From Eledone cirrhosa (Eukaryota), in contig OZ024754.1 of NCBI GenBank assembly GCA_964016885.1, positions 23,498,001 through 23,562,000 of the forward strand: DNA of 64,000 nucleotides, read 5' to 3'. Below the pieces are notes generated by a model. That model worked only from the letters and a program-made list of their open reading frames with translations, ran no database searches and had not been told where the DNA came from. This document shows, one piece after another, positions 1 through 64,000 of this stretch (positions within the stretch are counted from its first letter, which is position 1; each line of letters starts with the position of its first letter). Made by a program: the position numbers and the translations under genes.

Positions 1-346
1 ATATATCTAGGGAGTGTAACTTATTCTGCCTAGACAGAATATACGCATGTGCATGTATACAACGTCTTTGTCAGACTAAGAGTGTCTAGGTATGTATCTC
101 CCCATTGACTTGACTCCACCAACACATCCACCACACCACCATAAATACCATTACCATAAACAACAACACCACACCCACACCACACACAATAATCAGCCAC
201 AAATATATGCCAATCTATCTACAGACAATACACCACCGCCGAACATTTATTATAATGCTCGGTGTGTTTGTAAACAAACATCCCGAATTAAGCCGTACAG
301 TGTCTAGCAACCATCGTTGCTCATTTGTTCAACACTGACAAAGGAA

Positions 347-387
347 CGCTGTACTAGTTTCAAGCTTATTAGCTATCGTCAGCAACT
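347..387 (-). ncRNA. Degenerate copy of the CTAG minimal hammerhead
   Basis: Reverse complement keeps CTGACGA...GAAA-CTAG-TA but stem I is mismatched (AGTTG/CAGCG). Confidence 0.55.
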
Positions 388-576
388 TATACCTTCCTGC
401 CAGATGATTGAACGTCTGAAAGTATATACTTTCCTTATGCATATTAACGGCTGAGCAGCCTAATTTGCATATCGAGAGAATTAATCGGCCGGGGTACCGA
501 AAACGATAAACGTAAAAAATGAAACATAAGGAAAGTATATACTTTCAGACGTTTAGTCATCTGGCAGGAAGGTATA

Positions 577-617
577 CGATGCTGACGATAGCTAATACGC
601 TTGAAACTAGTACATCG
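577..617 (+). ncRNA. Minimal type I hammerhead ribozyme
   Basis: CGATG-CTGACGA-tAGC taatac GCTt-GAAA-CTAG-TA-CATCG: 5-bp stem I, canonical core, palindromic stem III typical of PLE minimal HHRs. Confidence 0.8.
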
Positions 618-912
618 TTCCTGTGTCAGTGTTGAACAAAAAGGTGACGTGGTTGCCTAAACACTGTACGGCGTAATTCGGGTTGTTTGTTTGTATTCAA
701 ACAAAAAAACCGAGCATTATAATAAATGTTCGGTAAACCGATACGTGCATATATATATGTGTGTGCATGTATGTATATATATACATACTACAGTACGTCT
801 GTATACATATATGTTTGTACGTATACATACATACATACTTACATTTAAGTAGGTGCCGTACTAAGAGTGAGAAATGAAATTTCGTTTCATTCTATTCACT
901 TTATCGTTTATG

Positions 913-991
<79 letters not shown>

Positions 992-1011
992 ATATATATA
1001 TATATATATGT

Positions 1012-1110
1012 ATGTATATATGTATATATAGTGTATTTTGCAATACACTGTCTGCTTAATTAAAAGCAGTTCGAAGACCTTATGCTATTGTTTTAGAGTA
1101 GTGACAGACT
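1012..1110 (-). repeat. Inverted partial satellite monomer at the array 5' edge
   Basis: Reverse complement of ~1136-1230 (agtctgtcactactctaaaacaatagcataaggtcttcg...aatacactatatatacat). Confidence 0.9.
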
Positions 1111-4100
1111 GTTTGCTGAAAATTAAAGTAAGTGAGTCTGTCACTACTCTAAAACAATAGCATAAGGTCTTCGAAATGCTTTTACTTAAGCATACAGTGT
1201 ATTGCAAAATACACTATATATACATTCATATATATATAGCTATTTCAGAGCACCAATTCTAATTTTCAATTTCTGCTTGACCGGCAACCGCTCTGTATAA
1301 TCAGTTCCTGATTATTTACTAGAATTCTATAAGAACCAAACATCCATGATTTCAGCAAACAGGAGGAGTAGTTGGCTTTGATAAGCATCAATAAATGCGA
1401 AACAAGGCCTTGTCAGCTTTATCTCGCCCTGTTTGCTGAAAATTCAAGTAAGTGAATCTGTCACTACTCTAAAACAAGAGCACAAGGTTTTCGAAATGCT
1501 TTTAATTAAGAATACAGTGTATTGCAAAATACACTATATATACATTCATATATATATATATATTTCAGAGCACCAATTCTAATTTTCAATTTCTGCTTGA
1601 CCGGCAACCGCTCTGTATAATCAGTTCCTGATTATTTACTAGAATTCTATAAGAACCAAACATCCATGATTTCAGCAAACAGGAGGAGTAGTTGGCTTTG
1701 ATAAGCATCAATAAATGCGAAACAAGGCCTTGTCAGCTTTATCTCGCCCTGTTTGCTGAAAATTCAAGTAAGTGAGTCTGTCACTACTCTAAAACAATAG
1801 CATAAGGTTTTCGAAATGCTTTTAATTAAGAATACAGTGTATTGCAAAATACACTATATATACATTCATATATATATATATATTTCAGAGCACCAATTCT
1901 AATTTTCAATTTCTGCTTGACCGGCAACCGCTCTGTATAATCAGTTCCTGATTATTTACTAGAATTCTATAAGAACCAAACATCCATGATTTCAGCAAAC
2001 AGGAGGAGTAGTTGGCTTTGATAAGCATCAATAAATGCGAAACAAGGCCTTGTCAGCTTTATCTCGCCCTGTTTGCTGAAAATTCAAGTAAGTGTATCTG
2101 TCACTACTCTAAAACAATAGCACAAGGTTTTCGAAATGCTTTTAATTTAGAATACAGTGTATTGCAAAATACACTATATATACATTCATATATATATAGC
2201 TATTTCAGAGCACCAATTCTAATTTTCAATTTCTGCTTGACCGGCAACCGCTCTGTATAATCAGTTCCTGATTATTTACTAGAATTATATAAGAACCAAA
2301 CATCCATGATTTCAGCAAACAGGAGGAGTAGTTGGCTTTGATAAGCATCAATAAATGCGAAACAAGGCCTTGTCAGCTTTATCTCCCCCCTGTTTGCTGA
2401 AAATTAAAGTAAGTGAGTCTGTCACTACTCTAAAACAATAGCATAAGGTTTTCGAAATGCTTTTAATTAAGAATACAGTGTATTGCAAAATACACTATAT
2501 ATACATTCATATATATATAGCTATTTCAGAGCACCAATTCTAATTTTCAATTTCTGCTTGACCGGCAACCGCTCTGTATAATCAGTTCCTGATTATTTAC
2601 TAGAATTCTATAAGAACCAAACATCCATGATTTCAGCAAACAGGAGAAGTAGTTGGCTTTGATAAGCATCAATAAATGCGAAACAAGGCCTTGTCAGCTT
2701 TATCTCCCCCCTGTTTGCTGAAAATTAAAGTAAGTGAGTCTGTCACTACTCTAAAACAATAGCATAAGGTTTTCGAAATGCTTTTAATTAAGAATACAGT
2801 GTATTGCAAAATACACTATATATACATTCATATATATATATATATTTCAGAGCACCAATTCTAATTTTCAATTTCTGCTTGACCGGCAACCGCTCTGTAT
2901 AATCAGTTCCTGATTATTTACTAGAATTCTATAAGAACCAAACATCCATGATTTCAGCAAACAGGAGGAGTAGTTGGCTTTGATAAGCATCAATAAATGC
3001 GAAACAAGGCCTTGTCAGCTTTATCTCGCCCTGTTTGCTGAAAATTCAAGTAAGTGTATCTGTCACTACTCTAAAACAATAGCACAAGGTTTTCGAAATG
3101 CTTTTAATTAAGAATACAGTGTATTGCAAAATACACTATATATACATTCATATATATATAGCTATTTCAGAGCACCAATTCTAATTTTCAATTTCTGCTT
3201 GACCGGCAACCGCTCTGTATAATCAGTTCCTGATTATTTACTAGAATTATATAAGAACCAAACATCCATGATTTCAGCAAACAGGAGGAGTAGTTGGCTT
3301 TGATAAGCATCAATAAATGCGAAACAAGGCCTTGTCAGCTTTATCTCCCCCCTGTTTGCTGAAAATTAAAGTAAGTGAGTCTGTCACTACTCTAAAACAA
3401 TAGCATAAGGTTTTCGAAATGCTTTTAATTAAGAATACAGTGTATTGCAAAATACACTATATATACATTCATATATATATAGCTATTTCAGAGCACCAAT
3501 TCTAATTTTCAATTTCTGCTTGACCGGCAACCGCTCTGTATAATCAGTTCCTGATTATTTACTAGAATTCTATAAGAACCAAACATCCATGATTTCAGCA
3601 AACAGGAGAAGTAGTTGGCTTTGATAAGCATCAATAAATGCGAAACAAGGCCTTGTCAGCTTTATCTCCCCCCTGTTTGCTGAAAATTAAAGTAAGTGAG
3701 TCTGTCACTACTCTAAAACAATAGCATAAGGTTTTCGAAATGCTTTTAATTAAGAATACAGTGTATTGCAAAATACACTATATATACATTCATATATATA
3801 TATATATTTCAGAGCACCAATTCTAATTTTCAATTTCTGCTTGACCGGCAACCGCTCTGTATAATCAGTTCCTGATTATTTACTAGAATTCTATAAGAAC
3901 CAAACATCCATGATTTCAGCAAACAGGAGGAGTAGTTGGCTTTGATAAGCATCAATAAATGCGAAACAAGGCCTTGTCAGCTTTATCTCGCCCTGTTTGC
4001 TGAAAATTCAAGTAAGTGTATCTTTCACTACTCTAAAACAATAGCACAAGGTTTTCGAAATGCTTTTAATTAAGAATACAGTGTATTGCAAAATACACTA

Positions 4101-7100
4101 TATATACATTCATATATATATAGCTATTTCAGAGCACCAATTCTAATTTTCAATTTCTGCTTGACCGGCAACCGCTCTGTATAATCAGTTCCTGATCATT
4201 TACTAGAATTCTATAAGAACCAAACATCCATGATTTCAGCAAACAGGAGGAGTAGTTGGCTTTGATAAGCATAAATAAATGCGAAACAAGGCCTTGTCAG
4301 CTTTATCTCGCCCTGTTTGCTGAAAATTCAAGTAAGTGAGTCTGTCACTACTCTAAAACAATAGCATAAGGTTTTCGAAATGCTTTTAATTAAGAATACA
4401 GTGTATTGCAAAATACACTATATATACATTCATATATATATATATATTTCAGAGCACCAATTCTAATTTTCAATTTCTGCTTGACCGGCAACCGTTCTGT
4501 ATAATCAGTTCCTGATTATTTACTAGAATTCTATAAGAACCAAACATCCATGATTTCAGCAAACAGGAGGAGTAGTTGGCTTTGATAAGCATCAATAAAT
4601 GCGAAACAAGGCCTTGTCAGCTTTATCTCGCCCTGTTTGCTGAAAATTCAAGTAAGTGTATCTGTCACTACTCTAAAACAATAGCACAAGGTTTTCGAAA
4701 TGCTTTTAATTAAGAATACAGTGTATTGCAAAATACACTATATATACATTCATATATATATATATATTTCAGAGCACCAATTCTAATTTTCAATTTCTGC
4801 TTGACCGGCAACCGCTCTGTATAATCAGTTCCTGATTATTTACTAGAATTCTATAAGAACCAAACATCCATGATTTCAGCAAACAGGAGGAGTAGTTGGC
4901 TTTGATAAGCATCAATAAATGCGAAACAAGGCCTTGTCAGCTTTATCTCGCCCTGTTTGCTGAAAATTCAAGTAAGTGTATCTGTCACTACTCTAAAACA
5001 ATAGCACAAGGTTTTCGAAATGCTTTTAATTAAGAATACAGTGTATTGCAAAATACACTATATATACATTCATATATATATAGCTATTTCAGAGCACCAA
5101 TTCTAATTTTCAATTTCTGCTTGACCGGCAACCGCTCTGTATAATCAGTTCCTGATTATTTACTAGAATTATATAAGAACCAAACATCCATGATTTCAGC
5201 AAACAGGAGGAGTAGTTGGCTTTGATAAGCATCAATAAATGCGAAACAAGGCCTTGTCAGCTTTATCTCCCCCCTGTTTGCTGAAAATTAAAGTAAGTGA
5301 GTCTGTCACTACTCTAAAACAATAGCATAAGGTTTTCGAAATGCTTTTAATTAAGAATACAGTGTATTGCAAAATACACTATATATACATTCATATATAT
5401 ATAGCTATTTCAGAGCACCAATTCTAATTTTCAATTTCTGCTTGACCGGCAACCGCTCTGTATAATCAGTTCCTGATTATTTACTAGAATTCTATAAGAA
5501 CCAAATATCCATGATTTCAGCAAACAGGAGGAGTAGTTGGCTTTGATAAGCATCAATAAATGCGAAACAAGGCCTTGTCAGCTTTATCTCCTCCCTGTTT
5601 GCTGAAAATTAAAGTAAGTGAGTCTGTCACTACTCTAAAACAATAGCATAAGGTTTTCGAAATGCTTTTAATTAAGAATACAGTGTATTGCAAAATACAC
5701 TATATATACATTCATATATATATATATATTTCAGAGCACCAATTCTAATTTTCAATTTCTGCTTGACCGGCAACCGCTCTGTATAATCAGTTCCTGATTA
5801 TTTACTAGAATTCTATAAGAACCAAATATCCATGATTTCAGCAAACAGGAGGAGTAGTTGGCTTTGATAAGCATCAATAAATGCGAAACAAGGCCTTGTC
5901 AGCTTTATCTCCTCCCTGTTTGCTGAAAATTAAAGTAAGTGAGTCTGTCACTACTCTAAAACAATAGCATAAGGTTTTCGAAATGCTTTTAATTAAGAAT
6001 ACAGTGTATTGCAAAATACACTATATATACATTCATATATATATAGCTATTTCAGAGCACCAATTCTAATTTTCAATTTCTGCTTGACCGGCAACCGCTC
6101 TGTATAATCAGTTCCTGATTATTTACTAGAATTCTATAAGAACCAAACATCCATGATTTCAGCAAACAGGAGAAGTAGTTGGCTTTGATAAGCATCAATA
6201 AATGCGAAACAAGGCCTTGTCAGCTTTATCTCCCCCCTGTTTGCTGAAAATTAAAGTAAGTGAGTCTGTCACTACTCTAAAACAATAGCATAAGGTTTTC
6301 GAAATGCTTTTAATTAAGAATACAGTGTATTGCAAAATACACTATATATACATTCATATATATATATATATTTCAGAGCACCAATTCTAATTTTCAATTT
6401 CTGCTTGACCGGCAACCGCTCTGTATAATCAGTTCCTGATTATTTACTAGAATTCTATAAGAACCAAACATCCATGATTTCAGCAAACAGGAGGAGTAGT
6501 TGGCTTTGATAAGCATCAATAAATGCGAAACAAGGCCTTGTCAGCTTTATCTCGCCCTGTTTGCTGAAAATTCAAGTAAGTGTATCTTTCACTACTCTAA
6601 AACAATAGCACAAGGTTTTCGAAATGCTTTTAATTAAGAATACAGTGTATTGCAAAATACACTATATATACATTCATATATATATATATATTTCAGAGCA
6701 CCAATTCTAATTTTCAATTTCTGCTTGACCGGCAACCGCTCTGTATAATCAGTTCCTGATTATTTACTAGAATTCTATAAGAACCAAACATCCATGATTT
6801 CAGCAAACAGGAGGAGTAGTTGGCTTTGATAAGCATCAATAAATGCGAAACAAGGCCTTGTCAGCTTTATCTCGCCCTGTTTGCTGAAAATTCAAGTAAG
6901 TGTATCTGTCACTACTCTAAAACAATAGCACAAGGTTTTCGAAATGCTTTTAATTAAGAATACAGTGTATTGCAAAATACACTATATATACATTCATATA
7001 TATATAGCTATTTCAGAGCACCAATTCTAATTTTCAATTTCTGCTTGACCGGCAACCGCTCTGTATAATCAGTTCCTGATTATTTACTAGAATTATATAA

Positions 7101-10100
7101 GAACCAAACATCCATGATTTCAGCAAACAGGAGGAGTAGTTGGCTTTGATAAGCATCAATAAATGCGAAACAAGGCCTTGTCAGCTTTATCTCCCCCCTG
7201 TTTGCTGAAAATTAAAGTAAGTGAGTCTGTCACTACTCTAAAACAATAGCATAAGGTTTTCGAAATGCTTTTAATTAAGAATACAGTGTATTGCAAAATA
7301 CACTATATATACATTCATATATATATAGCTATTTCAGAGCACCAATTCTAATTTTCAATTTCTGCTTGACCGGCAACCGCTCTGTATAATCAGTTCCTGA
7401 TTATTTACTAGAATTCTATAAGAACCAAACATCCATGATTTCAGCAAACAGGAGAAGTAGTTGGCTTTGATAAGCATCAATAAATGCGAAACAAGGCCTT
7501 GTCAGCTTTATCTCCCCCCTGTTTGCTGAAAATTAAAGTAAGTGAGTCTGTCACTACTCTAAAACAATAGCATAAGGTTTTCGAAATGCTTTTAATTAAG
7601 AATACAGTGTATTGCAAAATACACTATATATACATTCATATATATATATATATTTCAGAGCACCAATTCTAATTTTCAATTTCTGCTTGACCGGCAACCG
7701 CTCTGTATAATCAGTTCCTGATTATTTACTAGAATTCTATAAGAACCAAACATCCATGATTTCAGCAAACAGGAGGAGTAGTTGGCTTTGATAAGCATCA
7801 ATAAATGCGAAACAAGGCCTTGTCAGCTTTATCTCGCCCTGTTTGCTGAAAATTCAAGTAAGTGTATCTTTCACTACTCTAAAACAATAGCACAAGGTTT
7901 TCGAAATGCTTTTAATTAAGAATACAGTGTATTGCAAAATACACTATATATACATTCATATATATATAGCTATTTCAGAGCACCAATTCTAATTTTCAAT
8001 TTCTGCTTGACCGGCAACCGCTCTGTATAATCAGTTCCTGATCATTTACTAGAATTCTATAAGAACCAAACATCCATGATTTCAGCAAACAGGAGGAGTA
8101 GTTGGCTTTGATAAGCATAAATAAATGCGAAACAAGGCCTTGTCAGCTTTATCTCGCCCTGTTTGCTGAAAATTCAAGTAAGTGAGTCTGTCACTACTCT
8201 AAAACAATAGCATAAGGTTTTCGAAATGCTTTTAATTAAGAATACAGTGTATTGCAAAATACACTATATATACATTCATATATATATATATATTTCAGAG
8301 CACCAATTCTAATTTTCAATTTCTGCTTGACCGGCAACCGTTCTGTATAATCAGTTCCTGATTATTTACTAGAATTCTATAAGAACCAAACATCCATGAT
8401 TTCAGCAAACAGGAGGAGTAGTTGGCTTTGATAAGCATCAATAAATGCGAAACAAGGCCTTGTCAGCTTTATCTCGCCCTGTTTGCTGAAAATTCAAGTA
8501 AGTGTATCTGTCACTACTCTAAAACAATAGCACAAGGTTTTCGAAATGCTTTTAATTAAGAATACAGTGTATTGCAAAATACACTATATATACATTCATA
8601 TATATATATATATTTCAGAGCACCAATTCTAATTTTCAATTTCTGCTTGACCGGCAACCGCTCTGTATAATCAGTTCCTGATTATTTACTAGAATTCTAT
8701 AAGAACCAAACATCCATGATTTCAGCAAACAGGAGGAGTAGTTGGCTTTGATAAGCATCAATAAATGCGAAACAAGGCCTTGTCAGCTTTATCTCGCCCT
8801 GTTTGCTGAAAATTCAAGTAAGTGTATCTGTCACTACTCTAAAACAATAGCACAAGGTTTTCGAAATGCTTTTAATTAAGAATACAGTGTATTGCAAAAT
8901 ACACTATATATACATTCATATATATATAGCTATTTCAGAGCACCAATTCTAATTTTCAATTTCTGCTTGACCGGCAACCGCTCTGTATAATCAGTTCCTG
9001 ATTATTTACTAGAATTATATAAGAACCAAACATCCATGATTTCAGCAAACAGGAGGAGTAGTTGGCTTTGATAAGCATCAATAAATGCGAAACAAGGCCT
9101 TGTCAGCTTTATCTCCCCCCTGTTTGCTGAAAATTAAAGTAAGTGAGTCTGTCACTACTCTAAAACAATAGCATAAGGTTTTCGAAATGCTTTTAATTAA
9201 GAATACAGTGTATTGCAAAATACACTATATATACATTCATATATATATAGCTATTTCAGAGCACCAATTCTAATTTTCAATTTCTGCTTGACCGGCAACC
9301 GCTCTGTATAATCAGTTCCTGATTATTTACTAGAATTCTATAAGAACCAAATATCCATGATTTCAGCAAACAGGAGGAGTAGTTGGCTTTGATAAGCATC
9401 AATAAATGCGAAACAAGGCCTTGTCAGCTTTATCTCCTCCCTGTTTGCTGAAAATTCAAGTAAGTGAGTCTGTCACTACTCTAAAACAATAGCATAAGGT
9501 TTTCGAAATGCTTTTAATTAAGAATACAGTGTATTGCAAAATACACTATATATACATTCATATATATATATATATTTCAGAGCACCAATTCTAATTTTCA
9601 ATTTCTGCTTGACCGGCAACCGCTCTGTATAATCAGTTCCTGATTATTTACTAGAATTCTATAAGAACCAAATATCCATGATTTCAGCAAACAGGAGGAG
9701 TAGTTGGCTTTGATAAGCATCAATAAATGCGAAACAAGGCCTTGTCAGCTTTATCTCCTCCCTGTTTGCTGAAAATTAAAGTAAGTGAGTCTGTCACTAC
9801 TCTAAAACAATAGCATAAGGTTTTCGAAATGCTTTTAATTAAGAATACAGTGTATTGCAAAATACACTATATATACATTCATATATATATAGCTATTTCA
9901 GAGCACCAATTCTAATTTTCAATTTCTGCTTGACCGGCAACCGCTCTGTATAATCAGCTTCTGATTATTTACTAGAATTCTATAAGAACCAAACATCCGT
10001 GATTTCAGCAAACAGGAGGAGTAGTTGGCTTTGATAAGCATCAATAAATGCGAAACAAGGCCTTGTCATCTTTATCTCGCCCTGTTTGCTGAAAATTAAA

Positions 10101-10232
10101 GTAAGTGAATCTGTCACTACTCTAAAACAATAGCAAAAGGTCTTCGAAATGCTTTTAATTAAGCATACAATGTATTGCAAAATACACTATATATACATTC
10201 ATATATATATAACTATTTCAGAACACCAATTC

Positions 10233-10238
<6 letters not shown>
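1111..10238 (+). repeat. Tandem satellite of ~28.5 near-identical 320/321-bp monomers, each with a hammerhead ribozyme motif (retrozyme-like)
   Basis: The motif ggctttgataagcat recurs at 1374, 1694, 2014, 2334, 2655 ... 9706, 10027 (28 copies). Only a few diagnostic substitutions and one 1-nt indel differ between units. Confidence 0.97.
1374..1418 (+). ncRNA. Type I hammerhead ribozyme with U3:A8 core (first of 28 copies; last at 10027-10071)
   Basis: GGCT-TTGATAA-GCAT caataa ATGC-GAAA-CAAGGCCTTG-TC-AGCT. Predicted cleavage after GUC at 1414. Stem I is extended by TTTCAGCAAACAGG (1350-1363) pairing with CCTGTTTGCTGAAA (1428-1441). Confidence 0.85.
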
Positions 10239-10282
<44 letters not shown>

Positions 10283-10284
<2 letters not shown>

Positions 10285-10534
10285 TACACGGGTGTGTATG
10301 ATTGTCTATAGAAGATTATATTAATAAAAGGAATTCCAACTGTCAGTTGAAAATTGCAAACTTGACTGTCACCACACATTATGAACCTGAAGATTGCGAA
10401 AGCATGAAAGTACTTGTTCAATTAACACTTAACATTTAATATTCTACCATACTATTTCATTCTAATACCATTATAAATTTTAAATGATGGTAAATAAAAC
10501 GAGTAAATCAGACAAAGTTGGAATTCCTTTTATT

Positions 10535-10540
<6 letters not shown>
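10283..10540 (+). mobile_element. Solo pseudo-LTR fragment of the Neptune-like PLE, with short inverted end
   Basis: Matches 26326-26556 and 37135-37566. The end of the 10283-10340 segment is inverted relative to 10517-10540. Confidence 0.75.
10382..10420 (+). ncRNA. Minimal type I hammerhead ribozyme (GTAC family)
   Basis: TGAAC-CTGAAGA-tTGC gaaa GCAt-GAAA-GTAC-TT-GTTCA. Confidence 0.8.
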
Positions 10541-10581
<41 letters not shown>

Positions 10582-10630
10582 ATATATGTATGTATATATA
10601 TTTGTATATGTATGTATATATATATTTGTA

Positions 10631-10697
<67 letters not shown>

Positions 10698-10714
10698 TAA
10701 AATAACAGATTAAA

Positions 10715-10763
10715 GTTTAAGCAAAGAATCGCTGCTTTCACCCTTAACGGGATCTTCTGAAAC
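10715..10763 (-). ncRNA. Hammerhead-like motif with CAGAAGA core
   Basis: GTTT-CAGAAGA-tCCC gttaa GGGt-GAAA-GCA gcgattctt TGC-TT-AAAC. Copies at 29683-29731 (-) and 60285-60333 (+). Confidence 0.55.
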
Positions 10764-10791
10764 TAACAAAGTCAATCTGTAAACGCAGATG

Positions 10792-10822
<31 letters not shown>

Positions 10823-10937
10823 TTCGTTTACAAATATATTAATATAGATATATTGCTCTTGGTATGACAGTATGGATTTAGCTCAATGTAATGTATATAT
10901 GTATGTATATATATATATATATATATGTATGTGTATC

Positions 10938-11490
10938 ATGGTCGGGTCGTTGGCGACTAAACTGGCAACCCCACCAAGGTTTCTTGGTGAGGAGGGTGAC
11001 TTTGGACATCCTGCAGGACTAAAAACAAAACCTGTCAAATGGCAAAGGAGCTCTTAAGAGTCAATGGCCATCCAAAATCACCGGGAGAGATGACCCCTTA
11101 GCCTTTGTCAAGGCAGAATTCTAGGAGAAGGAAAACTCTGATATAACACCTGCAACTCTGATGGTATCCAATGATGTTGACTTGTTCTTCTTTTTGGTAA
11201 ATATCATCTTGGTTAAGAGAGTGGGACTGGCTTTGTGCAGTGCCTTTGCTCACTATAAAAGCTTCACGGCACAGGTATTGCTTTATATCTGGAGATCTCT
11301 CTGCACTTGTCGTCACATGGTACCAAGGGCCCAGCACTATGTGTCAATAATTGTCACAGGTGTAGTGTTTGTACCAGAGTTTTCAAGTTGCTGGCTGGAC
11401 TAAAAAGTCACACTCGTTCAGCGCATCGATAGTTCTCCTACATGGATATAAAGTAGTAGCCGTACTCGAAAACGAGTTGGCAGCCACCAT
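10938..11490 (+). mobile_element. Non-coding dispersed repeat resembling RTE-clade 5' UTR-derived elements
   Basis: Diverged second copy at 13856-14391. Contains ctaggagaaggaaaactctg, recalled from RTE 5' regions. Flanked by TA/TG microsatellite. Confidence 0.55.
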
Positions 11491-11509
11491 ATGTATGTAT
11501 GTATATATA

Positions 11510-13470
<1,961 letters not shown>

Positions 13471-13692
13471 ATATATATGTATGTATATATATATCTGTAT
13501 ATATGTATATATATATATGTATATATACGTATATATATATATATATGTATGTATATATATATGTGTATATATGTATGTATATATATATATGTATGTATAT
13601 GTATATATATATGTACGTATATATAATATGTATATATATATATATGTATGTATATATATGTATATATATATATGTATATGTATATATGTATG

Positions 13693-13723
<31 letters not shown>

Positions 13724-13855
13724 ATGTATATGTATATATGTATGTATATGTATATATGTATATGTATTTATGTATGTATGTATATATATATATGTATGTA
13801 TATATATATATATGTATATATATGTATATATATGTATATATGTATGTATATCTAT

Positions 13856-14391
13856 GTCGGGTCTCTCTTGAGTTCTACTGGTAACATGTAACCCAGCACA
13901 ACCTGTCGCATGGCCGGGTCGTCGGCGACTTAAACGGCAACCCCACCAAGTTTACTTGGTGAGGAGGATGATTTTGGACACCCTGCAGAACAAAAAACAA
14001 AACCTGACAAAGGGCGGAAGAACTCATAAGAGTCAACGGCCATCCAAATGTGTGTAAATATGTATATACACATGTACCGCGCGGTTAAACCACTGGGAGT
14101 GAAGGACCCCTAGCCTTTGTCAGGGCAATCTTCTAGGAGAAGGCAACTCAGGAAACTGGGATAACTCCGATATAAAACGTGCGGCTCAGTAGTTACCGAT
14201 GATGTTGATCTTTTCTTCTTTTCGGGTTTTAGCTACTGTCTCTCAGAGAGTGGGATTGGCTCAGTGCACAGTCTTTCCTCACTTTAAAAAATATTTTCAC
14301 TCACAGGCATTGATGATAAAATTAGTTAATAATTATTAATAATGTTATATCGTTCAATGGCCATACTCGATAACGAGGGGACAACTATCAT
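13856..14391 (+). mobile_element. Second diverged copy of the RTE-like non-coding repeat
   Basis: ggcaaccccaccaag...aaaaacaaaacctg...gacccctagcctttgtca...ctaggagaagg shared with 10938-11490. Confidence 0.55.
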
Positions 14392-14493
14392 ATATGTATA
14401 TGTATGTATATATGTATATGTATGTATATATGTATATGTATATATGTATATGTATATGTATATATGTGTGGTATACATGTATGTGTATATATG

Positions 14494-14586
<93 letters not shown>

Positions 14587-14947
14587 GTATATGTATATGT
14601 ATGTATATATATATATGTATGTATATATATAATGAAAATTCCAGATATTTAGGTATGGCTATCTTTATTTATTCTTTATATGAAATATTGATTGCATTTT
14701 CCTGTATCTCATGTCTGTTATTTTGCCTGAGAAAATACCTCTATGTATGTATAAATAATGCGTACATATATTTATTATATTTTTTTAATATCTCTATGTG
14801 TGTATAGATAGTACATACATATATTTATTTTTTTAATATCTAATTGAGTTCTTAAACACGTGGTTAAAATACCTAACAGGCTTCAATGACCTGCGTGTAT
14901 ATTATTTTATATTTTACGATGACCTCCCCTTCCCTTTTGGGGACAGT

Positions 14948-16345
14948 GTGAAATTTCTTTTCATCATCTACATTAATGACATTACTGACATAAACAAGCA
15001 CAGCAACATAAGAACCTTCGCAGATGATTCCAAGCGCCAAAGGGTCATCATCAATGAGGTGGGTGACCGGACTTGCCTTCAGTCAGACCTACTGGCTGTT
15101 ATCCAATGGGCAGAAATGGATAATATGCTGTTGAATGAGGATAAATTCGAATTAATCCACTTTGGAAAAAAGGATGCCCTGAAACTACCATAGTCTCTTC
15201 CTTTGGGTGAAACTCTAGTGGCATCCAATAACATCAGAGACCTGGGAGTAATTGTGGACAACAATATAAGCTGGGCCATTCATATAAACAGCAAAGTTGA
15301 TATGGCTCGCAGAATGTGTTCCTGGATTCTTAGAACTTTTCAGTCGAGGGGATATCCACACTGTTATCCTTCTCTTCTCCACTTTTGCCCGACCCCACCT
15401 TGAATACTGTTGTCCACTGTGGTCACCCCACACGAAACAAAGTATCATGAAAGTTGAAGCACCCCAAAGGTCAATTACAAAAAAGATATATGGCATGACA
15501 GGCCTTGACTATTGGAGTCGATTAGAAAAGCTCAAACTTTATTCTCTCCAACGTCGCCGTGAGCGCTACATTATCTGTATGATGTGGAAAATATTCCATC
15601 AGCTTTGCCCAAATGATGTTGGCATCAACTTTAGTGTACACCCAAGGCTTGGGCCCGGTACTATCCGCCCAGGACCAAAATCTCACTCGCATCACATAAC
15701 AACAATACTGCACAAATTATTTCACCTCAATTGGCCCTGACTCTTTAACATTACACAAAAACACATCAAAGCAGAGACAGACCGCAAGAAGTCTTTGGAT
15801 AAATTCCTTCAAATACAGCCAACAGCAACACACACATTCGATAGCTATCGCCCTGCTTGAGTAAAACAAATATAACCTCCAGCAATGCATGATGACATTC
15901 ATCAATAACCAGAGAATAGCTGAATAGAGTTGGGCCATTGAGAAAAGCAAACTCAACCCCAAAGTGTTCTTTTCATTTGCTAAAAAACACAAGGTCACCG
16001 TCTCGACTGTTGGCCCCCTAGTTGATGAAAATGTCACACTCCAAGACGATGCCACATAACAACAATACGGGACAATTATTTCACCTCATTAGGCCCTGCA
16101 CTCTTTAACCAAAACACATCAAAGCAGAGACAGACCCCATCAAGTTCAAGAAGTCTTTGAATAAATTCCTTCAAGAAATCCCGGATAAGCCTCCTACACC
16201 CGGATATGCCTCTGTAAACAATAACTCTCTGCTCGAGTGGGCTATGGTGCCCAAAAACTGATTTGTAAGACTTCGCCAGGTGGTGGTATTAAGTTAGACA
16301 TGGCCTGGGCCATTACTGGCCGAAACCTATCAAAGTTATCAAAGT

Positions 16346-16346
<1 letters not shown>
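14948..16346 (+). mobile_element. CR1/L2-type LINE 3' fragment (RT C-terminus), rearranged
   Basis: FIIYIND, FADDSK, RPHLEYCCPLWSP, SLQRRRERY motifs. Ends in (TATCAAAGT)2 followed by (TA)n. Confidence 0.85.
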
Positions 16347-16433
<87 letters not shown>

Positions 16434-16503
16434 CATATATATGTACATATATACATATATATATATATACATTTATATATACAAGTGGACTGTTGAAATG
16501 AAC

Positions 16504-17586
16504 AGACGTGTTTCTATTGCTCTCTACCAAGTCAGTAGCCAGCTACACAGCTTTAAAGCCTATCTGACCGAACATATATATTTATATATATTTGTAACCA
16601 CGTGCTTTCCCTACCAACTCGTAAGTAAGTTTTCTTAAACACAGATTATTATATACACTCGTTTTTCTCTTAATATCTGCAAACAACCAAATAACCAAAA
16701 GGTTTTAACAACCTCAAACAACCAAATAACCAAATCTCACATCCATAAAAGAGAATACATATCTATATATATACGCTACTTTAATATCTTCAAATAACCA
16801 AAGGCTCACTCACATAAGGAAAAAGTATATACAAATACAGGGGCTTTCCCTACAAACTCGCAAGTAAGTTTTCTTAACTACAAATTATTATATACACTCG
16901 TTTTTCCTTGGATATCTTCAAACAACCAAATAACCAAAAACTATTAACATCCTCAAACAACCAAACTCACATCCATAAGAGAATATATATATATATACGA
17001 TTCTTTAATTCTTCAAATAACCAAAGTCTCACTCACGTATCAAATAGACGTGTTTCTATTGCTCTCTACCAAGTCAGTAGCCAGCTACACAGCTTTAAAG
17101 CCTATCTGACCGAACATATATATTTATATATATTTGTAACCACGTGCTTTCCCTACCAACTCGTAAGTAAGTTTTCTTAAACACAGATTATTATATACAC
17201 TCGTTTTTCTCTTAATATCTGCAAACAACCAAATAACCAAAAGGTTTTAACAACCTCAAACAACCAAATAACCAAATCTCACATCCATAAAAGAGAATAC
17301 ATATCTATATATACGCTACTTTAATATCTTCAAATAACCAAAGGCTCACTCACATAAGGAAAAAGTATATACAAATACAGGGGCTTTCCCTACAAACTCG
17401 CAAGTAAGTTTTCTTAACTACAAATTATTATATACACTCGTTTTTCCTTGGATATCTTCAAACAACCAAATAACCAAAAACTATTAACATCCTCAAACAA
17501 CCAAACTCACATCCATAAGAGAATATATATATATATACGATTCTTTAATTCTTCAAATAACCAAAGTCTCACTCACGTATCAAATA
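16504..17586 (+). repeat. Two tandem ~542-bp copies in the LINE 5' UTR
   Basis: agacgtgtttctattgctctc at 16504 and 17046. Each unit has an internal ~240-bp sub-repeat. Confidence 0.9.
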
Positions 17587-17625
17587 TCAAATATCTTAAA
17601 ACGCACACAAGGGTTAAAAAAGAAA

Positions 17626-18845
17626 ATGACTACTGACCAGCAAGCCCACAACGGACAAAATTGGTCTGAAAATGAAATTGACCTCTTAATAAACACATGG
17701 TTTTCTCTGTCCCAAACAACAAACATTAAGGCCTCATGTCTGAATGAATTGCTGAAAAAACAGCTCAGACACTTACCACGAGGTCTGCTAAGCAGATACA
17801 CAACAAACTAAAACATGTAGAAGTCTCTTTCAAACCAATTCAAAACCATTTTGAAAAGCTTCGACATATTTACTCCAATGGACAAACACAACAACAGCAA
17901 CAACAACAACAACAGCCACAACAGCAACAACAGCCAGAAAATCAGGAGCATAATAGCTGAATTATTGAATGACAGTATCCCTCAGCCACTCACTCAGCCG
18001 TCATTATCGCCATCACCATCACCACCGTCACCATCTTTTTCCACATCAACATCTTCTTCCACATGGACCACTGCTCTCTCTCCCACCACAGTTGTCATCA
18101 TCATCATCACAACTACTGCTTTCTTCCCCCACATCGCCACCACAGCCATGCCATAGTCAAAAGAACTTTAAAAAATAAATTAATGGAGCTGTATGCACCC
18201 GCCACTACACATACTAGAAACCCCAAAATATGCCGCTACTCACTACGTCAGAGGCTATGCACACGTAGCGACTGTATATTTACCCATTTACCGGGTACTA
18301 GGCGTACTAACACTGCCAGCCAACACCAAAGCACGCTGCCCGCATGTATAGGTCGCAGTCCCAAAATCTGCCAACATTCCCAACGTGAGAAGCTATGTCT
18401 GCTGACTGACTGTCCCTTCACTCATCTTCCTGGGACACAACGCACGAAGAGAAAAGGGTCTCCATGCCAACCCATAAACCACAATAAAGCCACCCCCTGC
18501 TGCAGTAATGCTTCTCCAGTCTCCTCACAAAGACATGATTACAACAACAAAAACAACAAAAGCAATGCTGCTCCAGTCTTTTCACAAAGACACGATTACA
18601 ACAACAACAAATACAACAAAAACAAAAATGCCGCTACTCCAGTCTTTTCACAAAGACGCAATTACAACAAATACAACAACAACAACAAAAGAGGGAACTG
18701 CAACCCTATCCAATGGTGTAACCACAAATCCAATCAAAAGCTGCTCCCTGAACAAAAGAATTTTTCTTTTTTAGCCATGAACCTGGCAAAAGAGATAGAG
18801 AAAAACATTTTAGCCATCACCCAACGCCATCCTTGCTGTCACTAA
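17626..18845 (+). pseudogene. Disrupted LINE ORF1 (CCCH-like zinc fingers, Asn-rich repeats)
   Basis: CRYSLRQRLCTRSDCIFTH and CQHSQREKLCLLTDCPFTH (C-x8-C-x4-C-x3-H) in ORF 18063-18845, directly upstream of the APE remnant. Confidence 0.65.
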
Positions 18846-20398
18846 CACACAATCACAAACCAAGCCCCCTGCAACAGTCAAAACCAGCCACCACACTAGG
18901 CTCCACATTTTTACTCAATACACAAGAAATGCACAGAAATGGAAGATCTAATTCATTGAGGATTGGGTTGGTAACCATCCATTTCACATCCCCTTCATCA
19001 TTCTTACTGAGACCCACCTTGACAATTCCCACTTGGAGGCCGAAGTAAGAGTGAGAAATTTCACAACCATCCGTGCGGATCGTGTTGGCAGAAGGAAGGG
19101 TGGAACTGCCATTTTCCTGCATGATTCCTTTACGGCAGATGTTAACACAACATTCTCTAATAGATACTGTGAATCAGTCACTGTGCACAATAAAGCCAAT
19201 GACCTGACATTAGTTAGGCTCTATAGGACACCACAAACACCCATAATCTGCTTCAAAGAATGCCTCAACAGTATTAAATGATTTATTAAACAGTGCCATT
19301 CTAGCAACATACTTTTGATGGGAGACTTTAATCTACTTTGTGTCGATTGGTCTACATGTAATTTGAAACCAGGCACCACAACCTCAACCATTGACAAAGA
19401 AGCTGTCGAGTCACTTCTTGACTTCAGGAATTAGCTTTTCTTGTCCCAACTTGTCCTTGCACCAACGAGGCATCAGAAGACATGGTTCTTTGTAACCTGA
19501 GATTCCACCAGCCGAAAGCTAATCCCAGGGTCCTCTTTCCACCCCACCCATTTGATAACATGGATCTCTACAATGCCAACTGGGTTGCAATTATGAACGA
19601 ACTATCGCATGTCGACTGGTCTTTTACACATGCACACACTTCCACCAACATCAAAACATCTCGGCAGATCTTTGTAGACACTGTCACAAATATATGTACA
19701 AAACACACCCCACCAAAACCTGTGAACTAAACCAGGTGCAGTATCCCCCTAAAAAAACAATTATCAGAAAAATAAAAAGAACAAACAAAAAAAAATTAAC
19801 ACACTAAAATACAGCCAACAGCAACACACACATTCGATAGCTATCGCCCTGCTTGAGTAAAACAAATATAACCTCCAGCAATGCATGGATGACATTCATC
19901 AATGGATGACATTCATCAATAACCAGAGAATAGCTGAATAGAGTTGGGCCATTGAGAAAAGCAAACTCAACCCCAAAGTGTTCTTTTCATTTGCTAAAAA
20001 ACACAAGGTCACCGTCTCGACTGTTGGCCCCCTAGTTGATGAAAATGGCACACTCCAAGACGATGCCACATAACAACAATACGGGACAATTATTTCACCT
20101 CATTAGGCCCTGCACTCTTTAACCAAAACACATCAAAGCAGAGACAGACCCCATCAAGTTCAAGAAGTCTTTGAATAAATTCCTTCAAGAAATCCCGGAT
20201 AAGCCTCCTACACCCGGATATGCCTCTGTAAACAATAACTCTCTGTTCGAGTGGGCCATGGTGCCCAAACACTGATTTGCAAGACTTCGCCAGGTGGTGC
20301 TATTAAGTTAGACTTGGCCTGGACCAATACTGGCCGAAACCTATCAAAGTTATATATATTTATATATATATAAATATTTATATATATATATAAATATT

Positions 20399-20429
<31 letters not shown>

Positions 20430-20525
20430 ATAAATATATATATATATAAATATTTATATATATATATATATATAGAATAAAGAAAAGCGAAGTAGTTTCA
20501 GATGTTCAAATCCTTTAATAATAAT

Positions 20526-20599
20526 GCTGTGATATATATTTCAGTGACGACACTGGCCACACTGTTCTGTGTGCGAGTGTCGTGTCATCATCAGACAGC
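20526..20599 (-). ncRNA. Type I hammerhead motif
   Basis: GCTGT-CTGATGA-(ACGACACT/AGTGTCGT stem II, irregular base)-GAAA-TATATA-TC-ACAGC. Confidence 0.65.
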
Positions 20600-21644
20600 T
20601 TGTTACATAATAAGGTTATGTTTCCGAGGCAATCCAAATTGGATCGACAAGGGAACGGATGAATTGCGTGTTTTTGGGTTTTTCATCCGCTCCCTTGTGA
20701 GTACCAAATCACCCCCACCGGCCTGCGCAAGCGCATGTCCGAAGGAAGTTGACCATTCGCCACCGCAGACTTCAACGAAATTTGCTTAGTCAGTTCACCC
20801 CGTCATCCAAAACAATGGCCCACCAATGCCTGTACCATATTTTACTGCTACCCATCACACTGTGGCAGTCAGCCGAGAGCCAGAGGGGATGGGAGAGTGT
20901 TAGTTTTTACAGGTCATAATACTACCCCTCACTAAGCGTTGACGGTACGACTGACCATCACCTTATAAGGGAAAATAAACTTATTCTAGGTATCATGGTT
21001 TTACGTTGGAAGTTAAGAGTGCGAGTTGGAAATAAAAATTAAATCCTAAATCAAATATCAGAAATTATAAATTAAACAATTAAGAAATTAACAATTAGAA
21101 GTTAAAGAATTAAAAAAAGAATTAAAAAAAATTCTTTTCAGGTGATAATTCGGATTGAGGTGAGTAAATAATATGGAGAGAGATGTTTAAGTAATATTTT
21201 CTGAGAGGGATTCTAGTGTCACAGTTACTCTATCCACATATTGAACGACAGTGCCGTACATTATAACTACAGGGCTCCAGGCATTAGTGAATCTGGTACA
21301 CAGTCCTAATTTCCATCACATGGAACAAAATCAAAGAAAAACAGACATAAAGTACACAAAAGAAAAGAACAGAAACAATAGTTAATAAATGCAAAAACAC
21401 AGAGTACATATATGCAAAATGATCCATATGATTGTCCATCTGTCCATGTATAGATTGAATTGAGGGGGCCTCTGTATTTATTTATATATGTATAAATATT
21501 TATATATATATATATTCATATATATATAAATATTTATATATATATATATTTATATATATATATATATAAATATTTATATATATATATATATTTATATATA
21601 TATAAATATTTATATATATATAAATTTATATATATATAAATATT

Positions 21645-21675
<31 letters not shown>

Positions 21676-23265
21676 AAATATTATATATATATACATATAT
21701 TTATAATAATAATACTATTTATAGTTATGTATATAGTGTAAACAATGATAATCAGGAAGGTCAGTAATTTCCTATTACCTTATTACCAGTAAGAGAAATA
21801 GCTCAATGTATGAACATCAGTTGTTTTACAGAGCAGAAAAATAAATAAATTATACAATTATCAAAGTTGTGTTCAAATCATTTAATAGCTGACAATCGTC
21901 TCTTCCTAACTCTCATTTGGCGTCATCGGAGCATTATCAATGTTTGTACATATAATTAACCTCCTATTCAACTGAACAATAATATAGATACATATATATT
22001 GATGTTGTGAGCAACAGTTTCGTATTTACATGGTGGAATGGATGTGACATATATTTTACGAGAATTGTACAAAAATTAAAATTAAAATTAAAATTAAAAT
22101 TAAAAGCACAGAGTGGAATACATGCAACAGATAATACAGATAAAACAAGAGAATATTCCAATAATTAAAGAGGCATTGTGAAAGGATATTTGAGAAAGAA
22201 AGAGTTCATTAGCAATACATATGCAGGTGTGTAGAAAGTGCATATGCGTTAGACATATATATGAGAAGGAAATAAGCAAAGTTATTATGCATATATAGAT
22301 AATAAATACTGTATTTTAAGCCAAAATGTAGTGTATTAAAATCTAAGGTGGACGTAGTTTGTTGATAGTGTCCGAATTTGTGTGTGTTGAGGAGAATAAA
22401 GTTATTGCAGTCTCAACCATTACATATGCTGAATTATATTTTAGTTAATGTTTATATTGAATGTTTAAGTTATATAAGCAATGGATTGTAAATTAGTCTT
22501 ATTGTGTTCATATACATGGACTACATTAGCTCAACAGGTAGGTTTTCTAACGGTTAAAATATCAGGAAGTTAGTAAGGGGAGCTAATGCGTAAGGGGAGG
22601 TAACTAGCTAATTAAATTCAGTTATTCAAAACATTTGCTCTAATACACATTTTATTGTGATACAATAGAATCTCTATTACATAATCGAATCTCTATAATA
22701 GAATCTCTATTACATAATCGAATCTCTATTACATTTATACTTGATTTTAAACATAATGTGTTTTATTATAATACATTAAAGGCCCCTTAAGATTATTATA
22801 CATTCATTACTGGACAAGATATATGTTATGGAAAATAGCTGTTTATATGTTTAAATAGATATATCACCTGTGCAACAATATACATTATTGTTTAAAAATT
22901 AATCCCATGCATATAATGCTATTACATTATATATTTAAATAAAAATATATATATACTTTATTATTACTACATACATGTTATTAATTTAAGTATTTAATTA
23001 CACATATAGTTTATTATTACATATTACATTAAATGTCTCTATATATTAAATATCCATTACAATATAATTAAGCTATACTAGTTATACCAAAAGGTGGTAA
23101 CTTTATGTCTAATTCTAACAGTTATTGCAGAGTATAAGGTTAGAGGTACATAGGAGTTGTGTAGTGGGAAGAGCTGATCAAAGAGTGTGTAGTTGTGGGT
23201 GCTGCTAAGTCCTAGATGTGTAGTGTTAATGGTGGTGGAGAATTCAAATCTGACATTGATATATA

Positions 23266-24725
23266 CTAACAGCTAGGTCTAAAGTTATGGAAAGAGTGAC
23301 AGTATCGGTATTGGCATGAGGAAAATGTCTCCGACTTTTTATTAAGGAGTTCTGGTTTCGAAAAGATTATAGTATGGGTCTCTAGAAGGCAGAGATTACA
23401 CAATTTATTCGGTGGTTTATACGATGAGGCCCTACCTACTACTTGCCATTGCAGTGTAAATGGTCTATTCTTAGTTTTCAGAGAGTGTATGTGGCTAGAT
23501 AAAGAAGTGGAGTTGGCTAGATTGTGTTTCTTGAAAGAGTGGAGGTGCGAGTTGTATCTCGTCTTGAAGCTGTTCCAAGTAGAGCCGATATATGTTTTAG
23601 AAGAGTTGTTTGCGTTGACGTTGCATGGGTAGATGATGTCTTTGGTTAAGCAATTATTACCTAAGGGGAAAGTTCTATTAGTTCTACAGTTACATTTATT
23701 CTGGGTGTTAGCTTGCCGGTTCCTATGTTGTGAAGAATTCTGGTTGCTAGGGATAGCACTAGGGTAATGATGTCTATCATTCGTATTGTTATTGATTTCA
23801 TTAGTGCTATTATCATTATTACCATTATTACTACTATTGTTTACAGGCACTAAGTTTACCTCCTGCTCTGTGTTTTAATTAGTTGGACATTATTATTAAT
23901 CTTCCTTTTATTACTACCAGCTATATGGTATGCTAGTTAGGTGTGGTGGAGTACGATATTTTAATTGTATTTTTATTAATAAGGTTATGGTACTTGTGGC
24001 CGATCGGGAAGTTTTTTTCTAAGATTGAGAAGAAAGCTTTAGGCAAGTTTGTAGAGACGTTTAGATTGAAAGGGGGATTGAAGAATATATTAGTTCTTCT
24101 GTTTTTGTTTTTAGTACTGTTTATATTATTATTGTGGTGTTTACTTTGGTGTGAGTTAAGTTTGGTATTATATTTCATCTTCGTCTTAGAGTTATAGTGG
24201 CTAGTACTTTTATTATTTTTCCTCATGACCATATTATGAGAAATAATGTTGTAACTATGTGATTTTATAGGTAGGAATTCAATCTCATTCTTATGTCCTG
24301 ATTTAGCTAAGGCCCCATTAGAGTATTGTGAATTATTGTTAAATATGGTTTCATTATATGATAGATTAGAGATTCTATTAGATATTCCTTTAGTAATAGA
24401 GTTTAATATGGATTTAGGGTGGTTAGATTTGGTGTTCACATAAATTAGTTTTTCGTTAGGTTTATGATAGGGTGTGTATATTCTAGAGTCTAGGCTAAGG
24501 GTAGCATCAAAGAAGTTGACGTTTTTAGTGTGTTTATCTAAGGTGATACTTAAGTTGAAGTTTTTGAAAATTTTGTGTAACTGTTTCCTAGTTTTTCCTA
24601 TATTAAATTTTTTATAGTCAATAAGGAGAAGCGCATCATCGCGGTATAAACCACCGTTGAGGTAGGTTAGGTTCTTATGAATTTCATTAAGTAGGTATAG
24701 GCCAACCAAATCGGTGACCTGGAAT
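23266..24725 (-). pseudogene. PLE RT (C-terminal part) + GIY-YIG, interrupted
   Basis: ORFs 23933-24775 and 23266-23850. The first ~17 codons of the former come from the inverted pseudo-LTR. Confidence 0.9.
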
Positions 24726-24949
24726 ATTGGAATATTCTCTTGTATTATATGTATTATCTGTTGCATGTGTTCCACTCTGTGCTTTTAATTTGAATTTGAA
24801 TTTGAATTTTTGTACAATTATCGTAAAATATATGTCACATCCATTCCACCCTGTAAATAAGAAACTGTTGCTCACAACATCAATATATATGTATCTATGG
24901 TATTGTTCAGTTGAATAGGAGGTTAATTACATGTACAAACATTGATAAT

Positions 24950-24994
24950 GCTCCGATGACACCAAATGAGAGTTTGGAAGAAACGATAGTCAGC
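24950..24994 (+). ncRNA. Family A minimal hammerhead (CCGATGA core)
   Basis: GCT-CCGATGA-caCCAAAT gaga GTTTGGaa-GAAA-CGATAG-TC-AGC. One of nine copies in the window. Confidence 0.6.
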
Positions 24995-25175
24995 TATTAA
25001 ATGATTTGAACACAACTTTGATAATTGTATAATTTATTTATTTATTTATATATATTTATATATATATAAATATTTATATATATAAATATTTATTTGTTGG
25101 GATTCAACAAGCTTAAAAGTTTTTATAACTGATATAAAGCATTCTTTCCTTATTTTAATTTATATTCCTTTTGAA

Positions 25176-25294
25176 GTTCCGATGAGCTGCTCTAATTGTA
25201 ACTAAGTTAATTATTTTCAACTGAACCAGATCAATAATGATATATAATCATTTGATCCAGAAACATTATATGGAGTAGCGAAACAATTGTAAAC
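25176..25294 (+). ncRNA. Hammerhead motif with ~78-nt insertion in loop 2
   Basis: GTT-CCGATGA-GCTGCTCT...GGAGTAGC-GAAA-CAATTG-TA-AAC: 8-bp stem II, palindromic stem III. Confidence 0.65.
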
Positions 25295-25943
25295 GGACAT
25301 TATTATTATTAATATTATTATTATTATTCTCTACATTCCTTACATCAAACTAAAACTATGTTGACAATGTGTTAATAATGTCTTTCTTCTGAAATTTGTG
25401 GTCTTGTTTTGCTTAACTAATAAATATTTCCAGCTCTGAGCACCTAACCTCTGCATGAACCCAGCCACATTGCTGCCTTCCACTGCATATTGCACATTGA
25501 GCACATGCGTTTACGCTTTGGCTTCTAACTAATTCCCCAATCTCTCTTCTCCTCTCCTATATCCTCTCCTATCTCCATCTCTCTCTTTAAGATTGGTTAC
25601 TCTTGAACTGTGCATTTATATATAAATATATTAGAAATTAGAAATATAAGCTTTCACCGTATTTTTTACTAAATAAATTTTAGCCCGATAGTGGGGTTTA
25701 TAACCCTCAGAGAAATGGAAAAAGATGAGTATTGACGTATATGGGATTTCCATTTCTCTATCGGGCTTAAATTTCTTTAGTCAAAAATGCGGTGAAAGTT
25801 TATATTTTTAATTTCAATCTCGCTCACTGTTTCAAAAACATACAAATAAATATATATTTATATATAAATATAAATATAAATATATATATAAATATATATA
25901 TATCATATAAAATAAATGGAAACTATATTTATAAAACCATATT

Positions 25944-26008
25944 TATTTTATTATATATATTTCAATGGCAACCTAGACAACATTAGTACGCTTTCATCAG
26001 ATAAAATA
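25944..26008 (-). ncRNA. Hammerhead motif with decayed stem II
   Basis: TATTTTAT-CTGATGA-...-GAAA-TATATA-TA-ATAAAATA: 8-bp stem I intact. Confidence 0.55.
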
Positions 26009-26073
26009 CAAAGTTTTTTCTATAAATAGAGACCTACCCATGAAATCGTAACTTATCGGTTGGAAATTCACTG

Positions 26074-26160
<87 letters not shown>

Positions 26161-26190
26161 TTATATATATATATATTTATAAATTTATAA

Positions 26191-26223
<33 letters not shown>

Positions 26224-26227
<4 letters not shown>

Positions 26228-26257
26228 TAGATAGATAGATAGATATATTTCTTTATT

Positions 26258-26308
<51 letters not shown>

Positions 26309-26325
26309 CTAGATAGATAGATAGA
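26224..26325. repeat. (TAGA)n microsatellite
   Basis: Direct reading. Confidence 0.9.
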
Positions 26326-26479
26326 TATACACGGGTGTGTATGATTGTGTATAGAAGATTATATTAATAAGAGGAATTCCAACTTTGTCTGATTTACTCG
26401 TTTTATTTACAATCCTTTAAAATTTATAATGGTATTATAATGAAATAGTATGATAGAATATTAAATGTTAAGTGTTAAT

Positions 26480-26518
26480 TGAACAAGTACTTTCATGCTT
26501 TCGCAATCTTCAGGTTCA
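26480..26518 (-). ncRNA. Minimal hammerhead (GTAC family), sense to the Neptune-like ORF
   Basis: Same sequence as 10382-10420 on the opposite strand. Confidence 0.8.
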
Positions 26519-26900
26519 TAATGTGTGGTGACAGTCAAGTTTGCAATTTTCAACTGTAATGAGATCAGTAAATTTTGTACCTTATATACAGTGAAAAGTG
26601 GCTCCAGAATGCTAAATCATGCAAACTGTATTTCGACCAATCGGTGTGTAGTTTCACTGAATTACTAAAGCTGATTGGTTTAGGCGTCACGGTTGGTTGA
26701 GCATGTCTAACAACCACTAATTGATCCTATCCAAAGCATCAATTGTTTTGCTATTTTTAGAAATGATGAAAATAGCATTTTCTAGTAATCATCACCATCA
26801 ACATCACTTTTATTATTATTATTATTGTTGTTGTTGTTGTTAGTGGTCGTAGTCGACATGGTCGTAGTCATAGTCATAGTAGAAGTAATACCCCTAAGCA

Positions 26901-29286
26901 CTAGTATTGTTCATTTAGCTTGGGTTTGAATTTATCAATAAAATTCTTTTCTTTGATTTTTCTCTTGATTTCACTTGGGCTGTGTAATTTGTAGAATGGG
27001 AATATTATAAATATTCCCTGACCACATATTGCTAGATGGTTACTTAGGGGTATCTGACGGACATTTGGGTCTCTGATTTGCTGACGGTGTACCCGTGCAC
27101 GTTCCGATAGTACATTTCCAATTTGACCGACATATAGTTCTTCACAATTTGGGCATTTAATGCAGTAAATTATATTTCTGCTTTTGCAGTTCATATTTGC
27201 ATATGGGAATATTTTTCCAGTTTTTGTTTTCATATATTGACCGGCGTGTATGGATTGACATGTGCCGCATCGACTATCATTGTATTTAGATACAGTGAAT
27301 GATTGGTCTTTGTTGTTCAGGTCAAACTTTGCTTTTGTTAGTAATTGCTTCAAATTTTTCGGCTGTCTTTTACTAAGAGTCAAAGATCGATCTGTGATTA
27401 AGCCTTTTAATTCATTACTTTGAGCAATGATCGGTAGGTTTGCTTTGGCAGTGTTGAAGATATTCTGGTGACATGGGTTGTGTGTCATTATAAATGGTAT
27501 GACCAGTTCTTGGTTTCTTCTTCCTTGGGTTGTCCTAAGTTGTTGTATAGGTATTTTTATAGCCCGCTGTATGCCATTTTCTATAAGTAGAGATGGGTAT
27601 TTTTGTTTGAGCAAAAATTCTCTTAGTTCTGTTAGGCGTTTGTGCCTGGTATTCGTATCTTCTACAATGGTACAAATTCTTCTGGCTAGGCAGTATGGGA
27701 TGTTGCGTTTTGTATGAGGTGGATGGCACGACTTAAAATTCAGATATTGATGGGTGTCTGTGTGTTTATAATATATATCCGTGGTAATGGTGGTGTCGTT
27801 TTTGATTATCATTATATCTAGGAATGGTGGATTGGCAGTATCGGTAGAGAGTCGGACGCCATGCTTTCCAGCATAGTTACATCCCTTTACGATCTGAGTT
27901 CAAATCCCGCCGGGGTTGACTTTGCCTTTCATCCTTACGGGGTCGATAAAATAAAGTACCAGTAATGCACTGGGTAATTGCTGGCCTTGTGCCTAAAGTA
28001 GAAACAATTATATCTAGGAATGGTAATTTGGTCCTACTCATCTCTTTTGTGAATTGGAGAGATGGGTGTAGGTTATTCAGGAGGATATTGAACTCATCCA
28101 GAGTATCTAGAGATTCTGTCCAGATGATGAAACAGTCGTCAAGGTATCTCTTCCAAGATTTTTCAATGTACTTTCTAAAGTCAGTACTATATTTTTCCTC
28201 TATTTCTTGGTAGAGTTGTTGTTCTAAGTATCCCATTACAGAGTTCGCGTAAACGGGAGCAAATTTCGTTCCCATCGCTGTGCCTCTAATTTGGATGTAA
28301 TTCTTTCCATTGAAGAAGAAAGTGTTGTTTTCCAGAATAAGTTTAACTGCGTCTAATATAAATGGCGCTGTGAATCTGATGTGAATCACTTCTCTATGTT
28401 TTTCCACCCAGTATTTAACCGCCTTTATTCCTAAATCATGTGTAATGTTGGTGTAAAGGCTTACCACATCAAAACTAAGTAGAAGTGAATTCGTTTCCGT
28501 GGTTTTGGGAAGATGGGACAGGAAGTCAATATCATCCCGGATGAAACTGGATATGTGAATACATAGTGGTTTCAAAATAATATCAACAAAATTGCTTAGA
28601 CGGTGAGTGGGGCATGTTGGACCAGCTATAATAGGTCTAAGTTTTAAGTCTTTTGGGTGTAGTAATTTAATGTACTCACTGTTTTGTTCTCTTACTGCCA
28701 GTTGTATTTCTTTTGACTTATGAACTTTCGGTAGGCCATACAGGTTGCTAGGTTTTGGTTCAAAATTGGTGATGTAGTCTCTTTCCTTATCAGTAAGTGA
28801 GTTGTGGTATTTTGAAGCCAGGTTGTTGATCTTCTTCATGATGTTGTGGTCTATATTTGACGGTATTTCATGATAGAATGTTGTGTCTTTCAGTTGCTCC
28901 TCAACTAAATCCTTGTAGTATTCAGCATCCATTATAACAACTGCACCCCCTTTATCTGCTTGTTTAATTATTATTGTTTTATCATTTTGTATACGTTTAA
29001 GTGCAGACATTTCTGATTTGTTAATGTTTGGCCTAACATTAGTGTTACGTCTAAGAGGAAATTTAGACAGGATGTCAATGTATTGGTCGAGATAGATATT
29101 TCTTCCTTTTGGCGGAGTGAAATTTGATTTATTCTTTACTAGTGATTCATCACTCTCATTACTTTTATCAGCGAAGAATTCTACAAGACGTAATTTTCGA
29201 CAGAATTCTTGGGTATCCTCCTTCAGTTCTTGGTTGTTGACTGTTGGAGTCGGTGTGAATTTCAGTCCTTTTGACAAAATTTGCAT
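26901..29286 (-). pseudogene. PLE RT + GIY-YIG ORF split only by a SINE insertion
   Basis: Removing the SINE plus one TSD copy joins ...KLPFLDI to MIIKNDTT... in frame. Confidence 0.9.
27829..28006 (+). mobile_element. tRNA-derived SINE with 18-bp TSD
   Basis: A-box-like TGGCAGTATCGG, B-box GAGTTCAAATCC. TSD attatatctaggaatggt at 27811-27828 and 28007-28024. Confidence 0.92.
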
Positions 29287-29661
29287 TTCATTATTGTCAA
29301 GATCTCTTTTGGATAAATTAATTATTGTAGGATCTACGTGTACAGTTGTTTTGGGTATGTTTCCTCCTGGAGTTTTTCTTTTTCCAGTTTTTGTTGTCCT
29401 GACGTAAAAAAATGGATTTTTCTCTGTTCAGATTCATATTCCTGTTGGTGTCCGCTTGATGAACTTTTGGTCGTGATATTATATTTGGTTTCGTTATGTA
29501 TTTTGTCCTATTTTTGATATTATGTAAGTTAGATTACAGATATAAAAGACAGCGAGAAGCGAAAACCAACCAAACCAAACAGTGAGTGTGTTCTGTTATT
29601 AATTCTGGCAATATTACACAAATATGACCCTCCACAAGTATAACAATAAATATATATATAT

Positions 29662-30100
29662 TTATTAAAATAACAGATTAATGTTTAAGCAAAGAATCGC
29701 TGCTTTCACACTTAACGGGATCTTCTGAAACTAAAAAAATCAATCTGTGAACGCAGAAGTAAATATTTCAAAACACGTTGCAACAGAAAGAAGAGAGGAA
29801 GACGATACGTTGGTTCGTGGAAACGTTCTCTGGCAAAGAACGGATAAAAACGAACAAAATACGTCATTAATTGCAACGGTGAAAACAATTACACGCAAAG
29901 ACAAAACCACTTATTTTCTTTGTTTTTATCCGTTCTTTGCCAGGGAACGTTTCCACGAACCAAAGTATCGTCTTCCTGCCTTCCTTCGGTTGCAACGTTT
30001 TTTGAGATATTTACTTCTGCGTTCACAGATTAATTTTTTTAGTTTCAGAAGAGTGAAAGCAGCGATTCTTTGCTTAAACTTTAATCTGTTATTTTAATGA
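29662..30100. repeat. Inverted pseudo-LTR pair (CAGAAGA-HHR family)
   Basis: Arms ~29662-29860 and ~29920-30100. The family also occurs at 10692-10790, 59935-60347, 62335-62730 and 63670-63815. Confidence 0.8.
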
Positions 30101-30190
30101 ATATTTTCTCTACGGTTGTTATATATTTCATATATATTTATCCTTATCGAGCACTCTTTGGATTTTAGTCTTCAAATTTATTATTATTAC

Positions 30191-30329
<139 letters not shown>

Positions 30330-30450
30330 ATTTATATATATATATTTATTTATATATATATATTTGTGTGTGTATATATATATATATGTGTATTTATATA
30401 TATATATTTATTTATATATATATTTGTGTGTATATATATATATATATATT

Positions 30451-30483
<33 letters not shown>

Positions 30484-30567
30484 TGTTATATATATATATA
30501 TATTGTTATATATATATATTGTATATATATATATTTCAAAAACGAAATATATATATATATATTTATA

Positions 30568-31080
30568 TTGAATAGAATGAAACGAAATTTCATTTCTCAC
30601 TCTTAGTACGGCACTTGCTTAAATGTAAGTATGTATGTATACGTACATACATATATGTATACAGACGTACAGTAGTATAGATATATATATATACCTACAT
30701 GCACACATATATATATGCAGGTATCGGTTTACCGAACATTTATTATAATGCTCGGTTTGTTTGTTTGTAAACAAACAAACAGCCCGAATTACGCCGTACA
30801 GTATTTAGGCAAACCACGTCACCTTTTTGTTCAACACTGACACAGGAACGATGTACTAGTTTCAAGCGTATTAGCTATCGTCAGCATCGTATACCTTCCT
30901 GCCAGATGGTTGAACGTCTGAAAGTATATACTTTCCTTATGCATATTAACGGCTGAGCAGCCTAATTTGCATATCCAGTGAGTCCATTCGGCCGGGCACA
31001 CTGAAAACGATAAATGGAATAGAATGAAACGAAATTTCATTTCTCACTCTTAGTACGGCACTTACTTAAATGTAAGTATG
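30568..31080 (-). mobile_element. Partial-tandem pseudo-LTR homologous to 240-905
   Basis: gaatagaatgaaacgaaatttc...aatgtaagtatg occurs at both 30570 and 31017. The body matches the window start. Confidence 0.75.
30849..30889 (-). ncRNA. Minimal hammerhead (CTAG family), intact
   Basis: Reverse complement of 577-617. Confidence 0.8.
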
Positions 31081-31087
31081 TATATAT

Positions 31088-33760
31088 AATAAATTAATTA
31101 TACAATTATCAAAGCTGTGTTCAAATCATTTAATAGCTGACAATCGTTTCTTCCAAACTGACGTTTGTGTTTATCGGAGCATTATCAATGTTTGCGCATA
31201 TAATTAACCTCCTATTCAACTGAACAATAATAGAGTTACATATAAATTGATGATGTGAGCAAGAGTTTCGTATTTACAGGGTGGAATGGATGTGACATAT
31301 ATTTTACGAGAATTGTACAATAATTGTACAAAAATTCAAGTTCAAATTTAAATTCAAATTAAATTAAAATCAAAAGCACTGAGAGGAATACATGCAACAG
31401 ATAAAACAAGAGAATAGTCCAATCATTAAAGAGGCATTGAGAAAGTAGTTTTGAGAAAGGAAGAGTACATTAACAATTCATATGCAGGCGAGTGGAGAGT
31501 GCAACTGCGTTAGTTATATACGTGAGAAGGAGACAAGCAAAGCTATTATGCATATATAGATAAGTAAATACTGCACTTTAAGCAAATATGTTAATGTATT
31601 ACAATCTATGGTGGATGCTGAATGCTGATAGTGTTCGAATTAATGTGTGATGAGAAACATACAGTTTTTGCAGACTTTTCCATGGCATATGTTGAATTAA
31701 ATTTTAGTTAATGTTTATATTGAATGTTTTAAGTTAGTTAGAGCAATGGATTGTAAATTAGTCTTAATGAATTCATATTCATAGACTATATTTGATCAAC
31801 CGTTAAATTTTCCAATCGTTAATTTCCGGAAGTGAATAAGGTGAGCTAATTCGTAAGGGGAGGTAACTAGCTAATTAAGTTCAATTCAGTTATTAAAATT
31901 CTTTGTTCTAATACACAATATAATGTGATACCATTGGATCTCTGTTACATAACGCTGTATATTTTTACCTGATTTTAAATACAGTGTATTTTACTATCAT
32001 ACATTAAAGGTCTCTTTAGATTGTTATCTATTAATTACTGGACAAGGTATATGTCATGAAGGATTATATAGCTGTTAAAATATCATAATAGAAGTGCCAT
32101 ATGTGTAATAATATACATTATTGTTTTGAAAGTTAATCCCTAATATACAATGCTATTACATTTTATATTTAATTATAAAAGTATATATACTTTATTATTA
32201 TTATGTTGTGTAATTTAAGCATTTAATTATACAATTATAAATGCATATATAGTTTATTATCACATATTACATTAATGACCTATTCATAACCTTATTCATC
32301 TATAACCTTATGCTCTGCAATAACAGTTAGAATTAGACATAGAGTTACCACCTTGTGATATAACTACAATAGATTAATTATATCATATAGAGTAATGGAT
32401 ATTTGGTACTTTGTATGTAGAGAAATTTAATGTAATATGTGATAATAAACTATATATGCATTTATAATTGTATAATTAAATGCTTAAATTACACAACATA
32501 ATAATAATAAAGTATATATATATTTATAATTAAATATAAAATGTAATAGCATTGTATATTAGGGATTAACTTTCAAAACAATAATGTATATTATTACACA
32601 TATAGCATATCTATTATGACATATTAACAGCTATATAATCCTTCATAACATATACCTTGTCCAGTAATTAATAGATAACAATCTAAAGAGACCTTTAATG
32701 TATGATAGTAAAATACACTGTATTTAAAATCAGGTATAAATATACAGCGTTATGTAACAGAGATCCAATGGTATGACATTATAATGTGTATTAGAACAAA
32801 GAATTTTAATAACTGAATTGAATTTAATTAGCTAGTTACCTCCCCTTAGGAATTAGCTCACCTTATTCACTTCCGGAAATTAACGATTGGAAAATTTAAC
32901 CGTTGATCAAATATAGTCTATGAATATAAATTCATTAAGACTAATTTACAATCCATTGCTCTAACTAACTTAAAACATTCAGTATAAACATTAACTAAAA
33001 TTTAATTCAACATATGTCATGGAAAAGTCTGCAAGCACTGTATGTTTCTCAACACACATAAATTAGAAGACTATCATCATTCAGCATCCACCATAGATTC
33101 TAATATATTAACATATTTGCTTAAAGTGCAGTATTTATTCATTTATTACTCATCTATATATGCAAAATAGCTTTGCTTGTCTCCTTCTCATGTATATGAC
33201 TAACGCAGTCGCACTCTCCACACGCCTGCATATGAATTGTTAATGTACACTTCCTTTCTCAAAACTACTTTCTCAATGCCTCTTTAATAATTGAACTATT
33301 CTCTTGTTTTATCTGTTGCGTGTATTCCACTCCGTGCTTTTGATTTATATTAATTTTAATTTTAATTTGAACTTGAATGTTTGTACAATTATTGTACAAT
33401 TCTCGTAAAATATATGTCACATCCATTCCAACCTGTAAATACGAAACTGTTGCTCGCAACATCAATTTATATGTATCTATATTATTGTTTAGTTGAATAT
33501 GAGGTTAATTATATGTGCAAACATTGACAATGGTCCGATGAATCCAAACGAGAGTTTGGAAGAAACGATTGTCAGCTATTAAATGATTTGAACACAACTT
33601 TGATAATTGCATAATTTATTTATTTTCCTGCTCTGTAAAACAACTGATGTTCATACATTGAGCTATTTCTCATACTGGTAATAAGGTAATAAGAAATTTC
33701 TGACCTTCCTCTTTATAGTTGTTTATACTATATACATAACTATAAATAGTATTATTATAA
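31088..33760. repeat. ~1.2-kb-arm inverted repeat of the family A 3' region (no ORF)
   Basis: 31088-32275 pairs with ~32427-33620. HHR copies at 31136-31180 (-, mutated core) and 33532-33576 (+). Confidence 0.9.
33532..33576 (+). ncRNA. Family A minimal hammerhead
   Basis: GGT-CCGATGA-aTCCAAAC gaga GTTTGGAa-GAAA-CGATTG-TC-AGC: 7-bp stem II with GNRA loop. Confidence 0.65.
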
Positions 33761-33784
33761 TATTTATATATATGTATATATATT

Positions 33785-33827
<43 letters not shown>

Positions 33828-33967
33828 GTATATATATATTCGTGTGTATATATATATATATTTATATGTATAGATATATTTGTGTGTATATATATATATA
33901 TATATATTTATATGTATATATATATTTGTGTATATATATATATATTTATATATATATATATATTTGC

Positions 33968-34043
<76 letters not shown>

Positions 34044-34264
34044 CCAAATGTTAAAGCAGGTTCATTGATTATTCAATGAATATAGTTTTATAATAGATTA
34101 AAAGCACTCAACAGTTAGTTTTCTGGAGTTATTAATATTATTCAAAATATTAATAAAAGTATACATTCACATAATGAAAATATATGTTTTATTATATATA
34201 TTTCTGCCAAAACTGGAATTGAACATTCAGCACAGTTGAGGTATGTCATACATCAATTTATGTA

Positions 34265-34328
34265 TTTTATCTGATGAGGACGTACTGAAAAAACAGCACA
34301 GTAGCTCCGAAATATCTATATAATAAAA
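34265..34328 (+). ncRNA. Type I hammerhead motif
   Basis: TTTTAT-CTGATGA-GGA...TCC-GAAA-TATCTATA-TA-ATAAAA. Duplicate at 36929-36992, relative at 50154-50220 (-). Confidence 0.7.
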
Positions 34329-34630
34329 CATATTTTGATTATGTAAATGTATCTATTTATTAATATTTTGTATAATATATATATATATATATATATAATG
34401 AAATAAATATGGTTTTATAAATATAGTTTCCATTTGTCAATATCGTATTTTTACTCCAATTATTTGTTGAGTGCTTTATATCAGTTATAAAATATTTGCT
34501 TGTTGTATCCCAACAATTTAAATAAAACTTTTGCATATATATATATATATATTTATATATATATTTATATTTGTGTATATATATATATTTATATATATAT
34601 ATTTGTATGTATATATATATATATATATAT

Positions 34631-35589
34631 ATAAATCAGGAAAGAAGGTTTACATGGTTTGCTATACAAAAAAGTTTTTAATCACATAGCTTACATTTGT
34701 TTCACTGAACTGGTATGTCTAGAGATCGCTATCCGCCTAATTTTGCGTCACTCGATCGCCAATACAGAATTATAACCAGTCAGATCTTCGGAGCATGCGA
34801 GAATGAAGAAAATACACAGGCAAGAAAATAAAAGAAAATTTGGAGTAGTTATGGCATTCAATTAGAACAATAAACAACAACAATTATTACAACAATGCTA
34901 TCAATAAACTATTTAAGGAGACCCTGACATTACTTAGGTGGGGGGTATATAATGTATCTAATGTTACGGCGTGAAAACCAGCTGTCATAAGGCAAAAAGT
35001 ATCGTAGTGTGTATCAATTTTAAATTATAAAGATAAGCTAGTTTTTACAGTCTTTCTCTTCATCTTCAACCGTATACATGAGTGGGACCACTGTCAAAGC
35101 TCAACTCTACAACTATTGAGCTTTGACAGTGGTCCCACTCATGTATACGGTTGAAGATGAAGAGAAAGACTGTAAAAACTAGCTTATCTTTATAATTTAA
35201 AATTGATACACACTACGATACTTTTTGCCTTATGACAGCTGGTTTTCACGCCGTAACATTAGATACATTATATACCCCCCACCTAAGTAATGTCAGGGTC
35301 TCCTTAAATAGTTTATTGATAGCATTGTTGTAATAATTGTTGTTGTTTATTGTTCTAATTGAATGCCATAACTACTCCATATTTTCTTTTATTTTCTTGC
35401 CTGTGTATTTTCTTCATTCTCGCATGCTCCGAAGATCTGACTGGTTATAATTCTGTATTGGCGATCGAGTGACGCAAAATTAGGCGGATAGCGATCTCTA
35501 GACATACCAGTTCAGTGAAACAAATGTAAGCTATGTGATTAAAAACTTTTTTGTATAGCAAACCATGTAAACCTTCTTTCCTGATTTAT
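34631..35589. repeat. Near-perfect palindrome, 474-bp arms, 11-nt spacer (35105-35115)
   Basis: ...ctgtcaaagctcaa ctctacaacta ttgagctttgacag... One mismatch noticed between the arms. Confidence 0.95.
35426..35531 (+). ncRNA. Hammerhead motif with long loop 2 (mirror copy 34689-34794 on minus)
   Basis: GCT-CCGAAGA-tCTGACTGG...CCAGTTCAGt-GAAA-CAAATG-TA-AGC. Confidence 0.6.
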
Positions 35590-35756
35590 TATTACTCCAA
35601 GTGTTTACAACATAGGAATTACAGCATACCCGCAGCATCACTATGAAAACGCCTTGTTGAGTCAAACCAAGCCAAGCGTTAATATCATCCACTACCTGGA
35701 ATACCATAACTGGACTTCACCTAAGTGGACTGCATTTAACTATTATTTGTTAATCC

Positions 35757-35845
<89 letters not shown>

Positions 35846-36050
35846 GGAGGTGAGTTTTATTGTAGTACAATAAAGCAATGCAGATATGTTGATTCAAAAC
35901 TGCACTATTCACAAGTGTTTTTTAACCTTCATATCATGTCTTCCTATCATGTCTTCATATCATGTCTTCCTCAAATATTATTGCATGACGATATTTGTTT
36001 TTGAAATGCGCATAATAAAATACATGGAACTCTTTTAACCATCTTTTGAT

Positions 36051-36127
<77 letters not shown>

Positions 36128-36582
36128 ATATATATATATGAAAATAGAGAAATTAATGTAAGCAAGAAGCCGACAGTAATTCAGACATATAAATGACTAT
36201 AACATCAAGATGAAAAATATTTAACGTAAGATATGGCAAAATAAATCAATCTTAATTCAAAACAAATCAAGAAGAAAAAATTTTATCCTCAGACTTTGTA
36301 TAATCTGGGGAAAAAACTAATAGAATCTTAACACAAAATAAAATCAAGATGAAATACTTATCCGTCAATTTGGGAAAATCTACAAATGCACTAGACAGTC
36401 TTAAAAAGATTATTTCACGAAACTTTTCATTGAGGTTAGTCACGTTTGGAGTCTTTCATCAGTAGTGCTCAAACACGTTAACTAAGTGCCACTGCTAAAA
36501 TATGCCAGAGGGGAATTTAAAAGCAAAAAAGTCAAACGTCGTGTGGAATTGAAATAATAAAAACGCACTATATTTGTATATA

Positions 36583-36707
<125 letters not shown>

Positions 36708-36928
36708 CCAAATGTTAAAGTAGGTTCATTGATTATTCAATGAATATAGTTTTACAATAGATTAAAAGCACTCAACAGTTAGTTTTCTGGAGTTATTAAT
36801 ATTATTCAAAATATTAATAAAAGTATACATTCACATAATGAAAATATATGTTTTATTATATATAATTCTGCCAAAACTGGAATTGAACAATCAACAGAGT
36901 TGAGGTATGTCATACATCAATTTATGTA

Positions 36929-36992
36929 TTTTATCTGATGAGGACGTACTGAAAAAACAGCACAGTAGCTCCGAAATATCTATATAATAAAA
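36929..36992 (+). ncRNA. Type I hammerhead motif (duplicate of 34265-34328)
   Basis: Same core and stems. Confidence 0.7.
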
Positions 36993-37036
36993 CATATTTT
37001 GATTATGTAAATGTATCTATTTATTAATATTTTGTA

Positions 37037-37613
<577 letters not shown>

Positions 37614-37802
37614 GAAATAAATATGGTTTTATAAATATAGTTTCCATTTGTCAATATCGTATTTTTACTCCAATTATTTGTTGAGTGCTTTATATCAGTT
37701 ATAAAAATATTTGCTTGTTGAATCCCAACAATTTAAATAAAACGTTTGCATATATATATATATATTTATATATATATTTATATTTGTGTATATATATATA
37801 TT

Positions 37803-37860
<58 letters not shown>

Positions 37861-37959
37861 GGAGGTGAGTTTTATTGTAGTACAATAAAGCAATGCAGAT
37901 ATGTTGATTCAAAACTGCACTATTCACAAGTGTTTGTTAACCTTCATATCATGTCTTCC

Positions 37960-38024
37960 TATTTTATCTGATGAAAACACAAATATTATTGCATATTTGG
38001 TTTTGAAATGCGCATAATATAATA
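37960..38024 (+). ncRNA. Type I hammerhead motif (TGCGCA stem III)
   Basis: TATTTTAT-CTGATGA-AAACaCAAATAT...ATATTTGGTTTt-GAAA-TGCGCA-TA-ATATAATA. Confidence 0.7.
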
Positions 38025-38052
38025 CATGGAATCCTTTTAACCATCATTTGAT

Positions 38053-38111
<59 letters not shown>

Positions 38112-38558
38112 ATATATATAAATGAAAATAGAGAAATTAATGTAAGCAAGAAGCCGACAGTAATTCAGACATATAAATGACTATAACATCAAGATGAAAA
38201 ATATTTAACGTAAGATATGGCAAAATAAATCAATCTTAATTCAAAACAAATCAAGAAGAAAAATTTTTATCCTCAGACTTTGTATAATCTGGGGAAAAAA
38301 CTAATAGAATCTTAGCACAAAATAAAATCAAGATGAAATACTTATCCGTCAATTTGGGAAAATCTACAATTGCACTAGACAGTCTTAAAAAGATTATTTC
38401 ACGAAACTTTTCATTGGGGCTAGTCACGTTTGGAGTCTTTCATCAGTAGTGCTCAAACAAGTTAACTAAGTGCCACTGCTAAAATATGCCAGAGGGGAAT
38501 TTAAAAGCAGGCAAGTCAAACATCGTGTGGAATTGAAATAATAAAAACGCACTATATT

Positions 38559-38625
<67 letters not shown>

Positions 38626-40197
38626 ATAATAATACTATTTATAGTTATGTATATAGTATAAACAACTATACACAGGAAGGTCAGTAATTTCTTATTACCT
38701 TCTTACCAGTAAGAGAAATAGCTCAATGTATGAACATCAGTTGTTTTACAGAGCAGGAAAATAAATAAGTTATACAATTATCAAAGTTGTGTTCAAAACA
38801 TTTAATATCTGACAATCATTTCTTCCAAACTCTCGTTTGGATTCATCGGAGCATTATCAATGTTTGCACATATAATTAACCTCCTATTCAACTGAACAAT
38901 AATATAGATACATATAAATTGATGTTGTGAGCAACAGTTTCGTATTTACAGGTTGGAATGGATGTGACATATATTTTACGAGAATTGTACATTAACTGTA
39001 CAAACATTCAAGTTCAAATTCAAATTCAAATTAAATTAAAATCAAAAGCACGGAGTGGAATACATGCAACAGATAAAACAAGAGAATAGTCCAATCATTA
39101 AAGAGGCATTGAGAAAGTAGTTTTGAGAAAGGAAGAGAACATTAACAATTCATATGCAGGCGTGTGAAGAGTGCAACTGCGTTAGTCATATACATGAGAA
39201 GGAGACAAGCAAAGCTATTATGCATATATAGATGAGTAATAAATGAATAAATACTGCACTTTAAGCAAATATGTTAATGTATTAGAATCTATGGTGGATG
39301 CTGAATACATCGAATTTATGTGTGTTAAGAAACATACAGTTTTTGCAGACATTTCCATGACATATGTTGAATTAAATTTTAGTTAATGTTTATATTGAAT
39401 GTTTTAAGTTAGTTAGAGCAATGGATTGTAAATTAGTCTTAATGAATTCATATTCATACACTATATTTGATCAACCGTTACATTTTCGAATCATTAATTT
39501 TCGGAAGTGAATAAGGGGAGCTAATGCGTAAGGGGCGTTAACTAGCTAATTAAGTGCAAGTCAGTTATCAAAATTCTTTGTTCTAATACACATTATAATG
39601 TCATACCATTGGATCTCTGTTACATAACGCTGTATATTTATACCTGATTTTAAATACAGTGTATTTTACTATCATACATTAAAGGTCTCTTTAGATTGTT
39701 ATCTATTAATTACTGGACAAGGTATATGTTATGAAGGATTATATAGCTGTTAATATGTCATAATAGATATGCCATATGTGTAATAATATACATTATTGTT
39801 TTGAAAGTTAATCCCTAATATACAATGCTATTACATTTTATATTTAATTATAAATATATATATACTTTATTATTATTATGTTGTGTAATTTAAGCATTTA
39901 ATTATACAATTATAAATGCACATATAGTTTATCATCACACATTACATTAAATGTCTCTACATACCAAGTGCCAAATATTCATTACTGTATATGATATAAT
40001 TAATCTATTGTAGTCATATCACAAGGTGGTAACTCTATGTCTAATTCTAACTGTTATTGCAGAGCGTAAGGTTATAGATGAATAGGAGTTGTGTAGTGGA
40101 AAGAGTTGGTCGAGGGCTTTGTGGTTGTGGGTGCTGCTAAGTCCTAGATGTGTATTGTTAATGGTGATGGGGAATTCAAATCTGACATTGTTGTATA

Positions 40198-42810
40198 CTA
40201 ACAGCTAGGTTTAAAGTTGTGGAACGAATGTCGGTACCGGTGTTGGCACGAGGAAAATGTCTCTGACTTTCTATTAGGGAGGTCTAGTTTCGAAAAGATT
40301 ATAGTATGGGTCTCCTGAAGGCAGAGATTACACAATTTATTCGGTGGATTATACGATGAGGCCCTACCTACTACTTCCCATTGCAGTGTAAATGGTCTAT
40401 TCCTAGTTTTCAGAGAGTGTATGTAGCTAGATAAAGAAGTGGAGCTGGCTAGATTGTGTTTTTTTGAAAGAGTGGAGGTGCGAGTTGTATCTCGTCTTGA
40501 AGTTGTTCGAAGTAGAACCTATATATGTTTTAGATTTGTTTGCGTTGACGGTGCATGAGTAGATGATGTCTTTGGTTAAGCAATTATTACCTAAGGGGCA
40601 AGTTCTATTAGTTCTACAGTTACATTTATTTTGGGTGTTAGCTTTCCGGTTCCTATGTTGTGAAGAATTCTGGTTGCTAGGGGTAGCACTAGGGTAATGG
40701 TGTCTATCATTCGTATTGTAATTGATTTCATTAGTGCTATTATCATTATTACTATTATTACTACTATTGTTTACAGGTACCAAGTTTACCTCCTGTTGTG
40801 TTTTAATTAGTTGGAAATAGTTATTAATTTTCCTTTTATTACTACTAGCTATATGGTATGCTATGTGGTGGAGTACGATATTTTAATTGTATTTTTATTG
40901 ATAAGGCTATGGTACTTGTGGCCGATCGGGAAGTTTTTTTCTAAGATTGAGAAGAAAGCCTTAGGCAAGTTGGTAGAGAAGTTTAGATTTAAAGGGGGAT
41001 TGAAGAATGTATTAGTTCTCCTATTTTTGTTTATAGTATTGTTTTTTTAGGTATTTATATCCCTGTTTATATTATCGTGGTGTTTACTTTGCTGCGAGTT
41101 AAGTTTGGTATTAATCTTCGTCCTAGTGTTATAGTAGTTAGTGTTTTTACTATTTTTCCTCATGGCCATATTATGAGAAATAATGTTGTAACTATGTGAT
41201 TTTATAGGTAGGAATTCAATCTCATTCTTATGTCCTGATTTAGCTAAGGCCTCATTATAATATTGTGAATTATTGTTAAATAAGGTTTCATGATATGATC
41301 GATTAGAGATTCTATTAGATATTCCTTTGGTAATAGAGTTTAATATGGATTTAGGGTGGTTACAGTTGGTGTTCACATAAATTAGGTTTTCGTTAGGTTT
41401 ATGATAGGGTGTGTATATTCTAGAGTCTAGGCTAAGGGTAGCATCAAGGAAGTTGACGTTTTTAGTGTTTTTATCTTAAGTTGAAGTTTTTGAAAATTTT
41501 GTGTAACTGTTTCCTAGTTTTTTCTATATTAAATTTGTTATAGTCTATAAAGAGAAGGAAGCACATCATCGCGGTATAAACACCGTTGAGGTAGGGTAGG
41601 TTCTTATGGATTTCATTAAGTAGGCATAGGCCAACCAAATCGGTGACCTGCGCCGAGTCTCTAGATACCATGGTTATGTCGAAGTTGTTATGCGTATTCT
41701 TGCGGGTCCATAATTGTTCTTCAAATGTAATTATGGTTTTTCGGGCCGCAAGTATGACGTCAATTTGGGATCTAGTCAGGTCACTATTGTTCATGGCCAT
41801 AATTAGAGCCTTATTTAATAGGATAGGGGAAATAAGGGTGTAGTATGAATTGATATCAAATTGTATAATTTTTTTTATTTTTACACTCTTTAATAACCTT
41901 GAACCATTCAATAACCTCACCCGGATTTCCCCATTGTTTAAGGTATATTTTGTGCTTAAATTGTGGGATGATTTTATCTAATATTTTCTTGCAGATAATA
42001 CCAATGTCAGACTTGGAAGGGCAAATCAGTTTAATTGAAGGGTTACTAATTAAGTCTTCTTTACGGTCCTTCAGAGAGAATCTTGGGGGATTAGGGGTGT
42101 ATGGCTGTGTATGTCTCTGAAGTCCTAATTTACTCACTATATTACGGCTTTCAATATTTATATCTTCTAGGTTTTTAGTAGTAGTTTTCTTGTAGCTCCT
42201 ATGCAGTTCCTTATATATAAATTTCCTATAAGTATCGTAATCTAAGCTATATAGATTGGCAGTATCAGTAGAGGGTCGGACGCCATGTTTTCCAGCATAG
42301 TTACGTCCCTTTACGATCTGAGTTCAAATCCCGCCGAGGTTGACTTTGCCATTCATCCTTACGGGGGTCGATAAAATAAAGTACCAGTAATGCACTGGGT
42401 AATTGCTGGCCTTGTGCCTAAAGTATAAACAATTATTAGTTTTATCTGCATGCAGTAGGATTTTTTTTTAATTAAATCCTTTAATAGTGGAGTTAAGGTA
42501 GTTTCATTAGGCGTTGTTTCTATTATGATGTTTTTTGTATTTTATGATCTTAACTAGTTTAATTAGATCATTTTCAAAGGAGTTTAACAATGTGTTGTGA
42601 GGAGGGCTTTTAAATGTTTTAAAGCCGTAATTGTCGAAGTTATTCGTATCCCTGTTTTTGTCTGAACGGTTTCTATCGTAATGGAATGTCCTCCATCTCA
42701 CTCTATTGGTGGAAGAGTTGACACTATTGATCAATAATTTTTCAAATGTATCTTTAGGTGGTATTGGTATGTTCTTAGTAGATATAGGAAGGTGATCTTT
42801 GATAAGAATA
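40198..42810 (-). pseudogene. Multiply frameshifted PLE RT + GIY-YIG ORF
   Basis: ORF track pieces 42507-42734, 41856-42137, 41471-41920, 41047-41376 and 40427-40783 are collinear with the 44039 protein. Confidence 0.9.
42253..42434 (+). mobile_element. tRNA-derived SINE inserted in the family A ORF
   Basis: Close match to 27829-28006. Only a short ATT overlap at the junctions. Confidence 0.9.
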
Positions 42811-43857
42811 CTAGTAATTTAATGTATGTTAGCTGAACTGTATGGAGCAGTAAATAATAATACTATTTATAGTTATGTATATAGTATAAACAACTATAAA
42901 CAGGAAGGTCAGTAATTTCTTATTACCTTATTACCAGTAAGAGAAATATCTCAATGTATGAACATCAATTGTATTACAGATCAGGAAAATCAATAAATTA
43001 TACAATTATCAAAGTTATGTTCAAATCATTTAATAGCTGACAATCGTTTTTTCCAAACTCTCGTTTGGAGTCATCGGAGCATTATCAATGTTTGCACATA
43101 TAATTAACCTCCTATTCAACTGAACAATAATATAGATACATATAAATTGATGGTGTGAGCAACAGTTTCGTATTCACAATCCATTTACAATCCATTGCTG
43201 TAACTAACTTAAAACATTCAATATAAACATTAACTAAAATTTACTTCAACGTATATCATGGAAAAGTCTGCAAAAACTATGTTTCTAAACACACATAAAT
43301 TCGAACACTATCAACATTCAGCATCCACCATAGATTCTAATATATTAACATATTTGCTTAAAGTGCAGTATTTATTCATTTATTATTCATCTATATATGC
43401 AAAATAGCTTTGCTTGTCTCCTTCTCATGTATATGACTAACGCCTGCATATGAATTGTTAATGTACGCTTCCTTTCTCAAAACTACTTTCTCAATGCCTC
43501 TTTAATAATTGGACTATTCTCTTGTTTTATCTGTTGCATGTATTCCACTCCGCGCTTTTGATTTTAATTTAATTTGAATTTGAATTTGAACTTGAATGTT
43601 TGTACAATTATTGCACAATTCTCGTAAAATATATGTCACATCCATTCCAACCTGTAAATATGAAACTGTTGCTCACAACATCAATTTATATGCATCTATA
43701 TTATTGTTCAGTTGAATAGGAGGTTAATCAAATGTGCAAACATTGATAATGGTCCGATGAATCCAAACGAGTGTTTGGAAGAAACGATTGTCAGCTATTA
43801 AATGATTTGAACACAACTTTGATAATTGTATAATTTATTTATATATATTCATATATA

Positions 43858-43929
<72 letters not shown>

Positions 43930-43934
43930 TAAAA

Positions 43935-43965
<31 letters not shown>

Positions 43966-43966
43966 G

Positions 43967-45856
43967 TTACCCAGACACAACCGATTCCTACAAAAACTCC
44001 GTAGCAACCTAACAGAGTATGATAACACAAATGACATCATGGTGCATTCGGATAAAACTGGGAACCTATACTTTGTCAACCCTGACAGATACCACACACT
44101 GATCAGGAGCAGCCTAAACTCCACCTATAAAAAGGCCAACCACTCTTGCATCGAGGACATAAATCGAGATGGACAACAAATCACCTCCAGCCTCGGGGTC
44201 GCCGACCGCACGGAACCTCTAGACCCACGGACACCATACTTCACACTGAAGGACCATAAATCCGATTTTGACCGTAAACCCTCTATCAGGCTTATTAACC
44301 CAACGAAGTCCGACATAGGGAGAATCAGCAAAAAAATCCTAGACCGCGTGATACCAAAAGTCAAGCAACACACCCGACTTAGCCTATGGATCAACACCCA
44401 GGAAGTAATCTCCTGGTTCAGCAATATGGAGGATAAACGAGAAACTAAATTCATACAGTTCGACATAGAGAGCTACTATGCTTCAATCACCTTACCGCTA
44501 CTTACTGCCGCCTTGGACTTCGCCGAAACACTTGTGCCCATCACCGACCAGGAAAGAAAAATCATCCTCCACGCCAGGAAGACAGTCTTACTCTTTGACG
44601 ACTCTAAATGGATAAAAAGAGCTCCCGACTCACCCTTCGACGTCAGCATGGGCGCCACGGATTCGGCGGAGGTCACAGATCTTATAGGATTATTCCTAAT
44701 AGCCAAACTCACTGATATGTTTCCTGCATTCGGTGGTGGATTGTACCGTGATGATGGGCTCCTTACCCTTAAAGGGTACAACCCCAGTAGTACAGATCGG
44801 GTCCGGAAACAATTAATCAGATTCTTCCGCGACTGGGGATTTAAATTAACCCTACAAACGTCCCTGACCAGAGTTAACTTCCTGGACCTCGAAAACGACC
44901 TATACTACCCATACAGGAAACCTAATGACAATCTGCACTACATCCACCGCCGATCAAACCATCCTAGGAACATCACAAACAACCTGGTCAAAAACATCTC
45001 CCTCCGCATATCCCGTTTGTCAGCTAATGAGCGGATATTCGATGAACATGCGCCTTATTACAACCAGGCCCTCAAGCGGAGTGGTTTCCGGGAGGAAATA
45101 TCCTACTGTCCAGCTCCCATTAGCGGAACCAGCAGGAGACACCGCCGCTCACGCAATGTAACATGGTTCAATCCTCCCCACAACGCAGAGGTGACAACTC
45201 CCATCGGGAAACTATTCTTTAGGCTCATTGAAAAACACTTCCCATTACAACACCGCTACCACAACATAATTAACAAAAATACCATCTAACTCTCTTACAG
45301 CACTACACCAAACTTCGCACAAAACATCGTCTCCTCTAACAACAAAAAACTCAACCCCGATGGCAGAAATAACCTAAATAGCAGTGGAGAACCGACCAGG
45401 AGGTGTAACTGCCCGGATAGATCTATTTGCCCACTCGACAATAGATGCAGAGACCGTAATGTGATCTACCAGTGCAACGTGAGGACGGATACCTCCAACA
45501 AAGCCTATATAGGACTTACCGCATGTGACTTCAAGACCCGGCTATACCAACATAGACATACCTTCCGAAACCCGGCCCGGCGTCACGCCACTACACTTTC
45601 GGGCCACATATGGGACCTCAAGGACAATAACATCACCTATGATCTCACTTGGAGATTACTGTCCAGAGCCAATTCTTACACGGGAGGACGCCGTCCGTGC
45701 AATTTATGCTCGGAGGAAACTTTACAAATGCTGTTTTCGACGGACCAACTCCTAAACAAGAAAGATGAACTGGTTACTGCATGTAAACATAGATTGCGTA
45801 GGACTTACCTCGCCCTCAAACCCCATAATGACCCGGGGGGGGGGGGGGTAGACTAG
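43967..45856 (+). pseudogene. PLE RT + GIY-YIG ORF with a single in-frame TAA (45287-45289)
   Basis: DKTGNLY, TLKDHK, FDIESYY, GLYRDD, CNC..CPL..C, VIY..YIG, CNLC. The stop replaces the Lys of NTIK(I/L)SYS seen in sister copies. ORFs 44039 and 45461 share a frame. Confidence 0.92.
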
Positions 45857-46966
45857 GGCTATAACACCCCACTTGCCGATTTTGCAATGGGTAACCCCTG
45901 CTTGCCAAGGGAAACGTAAGATCTTCTTTGTATTCTTTTATCGCTTCCTTTATTTCCTTCCTTCCCCCCTCTCTCCTTAGTCCTTCTACCCCAGCTCTTC
46001 TCCTTTGTCGGCGTCTTTTCTCGCCCACCCGAGGCTGCCCTTTGGCCCCTTGTAGCCTTAGTACCCCCACCCCCTCCCCTAGTCTAGGATAGATTTGGCG
46101 GACTCCGCCCTTTATAGCAGTTGGTTTAGACCCCGGATACTTGTCCCCTTTTTCCGACCGCTCCCACTACTCTCTGTGCCCTCTATATTTCTTAGTGGCA
46201 CTTATGCCTTATTTTTTCGTTTCAGTATTTCTTTCTTCGCTTTTCTTTTGGGCGGGGTGGATTCTGAATTTATTCTTCCGTATTCTACTTTTACTTCATA
46301 CGAACTTTCATGTAGCTTGTTTTAGATCTTTTAGAGTTAGCATTAGTATATATTTTTCTCGGGACTCAGAATTATTATCTCGTATTAGTTCACTTTGCTG
46401 CACTGGGTGGTTGCCGGAATTGTGCCCGGGATGGAAACCTTTATTGTTTATTTCGTGGTAGTCTCTTTAGTATTTTGGCCCCTTTTGTTGACCCGTCACC
46501 GTATCATTTACGTACTTATACCTCTTAAAAGGGTCCTCGCCTAATCCGTCCCACCTAGTTCTTTTACTTATTTCGTTATTTCTTTATTTCTTTCTTTACT
46601 TCTTTCTTTCTTTATTTATTTTTTCTAGACTAACAATAGCTAGAGACCTAGGTCGTAGAATTTAATTTACTTTACTTTTTTCTTTACACTCATTTGTTTT
46701 TCTTTACACTTATTTGCTTTTCTTCACTCTCAGTATTATTTCTACCCCCCATTGTTCTACCTACCGTTCCGACCCCCCCCGCCCTCCCCTGTATCTTCTT
46801 TGACCTCATGCCCAGCTGTAGCTGGCACTACAAACGCTTGATTGGGGCTACTCCACCCCCTCCCCTCTTTCTCCTACTGGCAGGTTTAGCCACCATCTCC
46901 CCTACTAATTTGCAACCACAGAATTACTACTGATTTTTGACAATCACTTTGACCATATATGGAATT

Positions 46967-47060
46967 ACCCCTTGAGAAGATCGGCTATTTAAATACCAGG
47001 ATAAATTTTCATTTAGTCCAGAATTAGCCGTCGAAACGGCTTGAGCTCAGCTGTCGGGGT
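46967..47060 (+). ncRNA. Type I hammerhead with U3:A8 core at the PLE 3' end
   Basis: ACCCC-TTGAGAA-GAtCGGCTA...TAGCCGTC-GAAA-CGGCtTGAGCTCAGCTG-TC-GGGGT. Confidence 0.75.
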
Positions 47061-47199
47061 CTTACTGGTTCCTATATATATAGTTATATATATTTATATA
47101 TATATATATATATTTATATATATAGGTATATATATATTTATATACATATATATTTATATATATATTTATATATTTATATATATATATATATTTATTTAT

Positions 47200-49800
47200 T
47201 TAGGTTTGAAGGTTCACCACTGGATAGAGCTGGTCATTCCGTATAGTCAATCTTGATGTAATAATATGGAGAGTACTCAACGTAAAGCCGCTCAACCGTC
47301 TTCGTTTTTGTAGTTGGTGGTGCGAGTACGGAGTTAAATATTATAATAAAATAACAGGAGGCTGGTCTTGTAAATCCTTGAAAGTTTTATTATACTATGA
47401 TCATTTCAATGACCGGGTTCCGTATGAATCCGGTGATATCATCAGGTATTCGAAATATAATAAATGCATGTAACAGATAAAATCTATGGGGCTGAAAACC
47501 ATAGACTTTAGCCGGTCGCCCTCAAGTGCTGGCCATTCGGTCTACTTAAGGCTATCTGGTGAGGGGGCGAAAGCTTATAATGTGCTACTAACCTCTCGGT
47601 CAAAGAGAAAAAAAACAGAAAGAAAGAAGAAAAGTCAGCGTTAATGTCATGCTTCAACCAGGCTAGGAATTGCCGCGAAAAATGTTATTCTAAAGAACCT
47701 ATATCTTAACAGAGGTATATATTATAACAGAGGTATAATTTCAATGACCGGGTTCCGTATGAATCCGGTGATATCATCAGGTATTCGAAATATAATAAAT
47801 GATTGTAATAGATAAAATCCATGGGGCTGAAAATCAAAGACCGGAGGACGACCGACATCTAGCATCTTCTACTTTTTCCGGTCGCCCTCAAGTGGCTAAA
47901 ACTTATAGTGTGCTACTACCGGTCAAATAGAGGAAAACAGAAAGGGAGAGGAAGATAAGTCAGCGTAAATATCATGCCACAAGAAAAAAGACAGAAAGAA
48001 GGGGGAAGAAAAGGAAGAAGAAGAAAAGTCAGGGTTAATGTCGAGCTACAAGAAGAAAGACAGAAAGAAAGAGGAAGAAAGGTCGGTACTAATGTCAAAC
48101 TACACTCAGGCCAGGAATGGCGCGAAAAAAAATGATTCTAAGGGACCCGTATCTTAACAGAGTTAAATATAGTGGGGGTCTGCATGTTATAATGTGTGAG
48201 CAGAAGATTGGAACGTTACATTTTTGTTTAGATTTATAGGATGAAGTTAAAAAATTTATATTTAATATTAACATTATAAAATTAAAGAAATTAGAAAATT
48301 GAAAGTTAAACAGTTTAACATTTTTAAGGTTTTGGTTGCGAGGTTTAAGCAAAGGAAGAGTCTTTTATGAAGAAACTTAAATTGTATTATAGAGTAAAGA
48401 TTTGTTTAGCAGTCAAACAGCATGCGGCGACTACAGGCTTACGCAGCCCATCTTAACCGCGTGTCAGCCACTCCGAGTGAGATCGCCTAGCGAAAGATAT
48501 GGAAATCAATTTTTCCGAGCACTCTAGGAATGTATAACAGGCTTCAGGTGCGCCAGCGGGAAGTCAGCCCTCATCGTTAGGCCATCCTTGTACAAAACCA
48601 GTACTATTAATTTACCCAGGAGGGAGATTTGCTTAAGTAGAGGGAGGCGTGATACATCTAATTGTTATGATTAGATCTGTAATTTAAAGGTACGATATGG
48701 CGGTCAAAAAACCGGTTGCGCGCCGGGCCCCTGAGGCGAATCAATCCGCTCCGAGTAGTTTCATTTATCGAAAGAAGGGGAAATTTATTTTTCCAAGCAC
48801 TCAAGGTAGGCCTATGCGCCAGGAGGCCGGTCCCGCCGCCAGGAAAACCAACCCAACAGTCCGACAGAATATTGGAACGTTAAATTATTGTTTAGATTTA
48901 TAGGATGAAGTTGAACAAATTTCAGAATAACATTATAAAATTAAAGAGTAAGAAGATTGAGAATTGAACAATTAGAAAATTGAAAATGAAACAGTTTAAA
49001 ACTGTTTAAAGGTTTTGTGTTGCGAGGTTTAGTTAAAGAGAGAGTCTTTTATGAAGAAACTTTAATTGTATTATATAGATCCTCTATAAGTTATCCTAGT
49101 GGGATGTAGAGTAAGGGATATAGTCGGGTAATATTTATTTTTGTTCTCAGGGGGAGACATTCTAGTGTCGTGTGCTAATGGGTACAAGTGAGTAAAAGTC
49201 CCAATAAGAGGAGTAGAAATACATGGATATATAGAAGTAGAATACGTGGAAAAGCACATTAATAAAGCAAAGGTAGAAAGATATAAATAAACAAACAAGA
49301 GTGGTGGTGGAGTAAAATGGAGAAATCAAGACATAGGAGAAATACAATATAGTTCAGGTTGCAGTATTTTTGTTCCCAGGGGGAGACATTCTAGTGTCGT
49401 GTGCTAATGGGTACACGCGAGTAAAAGTCCGAATAAGAGGACTAAAAAATACATGGATGTATAGAAGTAGAATACGTGGAAAAAGCACATTAATACAGCA
49501 AAGGTAGAAAGATATAAATAAACAAACAAGAGTGGTGGTGGATTAAATGGAGAGATCAAAACACAGGAGAAATACAATATAGTTCAATTTGCATATAGAT
49601 GTAGGAATGGAATCAGTGCGTGTTCGAGTCTGAGAATTCAGTGTGAGTTACACAGGCCCTGAAGTAGGGTAGAGAATTTAGTCAATACAGTACAGTACAA
49701 TACAGTTATTTGTCGGAAATTTCTTCATAAGAGCTTTTATTCTTATAGCTTGGTCTAATTGATTTTTTATATGGTATATATGTTATCTAATAATTCTAAG
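47200..49800 (-). repeat. Non-coding repeat region with local direct duplications, probably a PLE 3' region
   Basis: 47404-47720 vs 47738-48170; 48206-48390 vs 48870-49075; 49135-49365 vs 49368-49590. HHR on minus. Confidence 0.5.
47392..47449 (-). ncRNA. Type I hammerhead motif (partial second copy 47738-47790)
   Basis: ATAC-CTGATGA-tatcACCGGATTC atacg GAACCCGGTcatt-GAAA-TGATCA-TA-GTAT. Confidence 0.7.
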
Positions 49801-49811
49801 GACATGATTTA

Positions 49812-49846
<35 letters not shown>

Positions 49847-50153
49847 CATTTGTGCAGATATATTTCTATATATATTTCTATATATATATATATATGTGGG
49901 AGATGTGAGAAAAACCACAGACCCTCCATCTCAACTCACCTTTTGAAAAGCAGAAGAACTGCGAAACCGGTAAAGGAACCAAATAAATATATATATTTTT
50001 AAAAAAATAAGACTTCAGTTGCATTTTCGATTTCATCCCTTTTTCTTTATATATATATATATATATATATATACATTTGTGCAGATATATTTATATATAT
50101 ATTTATATATTAATTCAAAATATTAACAAAATAGATATTCTTGTGATCAAGTA

Positions 50154-50220
50154 TATTTTATTATACATATTTCAGAGGTACTGAGTTAACCTCAACAGTA
50201 CGTCCTCATCAGATAAAATA
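50154..50220 (-). ncRNA. Type I hammerhead downstream of the family B ORF
   Basis: TATTTTAT-CTGATGA-GGacGTACTG...CAGTACctCT-GAAA-TATGTA-TA-ATAAAATA. Confidence 0.7.
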
Positions 50221-51273
50221 AGATGATGCACGACATAGTAGATGCTTAAGATTCAGTCATGGTAGTGAGTAATATATGACAAAACTCAATATTTATATAC
50301 ATTAATATTGAGAACATGAGAAAAATATATAATACATACGATAGAGAGGGTGCGTGTGAGACAGCTTAAAAATACTTGGCATCAATATAACTGTTAAATA
50401 ATTTAAATTACTGAAGAAAGAGGAAATAAAAGAAAAGCATAGAGGAAGAAACAGATGAGGGGATAATATAGTTAGTAGGGGCCTAGAGAAACAACAGAGA
50501 GTTGATTACAGAGAGATAAAGAGGAATAACTTATGTTCAAGTCTTTAGACAATTATCCATATATACAATATATATCTAAACATATTTAATTTAAGTTAGT
50601 TCAGAGTAATGAATAATATTTTAGGTTTTAAAAGTTAATAGGTATCTGTATTAATATTAAAGTATACTATCAAATTTAATTTCTAAAATCAAATTTTATG
50701 AAATCAAATTTAAAGGATTTACAAACACGAGAAAGAAAACATAATGTTTTTACAACCTCACGAAAGTAAACTTTATCAAATTTTTCATATAATATTAACA
50801 GTTTATATAATATAATTTAGAAAATAATTACCGTTATAATTATTAAAGAATTTATTATTAACAATTTGAGTGCCTAAAGGATCAACAGGCCTTATAATTA
50901 AACTTAAAAAGGTCTGAATTTTAAATAAATTACATATATGTGTTTATAAAAAAAAATACACAAAGATTATATTGTCTAAAGACTTAAGATGATACCTTTC
51001 AAATATACATAACATAATACAATATAGTAAATAAGTTACTGAAAATATTGTTAAAAATTAATGTTTTAGATCAATTATTGTAAAAGGATCATTTAATAGA
51101 TATATACTATAAATATATAAGTCAAAACTTCATGAGTCCTAAGGATAAGGACTAGATACAAAATAAAAAGTGAAAAATAAAAATAAAAAGTGAAAAAATA
51201 ATGAATTGTTTGCAAAACATAAAAATGCCCAATATTAAAAAAAATATAGTTTAAAATGCAAGAGGGTTTTATT

Positions 51274-51415
51274 TTTCCAGCATAGTTATGTCCCTTTACG
51301 ATCTGATTTCAAATCCCGCCGAGGTTGACTTTGCCTTTCATCCTTACGGGGTCGATAAAATAAAGTACCAGTAATGCACTGGGTAATTGCTGGCCTTGTG
51401 CCTAAAGTAGAAACA
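51274..51415 (+). mobile_element. 5'-truncated SINE copy
   Basis: ttccagcatagttatgtccctttacgatctg...gcctaaagtagaaaca. Confidence 0.88.
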
Positions 51416-51434
51416 ATTATATAGTAGACAAAAG

Positions 51435-51619
51435 GCGGTTGATTGGCAGTATCGGTAGAGAGTCGAACACCATGCTTTGAAGCAAAGAGTTACGTCCCTT
51501 TATGATCTGAGTTCACATCCCGCTGAGGTTGACTTTGCCTTTCATCCTTACGGGGTCAATAAAATAAAGTACCAGTAATGTACTGGGTAATTGCTGGCCT
51601 TGTGCCTAACGTAGAAACA
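51435..51619 (+). mobile_element. Full-length SINE copy with 19-bp TSD
   Basis: TSD attatatagtagacaaaag at 51416-51434 and 51620-51638. Confidence 0.9.
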
Positions 51620-52417
51620 ATTATATAGTAGACAAAAGATACTTCTAAAATGTCCAACGAATGTGATAGAAAGAGGAGCTAAGGATTTGAATGACCCGGA
51701 GGTAATCTAAATTTAATTAAAATAAAATAAATTAAATTAAATTAAGTAATAATCATTATATAATTTCGAACATTAAGGAAATATCTAACACTTATAACAA
51801 TAGAGAGTCATTTGAGTATCTAAATTACTTATAAATGTAACTACGAGCGTGTTATACTAGATAAACATATTTGTTCAAATATATAGAGAGAGTATTATAG
51901 GTATTAGTGAAACGGTATACATATAATAAATAAATAAATAAATAAATAATTACAATCATTATTAGTAATGTTATAATTGTAGTTTTACCTCCAGTTCAGT
52001 GGAAAGAGAGACCAATATGTGTCGACTAGTATGGTGTGTGATATTTATACCTAAATATATATAAAAAATATATATGTGCAAATCTAACTTTCTGAGTCCC
52101 AAAACATACCCAAAATGAGTAAAATATATAAATGCATGAATGATTTACGGTTCAATTATAACCGGTAATCTTACAAGTTATTAATTTAAAACAAAGACAA
52201 ATATATATAAGGATCCGAATCTAAATTATAAATATTTAAAATAATCCAAAGGTGAGTATATTCATCTAGAGAACAAGTTAACAAATAATATGTTTATATA
52301 CCTCAACAGGATCCTTCTTTCTAACATTAATTCTATCATAAATGATTAGAAAATAAAGTATTATTAAAGTTTTATAAGCTGTTATAACGTTTTAGGTACA
52401 ACAGTTGATAAGAGACG

Positions 52418-54145
52418 TCAAAAATTAAAACCTGTTTGTTTCCTGACTTTTTGCGAGGCTTGGAATGTAGACAAAGCTTTATGAAGGCAGTTTGAGAATA
52501 ATTCACTTTTTTTATTAATTAAGTTTTCATAATTAGTAATTATTAATAGGGTCTCCTTTGTACAGAGGTTGCAGTTAGTTGATATAGACGAATTCGAGTA
52601 GATTCTACTATTACAAAGCTTCGTCCAATCAAGTATTTTAAATTTTTGACCATATAATAATGACCATATAAGTTGTGATAAAGAAGTCGAAAACTTCCTA
52701 ATAGGATTCGAAAACGAGCATTTGTGATTCACAAATCTCGATTTAAATGTCGAAGAAGTTGCCCCTATGTAATTGTATGTGATGTTATTTGCTTTTACGG
52801 TGCGTTTATACACCACATTTTTATCCAGACAATTATTTTGCAGAGGGCAATCTGGTTTATTTCTACAATTACATTTCGATTTATTATTATTTATATTAAC
52901 ACTATTATTAACAATATTATGCTGATTTGGGTTTCGAATTCTACTATTTAGTTTAGCCATGTTTTGGGCCATATTCATAGTTGTAGAATAAGAAACCTTA
53001 ATTGTGTGTCCATTAAATATGGAACGGTATTTATGTTGACTAGGGAAGGAATTATCTAAAGCCTTAAATAATAGATTAGCTAGTGGTGTTTTTACTGCTA
53101 CAGAAGCAGGGGGGGGGGCAAACCATATAACTGATTTAGTTCTGTTTGTTTTCCCTGATATATTCACAGTACAGGTGTTTGAATTATAATTTTTAGAATA
53201 TCGTTTATACATACCAGTCATATTATTATTATTTTTATCAGGATTAAGATTCGAATTATTATTGTCTATATATTCTATATTATTTTTATAACCCGCCTTT
53301 CTTAGCGCATCATTGTAATGTCCTGCTTTTTCATCAAATATTGATTTATTAGCAGATATTCTAGTTGTGCGTTTCTGTACACTATTGACAATAGCATTTT
53401 TCACAGATTTAGGGTGATTAGAGTAATAACTAACATAATTTAAGTTTTCATTGGGCTTATGGAAAGGGTAATAAAAACCAGAGTTTAAGTTAAGGGTAGC
53501 ATCAAGGAAATTAACTATTTTGGTACCACTTTCAACCTCTAATTTAAAGGTCGTAATTTTTAAAGAATTCAATTATATTTTTCTTAACTCTATTTAGTTC
53601 TGTATTGCTGTGTTTGACAACTGTAAATAAAATATCGTCCCTATATAAACCACCGGTAATCTCCGGCAGTTTTCTATTTACCATATTTAAGATGAAAATC
53701 CCCAGAAGATCCGTGACTTGCGCTGAGTCCGATGATCCCATGGTAATGTCAAAGTTTTATTTCTATCTGAGCGGGTCCAATACTCATTGTTGAAATTAAT
53801 TAGAGTTCTTCTAGCAGTTAATATGATATCGATTTCATCCGCTGTTAGATCTGTATGTTTGTAAGCGTAGGATAAAGCCTTATTCAGTAGGTTAGGCGTA
53901 ATGGAAGAGTAATAGCTTATGTCAATTTGGATGGATTTATGGTTTTTCTTATCATCTATATTTTTATACCAATCAATCACTTCATTGGTGTCCTTCCACA
54001 AACTCAATTTAGACCTCAATTTCAAAATAGATAGAATTCTATCAATAATATTCTTACTGATTACTCCAATATCGGATTTAGATGGAGCAATCAGTCTAAC
54101 TGGCAGGTCTTCCTCAAAGCTTCTTTTGTGATCTTTAATTTTTAA
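52418..54145 (-). pseudogene. Naiad-like PLE family B RT + GIY-YIG, frameshifted, 5'-truncated at (TA)n
   Basis: KDHK, PSKSDIG, MGSSDSAQVTDL, GGLYRDD, CNCRNKPDCPL, VVY..YIG, CNLC. Confidence 0.9.
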
Positions 54146-54327
54146 ATATATATATATATATATATATTTTAGTAAGTAAGTTAATTTTTATAATTTTCTT
54201 ATTTTACGTCTTTCATATAATTGTTCTGCATCCCCTTGCATTGAACCACAAAGTTATTAAGACAAAACCTATATATTTGCTAGCATAGGTATGCATCTGT
54301 ATATATATGTTGGTAGATATATTAATT

Positions 54328-54373
<46 letters not shown>

Positions 54374-54611
54374 TTGTGCAGATATATTTATATATATATT
54401 TATATTTATATATATACTTAATACATTAACGGAGAAAGCTTTAAGCAATACTCCGACCGACATCTATCTCACTCAACAAACATTAGGATATACCTGAATA
54501 TAATCCAAATTATATGTTTGGGGTGCTAACTATATTGTATTTTGCAGATAGGCGGCTGTATTATTTTATATGAGACATAATTAAATATATATATACACAT
54601 TTGTGCAGATA

Positions 54612-54721
<110 letters not shown>

Positions 54722-54724
54722 AAT

Positions 54725-56130
54725 ATAATAATAATAATATTATTTATAGTTATGGATACACCATATACAACTATAAACAGGAAGATCAGTAATTCATTAC
54801 TACCTCATTACCAGTAAGAAAAATAGCTCAATTTACAAATACATGAGATGTTTTACAGAGCCGGAATATAAATTACACAATGATCAAAGCTATGTTCAAA
54901 TCATTTTATTGGTGACAATCATTTCTTCCTAACTTTCGTTTGGAATCATCGGAGCATTAGCAATGTTTGTACATATAATTAACCTCCTATTCAACTGAAC
55001 AATCATATAGATACATGGATATTAATGTTGTCAACAACAGTTTCGTATTTACAGAGTGGAATGGATGCAACATAGATTTCAAGAGAATTGTGCAATAATT
55101 AAAGATAAAAAGGCACAGGGTGGAATGCATGCGACATAAATTACAAGGGAATAGTATAATAATTAAAGAGGCATTAAGGTAGAAAGTTACTCGTAAAACG
55201 AGGACACTGGCAGTACATATGCAAGCGTATATTATTTATATATATAATTTAAATATATAAATATATATATTTATATATATATATATATATAAATATATAT
55301 ATATGTGTCTGATGGTAGCTAGGATGCTTACATAGGCGGTATGCCGGTTGAGCACTCTATGCTCTTACAGAGCAGAGTATGATATAATAGAAAACGAAAA
55401 ATCAGTGATGCATCTGAACTCAATTTATTGTGTGTTACAACTGTTTCGCCGGTGGATAGCTCGAGACGCGATCATTGTGTGGATCTGTCTGATTCTGGAC
55501 CCGCAGGTTCGACGGTCACGTCTAATGATTTCGGTGCATATTCTCTCACTGTGAGAGAATATGCTCCGAAATCATTTATATATATACAGTCACACTACAT
55601 CCACCATAAAACCATAGTTTTAATACAAAAACAGCTTTGCCTGATATGCTTATTTCATGTAATACCTTTGCCTTGCAAAACATTATATATGCCTAATACC
55701 ATTGCTTGTTTCTTCCCTATATATGACTAATGCATTTGCACTCTCTTAACGCTTGCATATGTACTGCTAGTGTCCTCGTTTTACGAGTAACTTTCTACCT
55801 TAATGCCTCTTCAATTGTTATACTATTCCCTTATAATCTCTGTCGCTTGCATTCCAATCTGTACCTTTATAACTTTTAATTTTTAATTTGTAATTTTAAT
55901 TATTGTACAATTTTCTTGTAATCTATGTCGCATCCATTTCCCCTTGTAAATACGAAACTGTTGATAACATTAATATCTATGTATCTGTATGATTTTTCAG
56001 TTGAATAGGAGGTTAATTATATGTACAAACATTGCTACTGCTCCGATGAATCCAAGCGATAATTTGGAAGAAACGATTGTTAGCAATAAAATAATTTGAA
56101 CATAGCTTTGATTATTGTGTAATTTTTAAT
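54725..56130. repeat. Diverged family A-like pseudo-LTRs in inverted orientation
   Basis: ~54870-55230 pairs with ~55750-56125. HHR copies at 54911-54955 (-) and 56040-56084 (+). Confidence 0.8.
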
Positions 56131-56206
56131 TTATATATTTAAATGTATATATATATAAATATATATATATTTATATATATATATATATATATAAATATAT
56201 ATATTT

Positions 56207-56279
<73 letters not shown>

Positions 56280-56288
56280 TATATATTT

Positions 56289-56363
<75 letters not shown>

Positions 56364-56368
<5 letters not shown>

Positions 56369-59300
56369 AAAAATTGAACAGGGACAGAACAGAGAGGCAG
56401 TACGACAAATGTTTATTAGCTTCACGCTCAGGAGAGTGGGGGGTAGGTGGAGGACGACGTTTCGGGCATAAGCCCTTCTTCGGGTAAGAGTTCAAAAGGT
56501 GTGTAGGGGAGTGGTGGAGAGACATATAGCGAAAGGAAACGGTGCGAATGAAAAATTAACAAATAAAGACAAAATTATAATAAATAATAAATAAAAATAA
56601 AGCATGATCAAAATACAAGGAATGAGAACATTTAAAAATAAAGGCATGATCAAAATAAACTGAAATTAAAAGGGGGGTAAACAGGTGGTGGAAGGGTGTG
56701 GGGTGAGTAGAGGTGGAGGCGGGTGGAGTGGGGAGAGGGAGACGGGGTGTCCGAGCGGGGAGGGCTGAAGGTGGTGTGTGTGGTTAGGTGTGCGTGTGTG
56801 TGTGTGTGTGTGTATGTGAAAGTGAGGGTTGGGGGAAGAACGGGGTTGCATGTTCAGGAAGGTGTGTGTGGGGGGTGTTTTTGTGTGTCGGAGGGTCTGT
56901 GCGTGTGTGGATAGGGGGTGGGGGGAGAGGAATCAGGGGGCTGAGGGTGTAAATATGTGGTGGGAAGCACGTGTGTGTGGTTTAAGCGTGTTGTGGGTGT
57001 GGGTGGCGTGTGGATAAAAAAATTTGTTTTGGGATGTGTGTGTGGGTGAGTTATATAGGTGATGGTGTTAGAGGATGGTTGAAAAGTGGTAAGTTACACG
57101 GATGTATGGAGATTTTGGTTGGAAGTCAAAACGCGTGTGGGTAATCCAAGAAGCGGTGGTCGGAAGAGGAGAGATGTGGGGTGCGCGCGCAACAGGAAGT
57201 GGTCAGCAGTGGAAGTGCTGTGGTCAGTGGGTGCTGAGACAGTGGTCGGAAGGGCATAGCCGCAGTCAGCGGAATGGTAGGGAGGCGAGGATGGGTAGGT
57301 GTGAGAGTTGGAGTGAGGAGGGTGTGTGTGTGTGTGTGTGTATGTGTGTGTGTGTGTGTATTAGTAGGGGTGTTAGTGGGATGAGTGAGTGTGGAGTGGG
57401 GAGAGAAGGGTGTGTGTGGTTCTATGGAGGGAGTGTGGTGTACTGGTGTGTGTGTAGTTTGGTGAGGAGGTATTAGTGGGTGTTAGTAGACGGGAGGTGG
57501 GGAGGGGTGGAATGCAGGTGTGAGTGGGGGTTAGTGGGGGTAGGGTGTGTAGAGTTGGTGGTGTACGAGTGTGTGTGGGTACATGTGCGTGGGGTTGGAG
57601 GGTGTTAGTGATGTTAGTTGCGTGTGGGGTGGGTGGTGTAAGTGTGTGCGTGTGATAAGGAGGGGGGAGGAGGAGAAGAGGGGAGGGAAGGGATGTTAGT
57701 ATGTTAGTTGGGAAAGGGTGGTTAGATGAGGGGTGGAGTGGGGGTGTTAGTATTGTTAGTGTGGGGTGGGCGGTGAAAAGGAGGGGTGTATTAGTGGTGT
57801 TAGTGGGGGATAAGTGGGGGAGGGGGGCGGTCGAACGCTAAAGGAATAAGGGTGGGGAGTTCAGGCCGGGTGGAGTGTGGGTCTGTAAGATGAAGATAGT
57901 ACGTTGTTCGACCGTGAGGCGATGGGCGGGTGTTCCGTGGCACTGGAGTAGGCCACAGACTGTGAGATGGTGTGCGGAGTGTCCAGGGCCACCAAAGTGG
58001 CGGGCGATGGGGGAACTGCCCCCGAGACGAATGTCCCGCAGGTGCTCCGTGACTCGGTCCGCCAGGCGGCGTCCCGTCTGTCCGACATAAGTCGCGCTGC
58101 ACCTCGTGCAACGAAGTCCGTAGACTAGGTTGGAGGAGGTGCAGCGGAAGGCATGCCGGACCGAGAGAGGGTGGCCGTTGGGACCCTGGAAGGTGGTGGT
58201 GTTGGTGATGTGGGGACAGGTGTTGCAGCGGGGCCTAGAACAGGGGAAGGAACCGGGGGGGGGGGAAACGGACCGTGGGTTGGGGTGTAGGGAGCTGTGG
58301 ACGAGGAGGGTGCGGAGATTGCGTGCGCGTATGAAGGAGGGGAGTGGTGGGGTTGGGAAGATGTGGGAGGTGGAGGGGTCGGACTGGAGGTGTCGGAAGA
58401 GGCGGCGGATGGTGCGGTGGAGGGGTAAGGTGGAGGGGTGGTAGGTGATGGGGAAGGGGAGACGGTGGGTGGGTGTGCGGTGGCGTGGGGTGAGGGTGGT
58501 AGAGCGGGGGATAGCACGGGCGCGGGTGAGAGCGGTGTGGACGAGAGAGGGGGGGTAACCTCTGCGGATGAAATGGCTGACTAGGGAAAGGGCTTGGGAC
58601 TCGAAGTCAGCATCTCGGCTACAGAGGCGGCGGATCCTGAGAAGTTGGGAGTAGGGAATGGAGAGTTTAGTGTGGGTGGGGTGGGAAGAGGTGAAGTCGA
58701 GGTAAGAGTGGGAGTCGGTGGGTTTGAAGAAGGCGGAGGTGACGAGGGAGTGGTGGGAGGGGTCGAAGGCGACGGAGATGTCCAAGAAGTGGACGTGGGT
58801 GGTGGAGATAGAGGCGGTGAAGTGGAGGGAGGGGTGGAAGGAGCAGAAGAAGGAGAGAAAGGAGTCGAGCTGTACTCGGGTGAGGGTCGTGGCTCCGATA
58901 CAGTCGTCAATGTAACGACCGTACAGTTCGGGCGTGGGGCCGGTGTACTGGGCAAAGATTTGGGCCTCAACATGGCCAACAAAAAGGTTGGCATAGTTCG
59001 GGCCCATTCTTGTGCCCATGGCTACCCCCGTGACCTGTTGGTAAAACTCACCCGAGAAGGAGAAACAATTTAGGGTGAGGACCAGCTCGGCGAGGCGAAG
59101 GAGGGTGGGGGTGGAGGGAATGGGGGAGGGGCGAAGGTCGAGGTAGTGTTTGAGGGCGCGAAGGCCGTCGGCGTGGGGGATGACGGTATAGAGGGACTTG
59201 ATGTCTAGGGTGAAGAGGAATGGCTGAGGGCCGGGTAGGTAGGTGAAGGAGTCGAAAAGGCGCAGGGCGTGGTTGGTGTCAGAGATGTGGGAGGGGAGGG

Positions 59301-59377
59301 TGGTGACAAGGGGGGCGAGGAGGGAGTCGAGAAAGGCGGAGATGAGTTCGGTGGGGCAGTTGCAAGCGGAGACGATG

Positions 59378-59380
<3 letters not shown>
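56364..59380 (-). mobile_element. GC-rich, strongly strand-biased Neptune-like PLE, 5'-truncated, between (TA)n tracts
   Basis: Open RT + GIY-YIG frame, C/A-rich 1.4-kb 3' region. Partial HHR core CCGAAGA-a-GGGC ttat GCCC-GAAAC at 56453-56483. Confidence 0.92.
57838..59379 (-). CDS. PLE reverse transcriptase + GIY-YIG endonuclease (N-terminally truncated, uninterrupted frame)
   Basis: PIVS..CPTE, LDIKSLYT, GVAMGTRMGPNYANLF, RYIDD, CSRPRCNTC, LVY..C..C..YVGQT..R..EH, GLN. The frame stays open upstream of the annotated Met to the TA tract. Confidence 0.88.
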
Positions 59381-59433
<53 letters not shown>

Positions 59434-59861
59434 TATTCTTGGGGAGGGTCATATTGTTGTAATAATATTGCCAGAATTAATAACAGAACACACTCACTGT
59501 TTGGTTGGTTTTCGCTTCTGTATCTTTTATATCAGTTAATGTTTTCAGTCCTCAATGTTTACCATTGACTGACCAACGGTCAAAAATACGGATATAATAT
59601 AGACACAAACACATATATAGAGTCTAAAAAAGTTCTTTCGTTGCACATCTGCAACATCGTCAGTGGTGCTATTATGTTTCCTTCTGTTGTATTGTATGTC
59701 TACGCCATCTTCATTTAATCTGTTTATTTATTTATTTATTTATTATATATATTTATATATATTTATATATATTTATATATATATATATAAATATATATAC
59801 ATACGGATTGGACACTACCGTAAACTCTTGGTAGATTTATCTACATATATAAATATATATA

Positions 59862-59934
<73 letters not shown>

Positions 59935-60347
59935 TTAGTCTACGACTTCAGTTATACCATTTACGTGGTTTTGTCTTTGCGTGTAATTGTTCTCACCGTT
60001 CCACATAATGACGCTTTATCTTCGAATTTTCCGTTCATTGCCGGAGAACGTCTCCACAAACCACCAAATAGAATATTAGTCTACGACTTCATTCATACCA
60101 TAAACGTGGTTTTGTCTTTGCGTGTAATTGTTTTCACCGTTCCAATTAATAAAGTATTATCTCCGTTTTTATCCGTTCTTTGCCAAGGAACGTTTCCACG
60201 AACGAAAGTATTGTCTTCCTGTCTTCCTTCGGTTAAAATGTTTTTTGAAATATTTACTTCTGCGTTCACAGAGTGATATTTTTAGTTTCAGAAGATCCCG
60301 TTAAGGGTGAAAGCAGCGATTCTTTGCTTAAATTTTAATCTGTTATT

Positions 60348-60901
60348 TTGAAGCATTTCCCCGCATCACATAAATATAGTAAAATTTTTAATAGAAATAC
60401 CATTAAAATTTCTTACTCTACGACATCTAAATTTACACATAACATCACAGCTTCAAATCTAGCTAAACTAGCTAGCCGTAGGAACACGTGCAACCTTGTA
60501 GCTAGTAGTAACTGTAATTGTAGGAATCGGGTTGACTGCCCCTATCCAGGAAATGCCTCTCTAGTAACAATGTCTACACATGTAAGGTTGAAACACCCAC
60601 GTCCCGTAGGGCCTACATTGGTTTAATCGCCAATTGATTCAAGCAGCGTCTTTACATGCATACCCATTCTTTTCTTAACCCTTTAAGAAAGAATATGACG
60701 TCACTTTCAGCTTATATCTGGAGTCTAAAACACAGCCACGGAAGTAAAAGACCATGTGACCTCTGCGCCGCTGAGGCCCTGGAAATACTCTACGCCAAAG
60801 ACCACATCTTAAACAAAAAATCTGAGGCAATTCCGGCTTGTAAACATAAATTGCACAACATTTTCCTGTATTACAGCCCCACATTATACCCTAACGGATA
60901 G
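60348..60901 (+). pseudogene. Degenerate Naiad-like GIY-YIG fragment
   Basis: KHFP..HKYSKIFNRNTIKISYS, CNCRNRVDCP, AYIG, CDLC..E, LNKKSE..CKH, with frameshifts and a deletion. Confidence 0.85.
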
Positions 60902-61646
60902 TACGAACTATACGCAGATATTTTACGTCTTGATGCGGTAGCTAAGTATAGGTATGTTTATACCATTACGTACTTGTATAGGTAAGTATATATTACCTGT
61001 ATGTTTTGTGAAGGTACGTATACTTTCTCGTACGTATATTTGCTTGTATATGTTATGGCGTATATATTATATTTCTGGTACATGTGCATTTGGTTATGTG
61101 TATACGCGAGTTTTGCGTCTGTGTGAATATGCGGGTTCGTACGTATGTAGGGTGTGTGTATATGTGTATTTTGTATTTTGGTCGACGTACGTCTGCGAAC
61201 ATATGTGTATTTACATGTAGGTATGTGTGTGCTCGCGTTATATACGTATTTATTTATTCATATACGTTTATTTAATTATATGTATACACGCACACACACA
61301 CATATATATATTTTTTTAAATATATATTTTTATGTGTATTTGGTGTATACATTCGTATGCGTGCGGGTATGGCGTTGCGTGGGTTCTGTATGTGCGTGCG
61401 GGTTTTTTTGTGTACGTGCTTGTATTTGTATACCTATGGCGGGTGTTTTCGCGTATGCTTGTGTATGTACGTATATGGATGCGTGTATGTATTTATTTAA
61501 TTTCAATTACCTCTGTATTTTATTTACTTTATTCTTAACTCTGAAGCCAAAAATCATTCGGTTTCCTAGTTAGAATGTTAGTCTACAACTTTTCTATATA
61601 GTATTTAATATGTACAATTTATTTTTAAAATATCTGTATACAACAA

Positions 61647-62334
61647 CTACAACGGTACGCGATGGGCCCCACCCACAGCCACGGCAGACAGAATTGAGAT
61701 GGCGTTTCCCCGGAAGACGGCAAGGTAGACGCGCTGGATAAGCCACACCAACTCGCGGGGCTCATACATGCGGCTGGCCAGAAGTCTCCACTGCCAGAGG
61801 TACGACCGCAAACCTGTCGGAGAGCGACCGGTATTTGAGGAGTTTGGCCCCCTCAGCCCGACGTGCAGCAGAACCTGAGTCAGTCGCAGACTGCACCAGG
61901 TTGCGGCTGCAGAAAGTGTCGGTGCAAGTGGCATCCCAAACGAGGGATTTGCCACCGCGGAACGGGAAGATGATCATGCCATCTGGCCTTTTGCCGTCCC
62001 CTCGATCCAGCCCCAAACTCGAGCTGGGAAGGGAAACCTGCAGCTTCCAAGCCATGCTTAATGCCCTCGTTGAGGGCAGCATGGCGTGGAATGCGGCCGG
62101 CACTGTGGCGACAGAAAAGTGGGTGGAGGCCGAAAGATTCCACGGTGGAGCCGCAGCGACATTGGTGTGGCTGGCAGATCCGGAGGCTGAGCCTCAGGGA
62201 AACGCCAATTCACAGGCTATGGTTGTCTAACTGCGTGCCAGTGGAGAAGGAATGCAGGGCATGGAGCCAGGCACCACTGTGGGGTTTGCAGGTCGCACGA
62301 AAACAAGCAAGGCGGTGCTGGTCGAGCTTGCGCG
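61647..62334 (-). mobile_element. CRE-type non-LTR retrotransposon 3' fragment (zinc knuckle + restriction-like endonuclease)
   Basis: SGAWL, C-x-C..H...C, RHAALN, DGKRPDG..P..GK.LVWDATC, K..KY, PLAVETSG, QR...V.RGNA, across frameshifts. Confidence 0.85.
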
Positions 62335-63233
62335 TACCATTTACGTGGTTTTGTTTTTGCGTGCAATTGTTCTCACCTCTCCATATAATGACGTATTATC
62401 TTCGTTTTTTTCCGTTCATTTCCAGAGAACGTCTCCATGAACCACCTAATAGAATATTAGACTATGACTTCATTTATACCATAAACGCGGTTTTGTCTTT
62501 GCGTGTAATTGATTTCACCGCTCCAAATAATGACGTATTATCTTCGTTTTTTGCCGTTCTTTGCCGGGGAACGTTTTCACGAACCAAAGTATCGTCTTCC
62601 TGTATTCCTCCAGTTGCAACGTTTTTTGAAATATATACTTCTGCGTTCACAGATTGACTTTTTTAGGTTCAGAAGATCCCGTTAAGGGTAGCGATTCTTT
62701 GCTTAAACTTTAATCTGTTATTTTAATAAATATATATATATACAAGCTCGACCAGCACCGCCTTGCTTGTTTTCGTGCGGCCTCCAAACCTCACTCCCAC
62801 AATTGAAAGAACTACTTCGGCCGCTGACCTCTGTCTGACCACCCCATTTCACGCGCACGCGCGCTCTGGTGAATACGTCAGATATTCAAAACAACGAACA
62901 GCGGAGGACACGTTTCGCACCTTTCCGACAGACCCCCCCCCCCCAGGAAAAAAAACCCAGTTGATGGATGTGAATCCGAAATATATAGGGATATTTAAAT
63001 CTATCCCAAGGTACTCTTTCTCGTGTTGTTATTTTTATTTTTATCCTTTACGCTCTTTGCTTCATTCCTCTACAGGTTACACGCCACACATCTCAACGTA
63101 CACCCACTTACATCTCTCTCTCCACCACCGGATCTTGTTACCCGGAGATTTACCCAACTGCATTGTCGAGGCTTCCAAACGACTTAAAGAAATTTACCTT
63201 ATTATTCCACAATGCTTCAAGCAAACTTCAATA

Positions 63234-63299
<66 letters not shown>

Positions 63300-64000
63300 T
63301 AAATAAAAGAAGAAAAATTATAATAATTAACTTACTTACTTAAGTAAGTAAGTTAATTATTATAATTTTCTTATTTTACGTCTTTCATATAATTGTTCTA
63401 CAAAGTTACTAAGACAAAACCTATATCTTGCTAGCGTAAGTATTCTTCTGTATAAATATGTTGGTAGATATACTAATTCTTTATATATATATAGTAATAA
63501 TAATAAAGTTGAAGACTAAAATCCAAAGAGGGCTCGATAAGGATAAATATATATCAAATATATAAGAACCGTAGGCCAAATATTTATTAATTTCAATTCA
63601 ATTACCTCTGTATTTAACTTACTTTATTCTTAACTCTGAAGCCGACAATCATTCAGTTTCCTAGTTAGAATTTTAGTCTACAACTTCGGTTATACCATTT
63701 ACGTGGTTTTGTCTTTGCGTGCAATTGTTCACAGCGCTCCACATAATGACGTATTATCTTCGTTTTTTCGGTTCATTGCCAGAGAACGTCTCAATGAACC
63801 ACCTAATAAAATATTATCGAGCCCTCTTTGGATTTTAGTCTTCAAATTTATTATTATTACTATTTGGCTCCCTAGGTTGAGCACTCTATTGACTTATATT
63901 CATCATGCAGAAACAACATCTGAATATTTCTACAAAGAACATACCAGTACGAAGCAGGAAAACATACCTAAAACTCATGATACAGAAAACAGACGCGTTC

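Follow-up and report, generated by a model that had tools for sequence, protein, structure and literature searches.

Non-LTR retrozymes of metazoans have been described from coral, mussel and axolotl as tandem, low-GC units of 150–450 bp that each contain a type I hammerhead, lack an ORF and have a stable fold, in genomes in which Penelope-like elements (PLEs) coexist (PMC7229834). That report names PLEs as a strong candidate for their mobility and circular RNAs as the likely template, still as a hypothesis, and a study that treats vertebrate retrozymes as derivatives of PLE pseudo-LTRs (pLTRs) likewise describes the mechanism as yet to be worked out (10.64898/2026.07.22.740005). The latter study reports monomers, dimers and multimers genome-wide, proposes PLE dependence and considers that unequal crossover may enlarge arrays. 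It rests on co-occurrence and sequence similarity with canonical and minimal descriptors; according to it, 21 of 57 Xenopus families showed pLTR similarity, which is not universal, eight of nine Xenopus dimers showed no cleavage in vitro, and the invertebrates it names are three insects and one anthozoan, with no mollusc among them. PLEs carry type I hammerheads with a palindromic stem III (PMC4209133, 10.1101/2021.04.23.441226, PMC11167929) and insert into (TA)n with an inverted 5ʹ-truncated arm and a tail at one end only (10.1101/2021.04.23.441226, PMC11167929), a structure that has been attributed to initiation at two internal sites (PMC11167929). In the reconstituted PLE system of that last report, insertion was unaffected by hammerhead mutants. 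Newt satellite 2 and Schistosoma SM-alpha are satellite-like tandem repeats whose unit of about 330 bp contains a single hammerhead (PMC7229834, PMC6765202).

The window, a 64,000-nt stretch of the Eledone cirrhosa genome (GCA_964016885.1, contig OZ024754.1, positions 23,498,001 to 23,562,000), contains an array of 320-bp units that shares these features, the likeness to the two satellites being one of description. The unit is a tandemly repeated, non-coding, dispersed sequence with a type I hammerhead in each copy, in line with the retrozyme-like element proposed in an earlier note on this DNA. The genome holds thousands of relatives of this retrozyme, and the array represents a single copy that expanded locally. 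We regard it as likely that the unit is a non-autonomous, non-coding non-LTR retrozyme spread by PLE machinery through the five-step cycle set out below. It differs from the metazoan retrozymes of PMC7229834, as described there, in having U3:A8 fixed in most subfamilies, a longer stem III (a 12-nt palindrome), a predicted self-blocked monomer, which that report calls unusual for animal retrozymes, and PLE-type tails and inverted arms. Unlike PLEs, the unit lacks an ORF for reverse transcriptase (RT) and endonuclease and repeats itself rather than flanking an ORF, and its helices are full-size, not those of the minimal ribozymes described for PLEs. The added value lies in the insertion anatomy with its PLE signature.

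Hammerhead core and its covariation

Tandem Repeats Finder delimited the main arm (Table 1) with a period of 320, 28.5 copies and 98% matches. An inverted 107-bp copy at about 1002–1108, overlooked in the earlier note, is the second arm of the array's own insertion.

Table 1. Features of the array and its insertion site (window positions; unit position 1 is the first base past the cleavage site)
Feature	Position	Strand	Remarks
(TA)n microsatellite	909..1030	none	left target site; runs into the TA tract of the unit itself
Inverted arm	1002..1108	-	5ʹ-truncated; unit positions 43 to ~149; untailed end in (TA)n
Main arm	1109..10239	+	28.5 head-to-tail units of 320–321 bp; 5ʹ-truncated at unit position 15, stops at unit position 172
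Hairpin	1297..1315	+	8-bp stem
Outer helix	1350..1441	+	14 bp, 1350–1363 with 1428–1441; closes ribozyme domain
Type I hammerhead, unit 1	1374..1418	+	stem I 1374–1377 with 1415–1418; core U3 1378 to A9 1384 (A8 1383); stem II 1385–1398; G12–A14 1399–1401; predicted cleavage after C17 1414; recurs every 320–321 bases, up to C17 at 10067
Competing "off" helix (predicted)	1374..1409	+	7 bp, 1374–1380 with 1403–1409; buries U3, U4 and G5 in monomer and circle
Stem III	1402..1413	+	perfect 12-nt palindrome; pairs with next unit's copy in predicted double hammerhead
Hairpin	1516..1535	+	8-bp stem, directly 5ʹ of short insertion end
Internal TA tract and tail	1536..1586	+	TA tract is the short 3ʹ end of insertions (unit positions 130–155); tail to unit positions 165–178 is the long 3ʹ end
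Block most conserved with sister family	1561..1630	+	unit positions 147–216; spans long end
Last hammerhead	10027..10071	+	core intact, one stem I pair gone
(TA)n microsatellite	10239..10264	none	right target site

The type I core with U3:A8, stem II and stem III, which the earlier note had ascribed to every unit, was present in all 28, with two corrections: a loop II letter is altered in two of the 28 units, and in the last unit the 3ʹ strand of stem I has U in place of a G. Nucleotides 3–9 and 12–14, A15.1–U16.1, H17 and a Watson-Crick 3:8 pair were found in 28 of 28 units; the three helices with open stem I are backed by covariation, which comprises few independent events. The fold also has an internal loop within stem I, and its loop II is 6 nt long. 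The 14-bp outer helix and both hairpins were present as that note had claimed, and a 23-mer over the hairpin next to the short end has 3,324 exact matches genome-wide. The fold z-scores were −5.1 for the monomer and −5.8 for the 101-nt ribozyme region, with no equally stable sequence among 100 and 200 shuffles, respectively, and the core pattern gave 457 matches genome-wide against 0 with the reversed pattern, indicating that the ribozyme signal is not due to chance. Scores for the Rfam hammerhead families (clan CL00010) stayed below the gathering threshold; Hammerhead_HH9 gave a weak match of 19.4–23.4 bits among the nine places listed, compared with a gathering score of 52. The unit has a GC content of 0.33–0.34 (under 50%), the three stop-to-stop frames of 65–82 aa lying wholly within the array do not recur, and the RT and GIY-YIG endonuclease ORF of an autonomous PLE is absent from the element.

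Dispersed copies preserving the pairing were found as monomers, dimers and multimers. Pattern searches of the genome gave at least 1,779 U3:A8 matches (457 plus 1,322) and at least 365 C3:G8 matches, both counts depending on the patterns used. The C3:G8 core is carried by a sister subfamily, which patterns with fixed stem III letters miss; with the patterns used, canonical-core searches overlook most of the array's family.

In alignment A1, which comprises 141 copies (134 distinct), 93.7% of the cells were paired, compared to 33–47% for slid partners. The 3:8 pair was UA in 121 copies and CG in 5, and pairs were changed on both sides in stem II (CG 71/UA 52 and CG 66/UA 50) and stem III (GC 74/AU 34 and AU 78/GC 34). 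These changes on both sides, which involve four stem pairs as well as the 3:8 pair, indicate that the fold was kept while the subfamilies diverged, and support the U3:A8 type I hammerhead as real and under structural constraint, although these compensatory changes represent few independent events on one lineage, not 134. The core type changes once on the tree (support 100/98), for which the best explanation is a single replacement of C3:G8 by U3:A8 in this lineage, which continued to spread through several subfamilies. The core letters are conserved at 91–99% and the palindrome is retained in each subfamily. Divergence was 1.9% in the youngest subfamily and 4.6–4.8% in older ones, values that give biased ages because the 23 loci were chosen for similarity to the window. 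The U3:A8 pair is no novelty: its natural occurrence has been reported and its activity in vitro stated (PMC3088659), and about 1,300 Schistosoma PLE hammerheads are described as carrying it (PMC4209133). Both U3:A8 and tandem-hammerhead retrozymes are already published, and the swap by itself is ordinary.

Insertion anatomy and the copied template

Insertions were surveyed at 64 loci taken in list order, comprising 111 segments, whose end lay at the tail in 49 cases, at the short end in 50 and elsewhere in 12. The tail ran into (TA)n in 46 of 49 cases, and 28 of 37 inverted pairs combined one tailed with one short, untailed end. An inverted 5ʹ-truncated arm, a tail at one end and a microsatellite target were found together, and this shape points to copying by Penelope-type retrotransposons. 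The two 3ʹ ends, at unit positions 130–155 and 165–178, would mark the two places at which reverse transcription began, and the adjoining conserved block (Table 1) is a candidate binding site for a PLE protein; the insertions thus define both the presumed starts and the block beside them.

Among the 99 arms with a regular 3ʹ end, 71 crossed the cleavage site, indicating that the template was not a cleaved linear monomer. Eighteen of 33 within-locus unit pairs shared a rare letter (mean 1.0, compared to 0.28 for the nearest units of other loci), which suggests one template per insertion. The copying template was probably circular RNA. The strongest rolling-circle pattern comes from a young sister family (10,116 matches in the genome), not from the array's own family. 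Twelve of 15 sister-family loci were two-armed, each of the 12 combining a tailed with a short end, and the arms measured 0.6–10.1 units. All 10 multi-unit insertions, with at least two scored units each, carried a single haplotype across all units, as rolling-circle reverse transcription predicts; five haplotypes occurred among the 10, and 5 of 79 units deviated by one or two letters.

The same element and PLE machinery could instead use as the template a linear multimer that is transcribed from a uniform array and left uncleaved, the ribozyme serving another step (for example, 5ʹ trimming or RNA turnover) and circles being by-products or absent. Arms crossing the cleavage site fit either model, and unprocessed RNA was the chief substrate of an anole PLE in vitro in the report cited above (PMC11167929); the sister family, moreover, lacks a cleavage footprint, as detailed below. 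We nevertheless consider a linear template rather improbable, since the five haplotypes were each fixed within insertions with no mosaics among the 10, and a variant fixed in all units of both arms implies passage through a single unit. The double changes that rebuilt stems II and III and the palindrome kept in every subfamily also argue against it.

In the local survey, 7 5ʹ ends lay at the cleavage site against 1.4 expected, and on inspection 6 ends in four loci remained, L091 having proved to be a mutated stem III. In the genome as a whole, such ends were present at 9 loci, compared to 4 and 2 control matches, but 6 of the 9 were symmetric junctions on a 4-nt palindrome, and another palindrome gave 2 symmetric junctions. 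No excess was found in the sister family (5 matches versus 19 and 15 at control offsets). The excess is explicable by the 4-nt palindrome and has no counterpart in the sister family, so that the genome holds no clean cleavage footprint, and we discounted these ends as evidence of cleavage.

Predicted switch between monomer and dimer

Folding of a single unit gave a minimum-energy structure with a competing helix (Table 1) that was 7.0 kcal/mol more stable than the hammerhead, and in the circle the hammerhead fold likewise lay 7.0 kcal/mol above the minimum. This monomer helix was missed in the earlier note. For the dimer, the double hammerhead was the minimum-energy fold, with palindrome pair probabilities of 0.78–0.99 and −19.5 kcal/mol for the stem III self-duplex, while its advantage over two off helices was only 1.6 kcal/mol in minimum energy. 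The monomer is thus predicted to be inactive and the dimer to form the double hammerhead, and the dimeric cleavage through palindromic stem III suggested earlier is retained as a prediction, resembling the dimer-dependent cleavage described for the axolotl retrozyme (PMC7229834) and for newt satellite 2 (PMC7229834, PMC6765202). The off helix is 92% paired across A1 and is treated as a prediction because a single event accounts for essentially all of its covariation, which is in part a consequence of the likeness of the palindrome to stem I.

The strength of the off helix was 7.0 kcal/mol in the youngest subfamily, compared to 2.3–2.9 kcal/mol in the four next most common types. If the switch is real, the subfamilies amount to a natural experiment in which strengthening of the off helix accompanied the exchange of the catalytic 3:8 pair. 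The same gradient would also suit a U3:A8 ribozyme that is dead or nearly so in the youngest subfamily, its fold a relic and its spread due to the PLE-binding end alone, and most predicted retrozyme dimers were inactive in vitro in the Xenopus work (10.64898/2026.07.22.740005). Such a loss appears very unlikely: stems II and III acquired their fixed double changes later than the core switch, on the way to the youngest subfamily, the core letters remain conserved as given above, and the U3:A8 core is the one stated to be active (PMC3088659).

Proposed Penelope partner and cycle, and growth of the array

The earlier note had assigned mobilisation to the neighbouring PLEs. Mobilisation of the PLE type is borne out by the 28 of 37 inverted pairs, whereas the link to these neighbours is not: the unit shared no sequence with the Penelope elements in the rest of the window and had no similarity to three long PLE copies, the PLEs compared being a small part of those in the genome, and the pLTR similarity known from other non-LTR retrozymes was absent against both sets. 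We therefore rejected the neighbours as specific partners; they lie nearby because both target (TA)n. One chimeric insertion (L064), among 59 flanks examined, connects retrozyme sequence with a PLE arm with no intervening TA run, and the PLE partner rests on this single chimera. Pfam matches to RT and GIY-YIG were below threshold for three of nine window frames, and the 1,257-aa open frame had no relevant Pfam match; the PLE labels rest on these sub-threshold matches, tblastn and motifs that we take to be those of PLEs. The PLE with the 1,257-aa frame, located near 199.33 Mb, is a candidate enzyme, and together with the unit as a ready substrate it would allow rolling-circle target-primed reverse transcription to be tested.

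It is most improbable that the units are pLTR fragments of an undetected autonomous PLE and the dispersed copies its 5ʹ-truncated insertions, with no separate element, for although ends, tail and inversions match those of PLEs and Xenopus retrozymes are said to resemble pLTRs (10.64898/2026.07.22.740005), a unit is preceded by another unit rather than an ORF, no common body was found upstream in 59 non-inverted 5ʹ flanks (the six pairs listed were short, more retrozyme sequence or one duplicated locus), and the unit is unlike the PLE pieces in the window and the three long copies.

For a retrozyme mobilised by PLE machinery, we propose the following cycle. Read-through transcription of at least two units would yield a tandem RNA; no promoter for it was found, and simple motifs matched no polymerase III boxes. 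The palindromic stems III of adjacent units would pair, and the predicted double hammerhead would cut after C17, a cleavage suggested by conservation. The freed monomer would be closed to a circle, by analogy with other retrozymes, in which the competing helix is predicted to turn the ribozyme off. A Penelope-like RT-endonuclease would then nick both (TA)n strands, and reverse transcription would start inside the RNA at unit positions ~130–155 and 165–178 and continue across the cleavage junction around the circle. Joining of the two cDNAs at their 5ʹ-truncated ends would give the two inverted arms, one tailed and one untailed, that are seen in the insertions. A short insertion of about 2–3 units at this locus would later have become 28.5 units by DNA-level duplication. 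We lean slightly toward a stronger reading, in which the genome records the whole retrozyme life cycle: the ribozyme would be active in tandem RNA only and inactive in the circle, and Penelope RT would copy one circular RNA repeatedly from both TA-microsatellite nicks, giving inverted arrays of up to ~18 units in one step. If true, this would be direct evidence that a circular RNA of the host can give rise to satellite DNA through rolling-circle retrotransposition.

The length of the array itself is no evidence of an RNA process, as the 28-mer grew at the DNA level. Two substitutions are common to 27 of the 28 units, occur in about 3% of dispersed copies and are missing at both array ends, including the last unit, and 8 of 15 units were identical at lag 12.

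Ribozyme unit and genomic family

The window element consists of a tandem array of 320-bp units and an inverted arm that the earlier note's overly narrow coordinates had missed, and (TA)n was reached at both ends. All 28 complete cores fitted the motif described in that note, and the outer 14-bp helix and both hairpins were found; one stem I pair has been lost in the last core. The unit folded much more strongly than shuffled sequence (z -5.1 and -5.8), and the nearest Rfam model scored no higher than 23.4 bits (threshold 52), indicating that the element is missed by the standard library. Judged from sequence, the unit is a real, structurally constrained U3:A8 hammerhead within a non-LTR retrozyme, an arrangement matching the tandem type I repeats described in PMC7229834. 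The U3:A8 core is not new and the swap itself is ordinary; PMC3088659 lists it in several natural hammerheads, with variants stated to be active in vitro, and PMC4209133 reports about 1,300 minimal U3-A8 hammerheads in Schistosoma, mainly single. No published account of this family or of cephalopod retrozymes was found in a search of mainly open-access papers and part of their supplements.

The suggested search for dispersed copies keeping the pairing recovered the family across the 3.0-Gb assembly, with 1,827 first-look candidates for the unit and 3,324 exact hits for a 23-mer taken from it. The window core type had 457 matches (including the window's 28 and a few single-letter variants), other U3:A8 types 1,322 and a C3:G8 type 365, which are lower bounds because patterns were matched exactly; the reversed patterns gave 0 matches in every such search. 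Older arrays of about 17 (L108) and 13 (L120) units showed approximately 7% divergence between units and many damaged cores. At L086:908-1510, a 163-bp sub-unit (unit positions 56-220, counted from the first base after the cleavage site) was in tandem, with the tail region kept and the ribozyme absent.

An alignment of 141 ribozyme regions combined the one from the window with 140 of 147 detected in loci L028-L150 (seven partial, antisense or poorly aligned regions were excluded). Paired cells amounted to 93.7%, compared to 33-47% with slid partners. The 3:8 pair was UA in 121 regions, CG in 5 and unpaired in 6, and both sides had also changed at two stem II and two stem III pairs. As the dispersed copies form a ladder of subfamilies, these represent about five independent double changes rather than 134; four of them were visible in a contig of sequencing run X5. 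The comparison indicates that the fold was preserved while copies diverged. In a 66-row tree (35 of 89 U3:A8 rows chosen at random plus all 31 C3:G8 rows, old arrays excluded), the core type changed once, with support 100/98. C3:G8 is also the core of L162, the copy that diverges most, and of a sister family further removed, which makes U3:A8 probably the derived state. In the intermediate copies (L156, L160, L101, L146), either a C3:G8 core accompanied the stem III loop typical of U3:A8 types, or a U3:A8 core stood on a backbone near the C3:G8 subfamily.

Insertion anatomy and the template

What the analysis chiefly contributes is the insertion anatomy: it links an animal retrozyme to Penelope-type reverse transcription, probably from a circular template, and makes that question testable. 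We sampled 64 distinct loci on contig C1 from the first 100 23-mer matches listed, leaving out six duplicate loci and three late matches. Among their 111 segments, 49 ended at unit positions 165-178 (long end), 50 at 130-155 (short end) and 12 elsewhere. (TA)n directly adjoined 46 of the 49 long ends, and 28 of 37 inverted pairs joined one long and one short end; the window element follows this pattern, with the short end left and the tail right. This is the structure of Penelope-like element (PLE) insertions in 10.1101/2021.04.23.441226, with an inverted 5ʹ-truncated arm, a tail of 30-40 bp on one side and microsatellite targets, which PMC11167929 attributes to initiation of reverse transcription at two sites within the RNA. 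The cleavage site was crossed by 71 of 99 arms, which rules out a cleaved linear monomer as template. Rare letters were common to 18 of 33 within-locus unit pairs (mean 1.0 vs 0.28 for nearest units elsewhere; pairs non-independent). 5ʹ ends were weakly in excess at the cleavage site, where a palindrome confounds the signal, and the sister family showed no such excess.

The sister family, which is young, displays the process more plainly and is better suited to mechanistic work. Its 310-bp unit is colinear with the window unit (75% identity over positions 71-216) and has a canonical C3:G8 core; stem III is minimal and palindromic, and the core had 10,116 matches. Of 15 loci (all 14 clusters among the first 100 matches listed, plus the discovery locus), 12 had two arms, in every case one ending short and the other long, and arms measured 0.6-10.1 units. 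All 10 insertions with at least two scored units had single-haplotype ancestry, with five haplotypes among them and 5 of 79 units differing by 1-2 letters. When all units of the two arms carry the same variant, that variant has passed through a single unit, as a circular monomer template would ensure. For one generation, transcribing an array that is already uniform would leave the same pattern, which makes this evidence strong but indirect. Sister-family sequence was also present in a contig of run X4, whose code points to another organism.

The 28-unit array arose by later expansion. Two substitutions absent from about 97% of the subfamily's dispersed copies were carried by 27 of 28 units; neither occurs in the last unit, in the partial unit at the start or in the inverted arm. 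Variants among units were nested, and 8 of 15 units were identical at lag 12 (other lags, 0-3). These patterns indicate that the array grew from a short insertion through unequal exchange or slippage; an assembly artefact could account for part of the 12-unit duplication.

Predicted folding switch

In a single unit or circle, a helix of 1374-1380 with 1403-1409 was predicted to bury U3-G5, the hammerhead fold being 7.0 kcal/mol worse. In two-unit RNA, the 12-nt palindromes were predicted to pair and a double hammerhead was the predicted minimum, beating two single hammerheads by 15.6 kcal/mol and two of these off helices by just 1.6. Family-wide, the off helix could form in 92% of cells, and it was weaker in common older types (2.3-2.9 kcal/mol). 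Under this model, tandem RNA would cut itself, whereas the circle would stay intact for reverse transcription. Two reports count against the overall interpretation: anole PLE insertion in vitro was unaffected by hammerhead mutants (PMC11167929), and all but one of 9 retrozyme dimers from Xenopus failed to cleave (10.64898/2026.07.22.740005).

Penelope-like elements and a candidate partner

PLEs and (TA)n are abundant in the window. The insertion anatomy supports mobilisation by PLEs, as earlier proposed, but gives no reason to single out the neighbouring ones: the window PLE pieces lack similarity to the unit, and the canonical minimal hammerheads they carry are unrelated to its ribozyme. One PLE protein from the window had as nearest named relative one labelled Octopus vulgaris (57% identical), which suggests that the host is probably an octopod. 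The short repeat interrupting the PLE RT-GIY-YIG gene is very common, being present in many other loci examined. The first pseudo-LTR (pLTR)-like repeat has a further copy at 30884 (-). The second directly adjoins the array's right end, has its own inverted tailed arm and recurs 3ʹ of the PLE frame at 26901-29427 (-). A 290-aa stop-to-stop frame at 17973-18845 (+) contains a 66-bp tandem as well as two Cys/His repeats and had no match in a Pfam search.

Features of the window and related loci
Feature	Location	Strand	Details
Inverted pLTR-like repeat	window 290-900		canonical minimal hammerheads at 582 (+), 382 (-)
Inverted arm of array element	window ~1002-1108		107 bp; opposite orientation to array
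Tandem array	window 1109-10239		period 320, 28.5 copies, 98% matches
Second pLTR-like repeat	window 10284-10540, 26513 (-), 37285 (-)		minimal hammerhead
PLE RT-GIY-YIG gene	window 26901-29427	-	broken near 27850-28000 by short repeat
Further broken PLE-like frames	window 12594-13133, 23266-24784, 40427-42323, 43967-45856, 52418-54187, 57838-59448		different families
PLE-like frame	L217 (G000:C3:199330300-199338500)		1,257 aa stop-to-stop; long Asn/Thr/His-rich N-terminal part
Sister family	L218:1-590; L236-L248; G000-wide		very young two-armed inverted arrays, up to ~18 units

At L064:860-1120, a PLE 3ʹ part is joined directly to rearranged retrozyme sequence, with no TA run between. This one chimera among 59 flanks makes its PLE family a possible retrozyme partner, as a lead only. 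The family gave 25,461 first-look candidates with open frames up to 1,257 aa, containing what we take to be RT and C-terminal GIY-YIG-like motifs. In the L217 member of that family, a canonical hammerhead lies in the 3ʹ region.
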